Shown in pieces: positions 1 to 64,000 of a DNA stretch of 64,000 bases. The DNA is taken from the NCBI GenBank assembly GCA_944382875.1, contig CALWNQ010000045.1, positions 13,275-77,274 of the forward strand, given 5' to 3'. Positions within the stretch are counted from its first letter, which is position 1, and every line of letters starts with the position of its first letter. The notes under the pieces were generated by a model. That model worked only from the letters and a program-made list of their open reading frames with translations, had not been told where the DNA came from and did no database searches. A program made the position numbers and the translations under genes. This DNA is from an uncultured Clostridia bacterium (lineage in GTDB: Bacteria > Bacillota > Clostridia > Oscillospirales > Ruminococcaceae).

Positions 1-134
1 GGCCGGTCGGTCGGACACTATTGTACCTATTGTGGGAAAAATATAGAAGAATAGGAAAAATTCCTAAAAAGAAAAGTCGAAAATCGAAATAAAATGAAGT
101 AATAATACAAATTGTATAACAGAGAGGAACTGCC

Positions 135-1034
135 ATGAGCTTTGACAACAAGCGCCGCCCCGGCGGCAAACCAACAAACCGCCCGGTCGGACGTCCTGGC
201 GGCAAGAACTTTGCCCGCAAGCCCGATCCGATGCGCCAGCTCCGGCGCGACCGGGACGACGATTTCGCTTTTCGTCCCGAAGACGAGAACACCGCCTTTA
301 TCGCCGGCCGCAACGCTGTCATGGAGGCGCTGAAAGCCAACGCCAACGCCGATACCGTTTTCATCGAAAAAGGACAGACCGGCGGCAGCATGTCCAAAAT
401 CATCGCGCTGGCCAAACAGGCCGGCTGCCCCATCAAGGAAGTCACCTCCCAGAAGCTGGAAGGGATGGCCGGCGGCACCGCCCATCAGGGCGTCGTTCTT
501 TCGGTTTCGGCCGTCGAATACGCCGAGGTGGAGGACATCCTCGCCAAAGCAGCCGATAAGGGCGAAAAGCCGTTCCTCATCATCGCCGACGACATCGAGG
601 ATCCCCACAACCTGGGCGCTATCATCCGCACCGCCGAAACGGCCGGCGCCCACGGCGTCATTATCCCCAAACGGCGGGGCGTGGGGCTCACTTCCGCCGT
701 CTTCAAATCTTCGGCCGGGGCCGCCGCCCATCTGCCGGTCGCCCGGGTGGCCAACCTCGCTTCCACTGTGGATGAGCTCAAAAAAGAGGGCATCTGGGTG
801 TATGGCTGCGATATGGAGGGCCAGAACTGGTGCGAAACCGACTTTTCCGGCGGCGTCGCGCTGATTATCGGCTCCGAGGGCAAGGGCATGAGCCGCCTGC
901 TTAAGGAAAAATGCGACGGGATGGTCACACTCCCCATGCTGGGCAAGATCACCTCGCTCAACGCTTCGGTTGCCGGCGGTATTATCATGTACGAGGTTGC
1001 CCGCCAGCGCCTTGGTATCCCGGCACGCAACTGA
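135..1034 (+). CDS. rlmB: SpoU/TrmH-family 23S rRNA 2'-O-ribose methyltransferase (RlmB-like)
   Basis: 299-aa ORF with a basic Gly/Arg/Pro N-terminal tail followed by SpoU core motifs (IIADDIEDPHNLGAIIRTAE, LIIGSEGKGMS, SLNASVAGGI). AGAGGAA RBS lies upstream of ATG 135. Confidence 0.85.
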   Translation: MSFDNKRRPGGKPTNRPVGRPGGKNFARKPDPMRQLRRDRDDDFAFRPEDENTAFIAGRNAVMEALKANANADTVFIEKGQTGGSMSKIIALAKQAGCPIKEVTSQKLEGMAGGTAHQGVVLSVSAVEYAEVEDILAKAADKGEKPFLIIADDIEDPHNLGAIIRTAETAGAHGVIIPKRRGVGLTSAVFKSSAGAAAHLPVARVANLASTVDELKKEGIWVYGCDMEGQNWCETDFSGGVALIIGSEGKGMSRLLKEKCDGMVTLPMLGKITSLNASVAGGIIMYEVARQRLGIPARN

Positions 1035-1052
1035 TTTCTCCCACGAAAGGAT

Positions 1053-3272
1053 GTGCATCCCACTTTGGAATCCCTTGACGAACTGCTGCGCGAGCTGACC
1101 GGCGAACAAGCCGGGGAACAGCCGTCCGCACCGGAAGAGGACAGCGATATCGACGCGCTGGTGGCAATCCTCTCCGTTGAAGGCGAACAGAAAAAGCCCG
1201 GCGCGCAGCCGGAAACCAAAGCTGCCCCGGCGCAGGAACGAAAAACTCCCCCAAAAAAATCGCCCGCACCCAAAAAAACGGTCAAACAGGAGCTTCCGCC
1301 CGCCTTTTTGAATGATAAGCCGCAGTCGCCTCCGATGCAGATCGACATCGAGAAAATCCGCGCCGAGCAGCCTCCGGTGAAGCCGATCCCGGCCCAGAAT
1401 TTTGCGGAGGAGCCGGAACAAGCTCCGCCCAAATCACAGCCCGAAGCGGAACCGCACCTCCGCCCGGCCGATAAGGTAAAGGAAAGAACCGCCGTTGCCG
1501 AGGAACAGGAGCGGGAAGCCGCCCCCCGCATTGCGCCGGCTTTTCGGCGGCTGGAACAGAAGATCGGGGACGAGACGGCAGCCAATCAGATGGCCGCGCT
1601 GCGGGAAGCCGGGGCGCGCGCCTCGATGATGGCTTTTGTTTTGCTGCTGCTGGCCGCCATGATGACCGGGATGGCCGTCTTCCTGCATATCCAGCGGGTA
1701 CAATTTCCGGATCAGATTCCGTCCCGTATAACGCTGGGGATTCTGACGGCGCTGGGCGCTGTGGCAGGCGGCGTGAGCTGGCCGGTGCTGCAAAGCGGAC
1801 TTGGCTCCCTTGTCCGGCTGGAACCCAACCGCGAACTCCCGGCGGCGCTCACCTATCTGGTCTGCCTGCTCCAGTCGGTGGGGCAGCTCTTGTTCCCGCG
1901 TGGACTTTTGAACAGCAACATCCAGTTCTACATCCCGGTGGGCGCACTGCTGCTGGCCGCTGCCTGGCAGAGCCGGGCGCTCACCCTGAAAACGGCGTCG
2001 CTCAACGCCAAATTTGTTTCGGCTGATTACGAGAAGTTTTCCCCCCAGACTGTTCCGGACACCCGGCTCGCTTCCGACTTAACGCGCGGACTGGTGGAAG
2101 GATACGGGGTGCCGGTCATCAACCGGCGGACCGACCTGCTTTCCGGCTTTTTACCCATCTCGCTGGGCAGCGACCGGAGCGACACCATCGGCCGCAACCT
2201 GGCGGTTGCGGGACTGATTGCCGGAGCCGCGGCGGGGCTTTTCACCTTTCTTTTTACCCAGCACAAGAATCTGGCTCTCACTGTGATGACGGCCTGTATG
2301 CTCGTTTTTTCGCCGCTTTCCTGCCTCTTTTTCACCGCCTATCCGCTCCGGCGGGGCGCCAAGTTTGCAAACCGGGCGGGCGGTCTTGCCGCCGGGGAGC
2401 GCTCCACCGCCGACTGCGCCGAAGCCAACGCGGTGGTCATCGACGCCAAAGACCTCTTTCCGCCCTCCGGTGTTACGCTGAGCGGCATCAAGACCTGTGA
2501 GGGGATGCGGATTGACGAGGCCATCCTCGACGCCGCGTCGGTGTTGGTCCAGAGCGGCAGCATCCTGTCGAACGTCTTTTTAAAGATGATTGGCAACCGC
2601 ACCGAGCTGCTCCGCAAAGCCGAGTCCGTTTCCTATGAGGACGGCATGGGGCTTTCGGCCTGGGTGGGCAAAAAACGGGTGCTGATCGGGGGCCGGGAGC
2701 TGCTGCTGCAGCACGGCGTCCGGGTTCCGAGCGAGGATTACGAGCGCCGCTTTGCCGAACAGGGCTGCGATCTGGTCTATTTTGCGTCGGCCGGGGAGCT
2801 GACCGCCGTTTTTGTCATTACGCTGCGGCCTTCCCGCGAAGCGGACAACGCGATCCAGATGCTGCTCGAAAACGACATTCTGCTCACGGTGAAAACGGTC
2901 GATCCGATTGTCACCAAGGAGAAGCTGGGGGCGCTCTACCTTTGCGATCCGTCCTGCTTTAAAATTCTGCCCTCCCGGCTCTTTGAAGCGGTGGAGGAAC
3001 GCCGCGCGCTGGTCAAGGTCAAACCGGCCAGCCTTGCCAACAACGGCAGCTTTGGTTCGCTGGCGGCTTCGCTGGTGGTTTCCCGGCGGATGAAGGTGAT
3101 GATGACGGTTGGAAGCGTCATCGAAACGGTCAGCCTGATTCTCGGCGTCGGTCTGGTGCTGATGCTGGCGCTGCTGGGCGCGATGGTCCGGCTTTCCGCT
3201 CCGGTGATGGCGGGCTATCTGCTGCTCTGGCTGGTGGTGGGGCTTTTGATCCAGCGGCTGGTGCGGATATAG
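1053..3272 (+). CDS. P-type-ATPase-like integral membrane protein with degenerate catalytic motifs and a Pro/Lys/Glu-rich N-terminal region
   Basis: 739-aa ORF with a GTG start behind a GAAAGGA RBS. Residues 1-190 are low complexity (PPKKSPAPKK, PEQAPPKSQPEAEP), followed by several hydrophobic helices. The C-terminal half resembles P/N domains of P1B ATPases by eye: AVVIDAKDLFPPSG where DKTGTLT is expected, GKKRVLIGGRELLLQHGV, LTVKTVDP where TGD is expected, ANNGSFGS where GDGxND is expected. Two terminal TM helices follow. Confidence 0.6.
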   Translation: MHPTLESLDELLRELTGEQAGEQPSAPEEDSDIDALVAILSVEGEQKKPGAQPETKAAPAQERKTPPKKSPAPKKTVKQELPPAFLNDKPQSPPMQIDIEKIRAEQPPVKPIPAQNFAEEPEQAPPKSQPEAEPHLRPADKVKERTAVAEEQEREAAPRIAPAFRRLEQKIGDETAANQMAALREAGARASMMAFVLLLLAAMMTGMAVFLHIQRVQFPDQIPSRITLGILTALGAVAGGVSWPVLQSGLGSLVRLEPNRELPAALTYLVCLLQSVGQLLFPRGLLNSNIQFYIPVGALLLAAAWQSRALTLKTASLNAKFVSADYEKFSPQTVPDTRLASDLTRGLVEGYGVPVINRRTDLLSGFLPISLGSDRSDTIGRNLAVAGLIAGAAAGLFTFLFTQHKNLALTVMTACMLVFSPLSCLFFTAYPLRRGAKFANRAGGLAAGERSTADCAEANAVVIDAKDLFPPSGVTLSGIKTCEGMRIDEAILDAASVLVQSGSILSNVFLKMIGNRTELLRKAESVSYEDGMGLSAWVGKKRVLIGGRELLLQHGVRVPSEDYERRFAEQGCDLVYFASAGELTAVFVITLRPSREADNAIQMLLENDILLTVKTVDPIVTKEKLGALYLCDPSCFKILPSRLFEAVEERRALVKVKPASLANNGSFGSLAASLVVSRRMKVMMTVGSVIETVSLILGVGLVLMLALLGAMVRLSAPVMAGYLLLWLVVGLLIQRLVRI

Positions 3273-3281
3273 GAGGAAGCC

Positions 3282-3554
3282 ATGTACACACGGATTCTGC
3301 TCATTTGGATGGCGGGGATTTCGCTCCCCGCCTTTTTGCTGTGCGCCGCCGACAAACGGAAGGCGAAGCGCGGACGCTGGCGCATCCCGGAAAAAACGCT
3401 GCTCCTGCTCGCCGTGTTCGGCGGCGGATGGGGGCTCTGGCTCGGGATGATCGCCTTCCGGCACAAAACGAAACATCTGGCGTTCCAGATTGTCGCGCCG
3501 CTTTCGGCCTTCTGCTGGACGGCGGGGCTTCTGCTGCTGGCAGCATTTTGCTGA
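3282..3554 (+). CDS. DUF1294-family small membrane protein
   Basis: 90 aa and hydrophobic. Motif KRGRWRIPEKTLLLLAVFGGGWG...FRHKTKH is typical of DUF1294. AGGAGGA RBS. Confidence 0.8.
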   Translation: MYTRILLIWMAGISLPAFLLCAADKRKAKRGRWRIPEKTLLLLAVFGGGWGLWLGMIAFRHKTKHLAFQIVAPLSAFCWTAGLLLLAAFC

Positions 3555-3645
3555 CGGACGTTTTTCGCCCGGAAATACTTGATAATTCGCGCGGAAAAGC
3601 TTATACTGATTATGACTGACCTGTATCTTGGAAAGGAGCGGTTTT

Positions 3646-5037
3646 ATGGCAGGTTCGATTGCCCGGTGGTACCGGGATTTGCAGGCGAAAAAGGTGCTGT
3701 TTGTCGGCATCGGGGTGAGCCACACCCGCCTGATTGAGAAATTCCTCCAAAAAGGGATGGATGTCACCGTCTGCGACAAGCGGGAAGCGGAAGCGCTCGG
3801 GGAGGATTACGGCCGTCTGTCGGCGCTCGGCGCGAAATTCCGCCTGGGCGAACAGTATCTCGATGCGCTGCATGACGCCGACGTCATCTTCCGCACACCG
3901 GGGATGTACTACCTCTCGCCCGCCTTGCAGGAGGCGAAAAAGGCCGGCAAGACGGTGACGAGTGAGATGGAGTGCTTCTGCAAGCTCTGCCCCTGCAAGC
4001 TCTACGCCATCACCGGTTCGGACGGCAAGACGACCACCTCCACCCTGATCGCCAAATTCCTGGAAAAATCCGGGAAACGGGTGCATCTGGGCGGCAATAT
4101 CGGAAAAGCGCTCCTCCCCGAAATCGAGGAGATCCGGGAGGAGGACGCCGCCGTCGTCGAGCTTTCGAGCTTCCAGCTTCTCTCGATGCGGTGCGCGCCG
4201 GATGTTTCGGTCGTCAAAAATGTCACCCCGAACCACCTCGACGTCCACAAGGACATGGCCGAGTATACAAACGCCAAAAAGAACATCTTCCTCCATCAGG
4301 ACGCCTTTTCCCGCACCGTTTTGAACCTCGACGATCGGGTGACCGCCGGTTTCGCGCCGGAGGTGCGGGGGGAACTTTCCTGGTTCTCGATGAAGGAGCA
4401 GCCGGACTACGGTGCTTTCCTGGATGAGGAGGGCTTCCTCTGCTTTGCCCGGCACGGGAAGGTGGAAAAACTCTTCCACAAGGATGAAATCCTCATCCGC
4501 GGGATGCACAACGTGGAGAATGTCCTCACCGCCATCGCGGCGGTTGAGGGGGAAGTGCCGGTTTCGGACATTCTGGAAGTGGTGCGCACCTTTGGCGGGG
4601 TGGAGCACCGCATCGAGCTGGTGCGGGTTCTCGACGGGGTGGAGTGGTACAACGACTCGATCGCTTCCAGCCCCACCCGGACAATGGCGGGGCTCGATTC
4701 CTTTGACCGGAAAATCTGCATCATCGCGGGCGGCTACGACAAGAAAATCCCCTATGAGCCGCTGGCACCCAAGATCTTAGAGAAGGTCAAACTGCTCATC
4801 GTGATGGGAGCCACCGGCCCCAAGATCGAGGCGGCAGTCCGCGCCTGCCCCGGCTTTGCAGAGGCGGGGCTCACCATCCTCCACGCAGCCAGCATGGAGG
4901 AAGCGGTGAAACTCGCGCGGGAAAACACCGTCTCTGGCGATATTGTGAGCCTTTCCCCGGCAAGTGCGAGCTTTGACCTCTACCGCAACTTTGAGGAGCG
5001 CGGCCGGCACTTTAAAAAACTTGTGATGGAATTGTGA
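3646..5037 (+). CDS. murD: UDP-N-acetylmuramoylalanine--D-glutamate ligase
   Basis: Mur ligase layout: N-terminal Rossmann fold (KVLFVGIGVSH), P-loop GSDGKTTT, C-terminal IAGGYDK. Start moved from 3628 to ATG 3646, 7 nt after AAAGGAG. Confidence 0.9.
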   Translation: MAGSIARWYRDLQAKKVLFVGIGVSHTRLIEKFLQKGMDVTVCDKREAEALGEDYGRLSALGAKFRLGEQYLDALHDADVIFRTPGMYYLSPALQEAKKAGKTVTSEMECFCKLCPCKLYAITGSDGKTTTSTLIAKFLEKSGKRVHLGGNIGKALLPEIEEIREEDAAVVELSSFQLLSMRCAPDVSVVKNVTPNHLDVHKDMAEYTNAKKNIFLHQDAFSRTVLNLDDRVTAGFAPEVRGELSWFSMKEQPDYGAFLDEEGFLCFARHGKVEKLFHKDEILIRGMHNVENVLTAIAAVEGEVPVSDILEVVRTFGGVEHRIELVRVLDGVEWYNDSIASSPTRTMAGLDSFDRKICIIAGGYDKKIPYEPLAPKILEKVKLLIVMGATGPKIEAAVRACPGFAEAGLTILHAASMEEAVKLARENTVSGDIVSLSPASASFDLYRNFEERGRHFKKLVMEL

Positions 5038-5049
5038 GGAGGGAACGTT

Positions 5050-6096
5050 TTGACCACTTTGGAAACGCTCCGCGCCCTCTGTGCCGCCCCCGGCGTTGCC
5101 GGGGAGGAGCAGGCCGCTTCGGAAAAAGCGGCAGAGCTTCTGCGGGAAGTGACAGAGGATGTGGAAATTGACCGCTTCGGCAACGTGATCGCGTGGCTGC
5201 CGGCTGAGACCGAGGAGGCACCGCTGTTGCTGCTCGACGCCCACATCGACCAGATCGGGATGGCCGTCACATCGGTGGAGGAAAACGGGTTCCTCCGGGT
5301 TGCCAACTGCGGCGGCGTTGACCGCCGGCTGGTTTTGGGGCAGCAGGTAACCGTTTGGGGCACCGAGCCGCTTGCCGGACTGGTTGCCGTCAAGCCGCCC
5401 CACCTTTCGGACGCCGAGGAGCGGAGAAAACTCCCCGAAATCACCGAAATTGCCATCGACACCGGCTTTGACCGGGAGGAAGTGCAAAAACGCGTCCGCC
5501 CCGGCGACCGGATTACCTTAACCGGACCGTTTGCCGCCCTCCAGAACGGACGGGTGACCGCCGCCTCCCTCGACGACCGTTCGGGCGCTGCCGCCATCCT
5601 CCACGCGCTCCGGCTGCTGGCCGGCAAAAAGCTCCCCTATCGGGTGGCCGCCGTCTTTTCGGTCCAGGAGGAAGTGGGCGGACTCGGTGCCGCGGTGTCC
5701 TCCTTCCGGTTAAAGCCCGACGAGGCGATCGCAGTCGACGTGAGCTTTGCCCGGCAGGACGGGCTGGAAGACCGCTGGCCCAACCCCGGCGACGGCGTCA
5801 TGATCGGGATTGCGCCCCCGCTTTCCCGCGGCATCTTTGACGAGCTGACCGCACTCGCCGAGCAAAAGGGCATCCCCCACACCATCGAAGCGATGGGCGG
5901 CCGGACTTCCACCAACGCGGACGAAATCGCGGTGCAGGCCGGCGGCGTCCGGACGGCGCTCCTTTCGATTCCGCTCCGGTATATGCACACGCCGGTCGAG
6001 CTGGTGCAACTCTCCGACGTCGAGGCGGTTGGAGAACTGATTGCGGCCTATATCCTGCGCGACACCGAGGAAGGAGGGGACTCTCAATGCAGCTGA
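5050..6096 (+). CDS. M42 family metallopeptidase (glutamyl aminopeptidase/FrvX-like)
   Basis: 348 aa. Metal-ligand motifs LLLDAHIDQIG, SLDDRSG, FSVQEEVGGLGA, plus YMHTPVE. TTG start behind GAGGAGGGA. Confidence 0.85.
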   Translation: MTTLETLRALCAAPGVAGEEQAASEKAAELLREVTEDVEIDRFGNVIAWLPAETEEAPLLLLDAHIDQIGMAVTSVEENGFLRVANCGGVDRRLVLGQQVTVWGTEPLAGLVAVKPPHLSDAEERRKLPEITEIAIDTGFDREEVQKRVRPGDRITLTGPFAALQNGRVTAASLDDRSGAAAILHALRLLAGKKLPYRVAAVFSVQEEVGGLGAAVSSFRLKPDEAIAVDVSFARQDGLEDRWPNPGDGVMIGIAPPLSRGIFDELTALAEQKGIPHTIEAMGGRTSTNADEIAVQAGGVRTALLSIPLRYMHTPVELVQLSDVEAVGELIAAYILRDTEEGGDSQCS

Positions 6097-7103
6097 CCGA
6101 AATTTTGGAAAAACTCTGCCTGCTTCCCGGCGTGTCCGGGGACGAAAGCGCAGTGGCGAGCGAGATTCTTTCGCTGATGGAAGATTACTGCGAAGCCGAA
6201 ACCGATCCGCTCGGCAACATCATCGCCCGGAAAAAGGGCGCGCGCCGGTCGGACAAGACCATCCTTTTTGACGCGCACATGGATGAAGTCGGGCTGATGG
6301 TCACCGCAGCGGCGGAGGACGGAAGCCTCCTCTTTACCACGGTGGGCGGCATCGACCCGCGCGTCCTCATCGGGCGGCAGGTGCTGGTCGGGGAGGATGC
6401 ACTCCCCGGCATCATTGGCGGCAAGCCAATCCACCTCCAGGACGCCGACGAGCGGAAAACCGCCGTCCCGGCCGATAAGCTGCGAATCGACATCGGCTGC
6501 CGGAACCGGGAGGAAGCCCTTTCGCTCGCAAAACCGGGTGACATGGTGGCCTTTCTGCCGGAGTTTGCCCGGTTCGGCAATGGCGCTTTCCGCGGGAAAG
6601 CCATCGACGACCGGTTTGGCTGCGCGGTGCTCATCGACCTCATCCGGTCGGAGCTGCCGGTGGACTGCACCTTTGTGTTCAGCGTGCAGGAGGAAGCGAC
6701 CGGCTTCGGAGCCGAGGCTGCGGCCTTTTCGGTGCGCCCCGACATCGCGGTGGCGATCGAAGCGACCTCAGCAGCCGACATCCCCGGCGTTTCGGGGACC
6801 GACTGCGCCTGTAAATTAGGCGGCGGCGCGGTGCTGAGCCTTCTCGACAAGGGCGCTCTCTATCCGCAGTCGCTCACCCGCCGGTGCGCCGCGATCGCGG
6901 AGGAAAAAGGAATTCCGTTCCAGTATAAAACGGCTGTTGCCGGACGAAACGACGCTTCGGCCTACCAGAAAACGGCGGGCGGAGCCGAAGTGCTGGCCGT
7001 TTCAGCGCCCTGCCGCTACATCCACTCGCCCCAGTGCGTCATCCGGGAGGAGGACATGCGCGCGGTGCGGGAGCTGCTCTTTGCGCTGCTCGAAAATTTT
7101 TGA
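6087..7103 (+). CDS. M42 family metallopeptidase, tandem paralog
   Basis: 338 aa with the same motif set (ILFDAHMDEVG, AIDDRFG, FSVQEEATGFGA, YIHSPQC). Overlaps the previous gene by 10 nt. Confidence 0.85.
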   Translation: MQLTEILEKLCLLPGVSGDESAVASEILSLMEDYCEAETDPLGNIIARKKGARRSDKTILFDAHMDEVGLMVTAAAEDGSLLFTTVGGIDPRVLIGRQVLVGEDALPGIIGGKPIHLQDADERKTAVPADKLRIDIGCRNREEALSLAKPGDMVAFLPEFARFGNGAFRGKAIDDRFGCAVLIDLIRSELPVDCTFVFSVQEEATGFGAEAAAFSVRPDIAVAIEATSAADIPGVSGTDCACKLGGGAVLSLLDKGALYPQSLTRRCAAIAEEKGIPFQYKTAVAGRNDASAYQKTAGGAEVLAVSAPCRYIHSPQCVIREEDMRAVRELLFALLENF

Positions 7104-7136
7104 CAGGAAACAATTTCACACAAAGGAAATGACAAA

Positions 7137-8396
7137 ATGACAGATTATCAGGGACTTTATGAATTTTCGCCGCGGCTTTTGGAGCTGGCCGAAAAAGCCG
7201 AACAAAACTGCCGCGAAATCTTCCGGCAGACCGAGGAAATCCAGGCTTACAACGAAGCCAAGGTCCTCAAAGCCTTTTCGGACAACCGGGTTTCGGCCGC
7301 TCACCTGGTGGGAACGACCGGCTACGGCTACGACGACGCGGGGCGGGACAACCTCGACCGGGTGTTCGCCCAGGCGTTCGGGGCGGAGGACGCCCTTGTC
7401 CGGCACCAGTTTGTTTCGGGCACCCACACCCTTTCCACTGCTCTCTTCGGGGTGCTGCGGACCGGCGACACGGTGGTGTCGGTGACCGGCGCACCCTATG
7501 ACACGATGGAGGAGGTCATCGGCATCCGGGGCGGCAAAACCGGCTCGCTCGCCGAGTTCGGCGTTCATTACCGCCAGATCGAACTGCTCCCGGACGGCAC
7601 TCCTAACTTTGCGGCCATCGAGGAAGCGGCCAAATCGGCCAAAATGATCTATATCCAGCGGTCCCGCGGCTATTCGCTGCGGCCGTCGCTGCGGGTGGAA
7701 ACGATCGGGGAGATCGCCGCCGCTGCCAAGCGCGGCAACCCGGACGTGATCGTCTTTGTGGACAACTGCTACGGCGAGTTTGTCGAAAAGCGGGAGCCCA
7801 CTGAGGTCGGCGCCGACCTGATGGCCGGTTCCCTCATCAAGAATCCGGGCGGCGGCATCGCGCCCACCGGCGGCTATATCGCCGGGCGGGAGGATCTGGT
7901 CGAACTCTGCGGCTACCGCGCCACCTGTCCCGGTATCGGCCGGGAATCCGGCTGCACCCAGGACCAGAACCGCGGGCTCTACCTCGGCTTTTTCCACGCG
8001 CCATCCGCTGTCGCCAACGCGGTGAAAACCTCCTGCTTTGCCTGCGCGCTGTTTGCCGAGCTTGGCTGCCGGACGACGCCGCGGTTTGACGAGCCGCGGA
8101 CCGACATCATCGCCGCCATCGAGCTGGGAAGCCCGGAGCGCCTCTGCGCCTTCTGCCGGGGGATTCAGGCCGGTTCGCCGGTCGATTCCTTCGTCACGCC
8201 GGAGCCTTGGGCGATGCCTGGTTACAGCGACGAGGTGATCATGGCGGCCGGTGCCTTTACGATGGGCGCTTCGCTCGAACTTTCGGCCGACGGGCCGCTG
8301 CGGGAGCCTTACTCGGTCTGGGTACAGGGCGGGCTCACCTACAACACCGGCAAGCTGGGCATCCTCCTGGCCGCACAGGCGATGGAAGGCTGCTGA
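7137..8396 (+). CDS. Aluminium-resistance/YnbB-type PLP-dependent lyase family protein
   Basis: 419 aa. Conserved stretches HQFVSGTHTLS, VDNCYGEF and SLIKNPGGGIAPTGGYIAG are typical of the Met_gamma_lyase (YnbB) family. Confidence 0.8.
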   Translation: MTDYQGLYEFSPRLLELAEKAEQNCREIFRQTEEIQAYNEAKVLKAFSDNRVSAAHLVGTTGYGYDDAGRDNLDRVFAQAFGAEDALVRHQFVSGTHTLSTALFGVLRTGDTVVSVTGAPYDTMEEVIGIRGGKTGSLAEFGVHYRQIELLPDGTPNFAAIEEAAKSAKMIYIQRSRGYSLRPSLRVETIGEIAAAAKRGNPDVIVFVDNCYGEFVEKREPTEVGADLMAGSLIKNPGGGIAPTGGYIAGREDLVELCGYRATCPGIGRESGCTQDQNRGLYLGFFHAPSAVANAVKTSCFACALFAELGCRTTPRFDEPRTDIIAAIELGSPERLCAFCRGIQAGSPVDSFVTPEPWAMPGYSDEVIMAAGAFTMGASLELSADGPLREPYSVWVQGGLTYNTGKLGILLAAQAMEGC

Positions 8397-8415
8397 CCGG
8401 CTGCGAAAGGACGGA

Positions 8416-9594
8416 ATGACAATGAGAAGAAACGCGATTCTTGCCTATGTGGGCTTTATGCTGCTGATGGTGGCGCTCGGCGCCAGCGACGCGATGCGCG
8501 GCGTTTTCATGCCGGTTTTCGGGGAGCATTTTTCGCTTTCCAACTCGCGGCTCTCGATGGTGATCACGGTGAGCTATGTCGGCAACCTGGTCTTCCTGCT
8601 CTTTGGCGGCCGGCTCGCCGACCGCGAAAAACGCAAGCCCGCCTTCCTCTTCGCGGCGCTCCTCTGGGCGGCGGCGCTGGTGTCCTACCTGTTTACCGAC
8701 AACTACCTCTGCCTGCTTGTGGGCATGTTTTTCAGCATGGGCGCTTCCACCCTCACCAGCACCCTCATCAACGTGATGACCTCCTATTTCTTTGCGGCAG
8801 CGCCCGCCGCGATTGTCAGCACTCTCTTTTTCATCCAGAGCATCGGCACCACCGCGAGCCAGAAGTTGGCGGGGGCGTTCGCTTCGGGCTTCGGCTCCTG
8901 GCACGGCGCCAACCTCATCGTGCTGCTGATTGGAGTGGCGGGGATTTTGGTGCTGCTCTTTGTGAGGTTCCCCGACCGGGTGGTGCTGCCCGATGAGGAG
9001 GGGAAAAAGTACGGCTTCCTCAATGCGGCCAAAAACCGGGCGTTCCCGCTCTTTGTCCTGATTTTCGGCTTTTATTTTGTCGCCGAGCACAGCATCATGA
9101 ACTGGTTTGTCCAGATTTCGACCGAGGCCTACTCCCTCACGGTCAACCAGGCGTCGACCTATCTGGCGCTGTTTTTCGGCGGGATCATGGTGGGGCGGCT
9201 CGCCTTCGCGCCGGTGATCCACAAGATCGGCATCAAAGGGAGCATTCTGCTCTTTGGCGGGGTGGCGTTGGTCCTCTACTGCGCCGGCATCCTGATCGGC
9301 AAGGTGGCGCTGCCGGTGCTGGTCGTGTCGGGGCTGAGCTTTTCGATCCTTTATCCCACCCTGGTCATGCTCATCCAGAACTACTACCCGGTAAACGGCA
9401 TCACCACCGCGACCGGCCTGATTATCAGCACGGCCACCCTCTTTGACATCGGCTGGAACGCGGCCTACGGCGTGCTGATCGACCAGCTTGGGGCCAGAGG
9501 CGCCCTTTTGCTGCTGCCTGCGGCGATGGCGCTTTTCTATCTCTGCTGCGTGCTGCTGGCGCGGATCCCGCAGACCAGCTATGTCGCCAAATAA
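8416..9594 (+). CDS. MFS transporter
   Basis: About 392 aa with roughly 12 hydrophobic helices and a GGRLADREKRKP loop between TM2 and TM3 (MFS motif A-like). Start moved from 8251 to ATG 8416, because the upstream extension overlaps ynbB and is Arg/Pro/Trp-rich. Confidence 0.8.
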   Translation: MTMRRNAILAYVGFMLLMVALGASDAMRGVFMPVFGEHFSLSNSRLSMVITVSYVGNLVFLLFGGRLADREKRKPAFLFAALLWAAALVSYLFTDNYLCLLVGMFFSMGASTLTSTLINVMTSYFFAAAPAAIVSTLFFIQSIGTTASQKLAGAFASGFGSWHGANLIVLLIGVAGILVLLFVRFPDRVVLPDEEGKKYGFLNAAKNRAFPLFVLIFGFYFVAEHSIMNWFVQISTEAYSLTVNQASTYLALFFGGIMVGRLAFAPVIHKIGIKGSILLFGGVALVLYCAGILIGKVALPVLVVSGLSFSILYPTLVMLIQNYYPVNGITTATGLIISTATLFDIGWNAAYGVLIDQLGARGALLLLPAAMALFYLCCVLLARIPQTSYVAK

Positions 9595-9606
9595 AATGTG
9601 CCGCCT

Positions 9607-9631
9607 GCGGTCCCGATGGGGCCGCTTTTTT
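9607..9631 (+). terminator. Intrinsic terminator of the MFS gene
   Basis: GCGGTCCC-GAT-GGGGCCGC hairpin (8 bp, one G-U) followed by TTTTTT. Begins 13 nt after the stop codon. Confidence 0.7.
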
Positions 9632-10092
9632 CTTTTCCCCAAAAGTTTTCCACCGGGGTGGAAGAAAGACAGAAAGGCGCGGATATCTTTCGTTTTCGTA
9701 TCGTTTTGTTTTGTTTAGTTTTTTTTAAAGGAAGATATGGGGGTTTTTGTTCCGCTGTTGTTCCGCTTGTTCTTCCGTTCTGATTCCGTCTTTGTTCCGT
9801 TTTTCTTCCGGTTACTCGATGTGGAAAACCCGTGAAGCCCCGCCATTACTGGATTTGCGGGTTCCGAAACTTTCCCGCTTTTTTTCCGTAAAGTTCCCGT
9901 TATTTTCACCGCTTTTGTCCCGAAGGCCAAAATCAGCTGGAATTTTTCCACATTCCCACTTTCTGAATGTGAATTCCACGTGGGATGTGAAATTCTTTTC
10001 ACATTTTCACATGCTCTGTCCCGATAAGAAGATTATAGCACATTCCAAAGGGAATGTCAAGGCTTCGGAAAACGCACTCGAGTGTCCTTCTC
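9632..10092. other. AT-rich, T-skewed gene-free island between convergent genes
   Basis: Hand-counted GC is about 40% against about 60% in flanking genes. Neither strand has an ORF with plausible composition or RBS. Dense in direct and inverted repeats (see findings). Confidence 0.7.
9750..9899 (+). repeat. Helically phased TTCCG/TTCCCG repeat array (about 11-bp period)
   Basis: TTCCG at 9750, 9761, 9773, 9784, 9795 and 9806 (spacings 11, 12, 11, 11, 11). After a 56-bp gap (5 x 11.2) the motif recurs at 9862, 9872 (TTCCCG), 9884 and 9894 (TTCCCG). Each copy sits in a T-rich context. Confidence 0.75.
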
Positions 10093-10093
10093 C

Positions 10094-10126
10094 CAAAAAA
10101 AAGAGCAGGGACCAAATGGCCCCTGC
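10094..10126 (-). terminator. Intrinsic terminator of the FucI-family isomerase/mutarotase operon
   Basis: On the minus strand, GCAGGGGCC-ATTT-GGTCCCTGC (9 bp, one G-U) is followed by TCTTTTTTTTGGG. Begins 16 nt downstream of the stop at 10142. Confidence 0.65.
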
Positions 10127-10141
10127 CCGGAGTTTTTGGGT

Positions 10142-11623
10142 TTACGCGAACGGGTTTTCGTCCTTGTAGAGCATGGATTTCGGCTGGTTGAAGGCAACGT
10201 CTTCGATGCCGAGGAATTGAAAGATGCTCCAGAGCGCCTTGCCGCAGTGCGCGAAGGCAACCGCGCCGTGGTGCGGGTAGTGCTTGGCAATCAGCACATG
10301 GCGATAGAAGCGGCCCATTTCGGGGATGGCGAAGACACCGATGCCGCCGAACGAGTTGGTCGGAACGGGGAGGACTTCGCCCTCGGCGATGTAAGCCTGG
10401 AGGGTGGCGTCCGCGTTGCCGTGGAGCCGGAAGAAGGTGATCTCGCCGGGGGCAATGTCGCCTTCGAGGGTGCCGCGGGTGATGTCCGGGGTGCCGCCGT
10501 TTTCGAGGAGGCGGTTCTGGATGAGCTGGTATTTGATGCCGCCGTCACAGAGCTTGCAATTGGGGGTATTGCCGCAGTGGAAGCCCATGAACAGGTCGGT
10601 GTGGGCATAGGGATATTTACCTGCGATGCCGTCTTTGTACTGGTCGGCGGGAACCGAGTTGTTGATGTCGAGCAGAGTGACGGCATCTCCGGTAACGCAG
10701 GCGCCGATGTATTCGCTCAGCGCGCCGTAGATATCCACTTCGCAGGCAACCGGGATGCCGCGGGAAGCGAGCCGGCTGTTGACATAGCAGGGTTCAAAGC
10801 CGAATTCGTTCGGGAATGCCGGCCAGCATTTATTTGCAAAAACAACATATTCGCGGTCGCCCTTGTTAGCTTCTGCCCAGTCGAGAAGTGTCAGCTCATA
10901 CTGCGCCATCCGCTCGAGCAGGTCGGGGTACTGATTGCCCTTGCCGAGTTCGGCGGTCATATCCTCGATGACCGACGGGATGCGGGCGTCGTCCTTGTGG
11001 GCGCGGTAGCTGACCAGCAGGTCGAGCTCGGAGTTCTCCTGAATCTCGACGCCGAGGTCATAGAGCGGCTTGATGGGGGCGTTGCAGGCGAAGAAGTCCT
11101 GCGGACGGGGCCCAAAGGTGATGATCTTGAGATTTGCCACACCAATGAGCGCTTTTGCGACCGGCAGGAAATCCTTTGCCATCGCGGCGATGTCGTCGGC
11201 GGTGCCAACGGGATATTCGGGGATGTAGGCCGGGATTTTGCGCAGGCCAAGGTTGTACGAGCAGTTGAGCATGCCGCAGTAGGCGTCGCCGCGGCCGTTG
11301 ATGAGGTCCTTGCTGCTCTCTTCGGCGGCAGCCGCGTACATCACGGGGCCGTCAAAGTGTTTGGCAATCAGAGTTTCGGGGGTTTCGGGGCCAAAGTTGC
11401 CGAGGAAGACGATCAGCGCGTTGCAGCCGGCAGCCTTCACGTCGGCGACAGCTTTCTGCATGTCCTTTTCGCTTTCCACAGTAACCTTGCTCTCGTAAAG
11501 GTCAACGCCGATTTTGGCGCAGCTCTCAGTAATCGCGGCGCGGCGGCGTTCCGACAGCGAGATGACAAAGCAGTCGCGGCTGACGGCGATGAGGCCGAGC
11601 TTTACTTCCGGAATGTTTTTCAT
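10142..11623 (-). CDS. L-fucose/L-arabinose isomerase family protein
   Basis: About 493 aa. N-terminal KLGLIAVSRDCF...LIVFLGNFGPE and C-terminal GIPVACEVDIYGALSEY...FMGFHCGN resemble FucI-family sugar isomerases. Start set at ATG 11623, 6 nt after AAAGGAGAG; the track start at 11641 overlaps the RBS. Confidence 0.75.
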   Translation of the reverse strand: MKNIPEVKLGLIAVSRDCFVISLSERRRAAITESCAKIGVDLYESKVTVESEKDMQKAVADVKAAGCNALIVFLGNFGPETPETLIAKHFDGPVMYAAAAEESSKDLINGRGDAYCGMLNCSYNLGLRKIPAYIPEYPVGTADDIAAMAKDFLPVAKALIGVANLKIITFGPRPQDFFACNAPIKPLYDLGVEIQENSELDLLVSYRAHKDDARIPSVIEDMTAELGKGNQYPDLLERMAQYELTLLDWAEANKGDREYVVFANKCWPAFPNEFGFEPCYVNSRLASRGIPVACEVDIYGALSEYIGACVTGDAVTLLDINNSVPADQYKDGIAGKYPYAHTDLFMGFHCGNTPNCKLCDGGIKYQLIQNRLLENGGTPDITRGTLEGDIAPGEITFFRLHGNADATLQAYIAEGEVLPVPTNSFGGIGVFAIPEMGRFYRHVLIAKHYPHHGAVAFAHCGKALWSIFQFLGIEDVAFNQPKSMLYKDENPFA

Positions 11624-11644
11624 AGGGGACTCTCCTTTCACAAA

Positions 11645-12691
11645 TTACAGATTTCCAAAACGGTATTCGGTGATGGCGCGGAATTTTTCGCCGGCTTTGA
11701 GGATGGGCTGGGCGAAGTTTTCGCAGTGCAGCGCGTTGGGGAAATACTGGCTTTCGAGGCAGAAGCCGCAGCGGCGGCCGTTGGTCGATTTGCCCTTGCC
11801 GGGAAGGACGCCGTCGAGATAGTTGCCGGCATAGAACTGCATGCCGGGCAGAGTGGTGTAGCCGGTCAGGGTGATGCCGGTGGTTTCGTCGTAAGCGTAT
11901 GCCATCTTGCGGAGGGTGCCGGGCTGTCCGTCGATGATCCAGTTGTTGTCGTAGCCGCCGGCCCAGGCGATCTGTTCAAACGGGGTGTCGATGTCGTCGC
12001 CGATGCGGGTAGGCTGCCGCAGGTCCATCGGGGTGCCGTCCACAGCCGCAATGACGCCGTTGGGGATGGAAAGCTCGTCGGTCATGGTGTAGTAGGAGCC
12101 AAAGACCTGGATGTACTGATTGAGAACGTCGCCGCTGTCCTGTCCGGCCAGATTGAAGTAGCTGTGGTTGGTCAGATTGCAGACGGTGTCGGCGTCCGAA
12201 ACGGCCGAATAGTCGAGGGTGAGGGTGTTGTCGTCCGAAAGGGAGTAGCAGACGGTGACGCTGAGGTTTCCGGGGAAGCCCTCTTCGCCGTCAGGGCTCT
12301 TGTAAGTGAGTTTCAGGGTTTCGCCACAGACCTCGGCGGTCCAGACCTTGCGGTCAAAGCCGCATTTTCCGCCGTGGAGGTTGTTGCCGTTGTCGTTGTC
12401 AAAGAGCTTGTATTCTTTACCGTTCAGGGTAAAGCAAGCTTTGCCGATGCGGTTGGCGTGCCGTCCGATGAGGGCGCCCAGATATTTGTCGCCTTTTTCG
12501 TATTCGGCCAGCGTGTCGTAGCCCAGCACAATGTCCACCGGCTCGCCGTTGCGGTCGGGGACGCAGAGGGTGTGGAGGATGCCGCCGTAGGTGAGGATGC
12601 CGGCCTGTACCGAGCCGTTATCGAGGAGATAACGTTCCACCTGCCGGCCGTCGGCGGTGGTCCCGAAAAGTTCGCGTGTAATTTCTGTCAT
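11645..12691 (-). CDS. galM: Aldose 1-epimerase (galactose mutarotase family)
   Basis: 348 aa. Motifs GRHANRI, NNLHGG, TNHSYFNL and FCLESQ are typical of aldose 1-epimerases. Confidence 0.85.
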   Translation of the reverse strand: MTEITRELFGTTADGRQVERYLLDNGSVQAGILTYGGILHTLCVPDRNGEPVDIVLGYDTLAEYEKGDKYLGALIGRHANRIGKACFTLNGKEYKLFDNDNGNNLHGGKCGFDRKVWTAEVCGETLKLTYKSPDGEEGFPGNLSVTVCYSLSDDNTLTLDYSAVSDADTVCNLTNHSYFNLAGQDSGDVLNQYIQVFGSYYTMTDELSIPNGVIAAVDGTPMDLRQPTRIGDDIDTPFEQIAWAGGYDNNWIIDGQPGTLRKMAYAYDETTGITLTGYTTLPGMQFYAGNYLDGVLPGKGKSTNGRRCGFCLESQYFPNALHCENFAQPILKAGEKFRAITEYRFGNL

Positions 12692-12896
12692 AAAAGTGCC
12701 TCCTGTTCATGTGTCCGTGCACATCTCAATAGCACCAAAATACCACATCCAGGGCAATCTGTCAATAGAATTTTGCGGAAATTCTTGACAAACTTTGCTT
12801 TCAATGCTTTAATAAAGTTAAACGTGTGCCGGGGCACAACTTTTTTGAAAAAAGGACCCCGCACACCTTTTCCGGAACGAGAGGGAGGTGCTTGGT

Positions 12897-13919
12897 ATGT
12901 CGGTGACGATCCGGCAGATTTCGGAGTTGAGCGGCGTGTCGCGCGGGACGGTGGACCGGGTGCTGAACGGGCGCGGGCGCGTCAGCCCGGAGAAGGAAGC
13001 GCTGGTCCGGCGGGTAGCGGAACAGCTGGGGTATAAACCGAACCTGGCGGGAAAGGCGCTTGCCGCAAGGAAAAAATCCTATACGGTGGGGGTGCTGCTC
13101 ACGGCGGAGGGCGTTTCCTTTTTTGATGAGGTTATCCGCGGGGTGGAACAGGCCGCAAAAGCGCTTGCCGACTACGGGATCACAGTGCTGGTCGAGCGGA
13201 TCAAAGGCTACGATGTATCGGTGCAGCTTGCCGGGATCGAAAAGCTCCGGCGGAAGGTCAATGTCCTGATTTTAAACCCGATTAACGAGCCGGAAATTGC
13301 CGCGGCGCTGAATTCACTGGCGGAGGAAGGAAAGGCGGTTATCACCCTGAATACCGACATTGAGGGGAGCCGGCGGCTCTGCTACATCGGGCCGGATTAT
13401 CCGCGGAGCGGCCGTGCGGCATGTGGAATGATGGGGCTTTTGCTGGGCGGAAAGGGCAGGATTGGGGTGTTCACCGGTTCGGTTCGGATCCTGGGGCACA
13501 ATCAGCGGGTGGCCGGCGTCCGGGAGGTTATCCGGGAGCGCTTCCCGGAAATGACGGTCGAGGATATCGACGAAACGGGCGACGATGACGCGGTGGCCTA
13601 CCGTGCGGCGCAGCGGATGCTCCGGGAACACGGCGGGCTGGACGGACTGATCCTGGTGGCGGCGGGAAGCGCGGGCGTCTGCCGTGCGGTGCTGGAGCTG
13701 CCGGCGGGGGAGCGTCCCCGGATTGTGGCGATGGACAGTGTCCCGTCCACAGTGGAGATGCTCAAAATCGGAGTGATCCAGGCCACCGTCTGCCAGCAGC
13801 CGTACCAGCAGGGCTATCAGGCGGTGCAGCTGGCCTTTCAGTACCTGGTCCAGGGGGAGCCCCCTCGGACAGAACGCATTTTTATGGAAACCGAAATCCG
13901 CATCCGGGAAACAGTATAA
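12897..13919 (+). CDS. LacI-family transcriptional regulator
   Basis: N-terminal HTH (TIRQISELSGVSRGTVDRVLNGRGRVS) followed by a periplasmic-binding-protein-like sugar-binding fold. Start at ATG 12897 behind GAGGGAGG. Confidence 0.85.
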   Translation: MSVTIRQISELSGVSRGTVDRVLNGRGRVSPEKEALVRRVAEQLGYKPNLAGKALAARKKSYTVGVLLTAEGVSFFDEVIRGVEQAAKALADYGITVLVERIKGYDVSVQLAGIEKLRRKVNVLILNPINEPEIAAALNSLAEEGKAVITLNTDIEGSRRLCYIGPDYPRSGRAACGMMGLLLGGKGRIGVFTGSVRILGHNQRVAGVREVIRERFPEMTVEDIDETGDDDAVAYRAAQRMLREHGGLDGLILVAAGSAGVCRAVLELPAGERPRIVAMDSVPSTVEMLKIGVIQATVCQQPYQQGYQAVQLAFQYLVQGEPPRTERIFMETEIRIRETV

Positions 13920-13937
13920 AACGGAGGGAGTTTTAGT

Positions 13938-15461
13938 ATGAATTACATCATCGGAATCGACCTTGGCACATCGGCGACCAAAACGGTTTTGTTTGACGAG
14001 GAGTGCAATGTGGTAGCTTCGGCCAGCATGGAGTACCCGCTCTATCAGCCGCAGAACGGCTGGGCGGAGCAGGATCCTGCCGACTGGAAACGCGCGGGGC
14101 TTGCAACCATAAAAGAAGTGCTCGAAAAATCGGGCGTTTCGGGCGAAGACGTTAAAGGGATCGGCCTTTCGGGACAGATGCACGGCCTTGTCATGCTGGA
14201 TGAGAAAAATGAGGTCATCCGTCCGTCGATCATCTGGTGTGACCAGCGGACCGGTGCCGAATGTGAGGAAATCACCCAAAAGGTTGGCCGCGAGCGGCTG
14301 ATCGAGATCACCGCCAACCCGGCGCTGACCGGCTTTACCGCCTCAAAGATCCTGTGGGTGCGCAACCACGAGCCGGAAAATTACGCGCGCTGCCGCCACA
14401 TCCTGCTGCCAAAAGATTACCTGCGCTTTGTCCTGACCGGCGTCTACGCCACCGAGGTTTCAGACGCGAGCGGCATGCAGCTCCTTGACATCCCAAACCG
14501 CTGCTGGTCGGACGAGGTGCTCGAAAAGCTGGATATCGACAAATCGCTGCTGGCCAAAGTCTACGAGTCCCCCGAAGTTACCGGCACCATTCTCCCCGAA
14601 ATCGCGGAGCTGACCGGCCTTTCCACCAAAACCGTCGTTGTAGGAGGCGCGGGTGACAACGCAGCCGCCGCGGTCGGGACCGGCGTTGTGGAGGACGGCC
14701 GCGCCTTTACCACCATCGGGACGAGCGGCGTCGTCTATGCGCACAGCTCTAAAATTGCCATCGATCCCAAAGGCCGCGTTCACACTTTCTGCTGCGCGGT
14801 GCCGGGCTGCTGGCATGTGATGGGTGTTACCCAGGGCGCCGGGCTTTCGCTCAAATGGTTCCGGGACAACTTCTGTCAAAATTACATCCAGAAAGCGAAA
14901 GAGGAGGGCGTTGACCCCTATTACCTGATGGATCAGGACGCCGCCGCTGTCCCCGCCGGAAGCAGACGGCTTTTCTACCTGCCCTACCTGATGGGCGAGC
15001 GGACGCCGCACCTCGATCCCGATTGCCGGGGCGTATTTTTCGGACTTTCGGCCATCCATGGCCAGCCGGAACTGATTCGTGCGGTAATGGAGGGCGTTTC
15101 CTATTCGCTGTCCGACTGCTATGAGATCCTCTGCGGCATGGGCGTCAAACCGGAGGAGATGATGGCCTGCGGAGGCGGCGGTACAAGCGCGCTCTGGCGG
15201 CAGATGCTCGCGGATATGTTTGGCTGCACCGTGAAAACAGTCGCATCCAAAGAAGGACCGGCGCTCGGCGTGGCGATTCTGGCCGGAGTTGGCGCGGGGA
15301 TGTTCCCCAGTGTGCCGGAAGCTTGCCGCAAATTCATCCGGGAGGGCAAACGCTGCGAGCCGGAGGCCGAGTCCCGCGCGTTCTACCAGAAGGCGCACCC
15401 GCTTTACCAAAAGCTCTACGCCGATCTGAAAGAGGATTTTGCCGCCCTTTCTACCCTGTAA
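13938..15461 (+). CDS. xylB: FGGY-family carbohydrate kinase, xylulokinase-like
   Basis: 507 aa. IGIDLGTSATKTVLFD, GLSGQMHGLV, IIWCDQRT and GGGGTSALWRQMLADMFG are typical of xylulokinases. Confidence 0.8.
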   Translation: MNYIIGIDLGTSATKTVLFDEECNVVASASMEYPLYQPQNGWAEQDPADWKRAGLATIKEVLEKSGVSGEDVKGIGLSGQMHGLVMLDEKNEVIRPSIIWCDQRTGAECEEITQKVGRERLIEITANPALTGFTASKILWVRNHEPENYARCRHILLPKDYLRFVLTGVYATEVSDASGMQLLDIPNRCWSDEVLEKLDIDKSLLAKVYESPEVTGTILPEIAELTGLSTKTVVVGGAGDNAAAAVGTGVVEDGRAFTTIGTSGVVYAHSSKIAIDPKGRVHTFCCAVPGCWHVMGVTQGAGLSLKWFRDNFCQNYIQKAKEEGVDPYYLMDQDAAAVPAGSRRLFYLPYLMGERTPHLDPDCRGVFFGLSAIHGQPELIRAVMEGVSYSLSDCYEILCGMGVKPEEMMACGGGGTSALWRQMLADMFGCTVKTVASKEGPALGVAILAGVGAGMFPSVPEACRKFIREGKRCEPEAESRAFYQKAHPLYQKLYADLKEDFAALSTL

Positions 15462-15494
15462 AGAAAAGAAAACCCTCCGGCCAAAAGCCGGAGG
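15460..15494 (-). terminator. Intrinsic terminator between the convergent xylB and mreB genes
   Basis: CCTCCGGC-N5-GCCGGAGG hairpin. On the minus strand it is followed by GGTTTTCTTTTCTTT. The plus-strand side has only a weak T tract. Confidence 0.65.
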
Positions 15495-15534
15495 ATTCGT
15501 TGCAAATAAAAGTAACAGAAAGCTCCCAAATTGC

Positions 15535-16551
15535 TTAGTGGGAATAGGTTGCGGCGTTCTCAAAGCCCTCTTTGAGTTCGCCCATGCTGTTGAAGCAGGT
15601 GCCGGTGCCGATGCCGACGCAGCGGACAGGATCCTCTGCCAGCCGGGTGGAGATCCCGGTATTTTCCTCAATCAGAGCGGCCAGTCCCTGCATCAGCGAG
15701 GTGCCGCCGGTCATCAGGATGCCGTTTTCATGGATATCGCCGATCAGTTCCGGGGGCGTCCGTTCGAGAACATTGCGGACCGCCATCACAATTTCGGCGG
15801 CGTAGGGGCGTAAAACTTCGAATAGCTCGGATTGGGTGATGGTGATCTGCTCCGGATAGCCGGTGAGCAGGTTGCGTCCCTTAACCTGTGCGGTCACCGA
15901 TTCTTTGGGATCAAAGACGCAGCCGATCTCCTTTTTCAGGGTTTCGGCCACCTTGGTGCCGATGGCGAGCTTATAGGTGTTCTGGATGTACTTGATGATA
16001 GCTTCATCGAAGGTGTTGCCGGCCACCCGCAGCGAGTTGGAGGTGACGATGCCGCCCAGCGAAATAACCGCCACATCGGTGGTGCCGCCGCCCGAGTCAA
16101 TCATCATGTGTCCTTCGGGGCGTGTGACGTCGATACCGGCGCCGATGGCAGCTGCGAGCGGCTCGTCCACCAGATAGACCTGGCGTGCGCCGGCGCTCAT
16201 TGCGGCGTCGACGACGGCGCGGGCCTCCACGTGGGTGATGGCCGAGGGGATGCAGATGGCAATCCGCGGTTTGATGAGATAGCTTCTGGTCACTTTGCGG
16301 ACGAATTCCTTGACCAGGTATTCAGTGTAAAGGTGGTCGGAGATGACGCCATCCCGGATGGGGCATTCCGTTTGGATGTAGGCGGGCGTTTTGCCGAGCA
16401 TGGCGAGCGCTTCGTGGCCCACGGCGACAACTTTACCGGAACGGGTATTGTAGGCGACAACGCTCGGCTCTTCGAGCACGATGCCTTTGTCGCGGCGATA
16501 AATAATAATTTTGGTAGTCCCAAGGTCGATTCCCAAATCGACACCAGCCAT
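15535..16551 (-). CDS. mreB: Rod-shape-determining actin homolog MreB/Mbl
   Basis: GIDLGTTK, DEPLAAAIGAG, MIDSGGGTTDVAVISLGG and LTGGTSL motifs. Start set at ATG 16551 behind AAAGGAGGAG. Confidence 0.9.
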   Translation of the reverse strand: MAGVDLGIDLGTTKIIIYRRDKGIVLEEPSVVAYNTRSGKVVAVGHEALAMLGKTPAYIQTECPIRDGVISDHLYTEYLVKEFVRKVTRSYLIKPRIAICIPSAITHVEARAVVDAAMSAGARQVYLVDEPLAAAIGAGIDVTRPEGHMMIDSGGGTTDVAVISLGGIVTSNSLRVAGNTFDEAIIKYIQNTYKLAIGTKVAETLKKEIGCVFDPKESVTAQVKGRNLLTGYPEQITITQSELFEVLRPYAAEIVMAVRNVLERTPPELIGDIHENGILMTGGTSLMQGLAALIEENTGISTRLAEDPVRCVGIGTGTCFNSMGELKEGFENAATYSH

Positions 16552-16739
16552 GGAAACTCCTCCTTTTGCAAACAGGTATACCATTATTATACCGCAAATG
16601 GGATGGGATTTCCAATAAAATCCGGTCGAATCGAGAATTTTTTACAATTTCCCTGAATTTTGTGACTTTTCAACCGGATAACAAAAAATTTTTTAGCAAA
16701 ACACACAAAGCGAATTTTATGTAGAAAGGTCGATGCAGA

Positions 16740-17612
16740 ATGGAATGGCAGCAGATGATGGACAGATTAAAAAGCCCCGGAATTGTCCCGGTCATCCGGA
16801 TTGAGGAGGAAGCGCAGGCGGCGCCGCTTGCAAAGGCGCTCTGCCGGGGCGGACTGCCACTGGCCGAGGTGACCTTCCGGACCAAAGCGGCGGCGGGCGC
16901 GATTGCGCGGATGCGGGAAGCCTGTCCTGAAATGCTGCTGGGCGCCGGGACAGTGCTCACCCCGGAGCAGGCGGCAAGCGCGGTCGAAGCGGGGGCATCG
17001 TTTATCGTGTCGCCGGGGCTCAATCCGGCGGTTGTCGAGTGGTGTCAGGGCCGTGGTGTCCCGGTGATTCCCGGCTGCGCCACCGCCACCGAGATGGAAG
17101 CCGCCCTGCGGCTGGGGCTGACGGCGGTGAAATTCTTCCCGGCCGAGGCTGCGGGCGGCTTAAAGGTCCTCAAAGCGCTCTCGGCTCCGTATGGTGGGCT
17201 GCGGTTCATGCCGACTGGCGGCGTCACCCCCGAAAACATGGGCGAGTACCTGAAATTCGGGCCGGTTTTCTGCTGCGGCGGAAGCTTCATTGTGCCGGAC
17301 GCGCTGCTGCGGGCGGGCGATTTTGCCGGCATCGAGGAGATTGCGCGGCGGACGGTCGCGGCTATTTTTGATTTCCGCATCGAGTCGGCTGGCTTTTTTG
17401 GGGAGAAGGGCCCCGCACACCTTTTCGGGGAACTGTTTGCGGGGAATCCGGGAGAAGTGACCGTTTCCACCCCGCAGCTTTCGCGCGCGCTGCTTTTCCT
17501 GATGCAAAACGGCGCGGAGATGGCCGAAACGGAACAGGACGACGCGGGCAAGATCTGCGCGGCGCGTCTGGAAACGGGCGAGGGCGCCAGACTCTGGCTC
17601 CGGCAGCGATAG
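16740..17612 (+). CDS. eda: KDPG/KHG aldolase with an extra C-terminal segment of about 75 aa
   Basis: Residues 1-210 carry the Eda fold motifs (PVIRI, EVTFRT, GAGTVL, and VKFFPAE containing the Schiff-base Lys, MPTGGV). Residues about 215-290 have no counterpart in canonical 205-215-aa Eda proteins. Confidence 0.8.
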   Translation: MEWQQMMDRLKSPGIVPVIRIEEEAQAAPLAKALCRGGLPLAEVTFRTKAAAGAIARMREACPEMLLGAGTVLTPEQAASAVEAGASFIVSPGLNPAVVEWCQGRGVPVIPGCATATEMEAALRLGLTAVKFFPAEAAGGLKVLKALSAPYGGLRFMPTGGVTPENMGEYLKFGPVFCCGGSFIVPDALLRAGDFAGIEEIARRTVAAIFDFRIESAGFFGEKGPAHLFGELFAGNPGEVTVSTPQLSRALLFLMQNGAEMAETEQDDAGKICAARLETGEGARLWLRQR

Positions 17613-17624
17613 GAGGAATAGAAA

Positions 17625-18644
17625 ATGAAATTTGTAACATTCGGGGAGCTTCTGCTCCGTCTTTCCCCGGAGGGTGTGGGACGGTTTGTCCAGGCCGACC
17701 GGTTCGGCGCGGTGTTCGGCGGCGGCGAAGCCAATGTGGCGGTGGCGCTTGCCCAGTTTGGGGAGGAGGCGGCCTTTGTCAGCCGGCTTCCGGCTCACGG
17801 CATCGGGGAAGCGGCAATCTGCGCGCTGCGGAAGTACGGCGTGGATGTTCGGGAAGTGCAGCGGGGCGGCAGCCGGATTGGCATTTATTTTCTCGAAAAA
17901 GGGATGGCGCAGCGTCCTTCGGTCGTCGTCTACGACCGGGCGGGCTCGGCTTTTGCGGAGGCGAAAGCTTCGGATTTCGACTGGGAGAAAATTTTGCGCG
18001 GAGCCGACTGGTTCCATTTTTCGGGCATTACGGCGGCGCTGTCACCCGAGCTTGCCAAAGCCTGTGAAGAAGGCGCTGCGGCTGCTCATCGGATGGGGCT
18101 CCGGGTGAGCTGCGACCTGAACTATCGCTCCAAGCTCTGGACAGAGGAGCAGGCACGCCCGGTTTTGCAGCGGCTTGTCCGGAGCGCGGACCTTCTCATC
18201 GGCAATGAGGAGCACATTGGCTCCATGCTGGAAATTGACCTTTCCCGGTTTGAACGCGAGGAAACCAACCTCTGCCGGGAAGGCTGCGAAGCGGTGGCGG
18301 CCGAGGTGACGGCGCGGTACGGCTGCAAAACGGTGGCGATCACCCAGCGGCGGAGCATCACAGCCTGCGAAAACAAGTTCCGCGCCTTTCTGCGGCGCGG
18401 CAGCGAGAGCGCGATGTCGCCGCGGTACACCATTCAGATTGCCGACCGTGTCGGTTCGGGGGACGCCTTTGCAGCCGGCATCCTTTACACCGAAGCGGAG
18501 GGCTTTGCGGTGCAGCATGCGGTGGATTTCGCGGCGGCGTCCTGCTGCCTCAAACACAGCGTCGAGGGGGATTTCTCCCTGATGACGGCGGCCGAGGTGG
18601 AAGCGCTCGCTTCGGGCGGCGGTAGCGGCGCCGTCCAGCGCTGA
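17625..18644 (+). CDS. kdgK: PfkB-family sugar kinase, 2-dehydro-3-deoxygluconokinase-like
   Basis: 339 aa. N-terminal GGGEANVAVAL and C-terminal VGSGDAFAAGILY (PfkB signature 2). Adjacent to eda. Confidence 0.8.
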   Translation: MKFVTFGELLLRLSPEGVGRFVQADRFGAVFGGGEANVAVALAQFGEEAAFVSRLPAHGIGEAAICALRKYGVDVREVQRGGSRIGIYFLEKGMAQRPSVVVYDRAGSAFAEAKASDFDWEKILRGADWFHFSGITAALSPELAKACEEGAAAAHRMGLRVSCDLNYRSKLWTEEQARPVLQRLVRSADLLIGNEEHIGSMLEIDLSRFEREETNLCREGCEAVAAEVTARYGCKTVAITQRRSITACENKFRAFLRRGSESAMSPRYTIQIADRVGSGDAFAAGILYTEAEGFAVQHAVDFAAASCCLKHSVEGDFSLMTAAEVEALASGGGSGAVQR

Positions 18645-18662
18645 ACAAAGGGAGGAATCGGA

Positions 18663-19289
18663 ATGGAAATACCGGACGGCAACCTGTTTCTGTATTGCGA
18701 ACACCGAAATCCGGCGGCGTTTTCAGCGCTGCCAAAGGGATATACGCTCCGGTTTTGCCGGGAGGAGGAGCTGCCGCTCTGGATGGCGCTCCACTTTGAC
18801 AGTCCGGCCGAAGCGGAGCAAAACCGCCCCTATATGGAGGAGTTTTTCGAGCGGGTGTACGCGCCGCACGGCGATGAATTTTTCCGGCGGTGCCGGCTGC
18901 TCTGCGGCCCGGACGGGGAGGTGGCGGGGAGCTGCTTTCTCTGGAAATCGCTCTGCGGGGTGGAAACGGTCCACTGGTACAAGGTGAAAAAGGAGCTGGA
19001 AGGCCGGGGGCTGGGGCGTGCGCTCCTTTCGGAAACGCTGCGGGGGGCGGAAGGTCCGCTCCTCCTCCACACCCAGCCGGGCAGCTACCGGGCGATCGGG
19101 CTTTACGCGGAGTTTGGCTTTGCGCTGCTCACCGATCCATCGGTCGGCCGGCGGCAAAACGACCTCGAAACGGCGCTCCCGGTGCTCCGGGAGGTGATGC
19201 TGCCGGAGAAATTCGCCCTTTTGCGGACGCAGAAAGCGCCGGAGCCGCTGATTTTGGCAGCAGCCACGGCGCCTTATTCCGATTTTTAG
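18663..19289 (+). CDS. GNAT-family N-acetyltransferase
   Basis: 208 aa. Acetyl-CoA-binding-type segment VKKELEGRGLGRALL. AGGGAGGA RBS. Confidence 0.65.
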   Translation: MEIPDGNLFLYCEHRNPAAFSALPKGYTLRFCREEELPLWMALHFDSPAEAEQNRPYMEEFFERVYAPHGDEFFRRCRLLCGPDGEVAGSCFLWKSLCGVETVHWYKVKKELEGRGLGRALLSETLRGAEGPLLLHTQPGSYRAIGLYAEFGFALLTDPSVGRRQNDLETALPVLREVMLPEKFALLRTQKAPEPLILAAATAPYSDF

Positions 19290-20392
19290 CGGGAAAGAAT
19301 TTTTTCCTGGAAGGCGAGTGCCATGTCGATGGCGCCGTCCCGGATTTCGGAGACCTTTGCAAAGTCCATCGCGGCCGAGTAAGCTTCTTCGATCCGGTCG
19401 TGGATGAGTTTTCCCCGGCGCATCGAGGAAGAAGCGGCGCGCAAGAGCTCTTCGGCGGCGCGGCGGTTGAAACGGAGCCGCTGCCGGCGGCGTCCGAGCT
19501 TCTCCATGTCGGTAAACCGAGTAAAGCTGATGACGCGGTAAGGCGTTCCCAGGAGTTCGAGGGGCAGCATAGGCGTTTCGGAGACAAAGGCGAGCCCCAG
19601 CTCCGGCACGAGCAGATGTTCCAGCTTGCCGTTCGGGCAAAGCGGCGAGTGGCAGCAGTAAAGGGTGACGCCGGCTTCGGAAAGGAGCGAGCGGATGGCC
19701 GCCAGCAGCAGGCCGGCAGATGCGCCGTAGGGATCGCGGATATAATAGAGCTTATCAAAGGCGGCGATCGTTTCGGCAAACCCGAACGGTCCTTTTGGGG
19801 TGACGGCGGTGAGGAACCGGTGTTTCTCCACCGATTTTCCTCGTCTGCGGCGGCATTCCCGGCTGACGATACCGGCGGCGGTGCGGGCAATTTTAGCCGG
19901 ATCGGTGCAGGAAAGGGCAGTGCTTTCATTATCGGCCAGAAGGGCGCGGGCGGCGCTCAAAAACTGGACGCACTGCTGGTGGCAGGCACTGTTCTGCCGA
20001 AAGAGCGGCAGGACGTTTTCCCGCGAAGATTGGAGCTGTTCCTCATCCCAACAGGAGGTGAGGCTGACCACCGTTTCGCAGACGCCGGGGTAGGCCGGTT
20101 CAATGACGTGAGGCGGTGTGGCGTCGGCAAAGGCGATGCCGGATTCGGGGAAGAGGACGGCGTCGAGCGAATCGGGGTCGGAGGAGCAGTGGATGTACTC
20201 CATCCCCGGTTCAGATTGGCAGAGGGCTTCGGCGGCGCGGCGCATCAGCGAGGATTTGCCGGTGCCGGGCCCCCCTTTGATGACAAAAAGGCGGCCCGCT
20301 TCGGAAAAAGCGGTGATTTCATCGGAAAAGGAGACAAACCCGGTCGGGGTGTTGGCTCCCAGGAAAAAATGCAGCGGCTGTTGCAGGTTCAT
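19286..20392 (-). CDS. Uncharacterized P-loop ATPase (two-module architecture, second P-loop degenerate)
   Basis: 368 aa. Walker A VIKGGPGTGKSSL at residues about 37-49. A second module begins YYIRDPYGASAGLL where a second GxxGxGKS would be expected. GGAGGG RBS. Confidence 0.7.
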   Translation of the reverse strand: MNLQQPLHFFLGANTPTGFVSFSDEITAFSEAGRLFVIKGGPGTGKSSLMRRAAEALCQSEPGMEYIHCSSDPDSLDAVLFPESGIAFADATPPHVIEPAYPGVCETVVSLTSCWDEEQLQSSRENVLPLFRQNSACHQQCVQFLSAARALLADNESTALSCTDPAKIARTAAGIVSRECRRRRGKSVEKHRFLTAVTPKGPFGFAETIAAFDKLYYIRDPYGASAGLLLAAIRSLLSEAGVTLYCCHSPLCPNGKLEHLLVPELGLAFVSETPMLPLELLGTPYRVISFTRFTDMEKLGRRRQRLRFNRRAAEELLRAASSSMRRGKLIHDRIEEAYSAAMDFAKVSEIRDGAIDMALAFQEKILSR

Positions 20393-20496
20393 ATTAATCC
20401 CTCCAAAGGCAGGCAGTTTTGCAATGTAGATATCTTATCTTATTCGTTTGGCGGGATTTTTGATACAGAGACAGAAAAGTTACAGGAGGGATTTTG

Positions 20497-21309
20497 ATGA
20501 TTTATCAGAAATTGTATCCGGGCGGCAAGGCAAAGGCCGTCACCTTCAGCTATGACGACGGCGTGGAGCAGGATGCGGTGCTGGCGGAACTTTTCAACCG
20601 GTACGGTGCGCGGGCGACTTTTAACCTGAACTCGGGAATCGGGCCGGACCAGTCGTGGGACTGCCGCGGCGTAACGGTGCGGCGGCTTCCGCCGGAGGAT
20701 ATGCCCGGGATTTACGACGGGCACGAAATTGCCTGCCATTCCCGCACCCATCCGCATCTGGAGGAGCTGCCGGTGCGGGCGCTCTATGAGGAGCTTTTGG
20801 AGGACCGGATTGCGCTGGGAGAGCGGTTTCGCTGCAAGGTAACGGGGCTGGCGCTTCCTTACGGGAGCTGGAACGGCGCGGTGATGGAGGCGGTAGAGAA
20901 ACTCGGTTTTCTCTATTGCCGGACCACCGAATCGACCGGCCGGTTTTCGCTGCCGGAGGATTTTCTGCGCTGGAATCCCACCTGCCATCACAATGACCCG
21001 CAGCTCATGCTGCTGGCGGAAAGCTTCCGGGTTTGCGAGGAGGAGCTGCCGCTCTTTTATGTCTGGGGGCATTCCTACGAGTTCGCGGCCGACAAAAACT
21101 GGGGGCGGATGGAGGAGCTTCTGGACTTTTTGGCGGCGCAGCGCGGAATCTGGTACGCCACCAATCATGCGGTGGCGGCATATCTGCGGGCAGTGTCCCG
21201 GCTTGTGGCGGGCGAGGATTTCTTCTATAACCCGACAAACCAGGATCTCTGGGTGCGGTATGAGGGAAGCATCCTGAAAATCCCGGCGGGAGAATGGCTG
21301 GATGTATAA
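20497..21309 (+). CDS. Polysaccharide deacetylase (NodB homology) family protein
   Basis: About 270 aa, no signal peptide. VTFSYDDG, EIACHSRTHP and LALPYGSW motifs. Confidence 0.8.
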   Translation: MIYQKLYPGGKAKAVTFSYDDGVEQDAVLAELFNRYGARATFNLNSGIGPDQSWDCRGVTVRRLPPEDMPGIYDGHEIACHSRTHPHLEELPVRALYEELLEDRIALGERFRCKVTGLALPYGSWNGAVMEAVEKLGFLYCRTTESTGRFSLPEDFLRWNPTCHHNDPQLMLLAESFRVCEEELPLFYVWGHSYEFAADKNWGRMEELLDFLAAQRGIWYATNHAVAAYLRAVSRLVAGEDFFYNPTNQDLWVRYEGSILKIPAGEWLDV

Positions 21310-21343
21310 AAAAGCGGGGCCGGTGAAAACCGGTCCCGTTTTG
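21308..21343. terminator. Bidirectional intrinsic terminator
   Basis: A-tract, then GCGGGGCCGGT-GAAA-ACCGGTCCCGT, then TTTT. Sits between the convergent deacetylase gene and the last gene of the polyamine operon. Confidence 0.7.
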
Positions 21344-21347
21344 CTGT

Positions 21348-21746
21348 TCAGTCAAAGTTGTCGATTTCGCCGTCACCGTCCAGGTCGTGGTCGTGGGAGT
21401 AGAATTCCTTGCCGACAACCTGCCTGCGGCTGCGCGCCTTCTCAATGAGATCGGAGAGAAGGCGGTTGACCTCTTCCGGTTTTTTGATATTTTTGAGGAT
21501 GATCTGGCCCGACACATCCACTCGGGTGTGAAGGGTGACCGTCCCCGTTCCGCAGATCCGCTGCCCCAGAGTGCGGGTGAGCGAGAGGTCGACGATGCGG
21601 TAGAGCAGCGCCTCGTCGTGGCGGGTGGTCAAAAGCCCCACATCGGTGTAGAGGCGATCGCAATCCAGGCTGTACCGGGTAAAACTCCATGGGAACCAGA
21701 GGAAATGCTTGCGGTCCTTCCAGAGGATCGGATTTCTTTCGGGCAT
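21348..21746 (-). CDS. Bacterial PH-domain (bPH_2/YdbS-like) protein with an EF-hand-like acidic C-terminus
   Basis: About 132 aa. ILWKDRKHFL...YSLDCDRLYTDVGLLTTRHDEALLYRIVDLSLTRTLGQRICGTGTVTL fits the bPH_2 pattern. The C-terminus DLDGDGEIDNFD matches the DxDxDGxIxxxD calcium-loop pattern. ATG 21746 lies 2 nt after the upstream stop. Confidence 0.65.
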   Translation of the reverse strand: MPERNPILWKDRKHFLWFPWSFTRYSLDCDRLYTDVGLLTTRHDEALLYRIVDLSLTRTLGQRICGTGTVTLHTRVDVSGQIILKNIKKPEEVNRLLSDLIEKARSRRQVVGKEFYSHDHDLDGDGEIDNFD

Positions 21747-21748
21747 AT

Positions 21749-22009
21749 TCACAGGCGTTCTCCTTTCCGCCGGCTGTCGGCAACCGGCTCCATGTACTCT
21801 TTCTGATTGCAGTGCGGGCAGCGGATGATCTTGCCGCTCACCGCGTTGACTGAGAAAATCATCCGGAGCAGTTTTGGTTTGAAGGCGTATCCGCATTTCG
21901 GACAGACAAAATGCTGTCTTTTGTAAAAATACAGATACACGCCTGCCGCATAGAGGATCGCGGCGAGGACAAGGATCAAAGCGCCGGTTAGGACGGGATT
22001 TTCAAACAT
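21749..22009 (-). CDS. Small membrane-anchored zinc-ribbon protein
   Basis: 86 aa. One N-terminal TM helix (LTGALILVLAAILYAAGVYLYFY), then CPKC-x24-CPHC. Its start overlaps the nspC stop (TGATG). Confidence 0.55.
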   Translation of the reverse strand: MFENPVLTGALILVLAAILYAAGVYLYFYKRQHFVCPKCGYAFKPKLLRMIFSVNAVSGKIIRCPHCNQKEYMEPVADSRRKGERL

Positions 22010-23151
22010 CAGGAAAGCCTCCCCTTGAAATCCTCATAGCCGAACCGTTTGACCAGCCTGATTTCGCCGGATTCGGTTTTCAGGGCGATCGAGGGCAGCG
22101 GCATTCCGTTAAAGGTGTTGGTTTTGACCATGGTGTAGAGGGCCATGTCGCCGAAAACGACCAGATCACCGGGGTTCAGCGGCTTATCAAAGGAGTAATC
22201 CCCGATGATGTCGCCAGCCAGGCAGGTGGGGCCGCCAAAACGGTAGGTGTATGCCTTTTCGCCGGGCTGTCCGCTTTCGAGGACGGGCGGACGGTAGGGC
22301 ATTTCGAGGACGTCGGGCATGTGACAGGCGGCCGAAGTGTCCAGAATGGCAAGATTCATGCCGTTTTTAAAGGTTTCCAGCACGCTCGACACCAGATACC
22401 CGGCGTTCAGAACGACCGCTTCGCCCGGTTCGAGGTAGACTTCCACCTTCCAGCGCTCTTTTAGTCCTTTGACGATGCGGATGAGCTTTTCCCGGTCGTA
22501 GTCATCGCGGGTGATGTGGTGCCCGCCGCCCAGATTCAGCCATTTGAGGCCGGGGATGAACTCCCCGAATTTCTCTTCAAAGGCCGCGACGGTGGTTTCC
22601 AGATCGTCCGAATTCTGTTCGCAGAGGGTGTGGAAATGCAGTCCATCAAGCAGCGGCAGCAGCTCCGGCTCAAAATTCGCGCGGGTTGTCCCCAGCCGGG
22701 AGCCGGGCGCGCAGGGATCGTAGATCGCGTGGCCTTCCTGTGTCGAGCACTCGGGGTTTACCCGGAGCCCCACCTGTTTGCCGGCTTTATGTGCGCGATC
22801 GGCGTACAATCTGAGCTGGCGGCAGGAGTTGAAAACAAAGTGATCGGCGTACCCGAGAAGCTCCTGAAACTCCTCCTCCCGGTAGGCCGGGGAAAAGACA
22901 TGGGTTTCACCGCCGAATTCCTCGTGCCCGAGCCGCGCCTCAAAAAGGCCGCTGGCGGTCGAGCCGGCGAGATATTCCCGCAGAAGCGGGTAGACGGCGA
23001 ACATCGAGAACGCCTTTTGGGCGAGCAGAATTTTGCAGCCTGCTTTTTCCTGCACTTCTTTGAGGATTTCCAGATTCTGCCGCAGCTTTTTCTCATCAAT
23101 CAGGAAAAAGGGGGTGGGAATCCCGCCCCCCAGAAATTCGTTTCTGTCCAT
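22009..23151 (-). CDS. nspC: Carboxynorspermidine/carboxyspermidine decarboxylase
   Basis: 380 aa. PLP-fold motifs LLAQKAFS and LNLGGGHH, and the C-terminal barrel CLAGD, are typical of NspC/CANSDC. Confidence 0.85.
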   Translation of the reverse strand: MDRNEFLGGGIPTPFFLIDEKKLRQNLEILKEVQEKAGCKILLAQKAFSMFAVYPLLREYLAGSTASGLFEARLGHEEFGGETHVFSPAYREEEFQELLGYADHFVFNSCRQLRLYADRAHKAGKQVGLRVNPECSTQEGHAIYDPCAPGSRLGTTRANFEPELLPLLDGLHFHTLCEQNSDDLETTVAAFEEKFGEFIPGLKWLNLGGGHHITRDDYDREKLIRIVKGLKERWKVEVYLEPGEAVVLNAGYLVSSVLETFKNGMNLAILDTSAACHMPDVLEMPYRPPVLESGQPGEKAYTYRFGGPTCLAGDIIGDYSFDKPLNPGDLVVFGDMALYTMVKTNTFNGMPLPSIALKTESGEIRLVKRFGYEDFKGRLS

Positions 23152-24411
23152 TTAGTCCACCAGAACGGGGTTGTCGTTGATCTGCCACGGCAGGCCCCAT
23201 TTGTTGAGCGCTTCCATATACGGATCGGGATCGAACTCCTCGGCGGTGTAAACGCCGGGTTTGAGCCAGTAGCCTTTGAGCATCATCATGGCGCCGATCA
23301 TCGCGGGAACACCGGTGGTGTAGCTGATGGCCTGGGAGCCCACTTCCTTGTAGCACTCCTGATGGTCGCAGACGTTGTAAATGTAGGCGGTTTTCTCCTT
23401 GCCGTCTTTCACACCGGTGAAGATGCAGCCGATGTTGGTTTTGCCGACCGTGCGGGGGCCGAGGGAAGCGGGATCGGGCAGCAGCGCTTTGAGGAACTGG
23501 ATGGGAACAATCTGATGTCCCTCAAATTCGATGGGAGTGGTGGAAAGCATGCCCACATTTTCCAGACACTTCATGTGGGTGAGGTAGCTCTGGCCGAAGG
23601 TCATAAAGAAACGGATGCGTTCCACACCGGGGATGTTTTTGGCGAGCGATTCGATCTCCTCGTGGTGGAGGAGGTACATGTCCTTCTGACCGACCTGGTC
23701 AAAGTTATATTCCCGTTTGATGCTCATCGCGGGAATCTCCACCCAGTGGCCGTTTTCCCAGTAGGAACCGGGAGCGGAAACTTCGCGGAGGTTGATTTCG
23801 GGGTTGAAGTTGGTGGCGAAGGGGTAGCCGTGGTCGCCGCCGTTGCAGTCGAGGATGTCGATGGTGCGGATCTCGTCAAAGAGGTGTTTCTGGGCGTAGG
23901 CGCAGAACACCTGGGTAACGCCGGGATCGAAGCCGGTGCCGAGCAGGGCGGTCAGGCCGGCTTTCTCGAATTTTTCCTTGTAAGCCCACTGGTAGCTGTA
24001 ATCAAAGTAGGCGGAGAAGCCCTCTTCCTTGCAGCGTTTTTCATAAGCGGCTTTCCACTCCGGATCGTCAAGGTTTTCCGGCTCGTAGTTGGCGGTGTCG
24101 AGGTAGTTGACACCGCAGGCAAGGCAGGCGTCCATGATAACCAGATCCTGATAGGGCAGGGCGATGTTCATAACCAGATCGGGTTTTTCCTCTTTGATAA
24201 GGGCGCAGAGCTCGTCAAAATTGTCGGCGTTGACCTGCCGGGTGGTGATTTTGGTGGCAGTTTTGCCCTCCAGTTTCGCTTTGAGGTCATCGCACTTGGA
24301 TTTGGTGCGGGAAGCAATGCAGATTTCGGTAAAAACTTCGCTGTTCTGGCAGCATTTCTGGATGGCGACCGACGCAACGCCGCCGCAGCCAATGATTAAA
24401 ACTTTGGACAT
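23152..24411 (-). CDS. Carboxynorspermidine/carboxyspermidine dehydrogenase (saccharopine dehydrogenase family)
   Basis: 419 aa. N-terminal Rossmann fold VLIIGCGGVASV. Family-typical length, and its stop directly abuts the nspC start. Confidence 0.85.
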   Translation of the reverse strand: MSKVLIIGCGGVASVAIQKCCQNSEVFTEICIASRTKSKCDDLKAKLEGKTATKITTRQVNADNFDELCALIKEEKPDLVMNIALPYQDLVIMDACLACGVNYLDTANYEPENLDDPEWKAAYEKRCKEEGFSAYFDYSYQWAYKEKFEKAGLTALLGTGFDPGVTQVFCAYAQKHLFDEIRTIDILDCNGGDHGYPFATNFNPEINLREVSAPGSYWENGHWVEIPAMSIKREYNFDQVGQKDMYLLHHEEIESLAKNIPGVERIRFFMTFGQSYLTHMKCLENVGMLSTTPIEFEGHQIVPIQFLKALLPDPASLGPRTVGKTNIGCIFTGVKDGKEKTAYIYNVCDHQECYKEVGSQAISYTTGVPAMIGAMMMLKGYWLKPGVYTAEEFDPDPYMEALNKWGLPWQINDNPVLVD

Positions 24412-24430
24412 GGTAAAATCCTCCTGTTTT

Positions 24431-24751
24431 TTATTGTTCAGTAAAAATTTGATATTCCTGCTTGAGTTTCAGAATGGGCAGAGAGACCATTTCCGATAAC
24501 TGTTTGGAAATTTTATCAATAGCAGTTTGGAAAGAAGTGTGTGCAAGTTCCAGTTTCTCCCAGTTGGTGTACACATTCTGTACAACCGGAAGTATCTCCT
24601 CCTCAAAGCGGTAGCAAGCAATATCGTCTATGATTTTGCCGGGGAATTCTGCTGCGATGCCTGCAGCATATTTTTTCCAGTCCGGTAAAGAAAACTGTCC
24701 CGAAGGAAAGCATTGCCGGATATTGGAAAATGTGTCGACGACAGAAAGCAT
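24431..24751 (-). CDS. Hypothetical protein (AT-richer orphan ORF inside the polyamine operon)
   Basis: 106 aa. GGAGG RBS 9 nt upstream of the ATG. Hand-counted GC is about 45% against about 52-55% in adjacent genes. I see no recognisable catalytic motif. Confidence 0.5.
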   Translation of the reverse strand: MLSVVDTFSNIRQCFPSGQFSLPDWKKYAAGIAAEFPGKIIDDIACYRFEEEILPVVQNVYTNWEKLELAHTSFQTAIDKISKQLSEMVSLPILKLKQEYQIFTEQ

Positions 24752-24787
24752 GTCTTGATACCTCCGATGTCTGGAAACGAGTATGGT

Positions 24788-25639
24788 TTAAGATAACGCC
24801 AGCATCATTTCCCGCACGATCTTGCAGGCGACCGCTGTGGAAGCGCCGCTCTGATCGTAGTGGGGGCTTAATTCATTGACATCGCATCCCACGATGTTCG
24901 CTTTGGAGCAGACGAGAGTCACCGCTTCCCGCAGCGTGTTGAAATCCACCCCGCCGGGCTCCGGTGTGCCGGTTCCGGGAAAGACGGAAGGATCGAGAAC
25001 GTCAAGATCAAGTGTGAAGTAAACCGGTCTGCCGCCCAGCTCTGCAAGTTTCTCTGCCAGACCGTTCAGGTCAAATTTGTGGGTGTTGACATGGTCTTTT
25101 CCCCAACGGAACTCCTCCCGGTCGCCGGAACGGATGCCAAACTGGTGGATTTTGCCGTCGCCGATCAGCTCCCAGCAGCGCCGCAGCACGCAGGCGTGGG
25201 AAAGCTCGGCCCCCAGATACTCCTGCCGCAGGTCGGCGTGGGCGTCGAAGTGGATAATCTCAACATTGGAATATTTGGCCTGTGCCGCCCGGAAAGCGCC
25301 CAAGGTCACCAGATGCTCGCCGCCCAGCAAAAAGGGAAGCTTGCCGTCCGTTAAAATAGTTGCCGCGCGTTCCTCAATGTCGGCCAGCGCATCCTCCGGC
25401 TTGCCGAAAGAGAGCTCTAAATCGCCGCTGTCAAAGATTTTACAATCGAGCAGGTCCTTGTCCTGATACGGGCTGTAACTTTCGAGACCATAGGATTCCC
25501 GCCGGATGGCGGCGCTTCCGAACCGGGTGCCGGGGCGGTAGGATGTGGTCGAGTCAAACGGCGCGCCGTAGAGGACGATTTGCGCCTCCTCGTAATCGGC
25601 GTCGCAGCAGAGATAGGTTTCAACGTTCGGGTTCAACAT
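24788..25639 (-). CDS. speB: Agmatinase (ureohydrolase family)
   Basis: 283 aa. Mn-ligand motifs IIHFDAHADL, LGGEH and TLDLDVLDPS. Confidence 0.9.
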   Translation of the reverse strand: MLNPNVETYLCCDADYEEAQIVLYGAPFDSTTSYRPGTRFGSAAIRRESYGLESYSPYQDKDLLDCKIFDSGDLELSFGKPEDALADIEERAATILTDGKLPFLLGGEHLVTLGAFRAAQAKYSNVEIIHFDAHADLRQEYLGAELSHACVLRRCWELIGDGKIHQFGIRSGDREEFRWGKDHVNTHKFDLNGLAEKLAELGGRPVYFTLDLDVLDPSVFPGTGTPEPGGVDFNTLREAVTLVCSKANIVGCDVNELSPHYDQSGASTAVACKIVREMMLALS

Positions 25640-26480
25640 CTTTCAATAACTCCTCTACATAAGCGGGCACATAGAAAGCTCCTTTGTGCAGTGTCGTGGT
25701 GTAATACCGGCATTTGAGGCCGCGGGCGTTCCACCGTTTTTCGTCCAGGTCGCGGAGCGGGTGGTATTTTTTGGTGGAGAAGCCGAACAGCCAGTGGCCG
25801 GACGGATAGGTGGGGATGTGTGCCTGGAATACCCGGCTGAACGGGAAGGATTCCACAATTCGTTTGTGAGCCTTTTGCATGGCAAGGGCGTCCTCCTTAT
25901 AAAAGGGGCTTTCGTGCTGGTTGACCATGATGCCGTCCTCTTTGAGAGCCTTGAAGCAGTTGCCATAAAATTCACGGGTAAACAATCCTTCGCCGGGGCC
26001 GAACGGATCGGTCGAGTCGACGATGATGAGGTCGTAGCAGTCCTTGCACCAGCGGATAAATTTGAGCCCGTCTTCATAATAGATTTTCACGCGGGGATCG
26101 TCGAGCGAGCAAGCGGTCTGCGGCAGATATTCTTTGCAGACTTCCACCACCTGGGGATCGATTTCGACCATGTCGATCTGTTCGATGTCATCATACCGGC
26201 AGAGCTCCCGGATGACGCCGCCGTCGCCCGCTCCAATGACCAGCACCCGCTTGACATGGGGATGTACCGCCATCGGCACATGAACAATCATTTCGTGGTA
26301 GATAAATTCGTCCTTTTCAGTCAGCATCATATAGCCGTCCAGGACGAGAAAGCGCCCAAACTCCGGGGATTCAAAAATGTCGATCCGCTGGAAGTCGCTC
26401 TGGCCGCTGTAAAGCTGGCGGTCGACGCGGATGGAGAGCTTGACATTGGGGGTGTGCATTTCGGAGAACCAGAATTCCAT
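25620..26480 (-). CDS. speE: Polyamine aminopropyltransferase (spermidine synthase family)
   Basis: 286 aa. VLVIGAGDGGVIREL, DLIIVDSTDPFGPGEGLF and the N-terminal tetramerisation segment WFSE. Confidence 0.9.
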   Translation of the reverse strand: MEFWFSEMHTPNVKLSIRVDRQLYSGQSDFQRIDIFESPEFGRFLVLDGYMMLTEKDEFIYHEMIVHVPMAVHPHVKRVLVIGAGDGGVIRELCRYDDIEQIDMVEIDPQVVEVCKEYLPQTACSLDDPRVKIYYEDGLKFIRWCKDCYDLIIVDSTDPFGPGEGLFTREFYGNCFKALKEDGIMVNQHESPFYKEDALAMQKAHKRIVESFPFSRVFQAHIPTYPSGHWLFGFSTKKYHPLRDLDEKRWNARGLKCRYYTTTLHKGAFYVPAYVEELLKDVEPER

Positions 26481-26481
26481 A

Positions 26482-27933
26482 TTACGCTCCTTTCAGGACA
26501 TTCAAACGGGTGATGTCGGGATCTTCCGGCCCGGTCATCGAGCAGCCTTTTTCCTTGGCATAATGAATATAGTCCAAAATCTGCCGGGTAATCCGCTCGC
26601 CGGGGGTGAGGATCGGGATGCCGGGCGGGTAGCACATGACAAATTCGCTGCAAACCCGTCCCTCGGTTTGCTCAATGGGCAGCGATTCCTTGTCGGCGTA
26701 GAACGCCGCGTGGGGCGAAACAGCCACATCGGGGGCGATGTACTCCTGGCTCATCATCCCCATACTGTCCCGCTCATAACGGCGGCGGATCTCAGCCAGC
26801 GCGGCTACCAGACGCTCGACTTCCCGTTGGCGGTCGCCGATCGAGAGGTAGGCAAGGAAGTTTCCGAGGTCGCCGAATTCAATCTGGATGTCATATTCGT
26901 CCCGGAGAATGTCATACACTTCAATACCGGCTAGTCCCATATCGAGGGTGTGAACCGAGAGCTTGGTCCGGTCAAAATCATAGATGCTGTCGCCGTTTTT
27001 GAGTTCGTCCGCAAAGGCGTAGTAGCCGCCGATGGCGTTGATTTCCTCTCTTGCGTAGTCGGCAAGCTCCACCACCTTTGCAAAAGCTTCCTTGCCGCGG
27101 ATGGCAAGGTTCCGGCGGGAGATATCGAGACTGGAGAGCAAAAGGTAGGAGCCGCTCGTCGTCTGGGTGAGGTTGATAATCTGGCGGACATGTCCCTCGC
27201 TCATAGCGGGGCCAATGAGCAGGAAGGAGCTTTGAGTCAGGCTGCCGCCCGATTTGTGCATCGAAACGGCGGCCATGTCGGCGCCGGCCGCCATCGCCGA
27301 AACGGGAAGATTTTCTCCAAAATAAAAATGGGTGCCGTGCGCCTCGTCTGCAAGGCAGTACATCCCATTCTCGTGGGCAATTTTCACAATGGCACGCAGG
27401 TCGGAGCAGATGCCGTAATAGGTGGGGTTGTTGACCAGAACGGCTTTGGCGTCCGGGTTCTGGCGGATGGCCTCTTTCACGTCGGCAAGCTTCATCCCAA
27501 GCGGGATGCCGAGCCGTTCGTCGCAGTCGGGATTGACGTAAACCGGGATTGCGCCGCAGAGGACCAAAGCCCCCATGACGCTCCGGTGAACGTTGCGGGG
27601 GAGGATGATCTTTTCGCCGGCTTTGACGACCGACAAAACCATGCTCTGTACCGCCGAGGTGGTGCCGCCCACCATCAAAAAGGCATGGGCCGCGCCGAAT
27701 GCGTCGGCCGCCAGCTCTTCCGCTTCCCGGATGACCGAGATGGGGTGGCAGAGGTTGTCGAGCGGCTTCATCGAGTTGACGTCCATGCTGACGCACTTTT
27801 GGCCCAGCAGCTCGACAAGCTCCGGGTTGCCGCGGCCGCGTTTGTGGCCGGGGACGTCGAACGGGACGACCCGCATTTTCTGAAAGCGTTCCAGTGCCTC
27901 ATAAATCGGGGCGCGGTGCTGATTTTTTTCCAT
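26482..27933 (-). CDS. speA: Orn/Lys/Arg decarboxylase family enzyme, probable arginine decarboxylase
   Basis: 483 aa. PLP-lysine motif AAVSMHKSGGSLTQSS and fold-type-I major domain. The substrate is inferred only from the adjacent agmatinase. Confidence 0.75.
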   Translation of the reverse strand: MEKNQHRAPIYEALERFQKMRVVPFDVPGHKRGRGNPELVELLGQKCVSMDVNSMKPLDNLCHPISVIREAEELAADAFGAAHAFLMVGGTTSAVQSMVLSVVKAGEKIILPRNVHRSVMGALVLCGAIPVYVNPDCDERLGIPLGMKLADVKEAIRQNPDAKAVLVNNPTYYGICSDLRAIVKIAHENGMYCLADEAHGTHFYFGENLPVSAMAAGADMAAVSMHKSGGSLTQSSFLLIGPAMSEGHVRQIINLTQTTSGSYLLLSSLDISRRNLAIRGKEAFAKVVELADYAREEINAIGGYYAFADELKNGDSIYDFDRTKLSVHTLDMGLAGIEVYDILRDEYDIQIEFGDLGNFLAYLSIGDRQREVERLVAALAEIRRRYERDSMGMMSQEYIAPDVAVSPHAAFYADKESLPIEQTEGRVCSEFVMCYPPGIPILTPGERITRQILDYIHYAKEKGCSMTGPEDPDITRLNVLKGA

Positions 27934-28694
27934 TAGTAAATATTCCTCCCGCTGAAAATTTCGATCATCTCGCTGCGCAGGCTGTTCATAATCGAAAGCC
28001 GGGTGCTCGGCGGGAGCTCGTAGACGTCGGTTTTAAAGAGGTAGTTCTGGAGGTCGATCTCCTTAATCATCATATTGGTGTGGAAGAGGTTGGCGCTGTA
28101 TACGTTGATGTCCACCGCGTCGTAGCGCTGAAGCGTTTCATTGGCGATATAGTCCTGGATGGAGGTCATTTTGTGATCCATAAAAAGCTTTTTGCCGGTG
28201 ACGTCGCGGGTAAAGCCGCGGACGCGGTAATCAAGGGTGATGATGTCCGAATCAAAGGAGCCGATCAGGTAGTCGAGGGTGGAGAGCGGGGTGATCTCGC
28301 CGCAGGTTGCCACGTCGATGTCCACCCGGAAAGTGGCCAAACAGGTGTCGGGGTGATATTCGGGGTAAGTGTGGACTGTCACATGGCTCTTATCGAGGTG
28401 GGCGACCTGGGTTTCGCCGCCAACCGGGATCATCGAGCCTTCTGCGATCAGAATGGTGACCGAGGCTCCCTGCGGATCGTAGTCCTGGCGGGAAACATTC
28501 AAGACCTTTGCCCCGATCATGTTGGTGAGGGTGGTGAGGATGTTGGTCAGACGCTCCGAGTTATATTGTTCGTCGATATAGGCGATATAATCCTTCTGCT
28601 CCCGCGGTGTTTTGGCGTAGCAGACGTCATAGATATTAAAGCTCAGCGATTTTGTCAGGTTGTTGAACCCATATAAGGTCAGTTTCTGATCCAT
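27933..28694 (-). CDS. speD: S-adenosylmethionine decarboxylase proenzyme (long, E. coli-type)
   Basis: About 254 aa. KLTLYGFNNLTKSLSFNIYD N-terminus and self-cleavage/pyruvoyl site AHLDK-SHVTVHTYPE. Start set at ATG 28694 behind GGAGGGAG. The track extension to 28838 is Arg/Pro/Cys-rich leader sequence. Confidence 0.85.
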   Translation of the reverse strand: MDQKLTLYGFNNLTKSLSFNIYDVCYAKTPREQKDYIAYIDEQYNSERLTNILTTLTNMIGAKVLNVSRQDYDPQGASVTILIAEGSMIPVGGETQVAHLDKSHVTVHTYPEYHPDTCLATFRVDIDVATCGEITPLSTLDYLIGSFDSDIITLDYRVRGFTRDVTGKKLFMDHKMTSIQDYIANETLQRYDAVDINVYSANLFHTNMMIKEIDLQNYLFKTDVYELPPSTRLSIMNSLRSEMIEIFSGRNIY

Positions 28695-28935
28695 AAAGCT
28701 CCCTCCGGGACGATATTTTTGCAAAACAAAAAGCAGACGATTGCACGACAGCGAATCGCCTGCGTCAGTCAGACACCTGTATCCCGGCGGAAGAGCCCGT
28801 CCGCCGTTTTTGATCCTGTGGAATGATACAGATTGCATCTCAGAGCCTATATAGCAAATAATCTTACTTTTACTACTCTTATTGACCGTTTCACAAGTTG
28901 ATGTGCCGCATGCACACTGGTTATAAAGTAACCAA
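28695..28935 (-). promoter_or_regulatory. Long 5' leader of the polyamine operon
   Basis: About 235 nt separate the candidate promoter from speD. The leader is AT-rich and has no ORF. It contains the CGGCGG-N10-CCGCCG hairpin (28785-28806) and the terminator above. Confidence 0.45.
28722..28763 (-). terminator. Intrinsic terminator inside the speD leader (attenuator candidate)
   Basis: On the minus strand, GCAGGCGA-N15-TCGTCTGC (8 bp, one G-U) is followed by TTTTTGTTTTGC. It ends 28 nt before the speD start codon. Confidence 0.6.
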
Positions 28936-28966
28936 CTTATAAAATTTGAGTTTTTAACTCAATCAA
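28936..28966 (-). promoter_or_regulatory. Candidate sigma-A promoter of the polyamine operon, overlapped by a perfect palindrome
   Basis: On the minus strand: TTGATT (28966-28961), a 17-nt spacer, then TTTATA (or TATAAG with a 19-nt spacer). The palindrome TTGAGTT-TTT-AACTCAA (28946-28962) covers the -35/spacer region. Confidence 0.35.
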
Positions 28967-29138
28967 TGTCGGCAGTTGACCCGGCTGTCCGTCTGGCCTT
29001 GACCTGCAAAGGAAGCAGGTGGTCAAGAATATTTGCATGGAGAAGAAGCAACAGCATTCCATACAAACTTATGATAACAGAATGGGGGGGAATTGTCAAG
29101 ACATTTTTCGGCAAAATCCGGTTTGGTAAACCGAAAAG

Positions 29139-29174
29139 ACAAAATCGAAAAAAATTACAAAAATCGAAAAAAAA
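29139..29174 (+). repeat. A-rich direct repeat ACAAAATCGAAAAAAA x2
   Basis: ACAAAATCGAAAAAAA at 29139-29154 and ACAAAAATCGAAAAAAAA at 29157-29174, just upstream of the -10 box of the next operon. Confidence 0.6.
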
Positions 29175-29201
29175 TCCCTTTTTTTCTGTAGGGAAATGCC
29201 C

Positions 29202-29207
29202 TATAAT
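29202..29207 (+). promoter_or_regulatory. Candidate -10 box (TATAAT) for the URO-D-like/GH38 operon
   Basis: Perfect TATAAT 43 nt upstream of ATG 29250. There is no good -35; a T-tract occupies that position. Confidence 0.35.
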
Positions 29208-29249
29208 AAAGGTAAGTTGTGATTTGGAGAAATGGAAAGGAGTATCAAA

Positions 29250-30260
29250 ATGACATCACGAGAAAAGGTCTTGGAGATCTTTAACCGCAAAAGCACCAAC
29301 GGCGGTGCGATGTGGACGGGACATCCAAACGACGCTACGGTGCCGATCTACGCCGAAAAATGGGGGATCGAGCCCACACGGGAAGCGATCTTCCAGTTTT
29401 TAAACGACGACTGCCGGTGGTTTACGGCCGACAGCGGCTACCATCATCCGCAGGGGCTGCCCGCCATCGACCCGGCCTATGGGACTGAGCGGCACACCCT
29501 GAGTGCCGAGGGCTGCTTTGCCAATGCCGAAACGGTGGCCGACATCGAAAAATACCCCTGGCCAAACCCCGACTACTGCGATTTCACCGAAATCTACCGC
29601 CAGATTGAGCAGTTCCCGGATAAAATGGTCTTTACCGGGATGTGGAGCTGCTTCTTCCATCAGGTTGCCGATTTCTTCGGGATGGAAAACTATTTCATTA
29701 AGATGTATGAGTGCCCCGAGGTCGTGGAAGCGCTGACCGAGCGGATCGTCGACTACTATGTGGCGGCCAACGAGAAGTTCTTCTCCCAGCTTGGCGACCG
29801 GGCCGATGTCATGTTCTTCGGCAACGATTTCGGCACCCAGCTTGACCTTTTCATTTCCCCGGAGCTGTTCCGCAAGTTTGTCATGCCTTCCTTTAAGCGG
29901 CTGATCGCGGTGGGCAAAAAGTACAACAAAAAGATCATGCTCCATTCCTGCGGTTCCATCTACCGGATCATCCCCGACCTGATCGACGCCGGCGTGGATA
30001 TTCTCCATCCGATCCAGGCGCAGGCGGCGGGCATGAGCGCGCAGGATCTGAAACAGTATAAAAACGACCTCGCCTTTGTCGGCGGCATCGACGCCCAGAC
30101 CTTTTTTGTCAACGCGACTCCCCAGCAGATCAAGGACGAGGTACACCGCGTCCGGGACATCCTGGGCCCGAACATTGTCATTTCACCCAGCCACGAGGAA
30201 GTGCTGCCCAATGTACCGGCCGAGAACATCCTGGCCATGGCCGAAGCGGCGAGAGATTAA
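29250..30260 (+). CDS. Uroporphyrinogen decarboxylase (URO-D)/MT2 methyltransferase-like family protein, paralog 1
   Basis: About 336 aa. URO-D-fold pattern with an HxCG motif (MLHSCGSIYRIIPDLIDAGVDILHPIQ). Start at ATG 29250, 8 nt after AAAGGAG. Confidence 0.7.
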   Translation: MTSREKVLEIFNRKSTNGGAMWTGHPNDATVPIYAEKWGIEPTREAIFQFLNDDCRWFTADSGYHHPQGLPAIDPAYGTERHTLSAEGCFANAETVADIEKYPWPNPDYCDFTEIYRQIEQFPDKMVFTGMWSCFFHQVADFFGMENYFIKMYECPEVVEALTERIVDYYVAANEKFFSQLGDRADVMFFGNDFGTQLDLFISPELFRKFVMPSFKRLIAVGKKYNKKIMLHSCGSIYRIIPDLIDAGVDILHPIQAQAAGMSAQDLKQYKNDLAFVGGIDAQTFFVNATPQQIKDEVHRVRDILGPNIVISPSHEEVLPNVPAENILAMAEAARD

Positions 30261-30269
30261 GGAGGAGCT

Positions 30270-31316
30270 ATGTTTACACCTGATTACACCAATCTGGAAA
30301 AAAGTGCCCGCAACATCGAAGCGCCGCGGATGCCGCTTTATGAGCACATCATTTGCGACGAAATGATGGAGGCGGTGCTCGACAAAAAATTTGCCGACCT
30401 AATCCACGGCGATTTTGAGGACAAAAAGGAATATTTCCGCAACTACTGCGAGTTTTTTAAACGAATGGGCTACGACACCGTGTCTTTTGAGCAGTGCATT
30501 GGCCCGGTCATGCCGGGCAGCGGCGCGCTGGGCGGCCACAAAGAAGGCGTCATTCAAACACGCGAGGACTTTGACAAATACCCGTGGGCAGAAATCCCCG
30601 GCTGGTATTTTGAACGCTACGCGGAGGATTTCCGCGCTCTGGCGGCGGTCATCCCGGAGGGGATGAAGGCGATCGGCGGCCCCGGCAACGGCATTTTCGA
30701 GTGTGTTCAGGATGTGGTGGGCTATATGAACCTCTGCTACATCTCAGCTGACGATCCCGACCTCTATGCCGCTCTGTTTGCCAAAGTTGGCGAGACCAAC
30801 CTTGCCATCTGGGAACGCTTCCTGGAGGAGTTCGGCGACCTCTACTGCGTCTGCCGGTTCGGCGACGACCTGGGCTATAAGAGCAACACGCTGCTCCCCC
30901 ATACCGACATCATCGACAATATTATTCCGCAGTACCGCCGTATCATCGAGGCGGTCCACCGCCACGGCAAGCCGTTCCTGCTTCATTCCTGCGGCTGCAT
31001 CTTTGACATTATGGAAGAGCTGATTGCCGCCGGTATTGACGCCAAACACTCCAACGAGGACCAGATTGCGCGGTTCCCGGTCTGGGTGGAAAAATACGGC
31101 GACCGGATCGGCAACTTTGGAGGCATCGACACCGACGCGGTCTGCCGCCTTTCCGAGCCGGAAATGCGGGAGTACATCACCGACGTGGTGCGCCAGTGCC
31201 GCGGGCACGGCGGATTTGCCTTCGGTTCCGGAAACTCGATCCCGGACTATGTTCCGGTGGAGGGATATTTGAATATGAACCGCATTGCGCGGGAAATCAG
31301 GGGTGATTACAAATGA
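30270..31316 (+). CDS. URO-D/MT2 methyltransferase-like family protein, paralog 2
   Basis: 348 aa with the same fold pattern and an HxCG motif (LLHSCGCIFDIMEELIAAGIDAKHSNE). AAGGAGGAG RBS. Confidence 0.7.
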   Translation: MFTPDYTNLEKSARNIEAPRMPLYEHIICDEMMEAVLDKKFADLIHGDFEDKKEYFRNYCEFFKRMGYDTVSFEQCIGPVMPGSGALGGHKEGVIQTREDFDKYPWAEIPGWYFERYAEDFRALAAVIPEGMKAIGGPGNGIFECVQDVVGYMNLCYISADDPDLYAALFAKVGETNLAIWERFLEEFGDLYCVCRFGDDLGYKSNTLLPHTDIIDNIIPQYRRIIEAVHRHGKPFLLHSCGCIFDIMEELIAAGIDAKHSNEDQIARFPVWVEKYGDRIGNFGGIDTDAVCRLSEPEMREYITDVVRQCRGHGGFAFGSGNSIPDYVPVEGYLNMNRIAREIRGDYK

Positions 31317-34105
31317 TTCAGGTTGTACATGATTTTGACCGGTTCGCGTTTGTGGAAGAAGCGGCCGGCAGCCGTCCCACCGCCTGGCAGCGGCGGATCA
31401 TCGGCGAGCTGCGGTTTACCGAGGTCCTTTCCGAGGAAGCTTCGGGCGCTTATAATGGTCTCATCGAAGCGGCGCTGTCCGTTTTGAAAGAGGGGCTGAA
31501 AGCGGAGGGCGTCCTCTCCAATTCGGTCTGTGAAAAGGCGGAGCAGGCGCTTCTGCCGCTGGCGGAGGAAGCCAAGAGCTATGAGTACCTCTGCGCCGGC
31601 CACGCGCACATCGACATGAACTGGATGTGGGGTTTCCACGAAACCACCGGCACCACGGTGGATACTTTCCGGACGATGCTTCAGATTATGGAGGAGTATC
31701 CCGGCTTCAAATTCTCCCAGTCCCAGGCTTCGGTCTACCGGATTCTGGAACGGTTCGCGCCCGAAATGCTCGAGGAGGTCAAAGCCCGCGTCGCCGAGGG
31801 ACGCTGGGAGCTGACCGCTTCGGCCTGGGTGGAAACCGACAAGAATATGCCGAGCGGCGAGAGCCTTTCCCGCCATATCCTCTATGCAAAACAGTATTTG
31901 TCCAAACTCTTCTCGATCAGCCCCGACAGTCTGGAGGTTGACTTTGATCCCGATACCTTTGGCCACAGCCAGAATATCCCGGAAATTGCTTCGCGCGGCG
32001 GCGTGAAGTACTACTATCATTGCCGCGGCCGCGTTGGGGAGCAGGTGCTCAACCGCTGGCGTTCGCCCTCCGGAGCCGAGCTCATCATCTACACCGAGCC
32101 GTTCTGGTACAACGGCGAAATCGACACTACTGCCGCCGAATTTGCCCCCGAGCTTGCCCGTCGGACCGGTTCCCGCACCCTGCTCAAGGTTTACGGCGTC
32201 GGCGACCACGGCGGCGGACCAACCCGCCGCGACCTCGATTTCCTGATCGAGATGAACAGCTGGCCGGTCTACCCGAAGTTCACCTTCTCCACTTTCCACG
32301 AGTATTTCCACACCGTCGAAGCGCGGCGGGAAACGCTGCCGGTCATCGAGGGCGAGATCAACTTCCTCTGCGACGGCTGCTACACCACCCAAACCCGGAT
32401 CAAAGCCGGAAACCGCCGTTCCGAGCGTATTCTGCAGGACGCCGAGCTGTTTGAAGCGGCTTCTTCGGTCTGCGCCGGCGGCAAAGCCCGTCCGGAGATT
32501 TTTGCGGAAGCCTGGGAAAAGGTGCTCTTCAACCACTTCCATGACATCATCCCCGGTTCCGGCGTGACCGAAACCCGTGAATACGCCTCCGCCCTCTATC
32601 AGGAGGTTGCCGCGGCAGCCGACAGCCGCCGCAAACAGGCGTTCTATAACATCACCAGCCAGATGGACACCAGCGCCCTCATCGAGCCGGAAGACGTTTC
32701 CTTCTCCCGTGCCGAAGGCGGCGGAGCGGGGTTTGGTGAGTGCGGATATTCCGCCGGTAAAAACCGCATCTTCCACCTCTTCAACCCCTCTCCCTGGGAT
32801 CGTACCGAAAACGCCGAGTTCGTCGTCTGGGATTACGAGGGCCGGGAAGACCGGATGGCGGTGCGGGATACCGCCGGAAACTGGCTGGATACCCAGAAGA
32901 TCAAGAGCGGCGATTACTGGGGCCACCATTACGCCATTCTGGCTGCAGAAGTGACTGTTCCCGCAGCCGGCAGCGCCGCCTATATTGTGGGGGAACGTCC
33001 CGTTTCGTGCGGATGCAGCTTTTTCAACGACATGCGGGTGCAGGCTCCCGAAACCTTTGTCCTCGAAAATAAAAAAATCCGCGCCGAATTCTCTCCGGCA
33101 ACGGCAGGGCTTGTGTCGCTGGTGCGCAAGGACACCGGCCGCGAGCTGATCCCCACCGGAAAGGAAGCGCGCTTTGAGCTTGCTACCGAAGCGGTTTGGA
33201 AAGAAGTTACCGGCTGGGACGGCGGGATGTCCGCCTGGTTCACCGGGCGGCAGAAAGCGGTCACCCCGCTTCAGAACGTTGAGCTGCGGCAGCTGCCCGG
33301 CGGCGCGGTGCGCGGACGTCTGGAGATGAAAGCAAACTTTGGCAAGGCCTCTACCTTCCGGGCCGAGATCAGCCTTGACCAGAACAGCGAAAACCTCCGG
33401 TTCGCGGTGAGCTGCGACTGGCGCGAGTTCGGCAGCGATGCCGACGGCATCCCCTGCCTGCAGTTCACTCTGCCGGAATCCCTCGACGACGGCAGCTTCC
33501 TGTTTGATGTGCCGTTTGGCTTTGTCCGCCGCGAAGGCCGGGAGATGGACCTCCCCGCCAACCGCTTTGTTATGGCGGGCGACAGCGCCGACGCGCTGAT
33601 CCTCAGCGCCCAGACCAAGTACGGCTACCGCTGCGGCAGCGGCCGGATGGCGGTCACCCTGATCCGCGGCGCCTACAATCCCGATCCCACCCCCGAAATC
33701 GGCACCCACGAGATTGCCATTTCGGTGCTGGCTCCGGCTGGCGGCAAGGCAGACAGCGCTTATTCCCGTCTGGTACAGGACAGCGAGCATCCGCTCTTTG
33801 CCATTTCGGGCCGCGCCCACAAGGGCACCCTTCCGGTTTCGGGCAGCTTCCTCCATCTGGAAGAAGGCAGCGCGCTGCTCTCCGCCTGCAAGGTTTCGGA
33901 AGACGGCAAAGCTCTGATTCTCCGCCTGTATGAAGCGGACGGCAAGGATTGCGAAGCTGCGGTAACCTTCTGCTGCGCGCCTAAGTCGGCAGTGGCGGCA
34001 GATCAGCTGGAGCGTCCTGCTGACGGCTGCGTCAAACTGGACGGAAACCGTGTTTCAGTCAAAATGGCGCCGTACAGCGTTGCGATCCTGCGGGTAGAAC
34101 TATAA
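31313..34105 (+). CDS. GH38 alpha-mannosidase (cytoplasmic type)
   Basis: 930 aa, no signal peptide. GHAHIDMNWMWG catalytic-domain signature, DTFGHS, YGVGDHGGGPT. The ATGA overlap with the upstream gene indicates translational coupling. Confidence 0.85.
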   Translation: MIQVVHDFDRFAFVEEAAGSRPTAWQRRIIGELRFTEVLSEEASGAYNGLIEAALSVLKEGLKAEGVLSNSVCEKAEQALLPLAEEAKSYEYLCAGHAHIDMNWMWGFHETTGTTVDTFRTMLQIMEEYPGFKFSQSQASVYRILERFAPEMLEEVKARVAEGRWELTASAWVETDKNMPSGESLSRHILYAKQYLSKLFSISPDSLEVDFDPDTFGHSQNIPEIASRGGVKYYYHCRGRVGEQVLNRWRSPSGAELIIYTEPFWYNGEIDTTAAEFAPELARRTGSRTLLKVYGVGDHGGGPTRRDLDFLIEMNSWPVYPKFTFSTFHEYFHTVEARRETLPVIEGEINFLCDGCYTTQTRIKAGNRRSERILQDAELFEAASSVCAGGKARPEIFAEAWEKVLFNHFHDIIPGSGVTETREYASALYQEVAAAADSRRKQAFYNITSQMDTSALIEPEDVSFSRAEGGGAGFGECGYSAGKNRIFHLFNPSPWDRTENAEFVVWDYEGREDRMAVRDTAGNWLDTQKIKSGDYWGHHYAILAAEVTVPAAGSAAYIVGERPVSCGCSFFNDMRVQAPETFVLENKKIRAEFSPATAGLVSLVRKDTGRELIPTGKEARFELATEAVWKEVTGWDGGMSAWFTGRQKAVTPLQNVELRQLPGGAVRGRLEMKANFGKASTFRAEISLDQNSENLRFAVSCDWREFGSDADGIPCLQFTLPESLDDGSFLFDVPFGFVRREGREMDLPANRFVMAGDSADALILSAQTKYGYRCGSGRMAVTLIRGAYNPDPTPEIGTHEIAISVLAPAGGKADSAYSRLVQDSEHPLFAISGRAHKGTLPVSGSFLHLEEGSALLSACKVSEDGKALILRLYEADGKDCEAAVTFCCAPKSAVAADQLERPADGCVKLDGNRVSVKMAPYSVAILRVEL

Positions 34106-34121
34106 TTGGACAAATTGAAGA

Positions 34122-34154
34122 GGCTGCGGCTTGGGAGAAAGCCGCGGCCCTTTT
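34122..34154 (+). terminator. Intrinsic terminator/attenuator between GH38 and URO-D-like paralog 3
   Basis: GGCTGCGGCTT-N6-AAGCCGCGGCC (11 bp, one G-U) followed by CTTTT. Only 18 nt separate it from ATG 34173, which leaves no room for a promoter. Confidence 0.55.
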
Positions 34155-34172
34155 GCATGGGAGGTACAAACC

Positions 34173-35240
34173 ATGAGTATTCATTTTACAGCGGATCAGT
34201 GGGAAGAGGTGCGCCGCCTCTACCGCGGCTGGTGGGACGGGAGCAGCGCTTCCCCGGTGGTCAAGCTCTGTTCCGCCTGCCACGATCCGGGGCGTCCGCA
34301 GCCGAAAGCGCCGTTTCCGGACCAGGATAACTGTCACGATTTCTCCCTTTCGCCCGAAGAGGTGGTGGACCGGGTGGATTATGAGCTGAGCCGGCTGGAG
34401 TTTTACGGCGGCGCCTATCCCTGTTGGAATTTCAGCTATTTCGGGCCGGGTGTGTTGGCGGCATTCTGTGGGGCAAAGCTCGACAATTCGAGTGGCCGGG
34501 TGTGGTTTTTTCCGCCCGAAAAGCTCCCGATTGACCGTATTCACATTCACTATGATCCCGAAAACCGCTGGGTGCAGCGGGTGAAAGCGCTCTACCGGGC
34601 CGGACAGGAGCGGTGGGGCGGCAATGTGCTGATGACCATGCCGGATCTGGGCGGCATCCTCGATGTGGTGGCGTCATTTCGGGGGAGTGAGGACCTGCTG
34701 CTCGACCTCTACGACGCGCCGGAGGAGGTCCTCCGGCTCTGCCGGGAGGCGCACGACGCCTGGATGGAAGCCTACCGGGACTTAAATTCGGTGCTCTTCC
34801 CCGCAAACCCCGGTTATTCGGACTGGTCCGGGATTTACAGCGAAAAACCCTCCTACATTCTCCAGTCGGATTTCTGCTATATGATCGGCAACCCGATGTT
34901 CCGAGAGTTTGTGCTGCCGGACCTCAAACGAGGCTGCACCGAGCTTGCAAACACTGTCTACCATCTCGACGGGATCGGGGAGCTGCCGCACCTCGATGAT
35001 GTGCTGGCAATTCCGGAGCTGAACGGCGTCCAGTGGGTTTACGGCGACGGGCAGCCGACCGCGCCGCACTGGCTCGATGTCTACCGGCGGATTGCGGAAA
35101 CCGGCAAAGGAATCTATCTTTTCTGCAGCCGGGAGGATTTTGACATCGTGCGCCGGGAGGTTCCGGAGGGACGGTATTACATCGACCTTGGACAGTGCCG
35201 CCCGGAGGAAGCAGAAGGAATTTTATCCTGTTATCGATGA
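34173..35240 (+). CDS. URO-D-like family protein, divergent paralog 3
   Basis: About 355 aa. Overall URO-D-like pattern, but HLDG replaces HxCG (NTVYHLDGIGELPHLDDVL). Start at ATG 34173 behind GGGAGG. Confidence 0.5.
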   Translation: MSIHFTADQWEEVRRLYRGWWDGSSASPVVKLCSACHDPGRPQPKAPFPDQDNCHDFSLSPEEVVDRVDYELSRLEFYGGAYPCWNFSYFGPGVLAAFCGAKLDNSSGRVWFFPPEKLPIDRIHIHYDPENRWVQRVKALYRAGQERWGGNVLMTMPDLGGILDVVASFRGSEDLLLDLYDAPEEVLRLCREAHDAWMEAYRDLNSVLFPANPGYSDWSGIYSEKPSYILQSDFCYMIGNPMFREFVLPDLKRGCTELANTVYHLDGIGELPHLDDVLAIPELNGVQWVYGDGQPTAPHWLDVYRRIAETGKGIYLFCSREDFDIVRREVPEGRYYIDLGQCRPEEAEGILSCYR

Positions 35241-35243
35241 GAA

Positions 35244-35276
35244 AAACGGAGCCTTTTGTGGGGCTCCGTTTTGTTC
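35244..35276 (+). terminator. Intrinsic terminator of the URO-D-like/GH38 operon
   Basis: ACGGAGCC-N8-GGCTCCGT followed by TTTGTT. Starts 4 nt after the stop. Confidence 0.7.
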
Positions 35277-35314
35277 TGAAATTGGAAAGTTTTCTTGAAT
35301 TTATGCGGAAAAGC

Positions 35315-35343
35315 TGGACTTTTTCGGGAAAAGGTTGTATAAT
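35315..35343 (+). promoter_or_regulatory. Candidate promoter of the lipoprotein gene
   Basis: TGGACT, 17-nt spacer, TATAAT, about 70 nt upstream of the start. Confidence 0.4.
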
Positions 35344-35415
35344 ACTGATTGTATGTACTTTTTCGGTACGCAGAATAACCGTGCAAACGGATTTTGAAAA
35401 GGAATGAGAACTTCT

Positions 35416-36435
35416 ATGAAGATGAAAAAACTGGCGGCAGCGGTCCTTGCGGTGCTGACAGCCTGCTCTCTGTCGGCTTGCGGCGGCGACACCTCCTGGA
35501 CTTTCCGCAGTGGGGATTACACGGTAACTTCCGGCATGTATGTCGGCCTTTCCATCGACGCGCTGAGTGCCGCTTCCTCGACCGAAGGCTACGATTCGAC
35601 CAAATCTCCTTTTGACCAGGATATCGAGGGCACCGACAGCGTCAAATGGCTGCAGGCCAAGGCGAACCAGCTGTCCAAGGAGTATCTGGCGATTGAAACG
35701 CAGTTTGCGGAGCGTGGGCTGACACTTTCCGAGCAAGACCAGTCGGAAATTGACAGCCAGGTGGAGATGTACTGGACACAGTTCGGGATGGGCACCGTTT
35801 ACGAAGAAGAGGGCTGCGGAAAAACCTCCTATGCAACACTTGCGGCCAACAATTATAAAAAGAACCTGCTTTTCCAGAATATCTATGGTGAAGGCGGCGA
35901 AAAGGAAGTTCCCGAAAGCGAGCTGGAAGCCACTTTCCAGAACGATTATGTCAAAGGGGTATATATCTCCCTTTCGATTCTCGATGACGAGGGCGAAAAA
36001 CTCACCGGCGACGAGCTGCAGGCAGTAAAGGACGATGCGCAGAAGCTGGCAGACCGGATTGAGGCAGGCGAAGATTTTGAGGAAGTCAAGGCGCAGTATC
36101 TGGCGGATCCCGATGCGGAAGAGGAGTCCGAGCCGACCGATACCTCGATTGTCACCTTGAAGGAAAGTGCGACAACGGCACCTTATAACGCCATTGCAAG
36201 CGGTGAAGTTGGCGAGGTGCAGGTTGTGGAAGGCACCAACGCGATGTTTGTTGTCCAGACATTGGATGTGATGTCGGGCACCTCTTTTGATGACTATCGC
36301 GACACCGTTCTGCAGAACATGAAGGCGGATGAATTTGAAGATCTGATTACCGAGTGGGTTTCGGCGCTGGAGATCACTGAAAACGAATCGGCCGTGAGCA
36401 AGCACAGCCCCAAGCATCTGAAAGATCTGTATTAA
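35416..36435 (+). CDS. PrsA/SurA-like lipoprotein with a degenerate parvulin-type domain
   Basis: Signal peptide with lipobox (MKMKKLAAAVLAVLTACSLSAC-GG). The C-terminal part resembles a PPIC rotamase domain (ADRIEAGEDFEEVKAQYLAD...SGEVGEVQVVEGTNAMFVVQ), but the two conserved His positions read S/L and F. Confidence 0.55.
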   Translation: MKMKKLAAAVLAVLTACSLSACGGDTSWTFRSGDYTVTSGMYVGLSIDALSAASSTEGYDSTKSPFDQDIEGTDSVKWLQAKANQLSKEYLAIETQFAERGLTLSEQDQSEIDSQVEMYWTQFGMGTVYEEEGCGKTSYATLAANNYKKNLLFQNIYGEGGEKEVPESELEATFQNDYVKGVYISLSILDDEGEKLTGDELQAVKDDAQKLADRIEAGEDFEEVKAQYLADPDAEEESEPTDTSIVTLKESATTAPYNAIASGEVGEVQVVEGTNAMFVVQTLDVMSGTSFDDYRDTVLQNMKADEFEDLITEWVSALEITENESAVSKHSPKHLKDLY

Positions 36436-36440
36436 CAAAC

Positions 36441-36472
36441 AAACCGGTACAGCTGGTACCGGTTTTCTTTTT
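36441..36472 (+). terminator. Intrinsic terminator
   Basis: AAACCGGTAC-AGCTG-GTACCGGTTT followed by TCTTTTT. Confidence 0.75.
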
Positions 36473-36502
36473 ATAACCGAATGGGAGGCAGAGCGCAGAG
36501 AT

Positions 36503-37204
36503 ATGGATTTTAATTTAATATGGCATTCGCTACGGGAACTGAACAGTTTTTCGATTTTGCTGCGGTTGCTTCTTGCGGTGATTTGTGCGGGAGTGATCGG
36601 GATTGAACGCGGCGTGCGGCGGCAGCCGGCCGGGTTCCGCACCCATATTCTGGTGTGTACCGGCGGATGTCTGGCAACGTTAACCGGGCAGTATGTCTTT
36701 CAGTATCTGGATACCTCTGCCGATCCCACCCGGCTGGGCGCGCAGGTCATCAGCGGCATCGGTTTTCTGGGGATGGGCACCATTATCGTCACCGGCAACA
36801 ACCGCGTCAAGGGCTTAACAACAGCGGCGGGGCTCTGGGCTTCGGCCTGTATCGGCCTGACGATTGGGATTGGGTTTTATGAGGCGGCGATCGGTGGGAC
36901 GATCATTGTCGTTCTCGCAATCACTGTGATGCGAAAAGTAGACGGCTATTTTTACGCCAAGATTCCGGTTGTCGACCTGTATATTGAGCTGGAGGACATC
37001 ACCAAGGTCCACACGCTGCTTGAAAATATCCAGCAGCACGGTATGAAAGTCGCGTTTATGGAGCTGGAAAAGCCCAAAAGTCAGCATCCAAACGCAATCG
37101 GTCTGACGCTGACTGTCAAAAAACTGCGCCGGAAAGATCCAATCGATATGCCTACGAAAATCGCTTCCTTTCCTGGTGTCCTGTTCCTGGAAGAAATTTT
37201 GTAA
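36503..37204 (+). CDS. mgtC: MgtC/SapB-family membrane protein
   Basis: 233 aa. LLRLLLAVICAGVIGIERGVRRQPAGFRTHILV signature, hydrophobic N-terminal domain and soluble ACT-like C-terminal domain. Confidence 0.8.
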   Translation: MDFNLIWHSLRELNSFSILLRLLLAVICAGVIGIERGVRRQPAGFRTHILVCTGGCLATLTGQYVFQYLDTSADPTRLGAQVISGIGFLGMGTIIVTGNNRVKGLTTAAGLWASACIGLTIGIGFYEAAIGGTIIVVLAITVMRKVDGYFYAKIPVVDLYIELEDITKVHTLLENIQQHGMKVAFMELEKPKSQHPNAIGLTLTVKKLRRKDPIDMPTKIASFPGVLFLEEIL

Positions 37205-37206
37205 CG

Positions 37207-37249
37207 AAAAGAGCGCCTCCTGTGCGATACAGGAAGCGCTTTTTCTTTT
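37207..37249. terminator. Bidirectional terminator between mgtC and the tautomerase gene
   Basis: AGCGCCTCCTGT-GCGA-TACAGGAAGCGCT (one mismatch), flanked by an A-tract and TTTTCTTTT. Confidence 0.6.
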
Positions 37250-37254
37250 CAGCA

Positions 37255-37599
37255 TTAGAAGTTGCTGCCGTTCCAGCCCCATTGGTCAAAGTCCTTATAC
37301 TTGATATAGAGATGATCCGGCGCGATGCCCAGCTCCTCGGAAAAGATTTCCGAAAGGGCGGCAGTCAGACGGGTGCAGGCTTCGTCGGAAGCGCGTCCGA
37401 AAAGGTCCACCTGGACAATCGCAGCCGGCGTGTCGTTTTGGCCGCGGAACCACAGGCGGCAGTTGTCGACAAACTCAACCATCAGCCACTGTTCGGTCTT
37501 GCCGGGGATGTTTTCGATGGCTTTTCCGAATTTGGCTTTGAGGATGGCTTCCTTTTCGGGAGAAACGGAGATACTGGTTCTGGCGCAAAGATACGGCAT
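37255..37599 (-). CDS. MIF/tautomerase-superfamily protein
   Basis: 114 aa. N-terminal Met-Pro (catalytic Pro1), GKTEQWLMVEF, and C-terminal WGWNGSNF, which resembles the MIF-family ending. Confidence 0.7.
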   Translation of the reverse strand: MPYLCARTSISVSPEKEAILKAKFGKAIENIPGKTEQWLMVEFVDNCRLWFRGQNDTPAAIVQVDLFGRASDEACTRLTAALSEIFSEELGIAPDHLYIKYKDFDQWGWNGSNF

Positions 37600-37623
37600 A
37601 AAAATCTTCCTTTCTAATATGAG

Positions 37624-38856
37624 TTAAAATGCCCAGTTTCCGTTGCGGAAAATGGGGAATTCGGCACCATCCTTGGTGTAGCCGGTGATCGAGAGGTCGG
37701 GGGTGCCGAGCATAAAGTCGACATGGGCAGCCGAGTCGTTCATACCGCGGGCTTTGAGCTCCTCTTCGGTGGATTCGAGTCCGCCCCGGAAACATTCGGG
37801 GAAGCCTTTGCCGATGGCGAAGTGGCAGGAGGCGTTTTCATCAAACAGGGTGTTGTAGAAGAGGATTCCCATCTCGGAAATGGGGGATTTGGTCGGGATG
37901 AGGGCGGCTTCGCCGAGATGGCGGGCGCCTTCGTCGGTTTCGATGAGCGCCTTGAGGGTGTCGTAGCCCTTTTCGGCGCCGAAGTCGACGATGCGGCCCT
38001 TTTCAAATTTGAGCCAGAAGCGGTCGATCAGCGTTCCCTGATAGTTGAGGGGCAGCGCACTGTAGACAATGCCGTCGGCGCGGTCCTTGTCCGGGCTGGC
38101 AAAAATTTCCTCGGTGGGCATATTGGGGAAGTAGTAAACGCCATCGGTTGTTTCGGCGCCGCCGCCTGCCCACAGGTGGTTTTCCGGCATTCCGATGATA
38201 AGGTCGGTGCCCAGACTGTTCCGGTAGTGCAGCCGGTCAAGCTGGAGGGTGTTCAGCCGCTCGATTTTCTGCTGGAAGCTCCGGCGGTGCTCCTCCCAGG
38301 CTGCGGCGGGATCGGGGGTATTCGCCCGGACGGCCTTGAAGATGGCTTCCCAGAGGAGGGAGACCGCTTTTTCCTCCGTTTCACCGGGGAAGACTTTTTT
38401 CGCCCAGGCGGGGGAGGGAGCCGCCGCGATGCACCAGCGGTTTTTCCCAAGATCGAGGCTGTCATAAAAAGGCTTGCAGACGGCATGAACCGCCTTCACC
38501 CAGGCGGCCGGCTTTTTGGGATCGACACCGGCAAAGGCATCCGGATCGGCCGAATCAATCGAGAGGAAGCCAGCTCCTTCGGCGGCATATCCGTTGTTGT
38601 AAGCCGAGAACCACTCCGGCACCTCTTCAAAGCGGGAGAGCGGGGCATAGTCATATTTCAGGCGGGAAAGGGCTTCGTCGCTCCAACGGACAACGACTTC
38701 GGCAGCGCCCGCCCCATAGGCGGATTTGGCGGCCAGCCGGACGAGCGGCGCGGCCGAGATGGGGGCGTTGATGCAAAGCACCTGCCCTTTTTGGATATTG
38801 ATGCCGGAACGGACGATCAGTTCCGCGTATTTTGCCAACATTTCTTCAAACTGCAT
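37624..38856 (-). CDS. M29-family aminopeptidase (AmpS/PepS-like)
   Basis: 410 aa. N-terminal YAELIVRSGINIQKGQ and C-terminal HFAIGKGFPEC...AHVDFMLG are typical of thermophilic-metalloprotease M29 enzymes. Confidence 0.85.
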   Translation of the reverse strand: MQFEEMLAKYAELIVRSGINIQKGQVLCINAPISAAPLVRLAAKSAYGAGAAEVVVRWSDEALSRLKYDYAPLSRFEEVPEWFSAYNNGYAAEGAGFLSIDSADPDAFAGVDPKKPAAWVKAVHAVCKPFYDSLDLGKNRWCIAAAPSPAWAKKVFPGETEEKAVSLLWEAIFKAVRANTPDPAAAWEEHRRSFQQKIERLNTLQLDRLHYRNSLGTDLIIGMPENHLWAGGGAETTDGVYYFPNMPTEEIFASPDKDRADGIVYSALPLNYQGTLIDRFWLKFEKGRIVDFGAEKGYDTLKALIETDEGARHLGEAALIPTKSPISEMGILFYNTLFDENASCHFAIGKGFPECFRGGLESTEEELKARGMNDSAAHVDFMLGTPDLSITGYTKDGAEFPIFRNGNWAF

Positions 38857-38883
38857 GGGGAAAAGTTACCTCCTCTGGGAAAT

Positions 38884-39390
38884 TTATTCCACAAAAAATC
38901 CGATGTCCAGAATGACCTCGCCGTTTTGGTCCGGCGTAGTGAACCGCGGGCAGCCATACCGCTCAAAATACCAGAGCGCGCCGTCCGGTTCGGTGCGGAG
39001 TTTCATTCCGGATTCGGCGAGTGCGTTCCGGCAGGCTTCCTCCTGTCCGTAAACGGCGTCCTCGGTACCCTGTACCCAGCAGACGCCGGCTTTCCGGTGC
39101 GGCAGAGGGAATGCTTCATATCCTTCCGGCACTGCGGCATTTTCGGGCAGGAACATGCCGATCCGGTATTCGGATTTGCCGTCTTTGAGGCAAATCAGTC
39201 CGACATAGGCGTCGGTATCCGGATAAGCTTCGCCAAATTCCGGCGTGAGAAGCTGTTCGAGCGGCTCAAACAGTCCGTTTTCAAACCATTCGCCCCAGAA
39301 AGCGGGGGGTGTCACGCCCTCGGGGCAGAGCCTGCCTGCAAAGATGCAGGGCGGGAAGTCCTGGCGATAGCATTTCGCGATTTTGGTCAT
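38884..39390 (-). CDS. GyrI-like/AraC effector-binding-domain protein
   Basis: About 168 aa. The pattern (FWGEWFENGLFEPL, YRIGMFLPENAAVPEGYE) resembles GyrI-like small-molecule-binding domains. Start at ATG 39390 behind AAAGGAGA. Confidence 0.5.
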   Translation of the reverse strand: MTKIAKCYRQDFPPCIFAGRLCPEGVTPPAFWGEWFENGLFEPLEQLLTPEFGEAYPDTDAYVGLICLKDGKSEYRIGMFLPENAAVPEGYEAFPLPHRKAGVCWVQGTEDAVYGQEEACRNALAESGMKLRTEPDGALWYFERYGCPRFTTPDQNGEVILDIGFFVE

Positions 39391-39440
39391 ATGGTCATCT
39401 CCTTTCCGTTTGATATCATGATAGCACAAACGCGGCGGGA

Positions 39441-39875
39441 TTACAAGCGGCATTGCCGGGGTTCGATCATCCCGGAAAGCTTGTCATAAATATCGGGAAA
39501 CCGTTTTTTCATGCTGACCGGGCGGAAGGTTTCGGCGTCCACCCAGGCGTGGAGGGTGGAGCCGGTGCAGATGGGGGTTTCCTCTCCTTCCCGGATGACC
39601 TGGTAGTCAAAGCGGATGCGGGCGGGGGAAAGCTCGGTTAAAAAGCAGCGGACAATCAGATTGTCGTCATAACGGGAAACGCCGGTGTATTTGCATTCAA
39701 GGGTGGACATCGGGGTCATCACCCCCATTTTTTCCAGTTGAGCATAGGTGATGCCGAGCTGTTTCACCCAGTCGCTGCGGGCGGCTTCAAACCAGATGGG
39801 GTAGACCGAATGATGGGTGATGCCCATCTGGTCGGTTTCGGCGTAGCGGACGGTGATATGGGTTTCGGTGGTCAT
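39441..39875 (-). CDS. YbgC/FadM-type acyl-CoA thioesterase (hotdog fold)
   Basis: About 144 aa. VRYAETDQMGITHHSVYPIWFEAAR N-terminus is typical of 4HBT thioesterases. Start at ATG 39875 behind AAGGAGGA. Confidence 0.8.
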   Translation of the reverse strand: MTTETHITVRYAETDQMGITHHSVYPIWFEAARSDWVKQLGITYAQLEKMGVMTPMSTLECKYTGVSRYDDNLIVRCFLTELSPARIRFDYQVIREGEETPICTGSTLHAWVDAETFRPVSMKKRFPDIYDKLSGMIEPRQCRL

Positions 39876-39960
39876 AAAAGTCCTCCTTATCAGAGCTGTA
39901 GTTGACTGGAAAGCGCCTTTTTGGTAGAATAGGAATGAAAATGGACTGGAGGGATTGGGA

Positions 39961-40485
39961 ATGAATTGGCAGATACGGCCCGCCACTCCGGCGGACGCGG
40001 AAGGAATCCTGCGCGTTTACGCGCCATATATTACCGATACGGTGATTACCTTTGAAACGGAGGTTCCCACGGTGGAAGCGTTTTCAGAGCGGGTTGCCGC
40101 TATCCAAAAGGAATACCCCTATTTTGTCTGTGAGCAGGACGGGAAGATCCTCGGCTATGCCTATGCGTCCCGCCACAAGGAGCGTGCCGCCTACCGGTAC
40201 AGCGCCGACGTTTCGATTTATGTTGCGATGGATGCTCACCATAAGGGGATTGGCCGCGCACTTTACACCCGGCTTTTTGAGGAGCTGCGTCGTTACCCGC
40301 TCTATACCGCCTTTGCCTGCATCACGCTGCCGAACGAGCCGAGTGTCAGCCTGCACCGGGCGTTTGGCTTCCAGGAAGCCGGCGTCTTCCACAAAGATGG
40401 CTACAAGGACGGGCGGTGGCTGGATGTGATCTGGATGGAAAAGCCGCTCCGGGAGTATGACACGCCCCCGGAAAGCAGCCTCTGA
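39961..40485 (+). CDS. GNAT acetyltransferase, phosphinothricin/methionine-sulfoximine N-acetyltransferase-like
   Basis: About 174 aa. IRPATPADAEGILRVYAPYITDTVITFETEVPTVEAF, HKGIGRALY and NEPSVSLHRAFGF match the PAT/MnaT pattern. Confidence 0.8.
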   Translation: MNWQIRPATPADAEGILRVYAPYITDTVITFETEVPTVEAFSERVAAIQKEYPYFVCEQDGKILGYAYASRHKERAAYRYSADVSIYVAMDAHHKGIGRALYTRLFEELRRYPLYTAFACITLPNEPSVSLHRAFGFQEAGVFHKDGYKDGRWLDVIWMEKPLREYDTPPESSL

Positions 40486-40495
40486 AAATGACAAG

Positions 40496-40530
40496 AGAGC
40501 GAAAGCGGTAAAGCCTTCGCTCTTTTTGTT
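40496..40530 (+). terminator. Intrinsic terminator after the GNAT gene
   Basis: AGAGCGAA-N12-TTCGCTCT followed by TTTTGTTT. Confidence 0.5.
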
Positions 40531-40534
40531 TGGG

Positions 40535-41506
40535 TTATTTGCCTGCGCGGAATTTTTTGTAGGCTTCCCGCAGCTCTTCGGCCTTTTGCTCGGGGCAGGT
40601 GGGGTTGCACCAGGCGCCAACGCCGGTTTCGGAGGAAGCAAAGAACTGCTGCTTGTCGGCGGCGCGCATGGGCGGGAAGAATTCGACATGGAAGTGGTAT
40701 TCGGGATGATCGCCGCTGTTGACCGGTGCGTTGTGCATGCACATCATATAGGGGAACGGCATGTCAAAAAGGGAATCGTACATTCCGGCGCAGTCGCGGA
40801 TGGTTTCGCCGAGGGCATTCAGCTCTTGCTCGGTCATCTGGCCTAAGTCGGAAACATGGCGGTTGGCGGTGACATGAACGCCGTAGGTGATGGGGGAGAA
40901 GAACGGCACATAGACGGTAAAATATTCGTTCCGGAAGATGATCCGCCGTCCGTCCTCGATTTCCTGGGCGAGCAGGTCGCAGAAGAGGCACTTGCCCTCT
41001 TTTTCGTAGTATTCGCCGGCTCCTTCCAGCTCCTCCCTGATCTTTTTGGGGTGGAAGGAGTAGCCGTAGGCCTGGCCGTGGGGATGGGGCATGGTAACGC
41101 CGACGACATCGCCGCGGTTTTCAAAGATGAAAACATATTTGATCTTCTCATCCGACTTCATGTCGTCAAAGCACTCCCGCCAGAGGTGGGCGAGCTTGTG
41201 GACATGGCCGTCGTCGAGATCTTTTAAGAAAGCGGTGTGCTGGTCGGAATAGAGGATGACCTCGCATTTGCCGTAGGCGGGACGGGTTTCAAAGAGACCG
41301 CCTGCCACATCGTCGGGTTCGGGGGGATCCTGGCGCAGAGCGGGGAAGTCGTTCGGGTAGCGGAGAACGTCAAAGCCCTCGTCCGGCACTTTTCCGGAGC
41401 CGGGGCAGAAGGGACACCAGTCTTTGGGCATCTGGGGGCGTGCCTGCCGGTGGGAGGCGACCATCACCCAGTCTTTGGTAATGGGGTTGTAGCGCAGTTC
41501 GGCCAT
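40535..41506 (-). CDS. galT: Galactose-1-phosphate uridylyltransferase (HIT family, short type)
   Basis: 323 aa. Zn site CPFCPG and active-site PHPHGQ. Confidence 0.85.
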   Translation of the reverse strand: MAELRYNPITKDWVMVASHRQARPQMPKDWCPFCPGSGKVPDEGFDVLRYPNDFPALRQDPPEPDDVAGGLFETRPAYGKCEVILYSDQHTAFLKDLDDGHVHKLAHLWRECFDDMKSDEKIKYVFIFENRGDVVGVTMPHPHGQAYGYSFHPKKIREELEGAGEYYEKEGKCLFCDLLAQEIEDGRRIIFRNEYFTVYVPFFSPITYGVHVTANRHVSDLGQMTEQELNALGETIRDCAGMYDSLFDMPFPYMMCMHNAPVNSGDHPEYHFHVEFFPPMRAADKQQFFASSETGVGAWCNPTCPEQKAEELREAYKKFRAGK

Positions 41507-41536
41507 GCGAATCTTCCTTTCTTGATGATGGTAATT

Positions 41537-42814
41537 TTACAGAACCTGTGTGCCGCCGAGCGGACGGATGGAGAGAATGTGGCAGCTTCCTTCGCCAAAA
41601 ACGCCCTCGATTTCGCGGCGGAATTCCTCCACCTTTTCAAAGGGGACAAAGTTCTGGGTGGTGCCGCCAAAACCGCCGCCGTGGACGCGCCAGGCTCCGC
41701 AGCCGGAAAGCACCTTCTCGGCGATGGCAAGGGCCACGCTCATCCCCTGTTCCTGGGGCGCGGAGCTTGCGTAAACATTCTGGAGATAACGGAAAGAGGA
41801 GTTGCCCGATTCGATAATCAGTTTTTGAAAGGTTTCGTAGTCTTTCTTCCGGATGGCTTCGACAATTTCGCCCACCCGTTCGTTTTCGTTGATAAAGTGG
41901 AAAGCGCGGAGGAAAGCGCGGTCGCCGCATTTTTCCCGGATGGCGGGCGCGTTGTCCAAGAGCTCCCGATAGGTAACGCCACGCAGCACCTCTTTGCCGA
42001 AGAAAGCCGCAACTGCTTTCATTTCGGCGGGGATGGCGGCGTATTCGTGGGTGAGGTCGGCGTGGTTGCCGCCTACATCGACGATGCAGAGGGCGCAGCC
42101 CATGTCGTTCAAATCAAAATCCATCTTTTCGATAATGGGGTTTTCGGTGTCGGCAAAATCAATGGTGATGGCGCTGCCGACCGAGCTTGCCATCTGGTCC
42201 ATCAGGCCGCTCGGCTTGCCGAAATAGACGTTTTCGGCGTACTGGGAGTATTTGGCGATTTCGACCGGACTCACCGCGCCGTTGTTGGCGGTGTAGTTTA
42301 AAATCGTGCCGACCAGCACCTCAAACGCGGCGGAGGAGGAGAGTCCGGAGCCTTTCAGAACGTTGGAGGTGGTGTAGGCGTCGAGACCGCAGACCGCAAA
42401 GCCCTTCTGCTGAAAGCGGGAAACAACGCCGCGGATGAGGGCGATGGCCTTGTTGTCCTCTTCGGGCTTGATTTCCATGTCGGAAATCTCCACCGTGTCC
42501 ATCTTGTAGCCTTTGGACTGGATGCGGATGGTGCCGGTTTCATTGGCCGAAACGACGGCGATGACGTCCAGGTTGACGCTGGCGGCGACAACACGGCCGT
42601 GGTTGTGGTCGGTGTGGTTGCCGGCGATCTCGGTGCGGCCGGGCGCCGAAAAGAGGGTGAGGTTGTTGCGGTCGCCGTACAGCCCGACAAAAGCGTCCAC
42701 CGCTTCGATATAGCGGGCTTTCTGGGCGGGAATTTGTTCTTTTCCATATAAAACGGCAAATTTTTCATCCAGTTTGCCGTTGGCGATCCATTGTTTTAAA
42801 GCAGCAGCATTCAT
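41537..42814 (-). CDS. galK: Galactokinase (GHMP kinase)
   Basis: About 425 aa. GRTEIAGNHTDHN galactokinase signature and GSGLSSSAAFEV GHMP motif. Start at ATG 42814 behind AAGGAGGC. Confidence 0.85.
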   Translation of the reverse strand: MNAAALKQWIANGKLDEKFAVLYGKEQIPAQKARYIEAVDAFVGLYGDRNNLTLFSAPGRTEIAGNHTDHNHGRVVAASVNLDVIAVVSANETGTIRIQSKGYKMDTVEISDMEIKPEEDNKAIALIRGVVSRFQQKGFAVCGLDAYTTSNVLKGSGLSSSAAFEVLVGTILNYTANNGAVSPVEIAKYSQYAENVYFGKPSGLMDQMASSVGSAITIDFADTENPIIEKMDFDLNDMGCALCIVDVGGNHADLTHEYAAIPAEMKAVAAFFGKEVLRGVTYRELLDNAPAIREKCGDRAFLRAFHFINENERVGEIVEAIRKKDYETFQKLIIESGNSSFRYLQNVYASSAPQEQGMSVALAIAEKVLSGCGAWRVHGGGFGGTTQNFVPFEKVEEFRREIEGVFGEGSCHILSIRPLGGTQVL

Positions 42815-42990
42815 AAGGGAGCCTCCTTGCAGATTGTCAAAAAAGCGCGGAATCGATCGAATCAAACTTGTTATTTTTATCATACCGCAAAAGCGTGTTG
42901 CCCGCAACCGGCGGGAGTATCGAAAATATGGATTTATCTTGCATTTTTCCGCTCAATCCGGTACAATATATAATAAGGAAGAAAAAGGAA

Positions 42991-43866
42991 ATGGGGGCGG
43001 GGAAGATGGAGCGTGATTTCTTCAAATACTCGTATAAAATGGAGAAACAGGAGAACCTTTCGCTTGGGGTGTACAACACCGGCTACCAGCGATGCGAAGC
43101 TGGTTACACCTGGGGCCCTGCCACCCGCGACCACTATCTGTTTCATCTGGTGACCGAGGGGGAAGGCCGGCTCACAGTGCCGGAAGGGGAGTTTTTAATC
43201 GGGTCGGGGACGCTCTTTCTCATCCGCCCCGGCGAGCTGGCAGCCTATGCCGCGGACGCCCAAAACCCCTGGGTGTACTGGTGGGTGGGGTTTAACGGAG
43301 CCGAAGCACACCGGCTCATCCACTCCACCCCGTTCGCGAATGGAGCGCGGGTGTATAAACCCGAAAACGGCGAGGAGATCCGCCGCCGGCTGCTGGATAT
43401 CTATGACGCGCGGGGCAGCTCACCGGCCAGTGAGGCGCGGATGCTGGGACGGCTTTACCTCTTTTTGGGGGAGCTGATGGCGCACGCTTCGGTCGGGCGG
43501 ACAACAACCGCCCGCCAGTATGTGGACAAGGCCGCCGCCTTTATCAGCCGGAATTTCAGCCGGGACATCGGGGTGCGGGATGTTGCCGATTTTGTCGGGG
43601 TGAGTGAAAGCCATCTTTATCGGGTGTTTTCGGCGGAACTCGGGATGGCGCCGGCCCAGTTTCTGATCCGCTGCCGGATCCAGGAGGCCGCGTCGCTCCT
43701 CCGGAATACCTCCCTTTCGGTGGGGGAAGTCGCCGTCTCCTGCGGGTTTCGGGATCCTCTTTACTTTTCGCGGGTATTCCGGCGGATCGAGGGAATATCC
43801 CCGCGGGAATATGCGCGCGGCGGGACGTGGAAAAATTCTCCCGAAAAAAAAGAGGGAAAAATTTGA
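42991..43866 (+). CDS. AraC-family transcriptional regulator (cupin sensor plus HTH)
   Basis: The C-terminal double HTH (SESHLYRVFSAELGMAPAQFL...GFRDPLYFSRVFRRIEGISPREY) supports the AraC call. It is divergent from galK-galT. An alternative start exists at ATG 43006. Confidence 0.8.
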   Translation: MGAGKMERDFFKYSYKMEKQENLSLGVYNTGYQRCEAGYTWGPATRDHYLFHLVTEGEGRLTVPEGEFLIGSGTLFLIRPGELAAYAADAQNPWVYWWVGFNGAEAHRLIHSTPFANGARVYKPENGEEIRRRLLDIYDARGSSPASEARMLGRLYLFLGELMAHASVGRTTTARQYVDKAAAFISRNFSRDIGVRDVADFVGVSESHLYRVFSAELGMAPAQFLIRCRIQEAASLLRNTSLSVGEVAVSCGFRDPLYFSRVFRRIEGISPREYARGGTWKNSPEKKEGKI

Positions 43867-43874
43867 AATGGGTG

Positions 43875-43903
43875 TTGACACGGGGAAAATATTGTTGTAT
43901 AAT
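43875..43903 (+). promoter_or_regulatory. Consensus sigma-A promoter upstream of rpoB
   Basis: TTGACA (43875-43880), exactly 17-nt spacer, TATAAT (43898-43903). About 250 nt upstream of the rpoB start. Confidence 0.6.
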
Positions 43904-44156
43904 GATATACTGTATCAAAATGGAATCTTGTGCCTTAACTAAGGGTTCGCTGTGAAAAATGTCAGAATTTCCGCATGATGATTTGTGCAGAAATTATCTT
44001 GACTTTCGCGGCGCAATTTGTATTAAATGCACAAAGAGCGTGGATGGAGGACGCGGGGCAGAAAACAGGTTTTTGCTTTTTTCGGGCGGCAGCTTCAAAA
44101 AGGTGAAAACTTGTGTTTTGCGTTCTCGAAATAGATGAATGGAGTGATGAAAGCCT

Positions 44157-47954
<3,798 letters not shown>

Positions 47955-47972
47955 TGGAAGAAGGGGTAGCAA

Positions 47973-51497
<3,525 letters not shown>

Positions 51498-51517
51498 TCA
51501 AAATCCACAGAAACGGA

Positions 51518-51552
51518 CAAAAAAACGGGGGCGCTTTCGTCCCTGTTTTTTT
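51518..51552 (+). terminator. Intrinsic terminator after rpoC
   Basis: A-tract, then ACGGGGGCG-CTTT-CGTCCCTGT (9 bp, two G-U), then TTTTTT. Confidence 0.6.
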
Positions 51553-51562
51553 GTGGAAACTG

Positions 51563-51591
51563 TTGACATTCTGACGAAATCATGATACAAT
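51563..51591 (+). promoter_or_regulatory. Promoter of the str operon (rpsL-rpsG-fusA-tuf)
   Basis: TTGACA, 17-nt spacer, TACAAT, with a TGn extended -10 (TGATACAAT). Confidence 0.6.
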
Positions 51592-51660
51592 GAACAAGTA
51601 TGTTAGGGATGAATATTCCAAAGATTCCCGGACATAAACAAATAAGTAAGGAGGTGCCAT

Positions 51661-52086
51661 ATGCCAACCTTTAACCAGCTTGTAAGAAAAGGCAGAGAGA
51701 TGCAGCAGTATAAGTCCACCGCTCCTGCGCTGAACCGTGGTTACAACTCCATGAAAAAGGAGCCTACCGATCAGAGTTCTCCTCAGAAACGCGGCGTCTG
51801 CACTGCGGTTAGAACCCAGACCCCGAAAAAACCGAACTCTGCGCTTCGTAAAATCGCAAGAGTCCGGCTCAGCAACGGGATGGAAGTTTCCGCTTATATC
51901 CCCGGCGTCGGACACAATCTGCAGGAACACTCCGTTGTTCTGATCAGAGGCGGCCGTGTTAAGGACCTGCCTGGTGTGCGTTACCACATCATCCGCGGAA
52001 CTCTGGATACCCAGGGCGTAAACGGAAGAATGCAGGGCCGTTCCAAATACGGTGCCAAGCGTCCGAAAGCTGGTGCGAAGAAGTAA
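51661..52086 (+). CDS. rpsL: 30S ribosomal protein S12
   Basis: 141 aa. [11 protein letters not shown]...KKPNSALRK...VRYHIIRG. Confidence 0.97.
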
Positions 52087-52230
52087 GCTTCCAGCAGTTG
52101 CTGGGAACCTTTCGGCTGATGGCAGCTTTTCTCATAATGCAAAACGCGTTGTGCAAAAGCTCCTATTGGGCTGACGAGGGTTTTTACTTTCGAGTACCGA
52201 TGAATTCATTCTGTGAAGGAGGGAAGTAAA

Positions 52231-52701
52231 GTGCCAAGAAGAGGTCAAATTGCAAAACGCGATGTTTTGCCCGATCCGATGTATAATTCCAAACTTGTAA
52301 CCCGTCTGATCAACAACGTGATGTATGACGGCAAAAAGGGCGTTGCTCAGAAGATTGTTTACGGTGCATTTGAAATCGTAGGCGAGAAAACTGGCAAGGA
52401 TGCTCTCGAAGCATTCCAGGAGGCTCTTGAAAACATCATGCCCGTTCTGGAGGTTAAATCCCGCCGTGTCGGTGGTGCAACCTACCAGGTTCCGATGGAA
52501 GTTCGTCCTGAGCGCAGACAAACTCTGGGCTTGAGATGGCTCACCACTTATTCCAGAAACCGTTCTGAAAAGACCATGAAGGAGCGTCTGGCTGGTGAGA
52601 TCATGGACGCGCTGAACAATACTGGCGGTGCCTGCAAGAAACGTGAGGATACTCATAAGATGGCAGAGGCCAACAAGGCGTTCGCGCATTACAGATGGTA
52701 A
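52231..52701 (+). CDS. rpsG: 30S ribosomal protein S7
   Basis: 156 aa beginning (M)[22 protein letters not shown] start 52231 behind AAGGAGGG. The track start at 52213 lies inside the RBS. Confidence 0.95.
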
Positions 52702-52791
52702 TCGAGTTACCACTGTAAGAGTCCGGATGACAGCATCCGGTACGGCGGCCCACATTCCGGGCCGCATTTTATATTCAAATAGGAGGATATT

Positions 52792-54873
52792 ATGCCAAGA
52801 GACGTATCTCTCGAAATGACTCGTAATATTGGTATAATGGCTCACATCGACGCAGGAAAGACCACCGCAACCGAGCGTATTCTGTATTATACCGGCAAAA
52901 CGCACAAGATCGGCGACACCCATGAGGGTACTGCGACGATGGACTGGATGGCGCAGGAGCAGGAACGGGGTATTACGATTACTTCTGCTGCTACGACTGC
53001 TTTCTGGAAAGGCCATCGCATCAATATTATCGATACTCCCGGCCACGTTGACTTTACAGTAGAAGTGGAGCGTTCTCTCCGCGTTCTGGATGGTTCGGTG
53101 ACCGTGTTCTGTGCAAAAGGCGGCGTAGAGCCTCAGTCTGAAACCGTATGGCATCAGGCGAGCAATTACAAGGTTCCTCGCATGGCTTTTGTGAATAAGA
53201 TGGACATCATGGGTGCAGACTTCTACAATGTTATCAACATGATGAAGGATCGATTGAAATGTCACCCGGTTCCGATTCAGCTTCCTATTGGCGCAGAGGA
53301 TACTTTTGTCGGTATTATCGACCTGATGGAAATGAAAGCCTACATTTATAACGACGAATTGGGCAACGACATTTCTGTCACCGATATCCCTGCGGATATG
53401 GTAGAAAAAGCGGAACAATATCATGCGGAAATGGTAGAAGCAATTGCAGAAACCAATGATGACCTGATGGAAAAGTACCTTGAAGAAGAGGAACTTTCTA
53501 TTGAGGAACTCAAAAAGGGACTGCGTGCTGCGACTATTGATAACACACTGGTTCCGGTTTGCTGCGGTACCGCTTACCGCAACAAAGGCGTTCAGAAACT
53601 TTTGGATGCAATCGTTGATTATATGCCTTCTCCAATCGATATCCCGCCAATCAAAGGTATCGATCCGGAAACCGGCGAGGAAACTGTTCGGCATTCTTCG
53701 GATACAGAACCGTTCTCCGCTTTGGCATTTAAGATTATGACCGACCCCTTTGTCGGGAAACTCTGCTTCTTCCGTGTTTACTCCGGTACCGTTGATGCGG
53801 GCGCAACCGTATACAACGCAACCAAGGGCAAATCCGAAAGAATGGGCCGTATTCTGATGATGCATGCAAACCATCGCCAGGATATCGAAACCTGCTACGC
53901 TGGCGATATTGCGGCTGCGGTTGGCTTGAAGCAGACCACTACCGGTGATACCCTCTGCGATCCCAAACATGAAGTTATTTTGGAATCCATGGAGTTCCCG
54001 GAGCCCGTTATCCGCGTTGCAATCGAGCCGAAAACCAAGGCAAGCCAGGAAAAGATGGGTATTGCTCTCGCGAAGCTCGCTGAAGAAGACCCCACTTTCC
54101 GCACTTACACCGATGAAGAAACCGGCCAGACCATTATTGCTGGTATGGGCGAGCTCCATCTGGAAATTATTGTTGACCGTCTGCTTCGTGAGTTCAAGGT
54201 AGAAGCAAATGTCGGTAAGCCCCAGGTTGCTTATCGTGAGACAATCCGCAAGGAAACTGATGTTGAGTGTAAATACGCTCGTCAGTCTGGTGGTAAAGGT
54301 CAATACGGTCATGTTAAGATTCGCGTTTACCCGAACGAGGCAGGAAAAGGCTACGAATTTGAGAATAAGGTTGTCGGCGGTGCAATTCCGAAGGAATATA
54401 TTCCCGCTGTTGACGCCGGTATCCAGGGCGCAATGCAGTCTGGTGTTCTCGCGGGCTATCCTGTTGTAGATATCCGCGTTGAGCTGTACGACGGTTCTTA
54501 CCATGAAGTCGACTCCTCTGAAATGGCATTTAAGATTGCCGGTTCTATGGCGTTGAAAGACGCTCTGCGTAAAGGTAACCCTGTTATCCTTGAGCCTATT
54601 ATGAAAGTTGTTGTCATTGTCCCGGAACAGTACATGGGCGATGTTATTGGCGACTTGAACTCCCGCCGTGGCCAGATCCAGGGTATGGAAGCCAGAAACG
54701 GTGTGGAAGAGATCCGCGCAATGGTTCCGCTGTCGGAAATGTTCGGCTATGCTACCGACCTTCGTTCTAAGACACAGGGACGTGGTCAGTATACAATGGA
54801 ACCGAGCCATTACACCGAAGTACCGAAATCCGTTTCGGAAGACATTATCTCTAAGAGAGCAAAGCAGGCATAA
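52792..54873 (+). CDS. fusA: Elongation factor G
   Basis: 693 aa. [29 protein letters not shown]. Confidence 0.97.
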
Positions 54874-54923
54874 TCACTGCGTGCTTTCCCAAATAACCTG
54901 AAAATTAAAGGAGGAAAATCCAA

Positions 54924-56123
54924 ATGGCAAAACAGAAATTTGAACGTACCAAACCCCATGTAAACATTGGTACAATCGGACACGTTGACCACGGCAAAAC
55001 CACCCTGACCGCTGCTATCACCAAAACTCTGGCTATGCAGGGCAAGGCTAAATTTGAAGCTTATGACATGATCGATAAAGCTCCTGAAGAAAGAGCTCGT
55101 GGTATCACAATCAACACCGCTCACGTTGAGTATGAGACCGACAAGCGTCACTACGCTCACGTTGACTGCCCCGGCCATGCTGACTATGTTAAAAACATGA
55201 TCACCGGTGCTGCTCAGATGGACGGCGCTATTCTGGTTGTTTCCGCTTCTGACGGTCCCATGCCTCAGACCCGTGAGCACATCCTGCTCTCCCGTCAGGT
55301 TGGCGTGCCTTATATCGTTGTGTTCATGAACAAATGCGACCAGGTTGACGACGAAGAGCTGCTCGACCTCGTTGAAATGGAAATTCGTGAACTGCTGAAC
55401 GAGTATGACTTCCCCGGCGACGACACCCCCATCATCCGTGGTTCTGCGCTGGCTGCTCTGGAAGCTCCCGAAGATATTAACAACCCCGCTTACAAACCGA
55501 TCCTCGAACTGATGGATGCTGTTGACGAGTGGATCCCCACTCCTGAGCGTGACGACAACAAGCCCTTCCTGATGCCTGTTGAAGACGTCTTCACCATCAC
55601 CGGACGCGGCACCGTTGCTACCGGCCGTGTTGAGCGTGGTACTGTTAAAGTTGGTGACGAAGTTGAAATCGTCGGCCTGAAAGAAGAAAAAGCGAAAACC
55701 ACCGTTACTGGTGTTGAAATGTTCCGCAAACTTCTTGACTTTGCTGAAGCTGGTGACAACATCGGTGCTCTGCTCCGTGGTGTTCAGCGTTCTGAGATTG
55801 AACGTGGTCAGGTTCTCTGCAAACCCGGCACCATTCATCCTCATACCAAATTCCACTGCTCTGTATACGTCCTGAAGAAAGAAGAAGGCGGCCGTCATAA
55901 ACCTTTCTTTAACAACTACCGTCCTCAGTTCTACTTCCGTACTACTGACGTTACCGGCATCATCACTCTGCCCGAAGGCACTGAGATGGCTATGCCCGGC
56001 GATAACCTCGAGTTTGACGTTGAGCTGATTACCCCTATCGCAATCGAAGAAGGTCTGCGTTTCGCTATTCGTGAAGGCGGCCGTACCGTTGGTTCCGGCG
56101 TTGTTTCCAAGATCAACGAATAA
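54924..56123 (+). CDS. tuf: Elongation factor Tu
   Basis: 399 aa. [25 protein letters not shown]. Confidence 0.97.
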
Positions 56124-56140
56124 TCTCTTTTGCCAAACAA

Positions 56141-56173
56141 AACCCCGGTTTATGCCGGGGTTTTTCTTTTTTT
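56141..56173 (+). terminator. Intrinsic terminator after tuf
   Basis: AACCCCGGT-TTAT-GCCGGGGTT followed by TTTCTTTTTTT. Confidence 0.8.
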
Positions 56174-56289
56174 GAAAATATGAAATTTTAGAAACAAGAA
56201 CTTGCAAATAGCAGGATGCTGATGGAATTCAAAAACGCAAAAGATCTTTTGTATAATATGCGGAAAACTAATTTTTTACAGTAAAACTA

Positions 56290-57700
<1,411 letters not shown>

Positions 57701-57723
57701 GAGAATCCCAGATTATGCGAGAA

Positions 57724-57758
57724 GGTCCGGTATCCGGTTCGGGTATCGGGCCTTTTTT
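57724..57758 (+). terminator. Intrinsic terminator after gdhA
   Basis: GGTCCGGTATCC-GGTTC-GGGTATCGGGCC (12 bp including G-U pairs) followed by TTTTTT. Confidence 0.65.
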
Positions 57759-57821
57759 CCACTTGTAAAGACAAGGTAAACCTGATATAATAAGGGTACA
57801 GATTTAATGGGAGGCGATTGC

Positions 57822-58706
57822 ATGTATCAGGATGCGGAAGGAAAGTGCTGGTGGAAAGGAAATCTTCACACGCATACAACCCGTTCGGACGGCTTGAAAT
57901 CCCCAAAAGAAGCAGAAGCGCTCTATCGCATGAACGGATATGACTTTCTTGCGATCACCGACCATTGGAAATTTTTAGAAACGCGGCAAGAAAACGGATT
58001 CCTGCTGCTTTCGGGCTGTGAGTACGATGTTGGAAAGGCGGCTCGCGCAGAAACCGGCATTTACCATATCGTTTCGATTGGGGCGGCGCAGGAACCTTCT
58101 TTAAAAAGAAGAGAAGGTCTGACCGCCAACGAAGTGCTAAACGCAATCGGGGAAGCGGGTGGTTTTGCTGTGCTGGCGCATCCGGCATGGTCGCTCAACC
58201 GGCCGGATGAGATTGAAAAGCTGCGGGGAGTGGGTGCTGCCGAGGTCTACAACACCTTTTCCGGATTGCCCTGGAACGGCCGCCGCGCTGATTCGTCGGG
58301 GATTCTCGATACCCTTGCGGCGGCGGGCAGTCTTTTGCCTTTTGTTGCAGCGGACGACACCCATCTTTATGCGGGAGAGGAGTGCCGCTCCTTTATTTGG
58401 GTGGAAGCGCCGGAGCTGACCGCCGGCGCCATCCTTGCTTCACTGCGGGAGGGACGGTTTTACGCATCCCAGGGGCCGAAACTTGCGGTTTCGGTTTCGG
58501 ACGGCAAAGTGCAGGTAGATTGCAGTCCCGTTTCGGCAGTTATATTCTACTCCAATTTGGTCTGGTCGGCCGGGCGGGTGATACAGGGCGACAGCCTTAC
58601 CAATGTTACCTATTCCCTCAAATCGGGCGAAAATTTTATCCGGGTGGAGGCAATCGACGCACTGGGCCGAATTGCGTGGAGCTCCCCGGTCGCAGTGGGG
58701 AGGTAG
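57822..58706 (+). CDS. PHP-domain metallohydrolase (CehA/McbA-like)
   Basis: WWKGNLHTHTTRSDG...DFLAITDHW...LAHP...AADDTH motifs. Start at ATG 57822 behind GGGAGG. Confidence 0.7.
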   Translation: MYQDAEGKCWWKGNLHTHTTRSDGLKSPKEAEALYRMNGYDFLAITDHWKFLETRQENGFLLLSGCEYDVGKAARAETGIYHIVSIGAAQEPSLKRREGLTANEVLNAIGEAGGFAVLAHPAWSLNRPDEIEKLRGVGAAEVYNTFSGLPWNGRRADSSGILDTLAAAGSLLPFVAADDTHLYAGEECRSFIWVEAPELTAGAILASLREGRFYASQGPKLAVSVSDGKVQVDCSPVSAVIFYSNLVWSAGRVIQGDSLTNVTYSLKSGENFIRVEAIDALGRIAWSSPVAVGR

Positions 58707-58708
58707 TT

Positions 58709-59455
58709 ATGCTCGGATGGACATTGATTGCGGCAGGCGGAGTGGTTATTCTTTATTGCCTGGCGTCGACAGCGGCGGTGGGGATGGTGCCGTTCACCAA
58801 CCTGCTTTGTGCCGGAGGAGCGGTGTTGCTGCTATTGGGGATTCTGGAGCACCGTTTTGGGGAAACACCGCTTGCGGTCAAACTTAAAAAGGTGCTGCTG
58901 CCGCTTGCCGCGGCTGGGCTCGCCGTATTTCTGGTGCTGGAGGGGCTGATTATTGCCGGTGCCGCCAAACAGGACCGGGAGCCAGCCGATTACCTGCTGG
59001 TGCTGGGTGCCGGCTTGCGCGGCGATGAGATGAGCCTTACCCTGCAAAACCGGATGGATACGGCGCTTGCTTATGAATCCGGCGAAACGATTGTGGTTTC
59101 GGGGGGACAGGGGCACAACGAGCTGATTCCGGAAGCCGAAGCGATGGGGGATTACCTGGTGGAACAGGGAATCCCGGAAAGCCGCATCATTCGGGAGGAG
59201 CGTTCCACGAGCACGATGGAAAACCTGCTTTACTCCAAAGAGCTGATCGAAAAAGACAGCGGCAAACCGATCACCGAGCTGCGGATCCGGATTGTCAGCT
59301 CGGATTTCCACGCATTCCGGATCCGGATGCTGGCCAAACGAGCAGGCTACGGCGAGATCGGATGCTGCGGAGCGGAAACGCCTGCCTGGACAGTGCCTTC
59401 GAGTTATATCCGGGAGGCGGCGGCGCTGGTCAAATCATTTTTCCTGGACAGATAA
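58709..59455 (+). CDS. YdcF/ElyC (DUF218) family membrane-anchored protein
   Basis: About 248 aa. Hydrophobic N-terminal helices followed by DYLLVLGAGLRGD...IVVSGGQG...TSTMEN...IVSSDFHAFR, typical of DUF218. Confidence 0.8.
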   Translation: MLGWTLIAAGGVVILYCLASTAAVGMVPFTNLLCAGGAVLLLLGILEHRFGETPLAVKLKKVLLPLAAAGLAVFLVLEGLIIAGAAKQDREPADYLLVLGAGLRGDEMSLTLQNRMDTALAYESGETIVVSGGQGHNELIPEAEAMGDYLVEQGIPESRIIREERSTSTMENLLYSKELIEKDSGKPITELRIRIVSSDFHAFRIRMLAKRAGYGEIGCCGAETPAWTVPSSYIREAAALVKSFFLDR

Positions 59456-59467
59456 GGGGGCCTTTTG

Positions 59468-59869
59468 ATGGCGATTGAATATAAAGATTGTAAAAGTTTT
59501 CACGCAGCGGATCTGGAACGGCTGTTTTTGAGCGTCAACTGGGAGTCAGGGCGATATCCGCAGAAGCTGGTGGCCGCGATGCAGCATTCGGACACGGTTT
59601 ACTCGGCCTGGGACGGCGAACGGCTGGTGGGGTTGATGAACGCCATCACCGACCACGCTATGACCGCCTATTTTCATTACCTGTTGGTTGATCCGGAGTA
59701 TCAGGGCCAGTCGATCGGCACAGAGCTGATTAAGCGGATGCTGGCTCATTACTGGGATATCCCGGCAAAAATCCTGCTCTGCGACGAGGGTGGACAGGAG
59801 TATTACAAGCAGTGCGGCTTTGAAGACGGCAAACAGCTGCACGCAGTTTATGTGAGCGATTTGTACTGA
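59468..59869 (+). CDS. GNAT-family N-acetyltransferase
   Basis: About 133 aa. YLLVDPEYQGQSIGTELIKRM acetyl-CoA-binding segment. Confidence 0.7.
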   Translation: MAIEYKDCKSFHAADLERLFLSVNWESGRYPQKLVAAMQHSDTVYSAWDGERLVGLMNAITDHAMTAYFHYLLVDPEYQGQSIGTELIKRMLAHYWDIPAKILLCDEGGQEYYKQCGFEDGKQLHAVYVSDLY

Positions 59870-59904
59870 GAGCGGAGGTCTGCGGATTGGAACTGGAGCT
59901 GAAT

Positions 59905-60819
59905 ATGGGAGGATTTTCCTCCTTTGTGGCGGTGCCGGCGGATGTGGTGGACAAGTATCTTGCCACCGCGAGCGGCATTTACATCAAAGTCCTGCTGGCG
60001 GTGCTGCGCGCCAACCGGGCGGATACGGCTCAGATTGCCCGCAAGCTCACCATTCCGGAAAGCGATGTAAAGGAAGCGGTGCAGTTCTGGGTGCAGAACG
60101 GTATTTTCACCGAAGCGGCAGTTTCTAAAAAGCAGCCGTCCGAGCCGAAATCTCGGGTGGTCGTATCGGCGCAGAGCCTGTCGGCTTCCGAGATCGCTGA
60201 GCGCGCAACCGGCAGCCAGGAGATCCGCTTTTTGTTTCAGGCGGCGGAATCCCTCACCGGTGCGCCGATCAACTCAACCATGCAGCGGACGCTGCTTTAT
60301 GTCCATGATTCCTATGGACTGCCGGTGGATGTGGTACTGATGGCGCTGGAATACTGCTGGTCGATCGGGAAAAATAATCTCAACTATTTCCAAAAACTTT
60401 GCGCCGGCTGGGCGGACCAGGGCATCAACACCCACGCATTAGCGGAGGAAACCATCCGCCGTCTGAACAGCGAGCACAGCGACGAGCGTCAGGTGATGGA
60501 GATTTTGGGGTTGGGCGCCTATCCGCTGACGGCGGAGCAAAAGCGGTACATCCAGGTCTGGACGCGGACCTACGGTTTTGGCCCCGATATGATCAAACTT
60601 GCCTGTGAGCGGACACTCAACGCGATCAACAAACTCAGCCTGCCTTATATGAATTCGATTTTAAAATCGTGGCAGGAGAAGGGGATCCGCACGCCGGCCG
60701 ACGTGGCGGCAAAGGACGGAAAAAAAGCGCAGAATCCGGGCGGTTCGGGCTGGAGTCCCTCCTATGATATTGAGGAGTTGGAACGCCGCGGACTGCAAAT
60801 TCCAAAAGTTGACAAATAA
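59905..60819 (+). CDS. DnaD/DnaB_2-domain replication protein
   Basis: About 304 aa. N-terminal winged-helix-like segment, then two DnaD-type repeats (YFQKLCAGWADQGINT; LPYMNSILKSWQEKGIRT). Confidence 0.7.
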   Translation: MGGFSSFVAVPADVVDKYLATASGIYIKVLLAVLRANRADTAQIARKLTIPESDVKEAVQFWVQNGIFTEAAVSKKQPSEPKSRVVVSAQSLSASEIAERATGSQEIRFLFQAAESLTGAPINSTMQRTLLYVHDSYGLPVDVVLMALEYCWSIGKNNLNYFQKLCAGWADQGINTHALAEETIRRLNSEHSDERQVMEILGLGAYPLTAEQKRYIQVWTRTYGFGPDMIKLACERTLNAINKLSLPYMNSILKSWQEKGIRTPADVAAKDGKKAQNPGGSGWSPSYDIEELERRGLQIPKVDK

Positions 60820-60831
60820 GGAGCGGTGAGG

Positions 60832-61794
60832 ATGAACAGTTCTGCAAGAGAGGCGGTCCGACGGACGCTGGAAGAGCGCCGCAGCCGGGCGCGCGTGGAG
60901 CAGGCGGTGCGGATTGAGGAAATTTCAAAAAAAGTACCGCAGGTGATTGCTCTCCGCAAAGAGATGGCGCTCACTTCGGTCAAACTCAGCCGGATGATTT
61001 TAGAGCACAAAGCCGACCTTGCTGCGTCGCTCGAAAAGCTCAAACGGGACAATCTGTCGATGCAGGAGATGGAAAAGGATCTCCTCCGCCGCGCCGGTTA
61101 CCCGGAGGACTATCTGGAGCTGCACTATACCTGCCCGCTATGCAAGGACACCGGATTTACCGAACAGGGCGTCTGTTCCTGTTACCGCAAACTGGAGCAG
61201 GAGGAAACGCTCCAACGTCTGTCGGACAGTTCTCCGCTCGAACTGCGGGACTTTGCGGGCTTTGATCTGCGGTATTACGACCAGACGCCGGACGCTTCAG
61301 CTGGGACATCGCCGCGGGAGCTGATGACGCGGATTTTCGATTACTGCAAAAATTATGCCGAAACTTTTACGCCGGAGGCGAAAGGGCTGCTTTTTTCGGG
61401 TGCGACCGGTCTTGGAAAAACCCACCTTTCGCTGGCGGTGGCAAAGCGGGTGATTGAGCGCGGTTATGATGTGCTTTACGGAACCGCGCAGGGCTTTCTG
61501 TCTGCTGCCGAAGAGGAGCATTTCAGCCGGGAGCGCAGCCATCAGACGATGGACAGCCTTCTGCGCTGCGACCTGCTGGTGCTCGACGATCTGGGAAGTG
61601 AGTTTACTTCCGCTTTTTCGCAATCGGCGCTGTATGAGCTGGTCAACGGCCGGCGCGGTCCGATGATTGTCAGCAGCAATTTGAGTATTAAGGAGCTGCA
61701 GGATCGTTACGGTCAGCGAATTGTGTCGCGGCTGCTTTCCAAATGCGTGTATATGCGTTTTTTGGGCCGGGACATTCGCCAGATGAAAAAATAA
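60832..61794 (+). CDS. DnaC/DnaI-like AAA+ helicase loader
   Basis: About 320 aa. Cys cluster CPLCKDTGF-x6-CSC, Walker A GATGLGKTHL, Walker B DLLVLDDLG. Start at ATG 60832, 8 nt after AAGGAG. Confidence 0.8.
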   Translation: MNSSAREAVRRTLEERRSRARVEQAVRIEEISKKVPQVIALRKEMALTSVKLSRMILEHKADLAASLEKLKRDNLSMQEMEKDLLRRAGYPEDYLELHYTCPLCKDTGFTEQGVCSCYRKLEQEETLQRLSDSSPLELRDFAGFDLRYYDQTPDASAGTSPRELMTRIFDYCKNYAETFTPEAKGLLFSGATGLGKTHLSLAVAKRVIERGYDVLYGTAQGFLSAAEEEHFSRERSHQTMDSLLRCDLLVLDDLGSEFTSAFSQSALYELVNGRRGPMIVSSNLSIKELQDRYGQRIVSRLLSKCVYMRFLGRDIRQMKK

Positions 61795-61798
61795 AAAA

Positions 61799-61828
61799 AC
61801 CGGGGAGTGTGAAAACTCTCCGGTTTTT
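61799..61828 (+). terminator. Intrinsic terminator after the loader gene
   Basis: ACCGGGGAGT-GTGAAA-ACTCTCCGGT (10 bp, one G-U) followed by TTTTT. Confidence 0.75.
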
Positions 61829-62029
61829 CGGACAAAAATATATTATCGCCCCCACTATTGCAGGGACGATAAAAACAAAATTATTTGACGATCCATAAAG
61901 GACCTGTTTTCTGAAGACAAAAAATATTATAACGCTTATATCGGAAAAAATCAAGAGAAAATGACAGGAAAATGAAAAAATTGTTGCTTTGCATAATTTT
62001 TTGTCGAGAATCCTGTTACAAGTGGCAGG

Positions 62030-63061
62030 TTAGCTGAGCACCGAAAAAGTATATCCCTGTTCCCTTGCGCAGTCGATAAAGTCACCTAAAATGGCGGCAT
62101 TATCAGGGGAGACAGCGTGAAGCAGGTAGATAGCGCCGGGATGGAGAGCCTTGGTAATTTTGGGGAGTGCTTTGTCGGGGCCCATCTGGTTGTTGGGATC
62201 CCAGTCGGCATAGGCATAGCTCCAGAAAATGGACTTGTAGCCCAGCTGTTGTGCAATGGCAAGAGTTCGCTCGGAAAATTCCCCTGCGGGCGGACGGAAG
62301 AGCGTCATGGTGTAGTCAAACTGTTCCTCCATTGTTTTGTGGAGGTTTAAAATTTCCTGTTCACATCTTTCGACTGACTGATCCGGCATACACGGATGGG
62401 TATCCGAATGGTTGCCGATCACATGGCCGTCGTCGATCATCCGCTGGACCAGCTCGGGCTGCCGCTCGACATAGTCGGAGATGACAAAAAAGACCGCTTG
62501 GACGCCTTTTTCTTTTAAGGTGTCTAAGATCGGGGTGGTACAGCCGTTTTCATAGCCGCAGTCAAAAGTGAGGTAGATGGTTGGTTCTTCCTCGCCGATA
62601 AAGAGCGCGTCATATTTGCCGTATTTTTCCTGAAACTGAAGAGAAGCTTCGGGGCGGTTCTTGTCATCCAGCCGCACGCCCTGTCCCCAGCCCTGTTTGG
62701 TATTGTCCAGGGCAGATAGGTCGTAGGCGGGAACCGAAAGTTCGGTTTGGGCAGCCGGCTCGGATGTATCCGAAGGCGCGCCGGAAGTAGGCGCGCTTTC
62801 GGAGGACATGTCGTCATCCCGCTTTTCTTCAGAAGATTCCCGGTCGGATTCTTCTTTGCTCATATCGTCCGAAGCGTCGGACTGCATATCGGACCAGTCG
62901 GAGCTTAAATCAGATTCCGCATCCGAAAGGCCGGAGCTGATATCGCTGGTCAGGTCGGAAACGCCGCTCCCGATATCGGAAACACCGTCGTTGACCATAT
63001 TGCAGCTGGAAAACAGCATGGCGGCAGCAAGTCCCGCACAGAGTAAAATACGTTTGGTCAT
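62030..63061 (-). CDS. Polysaccharide deacetylase-family lipoprotein (PdaA-like) with a Ser/Asp-rich linker
   Basis: Lipobox LFSSC after MTKRILLCAGLAAAM. About 100 aa of S/D/E-rich low complexity. NodB core (TFDCGYENG, GNHSDTHP, LFRPPAGEF, LLHAVS). Start at ATG 63061 behind AGGAG. Confidence 0.8.
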   Translation of the reverse strand: MTKRILLCAGLAAAMLFSSCNMVNDGVSDIGSGVSDLTSDISSGLSDAESDLSSDWSDMQSDASDDMSKEESDRESSEEKRDDDMSSESAPTSGAPSDTSEPAAQTELSVPAYDLSALDNTKQGWGQGVRLDDKNRPEASLQFQEKYGKYDALFIGEEEPTIYLTFDCGYENGCTTPILDTLKEKGVQAVFFVISDYVERQPELVQRMIDDGHVIGNHSDTHPCMPDQSVERCEQEILNLHKTMEEQFDYTMTLFRPPAGEFSERTLAIAQQLGYKSIFWSYAYADWDPNNQMGPDKALPKITKALHPGAIYLLHAVSPDNAAILGDFIDCAREQGYTFSVLS

Positions 63062-63173
63062 GTGGAACACTCCTTTTTTGAGTTGGAGAAAACCGGGAAG
63101 TAATCCGCAGCGGATTCTCCCGGCACGGATAGCATGTGCAGCAAACGGCGCGGTATGAGAGGTGAATTTTTCC

Positions 63174-63211
63174 AAAAAACAAAAACGCCTTCCGGCCGGG
63201 ACCGGAAAGCG
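63174..63211 (-). terminator. Intrinsic terminator between the XRE regulator and the deacetylase gene
   Basis: On the minus strand, CGCTTTCCGG-N6-CCGGAAGGCG is followed by TTTTTGTTTTTTGG. Confidence 0.6.
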
Positions 63212-63221
63212 CCGGCAACAA

Positions 63222-63911
63222 TTACCGGTTCATTTTGTGCTCGCTGTTTTTAATCAGATTTAAAAGGGAAGAGGTATACTGCGGATATGTTTGGGCCAAA
63301 CTCTCGGAAGTGAGGGCAAGCTCTTCCCGCGCTTCGGCAGAAATGATTTTATTTCCGGCCGAGCCATCGGCAACAGCCATCGCGTCGGCTTCGGTTTCCA
63401 CCATGGCGGCGATGGCGCGGGAGGTGGAAAGATGCGGCGGAACGTGGAAAAAGTTCTGGTCATTTTTATGATTGACGCTGTATACCACCCGGAACATCCG
63501 GTAGACGCTCAGCATCAGGAAATCCGAAACGCTGCGGGTAAGCTCGGTACAGTTTAACCGCTGCAAAAGGTCAAACAGAATATTGAGCGAATGAAAGATC
63601 AGCTTTTTGTTCAGAGTGGGAAGGATACTGCCGCGGAGACGGTTGCCCTTTTCGGCATTTTCCGCTTCGGGCAAATCCTCTACCGAAAGGGTAGCGCCGG
63701 TGCGTTCCGGCGAACGTCCCAGCAGGTAATCACAGGAAACGTGATAATAATCGGCGGCACGAACCACAAAATCAAGCCCACATTCGCGGATGCCTTTTTC
63801 GTAGTGAGAAAGCAAAGCCTGCGAAATGCCCAGTTCAGAAGCAGCCTCTTTTTGGCTGATGCCGCGCTCCTTACGCAGCAATGATAGTATTCTCGGAAAA
63901 TCAGCGTTCAT
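63222..63911 (-). CDS. XRE-family HTH transcriptional regulator with a C-terminal domain of unknown function
   Basis: About 229 aa. HTH segment ILSLLRKERGISQKEAASELGISQALLSHYEKGIRE. Start at ATG 63911. Confidence 0.75.
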   Translation of the reverse strand: MNADFPRILSLLRKERGISQKEAASELGISQALLSHYEKGIRECGLDFVVRAADYYHVSCDYLLGRSPERTGATLSVEDLPEAENAEKGNRLRGSILPTLNKKLIFHSLNILFDLLQRLNCTELTRSVSDFLMLSVYRMFRVVYSVNHKNDQNFFHVPPHLSTSRAIAAMVETEADAMAVADGSAGNKIISAEAREELALTSESLAQTYPQYTSSLLNLIKNSEHKMNR

Positions 63912-64000
63912 AAATCCGGTATCCCCTTTTATCCAATGCTGCGGCACAAAAATCACTGTGCGCGGCAGAAAGTGTAAAATAAAAAACCATTATCCTTTCA

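What the first reader, a model, noticed from the sequence alone, without database searches (positions are those of the whole stretch)
9632..10092. AT-rich gene-free island with TTCCG motifs phased at about 11 bp, nested palindromes and DnaA-box-like 9-mers
Between the terminators of two convergent genes lies 460 bp of about 40% GC, against about 60% in the flanks. The plus strand is strongly T-rich, and neither strand has a credible ORF. TTCCG occurs at 9750, 9761, 9773, 9784, 9795 and 9806. After a gap of five helical turns it recurs at 9862, 9872, 9884 and 9894. The copies therefore lie on one face of the helix over about 150 bp. That pattern fits tandem half-sites for an OmpR/PhoB-type or other oligomerising DNA-binding protein, or intrinsically curved DNA. 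The island also holds several other repeats:
- TTTTCCACA twice in opposite orientation (9944-9952 forward, 9820-9828 reverse), one mismatch from the DnaA-box consensus TTATCCACA
- the palindrome TTCCACC-GG-GGTGGAA (9648-9663)
- the inverted repeat CACATTCCCAC ... GTGGGATGTG (9949-9988)
- ACATTCC-N4-GGAATGT (10040-10057)
- CACTCGAGTG (10075-10084)
Nothing in standard annotation explains this density of structure.
Basis: seen in the sequence. Interest (0 to 1): 0.6.

Follow-up and report, generated by a model that had tools for sequence, protein, structure and literature searches.

The report
Repeat-bearing small RNA gene candidate
The AT-rich gap between two sugar-use genes of an uncultured chicken-gut Clostridia bacterium is most likely a strongly promoted non-coding RNA gene whose middle is a fast-changing row of CGG(G)AA motifs spaced 11 bases apart; no known RNA family matches it and its function is untested.

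Summary
The island has 42-47% GC against about 60% in the flanks. CGGAA/CGGGAA (TTCCG/TTCCCG on the + strand) occurs 10-12 times in two phased 11-nt arrays, far above chance.

A perfect extended sigma-A promoter (TTGACA-17-TGnTATAAT, 10060-10032, minus strand) fires into the arrays. The only other perfect promoter in the 64 kb drives rpoB.

Other strains of the same species carry different alleles:
- The -35, -10 and TG elements never change, although neighbouring bases do.
- One helix pair runs C-G, then U·G, then U-A. This path fits only a minus-strand RNA.
- The array is replaced wholesale, for example by five CGGGAAAA units, but keeps its core and its 11-12-nt period.
- The 3' module is identical in the one fully compared allele (9595-9748). 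An 83-nt part of it recurs at a second locus.

No ORF is conserved. The DnaA-like boxes are lost or mutated in the other allele. Predicted curvature depends on the allele.

The best reading is a new 285-390-nt sRNA gene with a multivalent repeat platform, acting as a protein decoy or base-pairing RNA. A DNA-level protein-binding array is not excluded. Transcript evidence is one read.

The parts
10032..10060 (-). Sigma-A-type promoter TTGACA-17-TATAAT with an extended -10 TG. The inferred transcription start is about A10025.
   Evidence: It matches 12 of 12 positions plus TG. It is one of only two perfect matches in the 64 kb; the other drives rpoB. The -35, -10 and TG elements are unchanged in alleles L193, X11, X10 and X26. 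Meanwhile 10038, 10046, 10050, 10061, 10062, 10067, 10068 and 10072 vary.
10040..10057 (.). Palindrome ACATTCC-N4-GGAATGT in the promoter spacer, a likely operator for an unknown repressor. A weaker copy lies at 9971-9988.
   Evidence: The half-sites are kept in L193 and X11. X26 has one inner-base change.
9925..10025 (-). 5' domain with hairpins. P1 is GUGAA/UUCAC (about 10002-9987). P2 is UCCCAC/GUGGGA (9985-9980 paired with 9959-9954).
   Evidence: RNAalifold on two alleles keeps both helices and finds one compensatory pair. The pair 9984/9955 is C-G in the window, U·G in X11 and U-A in L193. The domain is 87% identical between alleles and has a 7-nt indel.
9862..9926 (-). Upstream array. 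CGGGAA/CGGAA cores start at 9899, 9888, 9877 and 9866 with 11-nt spacing. An outlier lies at 9922 and a GCGGUGAAAA unit precedes the array.
   Evidence: In L193 this stretch aligns unit by unit with that allele's first GCGGGAAA units, preceded by the shared GCGGU(G/A)AAAA unit, so it is retained in diverged form rather than lost.
9812..9861 (-). Spacer between the arrays. It holds the hairpin CCCGC...GCGGG and the UUUUCCACAU arm, which is complementary to AUGUGGAAAA at 9953-9944. It is absent from L193.
   Evidence: (I6, I8).
9750..9811 (-). Main array of six CGGAA units with period 11-12 nt and an invariant core.
   Evidence: Alleles differ in unit sequence and number.
9683..9749 (-). Conserved 3' module: C5, then the CU-rich AUAUCUUCCUUU, then an A-rich tract of about 30 nt, then AACGAAAGAUAU. 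It can form a stem enclosing an A-rich loop.
   Evidence: It is 100% identical in L193, L194 and L192. The stretch 9686-9768 recurs with 7 mismatches at a second locus in four metagenomes, at about the same depth as the island contig. The inverted repeat is I7.
9640..9682 (-). Pyrimidine-rich tract followed by the hairpin UUCCAC-CCCG-GUGGAA and AACUUUU. This is a weak candidate terminator, so the 3' end is uncertain.
   Evidence: The terminator scan does not flag it. The stem and the U-run are altered in L192.
9607..9632 (+). Intrinsic terminator of the MFS gene, marking the left border of the island.
10095..10128 (-). Intrinsic terminator of the isomerase operon, about 40 nt upstream of the island promoter.

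Best explanation
The island is an independent gene for a non-coding RNA on the minus strand. A consensus-strength sigma-A promoter (10060-10032) carries a palindromic operator in its spacer. It starts an RNA at about 10025. The RNA runs through a hairpin-containing 5' domain and then two purine-rich tandem arrays of CGG(G)AA motifs spaced 11 nt apart. It continues through a conserved 3' module (C5, a CU-rich tract and an A-rich loop) and ends near 9640 or at the MFS terminator. The length is about 390 nt here and about 285 nt in another allele.

The most likely mechanism is that the array is a multivalent, largely single-stranded landing platform that binds and titrates many copies of an RNA-binding protein. 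This would be a CsrB/CrcZ-like decoy with a different motif. The conserved 3' module would give stability or a second contact.

Shown: the promoter and its selective conservation; the non-coding nature; core-versus-spacer selection in the repeats; array turnover between strains; one strand-specific covarying pair.

Inferred: that the RNA accumulates, where it ends, and that it acts by protein titration.
For: - Promoter: 12/12 match plus TG, matched in the 64 kb only by the rpoB promoter.
- Promoter conservation: the hexamers and TG are invariant in four alleles while adjacent positions change.
- Setting: the island has its own promoter directly after the isomerase terminator.
- No conserved ORF on either strand between alleles. 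Six nucleotide changes in the one shared frame give 4 replacements and 2 silent changes.
- Helix pair 9984/9955 goes C-G, then U·G, then U-A. This path is tolerated only in the minus-strand RNA.
- The CGG(G)AA core is invariant within arrays while the spacers drift (p = 0.003). The motif is enriched with 0/5000 shuffles reaching the count.
- In other strains the array is rebuilt from different units but keeps the core and the 11-12-nt period.
- The 3' module is identical across the three alleles that could be aligned there (L192, L193, L194). An 83-nt part recurs at a second locus of similar depth, which suggests a small gene family.
- RNA data: in the one RNA-seq metagenome, 1 of 3 read-sized near-identical pieces in 40 kb falls in the 0.4-kb island.
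Against: - Transcript evidence is a single read-sized contig from a library that may contain DNA.
- No good intrinsic terminator is present, and the candidate hairpin is altered in one strain.
- The whole RNA folds no better than shuffles (z = -1.1).
- The cores are not predicted to be especially unpaired: 0.35 against 0.48 for other bases in the window allele.
- The motif fits the CsrA consensus A(N)GGA only at chance level: 4 sites against 3.7 expected.
- No Rfam family matches.
- Nothing like the island lies at the syntenic spot in the nearest relatives, whose MFS is 69-75% identical.
- The 5' domain evolves faster (87% identity) than the flanking genes (96-100%).
- An 11-nt period also equals the DNA helical repeat used by DNA-binding arrays.
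Confidence: 0.4

Rival explanations
1. The island encodes a base-pairing sRNA. The functional part would be the conserved 3' module: the CCCCC and AUAUCUUCCUUU tract is an anti-Shine-Dalgarno-like seed, as in the C-rich seeds of RoxS/RsaE-type Firmicute sRNAs. The array would be a fast-evolving spacer or minisatellite with little function of its own.
For: - The 3' module is the only part that is 100% identical in the alleles compared and that is shared with the second locus.
- It is complementary to a canonical ribosome-binding site followed by AUG (AAAGGAAGAUAUGGGGG).
- The arrays are freely replaced between strains.
- The promoter evidence is the same as for the best explanation.
Against: - The invariant 5-nt core against drifting spacers, and retention of core and period in rebuilt arrays, argue that the array itself is under selection.
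- The CU-rich tract is predicted to be sequestered in a stem with AACGAAAGAUAU (I7).
- No target could be sought without the genome.
Confidence: 0.2
2. The repeats act at the DNA level. They would be an array of direct-repeat sites on one face of the helix for an oligomerising DNA-binding protein. The candidates are iterons of an orphan or satellite replication origin, a plasmid-type centromere (parC or tubC style), or winged-helix response-regulator sites. The neighbouring A/T-rich tract would serve as an unwinding or wrapping region.
For: - The 11-bp period is kept in all alleles, and the phase is roughly kept across the 56-bp gap.
- The layout of two clusters plus an A-rich tract resembles phage origins. 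In IMG/VR, 11-bp arrays sit in the middle of DnaD-like or O-like initiator genes and are followed by A-rich short repeats.
- Strain-level hypervariability fits specificity switching.
Against: - No initiator, partition or regulator gene adjoins the island, and both neighbours are metabolic genes ending there.
- The arrays lie inside a strongly transcribed unit, not at a regulated promoter.
- Any hexamer repeated at 11 bp gives about 90 to more than 117 phage contigs, so there is no specific link to ACGGAA.
- No similarity to any phage or plasmid record.
- The DnaA-like boxes are not conserved.
- The U·G intermediate in the 5' helix points to RNA.
Confidence: 0.2
3. The array has no present function. 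It would be an unstable AT-rich minisatellite or a relic of a mobile element in a tolerant convergent gap, with a promoter that is fortuitous or left over.
For: - The island is absent at the syntenic site of the nearest relatives.
- The arrays turn over between strains, and assemblies break there.
- The 5' domain evolves faster than the flanking genes.
Against: - A chance 12/12 promoter in 460 bp is about 1e-4 likely, and its hexamers are kept in four alleles amid nearby changes.
- The core is invariant while the spacers drift.
- The 3' module is identical in the alleles compared and shared with a second locus.
Confidence: 0.1
4. The DNA is intrinsically curved (phased A-tracts) and serves as a nucleoid-protein or topological element.
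For: The L193 array (CGGGAAAA at 11 bp) is predicted at the 99.9th percentile of curvature. The window's upstream array reaches the 98.8th percentile.
Against: - The window's main array is ordinary (51st-91st percentile), so curvature is not conserved across alleles.
Confidence: 0.05
5. The island encodes a small basic protein with a repeat region on the minus strand (95 aa here, 62 aa in L193; both end in KTPISSFKKN).
For: Open frames run through the array in both alleles and share the same stop.
Against: - The frames upstream differ between alleles because of a 7-nt indel, and the start codons are not shared.
- There is no Shine-Dalgarno sequence.
- Purine-rich, T-poor sequence lacks stop codons by composition.
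- An 11-nt unit cannot encode a repeat peptide.
- Gene callers placed no gene here in four assemblies.
Confidence: 0.03

Closest known systems
CsrB/CsrC and RsmX/Y/Z, the CsrA/RsmA-sequestering sRNAs of Gammaproteobacteria
   Same: Both are stand-alone RNAs of 300-400 nt with their own strong promoter. Both carry ten or more repeated GGA-containing motifs. Both evolve quickly by unit gain and loss. Several paralogous copies per genome are common, and a second locus is hinted at here.
   Different: - The host is a Firmicute (Clostridia). In that phylum CsrA is known to be antagonised by the protein FliW, not by sRNAs (abstracts of bioRxiv 10.1101/2020.07.02.184341 and PMC4894983, listed).
- The motif is CGG(G)AA in a strict 11-nt tandem, not A(N)GGA in hairpin loops.
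- There is no Rfam match.
- The promoter carries a different palindrome, not a GacA/UvrY box.
- Presence of csrA is unknown.
CrcZ/CrcY, the Hfq/Crc-titrating sRNAs of Pseudomonas with repeated A-rich motifs (comparison from my own knowledge)
   Same: Both are RNAs of about 400 nt with several unstructured purine-rich repeats. The island RNA is also A-rich, with AAYAA runs in its 3' module.
   Different: The motif, the phylum, and a tandem rather than dispersed arrangement all differ. Nothing was tested.
Iterons of lambdoid and Firmicute phage origins inside the initiator gene, and parC of plasmid R1 with two clusters of five 11-bp repeats (the parC comparison is from my own knowledge)
   Same: All have direct repeats at an 11-bp period, in clusters, next to an A/T-rich tract. 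In the phage contigs searched here, such arrays lie 350-450 nt into DnaD-like or O-like initiator genes.
   Different: - No initiator or ParR/ParM gene lies nearby.
- The array lies in a transcribed non-coding unit of a chromosome.
- There is no sequence relation to phages or plasmids.
- The unit sequence is not special among 11-bp phage repeats.
Pho-box-type direct repeats bound by OmpR/PhoB-family regulators
   Same: Both have head-to-tail short repeats with an 11-bp period.
   Different: Pho boxes overlap or precede the -35 element of a regulated promoter and number 2-6. Here 10-12 sites lie at about +104 to +276 with no downstream gene.

Membership tests
CsrB/RsmZ-type CsrA sponge RNA | Match to an Rfam covariance model of the family or clan | tested here: not met
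   No CsrB/Rsm or TwoAYGGAY hit, even at E <= 10 or E <= 1 for allele L193.
CsrB/RsmZ-type CsrA sponge RNA | Many A(N)GGA sites, mostly in hairpin loops | tested here: not met
   There are 16 GGA against 11.2 +/- 2.2 expected, a mild excess (111 of 5000 shuffles reach it). A.GGA occurs 4 times against 3.7 expected. The cores are not preferentially unpaired or in loops. The L193 units read GCGGGAA.
CsrB/RsmZ-type CsrA sponge RNA | csrA gene in the same genome | not testable with these tools
There is no csrA, fliW or hfq in the 64-kb window.
CsrB/RsmZ-type CsrA sponge RNA | Discrete transcript with its own promoter and terminator | tested here: inconclusive
   The promoter is perfect and conserved. 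The terminator is weak. RNA evidence is one read.
Iteron-type replication origin or plasmid centromere | Tandem direct repeats at about one helical turn, next to an A/T-rich tract | tested here: met
   Spacings are 11/11/11, a gap of 56, then 11/11/11/12/11. The A-rich tract lies at 9686-9726.
Iteron-type replication origin or plasmid centromere | Cognate initiator or partition gene adjacent to, or containing, the repeats | tested here: not met
   The neighbours are an MFS transporter, a FucI-like isomerase, an epimerase and a methionine gamma-lyase. The repeats lie in no conserved ORF.
Iteron-type replication origin or plasmid centromere | Conserved DnaA boxes or relation to a known replicon | tested here: not met
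   The two TTTTCCACA boxes are deleted or mutated in L193. There is no match in plasmids or phages.
OmpR/PhoB-type regulator binding array | Direct repeats placed at or upstream of the -35 element of a regulated promoter | tested here: not met
   The only promoter is 10060-10032 on the minus strand. The arrays lie downstream of its start, and both flanking genes terminate at the island.
Intrinsically curved DNA | High predicted curvature kept across alleles | tested here: not met
   The L193 array is at the 99.9th percentile and the window's main array at the 51st-91st (wedge table from memory).

The most novel reading that the evidence does not exclude
A family of CsrB-like multivalent decoy RNAs exists in gut Clostridia. 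In that phylum CsrA-type regulators are thought to be controlled by proteins only. Its binding array would be rebuilt from strain to strain, so that the valency or specificity of the decoy is rapidly retuned or is in conflict with something such as a phage factor.
Probability: 0.12. Interest if true: 0.8.

Novelty: new variant of a known kind. Interest (0 to 1): 0.45.

Why it matters
Repeat-bearing decoy RNAs that soak up global RNA-binding proteins are well established only in Proteobacteria. A Clostridia example with a different motif would widen that principle. It would also point to an unknown RNA-binding regulator in abundant but uncultured gut bacteria.

The allele series is unusual for an sRNA gene: identical flanks, an invariant promoter, and an array swapped wholesale while keeping its core and period. 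It offers a natural experiment on how repeat valency evolves.

If the repeats instead act on DNA, this would be an orphan iteron-like array inside a strongly transcribed unit, which is also undescribed. Either way the element is testable, because it is compact and has a promoter likely to work in model Firmicutes.

Tried and rejected
- Synteny through the isomerase in genome contigs: the best hits are only 78% identical and spread over phyla, and none carries the array.
- Synteny through the MFS gene: relatives at 69-75% identity have other genes, or only 39 nt, downstream and no island.
- Metagenome pattern scan for the conserved block: one chance hit in a low-GC coding region.
- Viral scan for the 3' module: nothing.
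- blastn of the island parts against all 390 fetched loci: only pattern-selected or low-complexity hits.
- Specific link to phage origins: rejected, because control hexamers at an 11-bp period are as frequent as ACGGAA.
- Plus-strand small ORF with SD and ATG at 9737: the peptide differs completely after residue 4 in L193, and the ATG is disrupted at the second locus.
- Minus-strand 95-aa ORF: not conserved.
- DnaA-box reading: not conserved.
- Origin or terminus of the chromosome: no GC-skew switch at the island.
- Shared operator elsewhere in the window: none.
- G-quadruplex: GGG runs occur in only one allele.
- More RNA-seq: only one RNA run holds the sequence.

Full report
**What is there.** The stretch 9632-10092 is a gene-free island of 42-47% GC in a genome of about 60% GC. 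Its + strand is strongly T-rich. It lies between two convergent genes: an MFS transporter (8422-9594, +) and a FucI-family isomerase (10142-11641, -). Each gene has its own intrinsic terminator. Two of the ten 'TTCCG' copies (9872, 9894) are TTCCCG.

Read on the minus strand, the motif is CGGAA/CGGGAA. Copies start at 9922, 9899, 9888, 9877 and 9866, and then at 9810, 9799, 9788, 9777, 9765 and 9754. The spacings are 11/11/11, then a gap of 56, then 11/11/11/12/11. This is far beyond chance:
- CGGAA-N6-CGGAA occurs four times in the 64 kb, all here, against 0.5 expected.
- CGG(G)AA occurs 10 times against 2.3 +/- 1.4 in shuffles, with 0 of 5000 shuffles reaching 10.
- In the six-unit array the five core bases never vary, while the spacers do (0/30 against 9/36, p = 0.003).

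**The feature that changes the reading.** A perfect sigma-70/sigma-A promoter lies on the minus strand at 10060-10032: TTGACA, 17 nt, TATAAT, with the extended -10 TG. It points into the arrays. Only two perfect matches exist in the whole window, and the other one drives rpoB (43875-43903). So in this organism the consensus marks very strong promoters.

The promoter follows the isomerase terminator by about 40 nt, so it heads a separate unit. From a start near A10025 the RNA would contain:
- a 5' domain with hairpins;
- the two purine-rich arrays;
- a CCCCC/AUAUCUUCCUUU tract and an A-rich tract of about 30 nt;
- a pyrimidine-rich tract and a weak hairpin with UUUU at 9663-9640.

Rfam has nothing for it in either allele.

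**Organism and relatives.** The sequence is held by chicken-gut metagenomes. The nearest named relative of the MFS protein is a Candidatus Merdivicinus MAG at 72% identity. Relatives with MFS proteins at 69-75% identity have no island at the syntenic place. Searches of phage and plasmid records, of IMG/VR and of JGI metagenomes for the island or its conserved block found nothing real.

**Alleles within the species carry the main evidence.** Contigs L082 and L083 are identical to the window. L193 and L194 come from another strain. Their flanking genes are 96-100% identical to the window's, but the intergenic gap is 103 nt shorter. In that allele:
- The promoter hexamers, the TG and both operator half-sites are unchanged.
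- The 5' domain is 87% identical and has a 7-nt insertion.
- The 3' part (9595-9748) is 100% identical.
- The whole repeat region is rebuilt. The upstream part remains alignable unit by unit in diverged form. The spacer and most of the main array are missing. The result is a single run, GCGGUAAAAACA followed by five GCGGGAAA(A)-type units at 11-12-nt spacing.

Loose ends and contigs from further runs show at least two more array versions:
- X26 has CGGGAAAUUGA units.
- X11 has the window-type array with about 4% substitutions, joined to an L193-like 5' domain.

Across window, L193, X11/X10 and X26 the -35, -10 and TG elements never change. In contrast, positions 10038, 10046, 10050, 10061, 10062, 10067, 10068 and 10072 do change.

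One pair of the predicted helix CACAUCCCAC/GUGGGAAUGUG, at positions 9984/9955, differs between alleles. It is C-G in the window, U·G in X11 and U-A in L193. The wobble intermediate is acceptable only in the minus-strand RNA. This is a single pair, so the support is modest.

**A second locus.** In four metagenomes a different contig type matches 9686-9768 with 7 mismatches. That stretch is the 3' module plus the first array units. The flanks are unrelated, and the array continues as CGGAAGAACAAG, then CGGUAAAACAAG, and so on. Its depth tracks that of the island contig: 10.1 vs 8.4, 4.2 vs 4.8, 4.0 vs 3.79, and 10.8 vs 6.4. This suggests a paralogue in the same genome. I could not fetch it.

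**Not coding.** The longest frames are 95 aa on the minus strand and 32 aa and 140 aa on the plus strand (with an SD-like AAAGGAAGAU before the ATG at 9737). They are not kept between alleles. The plus-strand peptide differs after residue 4, and its ATG is disrupted at the second locus. The minus-strand frames are shifted by the 7-nt indel and have different starts. Gene callers placed no gene there in four assemblies. Open frames are expected in T-poor sequence.

**DNA-level readings.** An 11-bp period is what arrays of DNA-binding proteins use. A scan of IMG/VR for ACGGAA repeated three times at 11 bp gave 100 phage contigs. In most, the array lies 350-450 nt into a 250-330-codon gene. Nine of the ten genes tested match PHROG replication-initiator or DnaD-like loader families. 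These are classical origins inside the initiator gene, followed by A-rich short repeats, which is a layout like the island's.

Two control hexamers at the same period gave 86 and more than 117 contigs. The resemblance is therefore generic, not a sequence link. The island also has no initiator, partition or regulator gene beside it.

The two DnaA-like 9-mers are lost or mutated in L193. There is no GC-skew switch. Response-regulator sites should sit at a promoter's -35 element, but these lie at about +104 to +276.

I computed curvature with a dinucleotide wedge model. Curvature is extreme for the L193 array (99.9th percentile of the window) and high for the window's upstream array (98.8th). It is ordinary for the main array (51st-91st percentile). 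Curvature is therefore not the conserved property.

**RNA evidence is thin.** Only one run labelled RNA-seq holds the sequence. In 40 kb of the window it has three read-sized, near-identical pieces. One lies at 9702-9846 inside the island. That gives roughly p = 0.03 for enrichment, and DNA carry-over is possible.

The RNA as a whole does not fold better than shuffles (z = -1.1). The cores are not predicted to be especially exposed. The candidate terminator is weak and is altered in strain L192.

**Mechanism.** I put about 0.65 on 'a real non-coding RNA gene on the minus strand'. Within that, the most likely role of the array is a multivalent platform that binds many copies of an RNA-binding protein. 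This would work like CsrB/RsmZ or CrcZ (0.4 overall, counting the gene call). The grounds are that the short core is selected while the spacers, the unit number and even the unit type are free, which is how decoy RNAs evolve.

It is not a member of the CsrB family:
- No model matches it.
- A(N)GGA is at chance level.
- There is no GacA-type box.
- Firmicute CsrA is known to be countered by FliW rather than by sRNAs (abstracts listed).

The main RNA rival is a base-pairing sRNA whose seed is the conserved C-rich/CU-rich 3' module (0.2). A DNA-level binding array remains possible (0.2). The remainder is junk or relic (0.1), curved DNA (0.05) and a small protein (0.03).

**Verdict.** The element is best described as a candidate new sRNA gene with a hypervariable 11-nt repeat array, limited so far to one uncultured species plus a probable second locus. 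Interest is moderate, because nothing about function is tested. The conserved-promoter and swapped-array allele series is unusual and easy to follow up.

Noticed in passing
window 28969-29025 (-): Rfam hit to the ldcC RNA motif (RF02440, SpF59) at 69.3 bits against a gathering score of 37.2. It lies just upstream of the polyamine operon leader that earlier notes called riboswitch-like.
   Followed up: no
window 43875-43903 (+): This is the only other perfect TTGACA-17-TATAAT promoter in the 64 kb. It lies about 250 nt upstream of rpoB (44157-47954), with a long leader.
   Followed up: partly
IMG/VR loci L091-L190, e.g. L099:689-1573, L117:2731-3567, L164:4070-4197: Tandem repeats with an 11-bp period are very common in phage contigs. 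Any of three hexamers tried gives about 90 to more than 117 contigs. They typically lie 350-450 nt into replication-initiator genes (DnaD-like or O-like), followed by A-rich short repeats. Some non-coding arrays reach about 20 units.
   Followed up: partly
window 9686-9768 versus unfetched contigs in runs X4, X10, X11 and X19: A second locus shares this 83-nt module (7 mismatches) with different flanks, such as TTTGCGGTTTTTTTGGCCGCAGGCTCCCTT. Its depth is like that of the island contig, so it is probably a paralogue in the same genome.
   Followed up: partly
window 8335-9642 (-): A 435-codon open frame runs antisense to the MFS gene and starts inside the island. It is most likely a shadow frame of a GC-rich gene. 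If the island RNA reads through its weak terminator, it would be antisense to the MFS 3' end.
   Followed up: no
window 50000-58000: GC falls to 0.48-0.52 against 0.55-0.62 elsewhere in the window. This may be a horizontally acquired segment.
   Followed up: no
L001-L080 (genome contigs): The FucI-like isomerase has relatives at 70-78% identity scattered over Oscillospiraceae, Lachnospiraceae, Negativicutes, Spirochaetes and Succinivibrionaceae. This looks like frequent horizontal transfer of the sugar cluster.
   Followed up: no

Follow-up and report, generated by a model that had tools for sequence, protein, structure and literature searches.

Positions 21348-28694 of the window (the whole stretch of 64,000 nt that was analysed) probably correspond to one transcription unit, orthologous to the hybrid polyamine cluster of C. 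leptum, in which agmatine would be converted to spermidine and spermidine to spermine under the control of a leader RNA. Judged from protein identities, the host is a gut Oscillospirales bacterium with Candidatus Merdivicinus as its closest relative: SpeE shares 97% identity with a protein of Ca. Merdivicinus sp. and the dehydrogenase 95-96% with Ca. Merdivicinus loci. The operon is a further example of the published C. leptum-type hybrid system, a confirmation rather than a discovery. The novelty implied by an earlier sequence-only reading of this DNA is thus not supported: co-occurrence of the two routes was noted in 2011, 2021 and 2023 and function was shown in 2025.

The nine minus-strand ORFs lie at the coordinates which that reading had given (Table 1), and its list of junctions was reproduced when these were recomputed. 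The speD and decarboxylase genes overlap by 1 nt (TAATG), the decarboxylase gene and speE are separated by 1 nt (TAATATG), and speE and speB overlap by 20 nt. The largest gap of the operon, 36 nt, lies between speB and orf106; it is followed by a 19-nt gap between orf106 and the dehydrogenase gene, whose stop codon adjoins the nspC start with no gap (TAAATG). The nspC and Zn-ribbon genes overlap (TGATG), as do the Zn-ribbon and PH-domain genes (GTGA), given a GTG start at 21752 for the latter. This start is the one called in independent assemblies, where the PH-domain protein also has 134 aa. The reading had presented a nine-gene polyamine operon: nine ORFs do stand in a row, but six of them are conserved polyamine genes and the other three are not polyamine genes.

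The full nine-ORF layout was also found in two independent metagenome assemblies. We further compared 80 genome loci, which are the best matches to the dehydrogenase of the window. The order speD-decarboxylase-speE-(speB)-dehydrogenase-decarboxylase (hybrid arrangement) recurs in 33 of them and in C. leptum, and 24 show a speD-less variant; speB-less variants of the cluster are seen among relatives as well. Since the order recurs in this way and the whole layout in two assemblies, the arrangement is not due to chance.

Table 1. Features of the polyamine operon region, in the order of transcription (window coordinates)
Feature	Positions	Strand	Basis
Sigma-70-type promoter, TTGACA-17 nt-TATCAT with TG extension	29071..29099	-	11/12 consensus matches
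Conserved structured leader RNA, ~225 nt, ldcC motif included	28837..29060	-	alignment of 31 loci
ldcC RNA motif (Rfam RF02440, SpF59 sRNA)	28969..29025	-	69.3 bits, gathering score 37.2
Intrinsic terminator in leader (attenuator), GCAGGCGAUUCGCUGUCGUGCAAUCGUCUGC then UUUUUGUUUUG	28722..28763	-	fold vs shuffles
speD, pyruvoyl S-adenosylmethionine decarboxylase, E. coli type, 253 aa	27933..28694	-	TIGR03331
Short ('ancestral') AAT-fold basic amino-acid decarboxylase, 483 aa	26482..27933	-	OKR_DC_1/PF01276, 224 bits
speE, aminopropyltransferase, 286 aa	25620..26480	-	NF002010, 395 bits
speB, ureohydrolase, 283 aa	24788..25639	-	TIGR01230 agmatinase, 284 bits
orf106, in-frame internal-deletion remnant of a 278-aa DUF2268-like Zn-protease gene	24431..24751	-	comparison with closest relative
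Carboxyaminopropylagmatine (CASDH-family) dehydrogenase, 419 aa	23152..24411	-	saccharopine-dehydrogenase domains
Carboxyaminopropylagmatine/carboxy(nor)spermidine decarboxylase, 380 aa	22009..23151	-	nspC TIGR01047, 471 bits
Membrane-anchored Zn-ribbon protein, 86 aa	21749..22009	-	sub-threshold zinc-ribbon matches only
Bacterial PH-domain protein (bPH_2), 134 aa	21348..21752	-	PF03703, 37.7 bits
Intrinsic terminator closing the transcription unit	21308..21338	-	hairpin 21338-21315, then U-run 21313-21308

The C. leptum cluster has counterparts of all six conserved genes, ordered and oriented as in the window (speD, AAT-fold ADC, APT, speB, CAPADH and CAPADC), the proteins being 87, 74, 77, 71, 73 and 65% identical to those of the window, respectively, and it shares an ldcC-type leader with a terminator upstream of speD. 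The window comes from a different, Ca. Merdivicinus-like genus, known here from sequence alone. It also differs from C. leptum by a 19-aa insertion in the dehydrogenase (residues ~115-133), by orf106, a decayed remnant separating speB from the dehydrogenase gene, by two extra co-oriented genes after the decarboxylase gene and by tighter intergenic gaps. The accessions of the C. leptum proteins (EDO61987, 61989, 61991 and 61992) follow the gene order of the window as well, and C. leptum enzymes have been characterised. Li et al. (J Biol Chem 2025, PMC11999265) showed that CASDH/CASDC turn agmatine into N1-aminopropylagmatine and make no spermine, and that the aminopropyltransferase is a specific spermine synthase which aminopropylates agmatine too.

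In the pathway proposed for the window, the AAT-fold decarboxylase would convert arginine to agmatine. The CASDH-family dehydrogenase would then form carboxyaminopropylagmatine from agmatine and aspartate semialdehyde, the nspC-family decarboxylase would convert it to N1-aminopropylagmatine, and SpeB would strip urea from the latter to give spermidine. With decarboxylated AdoMet (dcAdoMet) provided by SpeD, SpeE would mainly convert spermidine to spermine, with aminopropylation of agmatine as a possible additional activity. The two aminopropyl chemistries would act in series, with intermediates in common; such interaction of the branches via shared intermediates is not yet demonstrated according to Li et al. 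(PMC11999265). The sequence-only reading had suggested action in series or on different acceptors, with agmatine used either by SpeE before SpeB or by the dehydrogenase/decarboxylase pair, and this agrees with both the C. leptum enzymes and the signature residues of the dehydrogenase and SpeB described below. Its other suggestion, that the dehydrogenase/decarboxylase pair acts on spermidine, runs against the lack of spermine formation by the C. leptum pair.

The signature of agmatine-type enzymes (CAPADH) consists of N104, F113 and E228 in Synechocystis numbering, residues which are replaced in CASDH and CANSDH. In the alignment with 8h4z (481 bits), the dehydrogenase of the window carries this signature as N108, F136 and E251; E110 and H250 are likewise conserved. 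It is 79% identical over 419 aa to S. pneumoniae SPD_0812 (PDB 4RL6), biochemically shown to be a CAPADH, and the 19-aa insertion is common to both. The pneumococcal polyamine operon also has a short AAT-fold decarboxylase, SP_0916, which is a proven ADC. We take this operon to lack speD and to carry agmatine deiminase genes in place of speB, a layout resembling the speD-less and speB-less variants found among relatives of the window. For the nspC-family decarboxylase, the best match among solved structures is a C. leptum enzyme (9eaf).

SpeB is probably an N1-aminopropylagmatine ureohydrolase and/or an agmatinase. Its NCBIfam label is agmatinase, and it scores 176 bits against the T. volcanium aminopropylagmatinase 3PZL versus 120 bits against the E. 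coli agmatinase. E53 ('GLESY') and R138 ('DAHADLR') match 3PZL, whereas the E. coli agmatinase has Ala and Tyr at these positions. By motif position rather than by alignment, both were equated with E60 and R151 of Synechocystis Sll0228, residues conserved only in APAUH. The CAPA pathway described for Synechocystis sp. PCC 6803 (Xi et al., Sci Adv 2023, PMC10599626) shares with the window the N/F/E dehydrogenase, an nspC-family decarboxylase and a ureohydrolase with aminopropylagmatinase-like residues; its acceptor is agmatine, as predicted for the window. The cyanobacterial pathway is without SpeD and SpeE and ends at spermidine, whereas the window adds a dcAdoMet module in the operon. In Thermus thermophilus and Thermococcus kodakarensis, a SpeE-type enzyme aminopropylates agmatine and a SpeB-like ureohydrolase then yields spermidine; these systems use dcAdoMet only, whereas in the window N1-aminopropylagmatine would be expected mostly from the aspartate-semialdehyde branch.

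Profile scores agreed with the enzyme families which the reading had assigned to the AdoMet decarboxylase, the PLP decarboxylase, the aminopropyltransferase, the agmatinase and the dehydrogenase/decarboxylase pair. As it had also noted, SpeD is of the long E. coli type (391 bits against TIGR03331, cut-off 255.8) and not of the short Bacillus form (TIGR03330, score under cut-off), and its processing site HLDK-SH is intact (K102/S103, Ser codon 28386-28388). A ribosome-binding site, GGAGGG, precedes speD at 28701-28706.

SpeE probably acts as a spermine synthase, with agmatine as a further substrate. The C. leptum aminopropyltransferase to which it is 77% identical, EDO61989, is a demonstrated spermine synthase, which supports the idea of the reading that the end product is longer than spermidine. 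SpeE contains D86-G-G88 together with E106, a pattern that spermine synthases must have; it is necessary and not sufficient, the Thermotoga maritima spermidine synthase having the same one. A rather unlikely alternative is plain redundancy, where the dcAdoMet branch (SpeD/SpeE, via agmatine or putrescine) and the aspartate-semialdehyde branch would both end at spermidine and nothing longer would be made. Besides the non-exclusive motif pattern, this is how Xi et al. (2023, PMC10599626) understand the joint presence of the routes in Firmicutes, namely as 'both pathways for spermidine biosynthesis', and every aminopropyltransferase tested by Li et al. gives some spermidine (PMC11999265). The enzyme of Sporomusa ovata, whose genome encodes both routes, gave spermidine and no spermine (PMC11999265), so that product specificity cannot be read from co-occurrence of the routes. 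However, specific spermine synthase activity is known for the nearest characterised orthologue, whose gene has the corresponding place in the C. leptum operon, and for three further aminopropyltransferases from hybrid genomes (PMC11999265). Moreover, SpeE proteins from speD-containing operons form a tight group, C. leptum included, with a mean identity of 77-80%.

From its layout, we infer that the region is transcribed as a single operon: it has one promoter, no internal terminator, a 3' terminator, conserved co-linearity and tight junctions, from the 20-nt overlap to the 36-nt gap. A 9-kb scan found just one near-consensus promoter in the operon region, promoter-like sites overall being no commoner than in shuffled sequence, and no terminator-like site in the intergenic gaps of the operon. 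The terminator closing the unit has a dG of -15.4 kcal/mol (z = -3.8, none of 200 shuffles folding as well). Separate promoters for a speD-speB half and a dehydrogenase/decarboxylase half, adjacent by chance, would be an improbable arrangement. What lies between speB and the dehydrogenase gene varies, several relatives holding 0.3-1.7 kb of unrelated genes there, and the AT-richer gene remnant found there in the window could conceal a promoter. Nevertheless, the genes inserted in relatives are all on the same strand, no promoter-like site was found in 24431-24790, and the gaps around orf106 are just 36 and 19 nt. In addition, the conserved leader and terminator precede the first gene only, and the six-gene order is kept across the 33 genome loci and C. 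leptum.

The AAT-fold decarboxylase, which opens the proposed pathway, is probably an arginine decarboxylase; the C. leptum protein to which it is 74% identical (EDO61987-type) is called ADC by Li et al. For a related short decarboxylase, the LDC encoded next to speD and speE in L. ferrooxidans, gene context had pointed to the wrong substrate; the substrate of the enzyme in the window cannot be read from the sequence. That the enzyme is instead an ODC or LDC, with a pathway running from ornithine or lysine via putrescine or cadaverine through classical carboxyspermidine and spermidine-synthase routes, is very improbable: short AAT-fold ODC, LDC and bifunctional enzymes do exist, one such LDC adjoining speD and speE genes, and the protein gives only weak, sub-threshold matches to the NCBIfam LDC, ODC and ADC models, but the ureohydrolase of the operon would be useless without a guanidino substrate, the dehydrogenase bears the agmatine-type signature, the closely related C. 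leptum protein is taken as an ADC, and the characterised short decarboxylases of Firmicutes polyamine clusters (B. subtilis, C. difficile, S. pneumoniae, S. ruminantium) are ADCs.

Expression of the operon would start from one strong promoter and would probably be throttled by the leader, which comprises the ldcC motif and a 3' extension. The promoter is the best site of the 9-kb scan and lies ~375 nt upstream of the speD ATG. The ldcC motif match is full-length (E = 2e-10) and lies 275 nt upstream of the speD start codon. No Rfam family other than RF02440 matched the leader, SAM-family models included. Alignment of 31 loci showed invariant blocks reaching far past the 54-nt Rfam model, and hairpins at the same positions but with different sequences across loci; one hairpin present in almost all other copies is missing from that of the window. 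Because indels are not multiples of three, the conserved element is not a leader peptide. The leader terminator has a dG of -23.3 kcal/mol (z = -4.2, none of 200 shuffles folding as well), and all 47 loci compared have an equivalent one after the ldcC motif and before the first gene, the ldcC core occurring once per locus, upstream of the first gene only. The sequence-only reading of the operon did not include the promoter, the conserved leader or the leader terminator.

The leader would control this terminator, just 5' of speD, in response to a signal that is most likely a polyamine. RF02440 is named after the pneumococcal sRNA SpF59; Weinberg et al. (2017) described the ldcC motif, which lies upstream of polyamine decarboxylase and potA genes, as an orphan candidate for cis-regulation, and no ligand is reported for it in the literature. 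Among 120 metagenome loci, the first gene after the 3' leader block is a decarboxylase gene in 63, speD in 22 and a gene for a PotA-like polyamine-uptake ATPase in 16. A SAM-I variant is known as a riboswitch for spermidine: it works as an OFF switch in leaders before 'ldcC', speE and speB that end in an intrinsic terminator (Salvail et al., Cell Rep 2023, PMC10853860); its fold is unrelated to the leader of the window, which matches RF02440 and no SAM-family model. As a tentative proposal, which we hold to be possible rather than likely, the ldcC motif may be only the 5' third of a conserved ~225-245-nt leader with several hairpins, constituting a second class of polyamine-sensing riboswitch with a structure unrelated to the first. 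Bound to spermine, spermidine or a pathway intermediate (N1-aminopropylagmatine, for example), this leader would favour the terminator and so turn off, throughout gut Clostridia, both uptake operons of the potABCD type and synthesis operons, whether hybrid or without speD.

Polyamines of the colon are supplied largely by gut bacteria, and the microbial source of spermine has been unclear. With this locus, an Oscillospirales lineage of the chicken and human gut joins the carriers of C. leptum-type hybrid operons. The more useful lead is regulation, both chemistries standing behind one conserved leader and terminator; the presence of the same leader before polyamine-uptake genes makes it a concrete candidate for polyamine sensing in such bacteria.

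Concerning the three non-polyamine genes, orf106 and the 278-aa gene product of the closest relative share 65% identity over residues 1-86 of both, and the last ~17 residues of orf106 match the C-terminus of that product, the HEIGH region being gone. Homologues of orf106 are mostly ~280 aa long and match in the N-terminal part only, and its GC content is 0.42, versus 0.52-0.59 in the neighbouring genes. The Zn-ribbon and PH-domain genes are not conserved operon members but adjacent genes that became fused to the transcription unit: the Zn-ribbon gene was absent from all 84 related loci compared, and homologues of the PH-domain gene occur in unrelated contexts, one of them adjoining a convergent polysaccharide deacetylase gene, as in the window.

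Nine minus-strand ORFs occupy 21348-28694, with junctions that, recomputed on the window sequence, are as tightly packed as the sequence-only reading had listed them (table below). Profile searches gave an E. coli-type SpeD (TIGR03331, 391 bits; the Bacillus-type model scored below its cut-off), as had been claimed, with the pyruvoyl processing site likewise found unbroken (LDK/SH, K102/S103). It is followed by a short AAT-fold Orn/Lys/Arg decarboxylase, SpeE (NF002010, 395 bits), SpeB (agmatinase model TIGR01230, 284 bits), a dehydrogenase of the saccharopine-dehydrogenase family and, as the last core gene, an nspC-family decarboxylase (nspC model, 471 bits). The structure search returned no solved structure for SpeD. 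For this protein the shorter start, at 28694, is favoured, because it has a GGAGGG ribosome-binding site, because homologues begin at the same place and because transcription of the longer ORF would need to pass the upstream terminator.

The co-occurrence of a dcAdoMet branch (SpeD and SpeE, the aminopropyltransferase or APT) and an aspartate-semialdehyde branch (the dehydrogenase, CAPADH, and the nspC-family decarboxylase, CAPADC) is confirmed. The question raised from it, namely what both chemistries do together, is already answered in the literature. According to Li et al. 2025 (PMC11999265), Hanfrey 2011 had noted the co-occurrence; Li 2021 drew it (Fig. 1C), Xi 2023 (PMC10599626) noted it again, and Li 2025 (PMC11999265) demonstrated function. 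In Clostridium leptum, the APT was shown to act as a spermine synthase of high specificity, and the pathway proposed runs arginine -> agmatine -> carboxyaminopropylagmatine -> N1-aminopropylagmatine -> spermidine -> spermine (PMC11999265). The C. leptum accessions given there are near-consecutive (EDO61987 ADC, 61989 APT, 61991 CAPADH, 61992 CAPADC). We recovered this locus by way of the sequence of PDB 9eaf, the C. leptum decarboxylase structure, and it has the window's six core genes in identical order, at identities of 87% (SpeD), 74% (ADC), 77% (APT), 71% (SpeB), 73% (dehydrogenase) and 65% (decarboxylase). The suggestion that the two chemistries act in series towards a longer polyamine is supported in substance, matching both the C. 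leptum scheme (Li et al. 2025) and the signatures of the window enzymes, yet published studies have got ahead of it. The alternative also put forward, a carboxyspermine route in which the dehydrogenase/decarboxylase pair acts on spermidine, is unlikely: the C. leptum pair yielded no spermine, and carboxyspermine-forming activity belongs to putrescine-type alphaproteobacterial enzymes (PMC11999265).

At the level of residues, the window enzymes agree with the C. leptum-type scheme. N104, F113 and E228 are specific to agmatine-type dehydrogenases (Xi et al. 2023, PMC10599626), and their counterparts N108, F136 and E251 are all there in the window dehydrogenase, as mapped through an alignment with 8h4z, a chain whose numbering fits Synechocystis CAPADH. 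The dehydrogenase also shares 79% identity with S. pneumoniae SPD_0812 (4RL6), biochemically confirmed as a CAPADH (Xi et al. 2023, PMC10599626). A 19-aa insertion, DDPEWKAAYEKRCKEEGFS, at residues ~115-133 (24015-24071) is shared with 4RL6, whereas it is missing in 4ina, 8deb (annotated carboxyspermidine dehydrogenase) and 8h4z; the C. leptum enzyme is 20 aa shorter than that of the window. For SpeB, the match to the T. volcanium aminopropylagmatinase 3PZL outscored that to E. coli agmatinase. Residues E53 and R138 of SpeB are shared by 3PZL, in contrast to Ala and Tyr in the E. coli enzyme, and appear to fit the E60/R151 signature, with the mapping made by motif position alone. From context and from its C. 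leptum counterpart (74% identical) we infer that the first decarboxylase is probably an ADC, in a short AAT-fold family where context can mislead on substrate.

Whether the window SpeE would make spermine is the main uncertainty, given S. ovata, a counter-example from which it follows that not every hybrid genome, i.e. one with both branches, makes spermine. SpeE carries D86-G-G88 and E106, a pattern present in all bacterial spermine synthases of Li et al. 2024; since it is also found in the T. maritima spermidine synthase, it is necessary but not sufficient.

A single transcription unit is favoured by the arrangement of the locus. The gaps are tiny or replaced by overlaps, only one near-consensus promoter was found, with no terminator-like site in the operon's intergenic gaps, a terminator follows the last gene, the regulatory leader stands at the 5′ end only and co-linearity is conserved. 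Promoter-like sites overall were no more frequent than in shuffles.

Signals, junctions and insert contents of the operon and of related loci
Feature	Position	Strand	Detail
Near-consensus promoter TTGACA-17-TATCAT	29099-29071	(-)	~375 nt upstream of speD
ldcC/SpF59 motif RF02440	29025-28969	(-)	69 bits
Intrinsic leader terminator	28763-28722	(-)	strong; dG -23.3 kcal/mol, z = -4.2
speD/decarboxylase junction		(-)	TAATG
decarboxylase/speE junction		(-)	TAATATG
speE/speB junction		(-)	20-nt overlap
speB/orf106 junction		(-)	36-nt gap
orf106/dehydrogenase junction		(-)	19-nt gap
dehydrogenase/nspC junction		(-)	TAAATG
nspC/Zn-ribbon junction		(-)	TGATG
Zn-ribbon/PH-domain junction		(-)	GTGA
Terminator after last gene	21338-21308	(-)	good; behind PH-domain gene
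Insert region of L081 (closest relative)	11723-13105		NUDIX and 278-aa gene; counterpart of window 24431-24751
Slot content of related loci L001, L002			NUDIX
Slot content of related locus L003			GNAT acetyltransferase and flavodoxin
Slot content of related locus L046			amino-acid-kinase-family (aspartokinase-like) gene

Of the nine-gene polyamine operon originally described, all nine ORFs are present and only six are core polyamine genes, the others being a remnant (orf106) and Zn-ribbon and PH-domain genes without conservation. Between speB and the dehydrogenase gene, where the window has orf106 (24431-24751), the closest relative carries a NUDIX gene and a 278-aa gene for a DUF2268-like predicted Zn-protease. 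orf106 aligns with residues 1-86 (65% identity) and the last ~17 residues of the 278-aa protein and lacks its HEIGH-containing middle part; among 1.8 billion representative proteins searched, its homologues are mostly ~280 aa long and match only in the N-terminal part. We therefore read orf106 as a remnant of the DUF2268-like gene, internally deleted in frame, and discarded the idea of a new polyamine gene. Its GC content is 0.42 against ~0.55-0.58 for the flanking genes. The NUDIX gene of the closest relative is entirely lost from the window. The position is a variable slot between the dcAdoMet and aspartate-semialdehyde halves (L001, L002, L003, L032, L038, L046, L081), occupied by unrelated genes on the operon's strand, unknown ORFs among them. 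The aspartokinase-like gene of L046 could supply the aspartate-semialdehyde precursor.

The membrane-anchored Zn-ribbon and PH-domain genes (21348-22009) are translationally coupled to nspC and share its terminator, none being found ahead of them. They were absent from 84/84 related loci examined, the closest relative has no co-oriented gene after nspC, and PH-domain homologues stand in unrelated contexts, one of them, like that of the window, beside a convergent polysaccharide deacetylase. They were thus rejected as conserved members; they look like neighbours fused onto the transcription unit and probably hitch-hike on its transcript.

Chicken- and human-gut genomes of Candidatus Merdivicinus are the closest relatives (dehydrogenase 95-96%, SpeE 97% identical). 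The full window layout, with its ORFs of 106, 86 and 134 aa, was found again in two independent metagenome assemblies and is therefore not an assembly artefact. We sorted the 80 genome loci retained for matching the window dehydrogenase best: 33 have the order speD-decarboxylase-speE-(speB)-dehydrogenase-decarboxylase, 27 of them with speB; 24/80 are without speD but have a speE-like gene (e.g. Faecalibacterium prausnitzii, Blautia faecis, Acidaminococcus), and 23/80 are truncated at a contig end or unclassified for another reason. The speD-less variant is common (L027, L037, L041-L044, L046, L049, L050, L053, L058, L061, L065, L067, L071-L073, L079, L080); its SpeE-like protein is ~66% identical to the window SpeE, with only two consistently differing columns, E190G and H229Y. 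Variants lacking speB (L043, L047, L054, L059, L066, L068), mostly labelled Lachnospiraceae, have a ~370-400-aa ORF immediately after the nspC gene. The only such ORF tested, L043 12517-13725, is an agmatine-deiminase-type gene (PAD_porph), a layout similar to that of S. pneumoniae.

The most interesting loose end of the locus is its extended ldcC-type leader; promoter, leader and leader terminator had all been missed in the sequence-only reading. Weinberg et al. 2017 describe the ldcC motif as an orphan and as a candidate cis-regulatory element for polyamine genes. Each of 47 loci has a single copy of its core, on the coding strand and 227-534 nt ahead of whichever gene comes first (speD or decarboxylase); none stands in front of the dehydrogenase gene. 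In 47/47 a terminator separates the motif from the first gene, mostly at a distance of 20-100 nt from the start codon and with a non-conserved stem sequence. Alignment A1, of the leaders of 31 loci, showed a conserved leader of ~225-245 nt, far longer than the 54-nt Rfam model, with the invariant blocks AATTTTATAAGTTGG, ACTTGTGAAAC, GGTCAATAAGAGTAGTAAAAGT and TTGCTATATAGACTCT. Between blocks, hairpin sequences vary and pairing is kept (e.g. GGCAAC/GTTGCC, GGCGG/CCGCC, GGTAAC/GTTACC). RNAalifold on the MAFFT alignment recovered the conserved helices only, since variable hairpins were misregistered; these were examined sequence by sequence, a procedure biased towards pairing. In the window, the GC-rich variable hairpin (GGCAAC...GUUGCC type) which almost every other aligned locus has after its ldcC motif is missing at 28930-28937, between ...CUGCCGA and CAUUGAUUGAG, and the remaining blocks are intact.

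What the leader might be was considered against known elements. A leader peptide in the 5′ region was rejected because the indels between conserved blocks measure 1, 2, 4 or 6 nt, do not go in steps of three and lie within hairpin loops. A T-box or SAM-I-variant spermidine riboswitch was rejected as well: only RF02440 matches in Rfam at E <= 5, with no other family; the known spermidine riboswitch, a SAM-I variant, is a different RNA (Salvail et al. 2023, PMC10853860). A regulon scan of metagenome contigs, by exact match to one 3′ leader block, gave 120 loci, 98 of which have the ldcC core <=260 nt upstream of this block. The first downstream gene is the decarboxylase (63/120), speD (22/120), a PotA-like spermidine/putrescine ABC ATPase (16/120) or a ~290-aa secreted protein with a SEWSCG motif (4/120); endopeptidase C39A figures among the motif-associated genes of Weinberg et al. 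2017. The orphan motif is just part of a conserved multi-hairpin leader that precedes synthesis and PotA-like uptake operons. Because it stands before both kinds of gene, always with a terminator at its end, it would look like a polyamine-responsive OFF switch, a candidate riboswitch; the literature searched reports no ligand for the motif.

Divergently upstream of the operon, the plus strand (29232-34105) carries a tandem pair of URO-D-like genes (uroporphyrinogen-decarboxylase family) together with a gene for a GH38 alpha-mannosidase; the closest relative has the latter and one URO-D-like gene in the corresponding place.

Follow-up and report, generated by a model that had tools for sequence, protein, structure and literature searches.

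A conserved leader RNA that includes the ldcC motif and precedes polyamine genes in Bacillota is a candidate transcription-attenuation switch

Introduction

Polyamines are essential polycations. To our knowledge, only one class of riboswitch for polyamines has been validated, and it is rare. This spermidine riboswitch is a variant of SAM-I that acts as a transcription-termination OFF switch and has 13 representatives (Salvail et al. 2023, PMC10853860). Another RNA associated with polyamine genes is the ldcC motif, a bulged hairpin with a possible pseudoknot, the published model of which is 54 nucleotides (nt) long (PMC5737381). In Firmicutes, the motif sits in the 5′ untranslated regions (UTRs) of potA and of genes for arginine, ornithine, and S-adenosylmethionine (SAM) decarboxylases (PMC5737381). 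A role in polyamine homeostasis was suggested for it, and no ligand was reported (Weinberg et al. 2017, PMC5737381). In the literature that we searched, we found nothing on the ldcC motif later than the 2017 paper.

Here we describe a leader RNA upstream of speD in a 64,000-nt stretch of DNA from an uncultured Clostridia bacterium of the family Ruminococcaceae; this whole stretch is referred to below as the window. An earlier reading of the letters, made without database searches (the sequence-only reading), had singled out positions 28695 to 28966 as a structured leader with a promoter, an operator, and a terminator of its own. We found that the locus joins the orphan ldcC family as a new member and that this interval probably makes up the 3′ two-thirds of a leader RNA that acts in cis. 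What is new is a larger domain of 128 nt downstream of the motif, which is absent from Rfam and from the literature that we searched. Neither Rfam 15 nor that literature describes the larger domain, its platform, or its occurrence without the motif.

Results

The leader precedes a polyamine operon. The first gene of the operon, speD, encodes a pyruvoyl S-adenosylmethionine decarboxylase (Pfam AdoMet_dc). It is followed by a gene for an Orn/Lys/Arg decarboxylase, speE, speB, a 106-amino-acid open reading frame (ORF), and a saccharopine dehydrogenase-like gene that resembles carboxy(nor)spermidine dehydrogenase genes. Pfam matches in the operon were AdoMet_dc, OKR_DC_1, Spermine_synth, Arginase, and Sacchrp_dh; the 106-amino-acid ORF inside it (24431 to 24751, minus strand) had no Pfam match. 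We then looked at the first gene 3′ of the leader in 86 loci and found a decarboxylase in 36, speD in 32, carboxyspermidine dehydrogenase in 13, and potA in 3, with 2 loci unclassified, one of which is a truncated dehydrogenase. In locus L144, speB lies downstream of the leader. All of the downstream genes have a part in making or taking up spermidine-type polyamines.

The leader had been read as free of ORFs, which is correct in essence. Inside it, however, the minus strand has an ATG at 28838 that is in frame with speD and lengthens this gene to 301 amino acids (ORF 27933 to 28838); there is no stop codon between this ATG and the true start at 28694, and there is no ribosome binding site (RBS) at 28838. 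Gene callers could annotate this long form of speD, thereby masking the leader.

The sequence-only reading had named TTGATT-17-TTTATA as the only sigma-A-like promoter, giving a leader of about 235 nt. TTTATA fails the −10 rule, lacking both A2 and T6, and the site was not reported by our consensus scan. The scan instead gave TTGACA-17-TATCAT, with 11 of 12 consensus positions, as the sole promoter-like site between 28500 and 29400, and this promoter block is also conserved in an alignment of genus relatives. Because the promoter lies at this upstream position (Table 1), the leader should be about 370 nt long, with the ldcC motif inside it and with transcription predicted to start near 29064. 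Among 86 related loci, 65 had a rule-passing sigma-70-type promoter 5′ of the ldcC zone (58 of the 65 scoring at least 10/12), and just 1 had a rule-passing promoter at the downstream site. In the RNA, the hexamers of the downstream site form the 5′ strand of helix Pa and, together with a junction, the 5′ strand of helix Pb. An internal promoter with an operator at 28966 to 28938 was therefore rejected on the −10 rule, on its occurrence in 1 of 86 loci, and on the position of its bases inside a conserved RNA domain.

Table 1. Features of the speD leader and its surroundings in the window
Feature	Position	Strand	Description
Polyamine operon promoter	29071..29099	(−)	TTGACA 29099-29094, 17-nt spacer, TG-extended TATCAT 29076-29071
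5′ leader	29027..29064	(−)	Predicted hairpin GUAUGGA 29064-29058 / UCCAUGC 29041-29035, then junction CCAUGCAAAUAUUC 29040-29027 (MFE folds)
ldcC RNA motif	28969..29025	(−)	Rfam RF02440, "SpF59 sRNA" (cmscan)
Conserved 128-nt core domain	28840..28967	(−)	Seven helices; not in Rfam
Pa	28967-28961 / 28887-28881	(−)	AUUGAUU with GGUCAAU; outer helix
Putative promoter of the sequence-only reading	28938..28966	(−)	TTGATT 28966-28961, TTTATA 28943-28938
Palindrome TTGAGTT-AAA-AACTCAA	28946..28962	(−)	Perfect 7-3-7; hairpin H1 of the core
H1	28960-28956 / 28952-28948	(−)	The palindrome; enclosed by Pa
Pb	28941-28934 / 28899-28892	(−)	UAUAAGUU with AACUUGUG; inside Pa, encloses hp2 and hp3
hp2	28933-28929 / 28923-28919	(−)	
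hp3	28917-28912 / 28906-28901	(−)	
Switch strand CGGCACAUCAACUUGUGA	28891..28908	(−)	3′ strand of hp3 and 3′ strand of Pb
Pc	28879-28875 / 28846-28842	(−)	3′ hairpin with Pc2
Pc2	28874-28869 / 28858-28853	(−)	
Tail after core GAGAUGCAAUCUGUAUCAUUCCAC	28812..28839	(−)	Could pair with 5′ leader: UCUU:GAGA, GUUGC:GCAAU, UGGAAUG:CAUUCCA
Variable spacer hairpin	28777..28831	(−)	CUGUAUC 28831-28825 / GAUACAG 28783-28777, enclosing a GC hairpin; in folds
Intrinsic terminator	28723..28763	(−)	Stem-loop 28763-28733 (GCAGGCGA...TCGTCTGC) and U-run 28732-28723 (TTTTTGTTTT)
RBS GGAGGG and speD	27933..28706	(−)	RBS 28706-28701, ATG at 28694

Taken as a whole, the leader is more stably folded than its shuffled versions (−123.6 versus −103.2 ± 5.3 kcal/mol; z = −3.9). 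By eye, leaders of the Bacillus type (UUGGAAAG/CUUUCCAA) and of the Lachnospiraceae type (UUUGAAAGAC/GUCUUUUCAAA) have hairpins of other sequence that are equivalent to the one at the 5′ end here, and a GCAAAUAUU-like junction appears to be retained even in leaders without the ldcC motif. Judging from these sequences, the 5′ hairpins of the different clades may be equivalent.

We scanned the whole window against Rfam 15 and obtained one match above threshold, to the ldcC motif (RF02440). It scored 69.3 bits against a gathering score of 37.2 (E = 2e-12), covered model positions 1 to 54 of 54, and is the single copy in the genome. Both stems and the bulge align to the consensus. The family's highly conserved bulge is AAGGCCAUACGGACAGCCGGGUC, and the copy in the window has one substitution there, CCAGACGG for CCAUACGG. 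The candidate pseudoknot segments, CGGACAG and CUGCCG, are both present; they are invariant, hence there is no covariation to read, and the original paper also notes that the invariance of these segments puts the pseudoknot beyond a covariation test (PMC5737381). The gene setting is that of the family, with the motif upstream of speD and the Orn/Lys/Arg decarboxylase gene. In relatives, copies of the motif lie upstream of speD, a decarboxylase gene, CASDH, potA, or speB.

The earlier statement that no classic aptamer could be recognized thus holds within 28695 to 28966, and it is the RF02440 match adjoining that interval at 29025 to 28969 that qualifies it. The Infernal/Rfam scan that had been suggested divides in the same way: no family matched the 128-nt block at an E value of 10 or less, and RF02440 lies just outside the interval. 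The absence of a T-box 14-mer and of an S-box core was confirmed, with no match to the SAM-I/S-box model between 28600 and 29260 and none to the T-box covariance model at E ≤ 10, and no specifier or 14-mer. The other Rfam hits in 28600 to 29260 at E ≤ 10 were SdsR/RyeB, a snoRNA, and isrK. We discarded these as noise, since they fell far under their cutoffs and outside the core.

The leader varies least in the block downstream of the motif, here called the core. In an alignment of 10 genomes of the genus (the window and nine others), the core was near-invariant while its flanks and the synonymous sites of speD varied. It is also found in other families of the order, 5′ of speD, a decarboxylase gene, or potA. 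The core contains an invariant 22-mer, CUUGUGAAACGGUCAAUAAGAG, at 28897 to 28876, and a pattern scan found the 22-nt core CTTGTRAAACRRTCAATAHGAG in at least 120 species of Bacillota. Carriers of the 22-mer include Priestia, Paenibacillus, Neobacillus, Brevibacillus, Blautia, Lachnospiraceae, Oscillospiraceae, Acidaminococcus, and Acetobacterium.

We asked how the core and the ldcC motif co-occur. The core followed the motif in 55 of 55 loci examined, made up of 19 relatives selected with RF02440, 11 loci from a phylum sample of 301 genomes (three of them with diverged cores), 22 loci from a Bacilli sample of 301 genomes, and 3 loci from genomes reached through the core pattern, which are not an independent test. 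When loci were instead selected with the core pattern, the ldcC core was missing from 15 of 69, of which 14 had no RF02440 match at the gathering threshold. Since the core occurs without the motif and the converse was not seen, we regard the ldcC motif as optional and the 128-nt block as constant. Among 61 relatives, the core pattern found 22 genomes and the Rfam model 19; a reversed control pattern found none. Of the loci selected with the core pattern, about a fifth, those that have the core without the motif, escape the Rfam model.

A genome of the same family as the window (G023) has two copies of the 22-mer, on contigs C97 and C105, and one RF02440 match; a second leader, lacking the motif, probably precedes another of its polyamine genes. 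In a rumen Lachnospiraceae metagenome-assembled genome, two tandem Clostridiales-1 RNAs (RF01699; L077, 3206 to 3555) lie about 3 kb from a motif-less core.

RNAalifold and inspection gave a model of the core with seven helices (Table 1). Across 67 distinct sequences, 94.6% of the cells in paired columns were standard pairs, compared with 32 to 42% when the partners were slid by 1 to 3 columns. Covariation was sparse, the sequence hardly varying: double-sided changes occurred in 13 cells, a number reached by 0 of 500 shuffles, and involved 5 pairs. They lie in H1 (A-U to C-G), hp2 (G-C to A-U), and Pc. Several conserved core pairs are U-G, which pair only on the minus strand. The hp3 element stays a hairpin across 64 distinct sequences (mean z = −3.8). 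Of the conservation and covariation that the sequence-only reading had proposed looking for in related genomes, the conservation was strong, with a near-invariant core and at least 120 species that carry it, and the covariation sparse.

Of 69 loci with the motif, 65 have a linker hairpin between the ldcC motif and the core (mean z = −4.4 over 56 distinct sequences). It is missing in the window, where the motif and the core are joined at 28968 to 28969, and in the genus relatives L004, L016, and L017.

The perfect palindrome that had been noticed at 28962 to 28946 is present, and it had been taken for a repressor operator over the −35 element and spacer. It lies inside the RNA domain that is conserved across Bacillota, where it forms hairpin H1. 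In two loci, the GAG/CUC of the H1 stem is changed to GCG/CGC; in L019, L046, and L065, the loop is enlarged by insertions that range from 9 to about 75 nt; and in L028, L030, and L144, H1 is absent. Because a protein operator would not tolerate such A-U to C-G double changes and loop insertions, we interpret the palindrome as an RNA hairpin rather than an operator. Of the two layers of control that had been proposed, the attenuation leader stands, and the promoter/operator layer falls with the finding that its bases belong to this RNA domain. We also considered a leader peptide of 9 codons over the palindrome (TTG ATT GAG ... TAA) and rejected it, single-base indels in L002, L004, and L010 breaking the frame.

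The terminator just before speD, which the sequence-only reading had identified, was confirmed. RNAfold gave its stem 12 pairs and −16.8 kcal/mol, and the U-run ends 28 nt ahead of the ATG. In 82 of the 86 loci, a strong terminator occupies the equivalent position, downstream of the core and ahead of the first gene, and CA[AG]G is found within the first 12 nt of the terminator 5′ arm in 62 of these 82. We searched for the best upstream partner of the terminator 5′ arm and found that in 57 of 82 loci it is the 3′ strand of hp3 and Pb (...CAACUUGUGA); shuffled arms landed in the hp3/Pb zone in 49 of 820 cases (6%). hp3 differs among clades and the terminator arm changes along with it; the arm varies because hp3 does. 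Together, the conserved terminator and the competing pairing support the view of this RNA as an attenuation-type leader of a polyamine operon.

In many riboswitches, a helix strand is shared with an antiterminator that competes with the terminator, and this is the standard arrangement. The predicted expression platform here has the same logic, with a mutually exclusive terminator and antiterminator that would share a strand with the sensing domain. In the window, the antiterminator (28908 to 28891 with 28766 to 28750) is modest, at −11.4 kcal/mol. The terminator 5′ arm (about 28766 to 28750) pairs more strongly, at −17.0 kcal/mol, with the 3′ half of the ldcC motif (28988 to 28971), and this pairing is seen in the MFE structure of a transcript cut before the terminator 3′ arm. 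We treated it as a local alternative because only about five other loci share the ldcC segment as the best partner. At this locus, folding of the ldcC motif may be linked to the decision of the switch.

The tail after the core could pair with the 5′ leader. In the window, RNAduplex gave this pairing −24.4 kcal/mol, which is not significant (z = −1.1), and across 68 loci the mean z was also −1.1, with 26% of loci below −2 and a strong signal in Bacillus-type leaders. Tentatively, such a pairing would close the whole domain. Two candidate partners can be seen for the 5′ strand of the first hairpin, in Bacillus-type leaders such as L020 and L044 as well as in the window. One is local, UCCAUGC in the window (29058-29064 / 29035-29041) and CUUUCCA in Bacillus types; the second is a near-duplicate in the tail, CAUUCCA, AGCUUUCC (28816 to 28822 in the window). 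The two partners hint at a second alternative pairing.

The GC hairpin that had been reported (CGGCGG-N10-CCGCCG, 28806 to 28785, minus strand) is present inside the variable spacer hairpin, and its sequence, like that of the spacer, is not conserved even within the genus. On the plus strand, the GC hairpin at 28785 to 28806 is followed by TTTTTG (TTTTTGATCC) and scores as terminator-like. No plus-strand gene ends there, and the score is probably due to chance.

We looked for RNA sequencing runs that contain this genome and found none, the matches being to DNA-like or host single-cell runs. In runs with Priestia, most contigs looked genomic and two were informative. A 271-nt contig, from a run that we guessed to be RNA, matches Priestia sp. 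(L020, 3408 to 3678) with no differences and spans the folded leader only; it begins with the strand of the 5′ hairpin and stops at a complementary strand that lies 24 nt beyond the core. Its ends, GGGAAG... and ...GCUUUCC, are complementary, which fits a stable trimmed or terminated leader RNA. Another Priestia-like run contained a 2.8-kb contig ending about 27 nt downstream of the predicted transcription start. Gut metatranscriptomes held many short contigs from relatives over the region equivalent to 28840 to 28967, and one 199-nt gut contig over the core had a depth about 10 times that of its neighbors. The contigs carry no direction and DNA carry-over is possible, so the Priestia and metatranscriptome evidence is suggestive.

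Discussion

We consider it probable, from comparative sequence analysis, that this leader, some 370 nt in length, works in cis as an OFF switch of the riboswitch kind, controlling the speD polyamine operon by transcription attenuation in response to polyamines. Transcription would start near 29064, from the promoter at 29099 to 29071, and the RNA would fold into the 5′ hairpin, the ldcC pseudoknot domain (29025 to 28969), and the multi-helix core (28967 to 28840). The core strand 28908 to 28891 could pair either within Pb and hp3 or with the terminator 5′ arm (in the stem-loop 28763 to 28733). With the core folded, and presumably stabilized by an effector, the terminator would form and polymerase would halt 28 nt before speD (OFF); with the core unstabilized, the antiterminator would form and the operon would be read through. 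Spermidine or another polyamine, or else a close product of the pathway, would most probably be the effector, bound directly. What the sequences show is the membership of the family, the conservation, the pattern of base pairs, the terminator with its competing pairing, and the association with polyamine genes; the start site, the direction of the switch, the direct binding of a ligand, and the identity of that ligand are what we infer from these features. A polyamine feedback OFF switch is the most economical reading because the genes controlled make or take up polyamines of the spermidine type. The sequence-only reading had offered a polyamine, SAM or decarboxylated SAM (dcSAM), or an arginine-related compound as ligand; a polyamine-related signal is the part that fits both the genes and the role suggested for the ldcC motif (PMC5737381).

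The leader can be compared with three kinds of known systems. With the ldcC/SpF59 family (RF02440), the locus shares a full-length, high-scoring copy of the motif, in the 5′ UTR of a SAM decarboxylase and Orn/Lys/Arg decarboxylase operon of a Firmicute. In contrast to the published 54-nt model, the motif is here one among the domains of a longer leader (about 370 nt), in which a separate downstream domain of 128 nt is the most constant part and a terminator/antiterminator platform is defined. With the SAM-I-variant spermidine riboswitch, the leader shares the kinds of genes (ldcC, speE, speB), and the OFF termination and polyamine effector of that riboswitch are what we propose here. The folds of the two RNAs are unrelated, however, and the variant is rare (13 representatives) whereas this RNA occurs in at least 120 species. 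Ligand binding has been proven for the variant; the polyamine effector of the present RNA is putative. Finally, lysine L-box, cobalamin, and T-box leaders are alike in being long, in having several conserved junctions, and in setting a strand-sharing antiterminator against a terminator before the first gene, but there is no similarity of sequence or model. Like these, the present leader has a conserved, apparently structured domain in the 5′ UTR, as a riboswitch sensing domain would be.

A serious rival, even if an unlikely one, is protein-mediated attenuation, in which the core, the ldcC domain, or both would bind an RNA-binding protein, which may itself sense polyamines and which chooses between terminator and antiterminator. 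The conservation, the terminator, and the competing pairing fit this equally well, the long invariant unpaired stretches could be a protein footprint, and the ldcC motif has been without a published ligand since 2017 (PMC5737381). Against a protein stand the occurrence of the same RNA before different genes in distant Bacillota (Bacilli, Clostridia, and Negativicutes) and a size, multi-junction fold, and extreme conservation that resemble those of large riboswitch aptamers; nor did we notice, on unsystematic inspection, a common neighboring regulator gene.

Less probable still is an ON switch, in which the effector would stabilize the antiterminator or destabilize the core and so induce the operon. 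Sequence alone cannot set the direction, and ligand-dependent folding could act either way in the window, where the terminator arm also pairs with the ldcC 3′ half at −17.0 kcal/mol. A competing strand placed inside conserved core helices, as in 57 of 82 loci, is nevertheless the usual OFF arrangement, repression by an end product is in keeping with genes for biosynthesis and uptake, and the spermidine riboswitch, the only one validated, is OFF (PMC10853860).

We would rate about as low the idea that the terminated leader acts in trans as a small RNA, beside or instead of its control in cis. Rfam files the family as an sRNA (SpF59 sRNA), and short, abundant, leader-only contigs were seen in RNA runs. 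This RNA is, however, always directly 5′ of polyamine genes, on the same strand and with its terminator abutting the RBS.

Very improbable is a 235-nt leader that starts from TTGATT-17-TTTATA (28966 to 28938) with a repressor on the palindrome, since, although the hexamers and the perfect 7-3-7 palindrome exist in an AT-rich region, the −10 element lacks A2 and T6 and the scan was silent there, a rule-passing promoter is found at that site in 1 of 86 loci and upstream in 65, the promoter bases have their pairing partners in remote strands of the core, the palindrome shows covariation of the RNA type, takes long loop insertions, and is missing in some loci, and contigs over the homologous leader in a Priestia-like run begin upstream of the ldcC motif.

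Returning to the cis-acting polyamine OFF switch, we suggest tentatively, and with somewhat more doubt than confidence, that a domain of about 250 nt, comprising the 5′ hairpin, the optional ldcC pseudoknot, and the core, is the aptamer of a second class of polyamine riboswitch, Bacillota-wide and unlike the SAM-I variant, with the 54-nt motif as a dispensable side branch. If true, this would explain why the ldcC motif alone gave no ligand. The construct to probe would then be 29064 to 28810 together with the platform, rather than the 54-mer, with the switch strand defining the mutations to be made, and the question of the ldcC ligand would become directly testable.

Follow-up and report, generated by a model that had tools for sequence, protein, structure and literature searches.

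A predicted alpha-mannosidase gene and three conserved URO-D/MtaA-fold protein families with a probable accessory role in sugar catabolism

The window, by which we mean the whole 64,000-nucleotide stretch of DNA analysed here, comes from a chicken-gut Clostridia genome. An open reading frame check of the region 29250-35240 gives four plus-strand genes in the order par1, par2, GH38 and par3, with a G+C-rich hairpin between the last two (Table 1). Genes, coordinates, order, hairpin and the sequence motifs described below all agree with a first-pass annotation of this DNA. That annotation also called par3 divergent, which is true of its sequence; its orientation is co-directional with the other genes. 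The intrinsic terminator immediately 3' of par3 is the end of the cluster.

Table 1. Positions of the cluster genes and associated signals in the window
Feature	Position	Strand	Description
par1	29250-30260	+	336 aa URO-D-family protein; ORF, Pfam URO-D 3.4e-20
par2	30270-31316	+	348 aa URO-D-family protein; ORF, Pfam URO-D 1e-11
GH38 alpha-mannosidase	31313-34105	+	930 aa; four GH38 Pfam domains
G+C-rich hairpin, GH38/par3 gap	34122-34149	+	11 bp (8 G-C), then CTTTTG (RNA CUUUUG)
par3	34173-35240	+	355 aa, diverged URO-D/MtaA fold, without Pfam family
Intrinsic terminator 3' of par3	35243-35272	+	A-tract, 13-bp stem, U-tract; dG -22 kcal/mol, z -5.75

For par1, the ATG at 29250 is favoured over that at 29232 because homologs begin MTSREK and GGAAAGGAG sits upstream. 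The ribosome-binding site of par2 is AGGAGG, 9 nt past the par1 stop; the par2 TGA and the GH38 ATG overlap as ATGA; and GGGAGG lies 8 nt upstream of par3. The hairpin (76-nt fold, dG -30.4 kcal/mol, z = -4.2) could be a weak terminator, an attenuator or a 5'-UTR structure. Ahead of par3, inside the last codons of GH38, there is a promoter-like TATAAT (34101-34106) with TTGCGA 15 nt upstream. It had been proposed that par3 lacks a promoter, is expressed by read-through of the hairpin and is therefore held at a set stoichiometry. This proposal is unsupported: the promoter-like sequence is present, par3 is apart from GH38 in relatives and it is solitary in other genera. Two other early statements stand, namely that the four proteins lack signal peptides (their translated N-termini show no such hydrophobic stretch) and that the cluster encodes no corrinoid protein, activase, transporter or regulator (none is encoded in 28.8-35.4 kb). 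A polyamine/MTA-producing operon adjoins par1 throughout Merdivicinus.

The GH38 gene is complete and encodes a predicted alpha-mannosidase that is apparently cytoplasmic. Its N-terminal catalytic, middle, C-terminal and C2 Pfam domains all score above gathering thresholds, and the motifs HAHIDMNW, DTFGH and FHD are invariant across orthologs. The closest solved relatives are Ams1-type mannosidases (E 7e-51). Four domains and the metal and nucleophile motifs are shared with the Ams1-type enzymes, Streptococcus pyogenes SpGH38 (2wyh) and E. coli MngB, but good alignment to the solved cytosolic GH38 structures is limited to the catalytic N-domain of the cluster protein. Assignment to MngB itself (NF007331) was rejected: the match reaches 86.7 bits against an equivalog cut-off of 1138 and covers the N-terminal part only.

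The other three genes had been described as URO-D-like paralogs, and all three do fall within the superfamily, par3 by fold only. Both par1 (72.8 bits) and par2 (44.9 bits) exceed the Pfam URO-D cut-off of 23.9 bits (PF01208), with matches that start near profile position 100 (102 and 137, respectively; E-values in Table 1). Par1 reaches 60.3 bits with the MtaA/CmuA model TIGR01463, whose cut-off is 235; for par2, the match is to the related model PRK06252, at 18.8 bits. The two proteins are 27% identical (BLASTP 1e-23), and par2 matches the par1 family at 99.8% in hhalign. The AF2 model of par1 (pLDDT 86) retrieves MtaA and UROD structures in Foldseek with TM 0.65-0.71. For par3, no Pfam or NCBIfam match was found, and BLASTP aligns it to par1 over 88 aa only (E = 9e-6). 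An hhalign match to the par1 family (89%) and the AF2 model (pLDDT 95.5) suggest that it nevertheless adopts the URO-D/MtaA fold: the best Foldseek matches of the model are MtaA 4ay8/4ay7 (E 1e-8), followed by UROD (overall E 1e-8 to 2e-5, TM 0.5-0.62).

The conserved residues point to a putative metal centre. The His and Cys of the L-H-x-C-G motif are reportedly among the MtaA zinc ligands identified by Hoeppner and colleagues in 2012. In an alignment to 4ay7, H232 and C234 of the par1 motif LHSCGS line up exactly with the His and Cys of MtaA LHICG, and the Cys of MtaA APGCG corresponds to H315. The par1 family conserves H232-x-C234-G, H253-P-x-Q256 and S-H315-E316; across 77 members from six phyla, with identity down to 38%, H232, C234, H253, Q256 and E316 never vary, and 76 of the members keep H315. 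By alignment, par1 has a conserved His-x-Cys...His...His/Glu constellation at the MtaA zinc-ligand positions. The par2 motif is LHSCGC (H239/C241), and its family conserves H239-S-C241-G, K-H260-S-N-E-D and S-G-N322-S. In par3, which contains no Cys, the motif reads YHLDG (H264/D266), and an alignment of its family has H264-x-D266-G, Q231-x-D233, Q287-W288 and many Trp as invariants; 1139 homologs of par3 were found. Although His-x-Cys is invariant within the par1 and par2 families, the MtaA-type zinc set of His-x-Cys plus a downstream Cys is altered in each protein, to His315 in par1, Asn322 in par2 and His-x-Asp in par3. The three are separate, widespread and conserved orthologous families, and no solved or named relative was found in any of them.

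Gene neighbourhoods connect the families to sugar genes. Across 74 dereplicated par1 loci, GH38 is the most frequent same-strand neighbour, lying within two genes of par1 in six and within 10 kb in eight (P ~6e-7 and ~1e-4, respectively, under the assumptions of the calculation). These GH38s belong to two subfamilies, and GH38 and par1 are direct neighbours in at least five lineages outside Merdivicinus. From the GH38 side, a par1 ortholog turns up in only 1 of 80 loci, and the count for a URO-D-like gene of any kind within 8 kb (14/80) does not rise significantly above a generous background (P = 0.12); the URO-D-fold genes that lie adjacent at GH38 loci represent four different families (P ~7e-4). 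A second URO-D-fold gene is present in 21 of the 74 par1 loci. Sister Merdivicinus species lack par2 and have either par1-GH38-MerR(-)-MatE-par3 or par1-GH38-(another URO-D-like gene)-par3, so that par1, GH38 and par3 are together in all three Merdivicinus arrangements.

Most par1 orthologs lie in uninformative, variable contexts. Among the informative ones, a Porphyromonas locus carries RhaT, a par1-like gene, DeoC and PfkB, then a GH92 alpha-mannosidase and GH94; locus L033 reads GH38, GH38, par1, IclR, KDPG aldolase, PfkB; and L025 and L029 both read PfkB, GH38, par1. Elsewhere par1 is accompanied by PfkB, KDPG aldolase, AraC regulators (seven loci) or GFO/IDH/MocA genes (five loci, divergent from par1). 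Relatives of par2 neighbour GH127, GH43/GH95, UxaA/UxaB/AXE1 or Lyx isomerase/PfkB/Mannitol_dh with a sugar ABC transporter. Genes of the URO-D-fold families often lie close to one another and to those for glycosidases, sugar kinases, transporters and AraC regulators, and two more diverged families, one of ~410 aa (without a Pfam model) and one of 403 aa, cluster with par1-3. The link to sugar catabolism is therefore real at the level of the families, and comparative genomics supports in part the early idea of a sugar-processing module; the four genes are not a conserved unit.

Corrinoid proteins were also sought, by scanning the window and 88 loci (89 sequences, 1.39 Mb, including the 74 par1 loci) for the B12-binding motif. 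A credible corrinoid protein was found in only one sequence, an Alistipes polysaccharide-utilisation locus (L084), and in none of the other 88. There, a true par1-family member follows a RhaT-like sugar permease and lies 2-4 kb from an MtaA-like URO-D gene, a Met_synt_B12-like protein and the corrinoid protein.

We consider it probable that par1-3 act as accessory metalloenzymes in sugar catabolism. Our best explanation of the cluster as a whole, which we hold tentatively, is a cytoplasmic alpha-mannoside-processing set in which the GH38 exo-mannosidase would work with three accessory URO-D/MtaA-fold enzymes, and in which sugar demethylation is the most likely role. The three enzymes, presumed to be metal-dependent, would work on the small sugar that the glycosidase takes as substrate or releases as product, before the kinase and aldolase steps. 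The chemistry could be O-dealkylation, here a demethylation of mannose or manno-oligosaccharides that carry methyl ethers, with the putative conserved metal centre activating either the ether oxygen or a thiol acceptor. The methyl group might go straight to a thiol, the route taken by MetE, or be handed to a corrinoid protein whose gene lies outside the cluster. The paralogs may each serve a different substrate or step rather than form a fixed-stoichiometry complex.

We regard this specific demethylation chemistry as doubtful. The Alistipes par1-family gene near a corrinoid module speaks for it. Against it, a corrinoid protein occurs at the Alistipes locus only among the 89 sequences, which leaves ether demethylation without its usual methyl carrier; par2 lacks the third ligand, par3 lacks Cys, and an isomerase-type step would explain the kinase and aldolase neighbours just as well. 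We found nothing in the chicken gut that would supply methylated mannose. MetE and BHMT are zinc enzymes that share a clan with URO-D and bind the metal through His-x-Cys and two more ligands (see also PMC539065). MetE, core-MetE and BHMT are the next-best structural matches of par1, very distant ones (TM 0.4-0.55), and they provide a precedent for methyl transfer without a corrinoid; they differ in that the par1 ligand set has one Cys and there is no folate or homocysteine context here. The UroD superfamily as a whole carries out decarboxylation or alkyl transfer, examples being MtaA/MtbA/MtsA, O-, S- and halogen-demethylases, MetE and epoxyalkane:CoM transferase (PMC10418091). Related systems are the corrinoid-dependent O-demethylase methyltransferases OdmB, VdmB and MtvB and the type I mlp clusters: UroD-superfamily proteins there cleave methyl ethers, and multi-paralog clusters occur (PMC10418091). 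Those clusters, however, always contain both a corrinoid protein and an activase of the RACE/Ram type, neither of which is present in cis here, and their substrates are aromatic ethers or unknown, whereas the present context is one of glycoside hydrolases. Type I mlp clusters are defined by several MtaA-like proteins (>25% identity to coenzyme M methyltransferase), a corrinoid protein and a RACE activase (PMC10418091); assignment of our cluster to this type was rejected, with MtaA identity at 13-16% and neither a corrinoid protein nor an activase in the cluster.

Two alternatives take the superfamily label at face value. That par1-3 are true HemE, uroporphyrinogen decarboxylases serving the synthesis of haem or sirohaem, is effectively refuted, as the first-pass annotation had anticipated. 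UROD structures do occur among the Foldseek matches, and par1 and par2 share fold and Pfam family with UROD (TM 0.6-0.7). Yet no match to hemE (TIGR01464, cut-off 303 bits) was found at E <= 0.01 for any of the three, the N-terminal ~100 URO-D profile positions are uncovered, a regular-expression search detected the UROD signature PxWxMRQAGR in none of them, identity to UROD structures is only 13-16%, and the three paralogs sit beside a mannosidase with no haem genes close by. The cofactor-less UROD, to our knowledge, does not carry an H-x-C metal motif. It is also distinctly improbable that par1 and par2 work as MT2 or MT1 methyltransferases of the classical corrinoid-dependent kind, with a corrinoid protein, an activase and a partner methyltransferase encoded elsewhere in the genome and with non-sugar methyl donors (methoxylated aromatics, methylamines or methylthiols, for example). 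The top profile matches of both are MtaA/CmuA models, and the early reading of H-x-C as the mark of MtaA/MtbA is borne out to the extent that par1 aligns with the zinc ligands. The (beta/alpha)8 URO-D fold and the L-H-x-C-G strand-end motif are indeed shared with MtaA/MtbA (MT2; 4ay7/4ay8), the best Foldseek match of par3 and par1; the Alistipes corrinoid module and the known clusters of several MtaA-like paralogs (PMC10418091) point the same way. But the par proteins are only 13-16% identical to MtaA in structural alignment, their scores of 60 and 19 bits are about a quarter or less of NCBIfam cut-offs of 235-244, and the third Cys ligand is replaced by His or Asn (in par3, with H-x-D, it is absent). 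Moreover, such systems are normally clustered, whereas Alistipes alone among the scanned par1 loci has a corrinoid protein, and the cluster lacks a coenzyme M context; the genes found alongside belong to sugar metabolism and not to C1 or folate metabolism. Par1-3 are therefore neither HemE nor true members of MtaA/CmuA.

The remaining alternatives concern what the sugar-gene neighbours mean. Par1-3 might instead be metal-dependent monosaccharide converters—aldose-ketose isomerases, epimerases, lactonases or dehydratases, with no alkyl transfer—that turn a released sugar such as mannose into a substrate for the PfkB kinase and aldolase. We consider this unlikely, although par1 occupies the isomerase slot of a transporter-isomerase-kinase-aldolase layout in Porphyromonas (compare L033, L025 and L029), GFO/IDH/MocA dehydrogenases are encoded divergently from it at five loci, its His-rich, one-Cys site resembles a Lewis-acid centre more than a sulfur-rich alkyl-transfer zinc site, and no corrinoid protein is present in cis. 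The UroD superfamily contains no known isomerase or dehydratase (PMC10418091), dedicated isomerases (Lyx_isomer, AP_endonuc_2) accompany par2 relatives and would make a further one redundant, and multi-paralog clusters are harder to account for. More improbable still is an incidental, lineage-specific adjacency, with GH38 a lone mannosidase and par1-3 in unrelated metabolism, for example methyl/thiol metabolism tied to the neighbouring polyamine operon. Such chance placement would suit the absence of par2 and the MerR and MatE genes between GH38 and par3 in sisters, the solitary par3 between nrdDG and a pur operon in Massiliimalia, and the very variable neighbours of par1 and GH38, most of whose loci lack each other. 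It sits poorly with the recurrent GH38-par1 adjacency across lineages and two GH38 subfamilies, the Porphyromonas GH92, the four URO-D-fold families adjacent to GH38, and the persistence of par1, GH38 and par3 through three rearrangements; the polyamine link is confined to the genus.

Methyl-ether sugars block glycan catabolism, and we know of no sugar demethylase other than an oxygen-dependent P450. That enzyme, the 6-O-methyl-D-galactose demethylase of marine bacteria, is a functional analogue of the role we propose in that it removes a sugar methyl ether within a glycan-utilisation locus and so lets catabolism go on; it differs in being oxygen-dependent, having an unrelated fold and releasing formaldehyde (PMC6292453, PMC12316285). 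According to a 2025 paper, the mechanism of anaerobic sugar demethylation is still to be found (PMC12316285). Methyltransferases that cleave ethers are already known in the UroD superfamily. With three to five highly conserved UroD-fold families embedded in gut-anaerobe loci for glycoside hydrolases and sugar kinases, these families are concrete, cloneable candidates for this activity. A broader conjecture, speculative and rather unlikely to hold in full, is that par1-3 and the ~410-aa and 403-aa families form an unrecognised anaerobic sugar-modifying set, the missing O2-independent O-demethylases of mannose and other sugars, which would act beside cytoplasmic glycosidases and pass methyl to a thiol or to a corrinoid protein in trans. 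Whatever the chemistry, these are large families with thousands of members, two of them without a Pfam model. Current annotations wrongly call them 'uroporphyrinogen decarboxylase' or 'methionine synthase', and corrected labels would better annotate gut Clostridia, Spirochaetota and Bacteroidota.

Four co-directional open reading frames fill positions 29250–35240 of the window: three proteins of the uroporphyrinogen-decarboxylase (URO-D) superfamily, par1, par2 and par3, and a GH38 alpha-mannosidase encoded between the second and the third. Par1 and par2 are 27% identical. The HAHIDMNW and DTFGH catalytic-region motifs of the mannosidase are invariant in its orthologs, and its closest solved relatives are the Ams1-type cytosolic mannosidases. 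None of the four encoded proteins has a signal-peptide-like N-terminus. The spacer between GH38 and par3 is 67 nt and contains an 11-bp hairpin and a GGGAGG ribosome-binding site. On the 5′ side of par1 lies a polyamine-biosynthesis operon (speD and others) on the opposite strand, and on the 3′ side of the cluster a PrsA-like lipoprotein gene and MgtC. The first-pass annotation, made from the sequence alone, had described a cluster lacking a transporter, regulator, corrinoid protein or activase; that description is borne out.

Features of the cluster, its surroundings and related loci (window positions unless an L-number names a retrieved locus)
Feature	Position	Strand	Description
739-aa ORF	1053-3272	+	Coding-like GC3 signature; no Pfam match at E <= 0.001
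Sugar-catabolic block	10142-18644		Separate block, ~11 kb upstream of the cluster
Polyamine operon	22009-28838	-	Complete: AdoMet decarboxylase, Orn/Lys/Arg decarboxylase, spermidine synthase, agmatinase, carboxynorspermidine dehydrogenase and decarboxylase-like genes
Rfam ldcC RNA / SpF59 sRNA match (RF02440)	28969-29025	-	69.3 bits vs gathering 37.2, E 2e-11
Promoter-like site	29099-29071		Near-consensus TTGACA-17-TATCAT with TG
par1	29250-30260	+	336 aa; Pfam URO-D 3.4e-20, above gathering score
par2	30270-31316	+	348 aa; Pfam URO-D 1e-11, above gathering score
GH38	starts at par2 stop codon (ATGA overlap)	+	930 aa; all four family domains
-10 hexamer TATAAT	34101-34106		Perfect; overlaps GH38 stop codon
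Hairpin	34122-34149	+	11 bp, G+C-rich, then CUUUUG; dG -30.4 kcal/mol, z -4.2
par3	34173-35240	+	355 aa
Intrinsic terminator	35243-35272	+	Textbook form, 3′ of par3
~410-aa family members	L019 8668-9909; L061 5781-7028; L067 8740-9981; L170 9118-10347; L173 3604-4836
403-aa paralog	L176 6669-7880		Merdivicinus sister species; also in L177 and L178
Alistipes sp. MAG locus	L084 5213-15269		SusD, FGE-sulfatase-domain protein, RhaT-like permease, par1-like, AraC
Porphyromonas cangingivalis MAG locus	L085 563-11174		RhaT-like permease, par1-family, DeoC aldolase, PfkB, PS_pyruv_trans-like, esterase, GH92, GH94

What are these proteins? They are not HemE, the haem-pathway decarboxylase: that reading is excluded, with no match to the hemE model, the N-terminal third of the profile unmatched and the UROD signature absent. 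True membership of the MtaA/CmuA methyltransferases is also rejected (where the cut-off is 235 bits, par1 reaches 60; par2 reaches 19 bits with a related model). PDB sequences, searched both with single sequences and with profiles, returned only a marginal MtaA match for par1 and nothing for par2 or par3. The three belong to three different orthologous families, all strongly conserved. Among par1 homologs identity is 75–95% over many Clostridia genera and still 38–65% in Spirochaetota, Bifidobacteriaceae, Latescibacterota, Pirellulales and Bacteroidales; the ranges are 66–78% for par2 and 50–73% for par3.

Par3 is the most diverged. It has no match in Pfam or NCBIfam, none of its 1139 homologs carries a Pfam domain, and BLASTP aligns it with par1 over a stretch of only 88 residues. 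Profile–profile comparison relates the par3 and par1 families with 89% probability. An AlphaFold2 model of par3 built from 26 homologs (pLDDT 95.5, pTM 0.92) has MtaA as its top PDB matches (4ay8/4ay7, E 1e-8, TM 0.60–0.62), followed by seven UROD structures, and the par1 model (pLDDT 86) matches the same MtaA/UROD set (TM 0.65–0.71) and then MetE and BHMT. On this evidence the first-pass annotation was correct in placing three URO-D-superfamily proteins around GH38. Par3 homologs appear in several JGI records as 5-methyltetrahydrofolate--homocysteine methyltransferase where NCBI has hypothetical protein, and par1 and par2 homologs are commonly named uroporphyrinogen decarboxylase; these names are probably mis-annotations.

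Par1 has a set of invariant residues that we predict to form a metal-type site. In HMMER alignments, its L-H232-S-C234-G aligns on L-H-I-C-G of MtaA and its S-P-S-H315-E-E on A-P-G-C-G, where the aligned His and two Cys are positions that we take to be the MtaA zinc ligands (Hoeppner et al. 2012). Across 77 par1-family sequences H232, C234, G235, H253, P254, Q256, D193, Q197, Q283 and E316 are invariant, and H315 is kept in 76. Par2 retains H239-x-C241 and the His of the next strand (H260), and has an invariant Asn322 at the position of par1 H315. Par3 has an invariant H264-x-D266-G and many invariant Trp, Gln and Asp residues. This motif would lie at the end of the strand equivalent to the H-x-C strand of par1, its register being inferred: global hhalign of the par3 family with the par1 and par2 families gave no successful alignment, and the extended local one is shifted by a residue at the motif, so that the equivalence is argued from the shape of the motif and from where it sits in the secondary structure, not from a confident alignment. 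The H-x-C motif had thus been read rightly in the first pass. To say that it marks MtaA/MtbA-type enzymes was too strong, because the ligand sets differ from that of MtaA and from one another.

Judged by its closest relatives, the window belongs to Candidatus Merdivicinus (Oscillospiraceae, chicken gut). Within this genus three arrangements occur: par1-par2-GH38-par3, as in the window; par1-GH38-MerR(-)-MatE-par3; and par1-GH38-(a different 403-aa URO-D-like gene)-par3. The genus thus keeps par1, GH38 and par3 together but not par2, and direct contact between par3 and GH38 is confined to the window arrangement. The 403-aa gene is a fourth URO-D-family paralog with TSDG where H-x-C is expected; a copy 63% identical to it lies directly upstream of GH38 in a metagenome locus (L092).

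The association of par1 with GH38 is real but facultative. We scanned 79 par1 loci on contigs from one genome per species (74 once Merdivicinus is collapsed), and a GH38 gene occurs no more than 10 kb away in 13 of the 79, or 8 of the 74; these GH38 genes come from two subfamilies, at 42–72% and about 25% identity. GH38 is also the commonest same-strand neighbour of par1 (7 genes in 6 loci); other URO-D genes come second with 5, and then many unrelated families at low counts. Chance probabilities are about 6e-7 for same-strand neighbours and 1e-4 for the 10-kb count, if a genome of 3000 genes is taken to have no more than 3 for GH38. From the GH38 side, a par1 ortholog is present in only 1 of 80 metagenomic loci with orthologs of the window GH38. 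Any URO-D-fold gene lies within 8 kb in 14 of the 80, which is not significant (P = 0.12 against a generous background); one directly adjoins GH38 in six, representing four different families (P about 7e-4). The backgrounds behind all these neighbourhood values are assumed per-genome gene counts. Among same-strand neighbours in the 80 loci (L089–L168), no partner or transporter accompanies this GH38 subfamily constantly. These neighbours are very variable and include PFL-like/glycyl-radical enzymes (3 of 86 proteins scanned), DUF2961, GFO/IDH/MocA and AraC. The cluster is a conserved module only loosely.

URO-D-fold families cluster with one another and with sugar genes elsewhere. A second URO-D-superfamily gene is present in 21 of the 74 par1 loci, two of which carry the triple par2–par1–‘410’. 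The last is a family of about 410 residues with a conserved YYGCC motif and no Pfam or NCBIfam model; by hhalign it too has a diverged URO-D fold (93% to the par3 family, 82% to par1), and it is a recurrent direct neighbour of par1 and par2 orthologs, and of GH38 in several metagenome loci. Relatives of par2 are found in a LacI/D-lyxose-isomerase/PfkB/mannitol-dehydrogenase-family operon opposite a sugar ABC transporter that is itself flanked by two more URO-D genes; next to GH95 and GH43, where two further URO-D genes also lie; between a xylose-isomerase-like protein and GH127; and next to UxaA, UxaB, AXE1 and sugar ABC genes. Par1 is also often accompanied by AraC regulators (7), GFO/IDH/MocA dehydrogenases (5) and PfkB kinases. 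At one locus (L033) GH38-GH38-par1 is followed by an IclR/KDPG-aldolase/PfkB trio. The Porphyromonas operon, with a full par1-family member and a DeoC above its cut-off (131 bits), ties the par1 family to a second, unrelated alpha-mannosidase family, GH92. A radical-SAM activase-like gene lies 3′ of its GH94. Catabolism of xanthan oligosaccharides or pyruvyl-mannose, suggested by GH92, GH94, esterase and PS_pyruv_trans at this single locus, was dropped for want of literature support.

A corrinoid methyl-transfer system is usually not encoded in cis at par1 loci. Our B12-binding motif scan covered 1.39 Mb (the window and 88 loci) and found a credible corrinoid protein once, in the Alistipes polysaccharide-utilisation locus. 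There, on the other strand and 2–4 kb from the par1-like gene, are an MtaA-like URO-D protein (134 bits to PRK06252), a corrinoid protein of MtgC/MtbC-like type (203 bits to MtgC-type models) and a Met_synt_B12-like protein. From this one locus comes a hint that an enzyme of the par1 type can function next to corrinoid-based methyl transfer in a glycan setting. A B12 methyltransferase system within a Bacteroidales glycan locus is unusual, and the module is a candidate for demethylating methylated, sulfated glycans anaerobically.

Known chemistry of the superfamily is uroporphyrinogen decarboxylation or alkyl transfer, the latter by coenzyme M methyltransferases, O-, S- and halogen-demethylases, MetE and epoxyalkane:CoM transferase (PMC10418091). 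With this chemistry, a metal-type site of invariant residues and a setting of sugar genes, the simplest reading makes par1–par3 metal-dependent enzymes acting on a small sugar, which we consider fairly likely. The assignment is a prediction drawn from the gene context of a loose module. The step would come after a glycosidase or transporter and before a kinase and aldolase. The leading specific guess, a doubtful one, is O-demethylation of methyl-ether sugars, in which the methyl group would pass to a thiol, as it does in MetE, or to a corrinoid protein encoded at a distance. If true, it would account for the occurrence of different URO-D-fold families alongside different glycosidases.

The main rival to O-demethylation is a sugar conversion of another kind, such as an isomerase-like step; the operons with kinase and aldolase genes suit it just as well. 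An alternative uronate isomerase or dehydratase (UxaA, UxaB, KdgK and Eda neighbours) was dropped as a reading of its own and is retained only within this rival. Classical corrinoid-dependent methyl transfer with distally encoded partners is possible; the Alistipes locus is the one place where we see such partners nearby. Incidental adjacency of URO-D-like genes and GH38 is also possible, and has to be set against the par1-side enrichment and the direct contacts at GH38 loci. The URO-D/GH38 finding is not an artefact, and is without explanation in the literature searched: in full text we found no paper tying URO-D-like genes to GH38, mannosidases, glycoside-hydrolase clusters or sugar demethylation. 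These are UroD-superfamily enzymes in a carbohydrate setting not described before, and apparently no corrinoid protein is encoded in cis. Overall, the first-pass observation is confirmed and its interpretation holds in part only.

How par3 is transcribed has two equally plausible answers. The hairpin preceding it is real, as the first pass had it, and is followed by a short U-tract of 4 U. The first pass saw no room for a promoter and hence read-through only. The perfect TATAAT at the end of GH38, with TTGCGA 15 nt upstream (a pair that the consensus promoter scan does not report because of its spacing), makes an internal promoter, with the hairpin in the 5′-UTR, as plausible as read-through. 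The set stoichiometry proposed earlier is without comparative support: par3 is apart from GH38 in sister species and alone elsewhere.

The polyamine operon is syntenic with par1 across Merdivicinus and not outside the genus; methylthioadenosine salvage from this operon was dropped as a role for the cluster because the synteny is confined to Merdivicinus. The RF02440 match sits in the leader of the operon and, together with the promoter-like site, takes up much of the 410-nt spacer shared with par1. The separate sugar-catabolic block upstream encodes a fucose-isomerase-C-domain protein, an aldose 1-epimerase, a LacI regulator, an FGGY kinase, and a KDPG aldolase and PfkB kinase.
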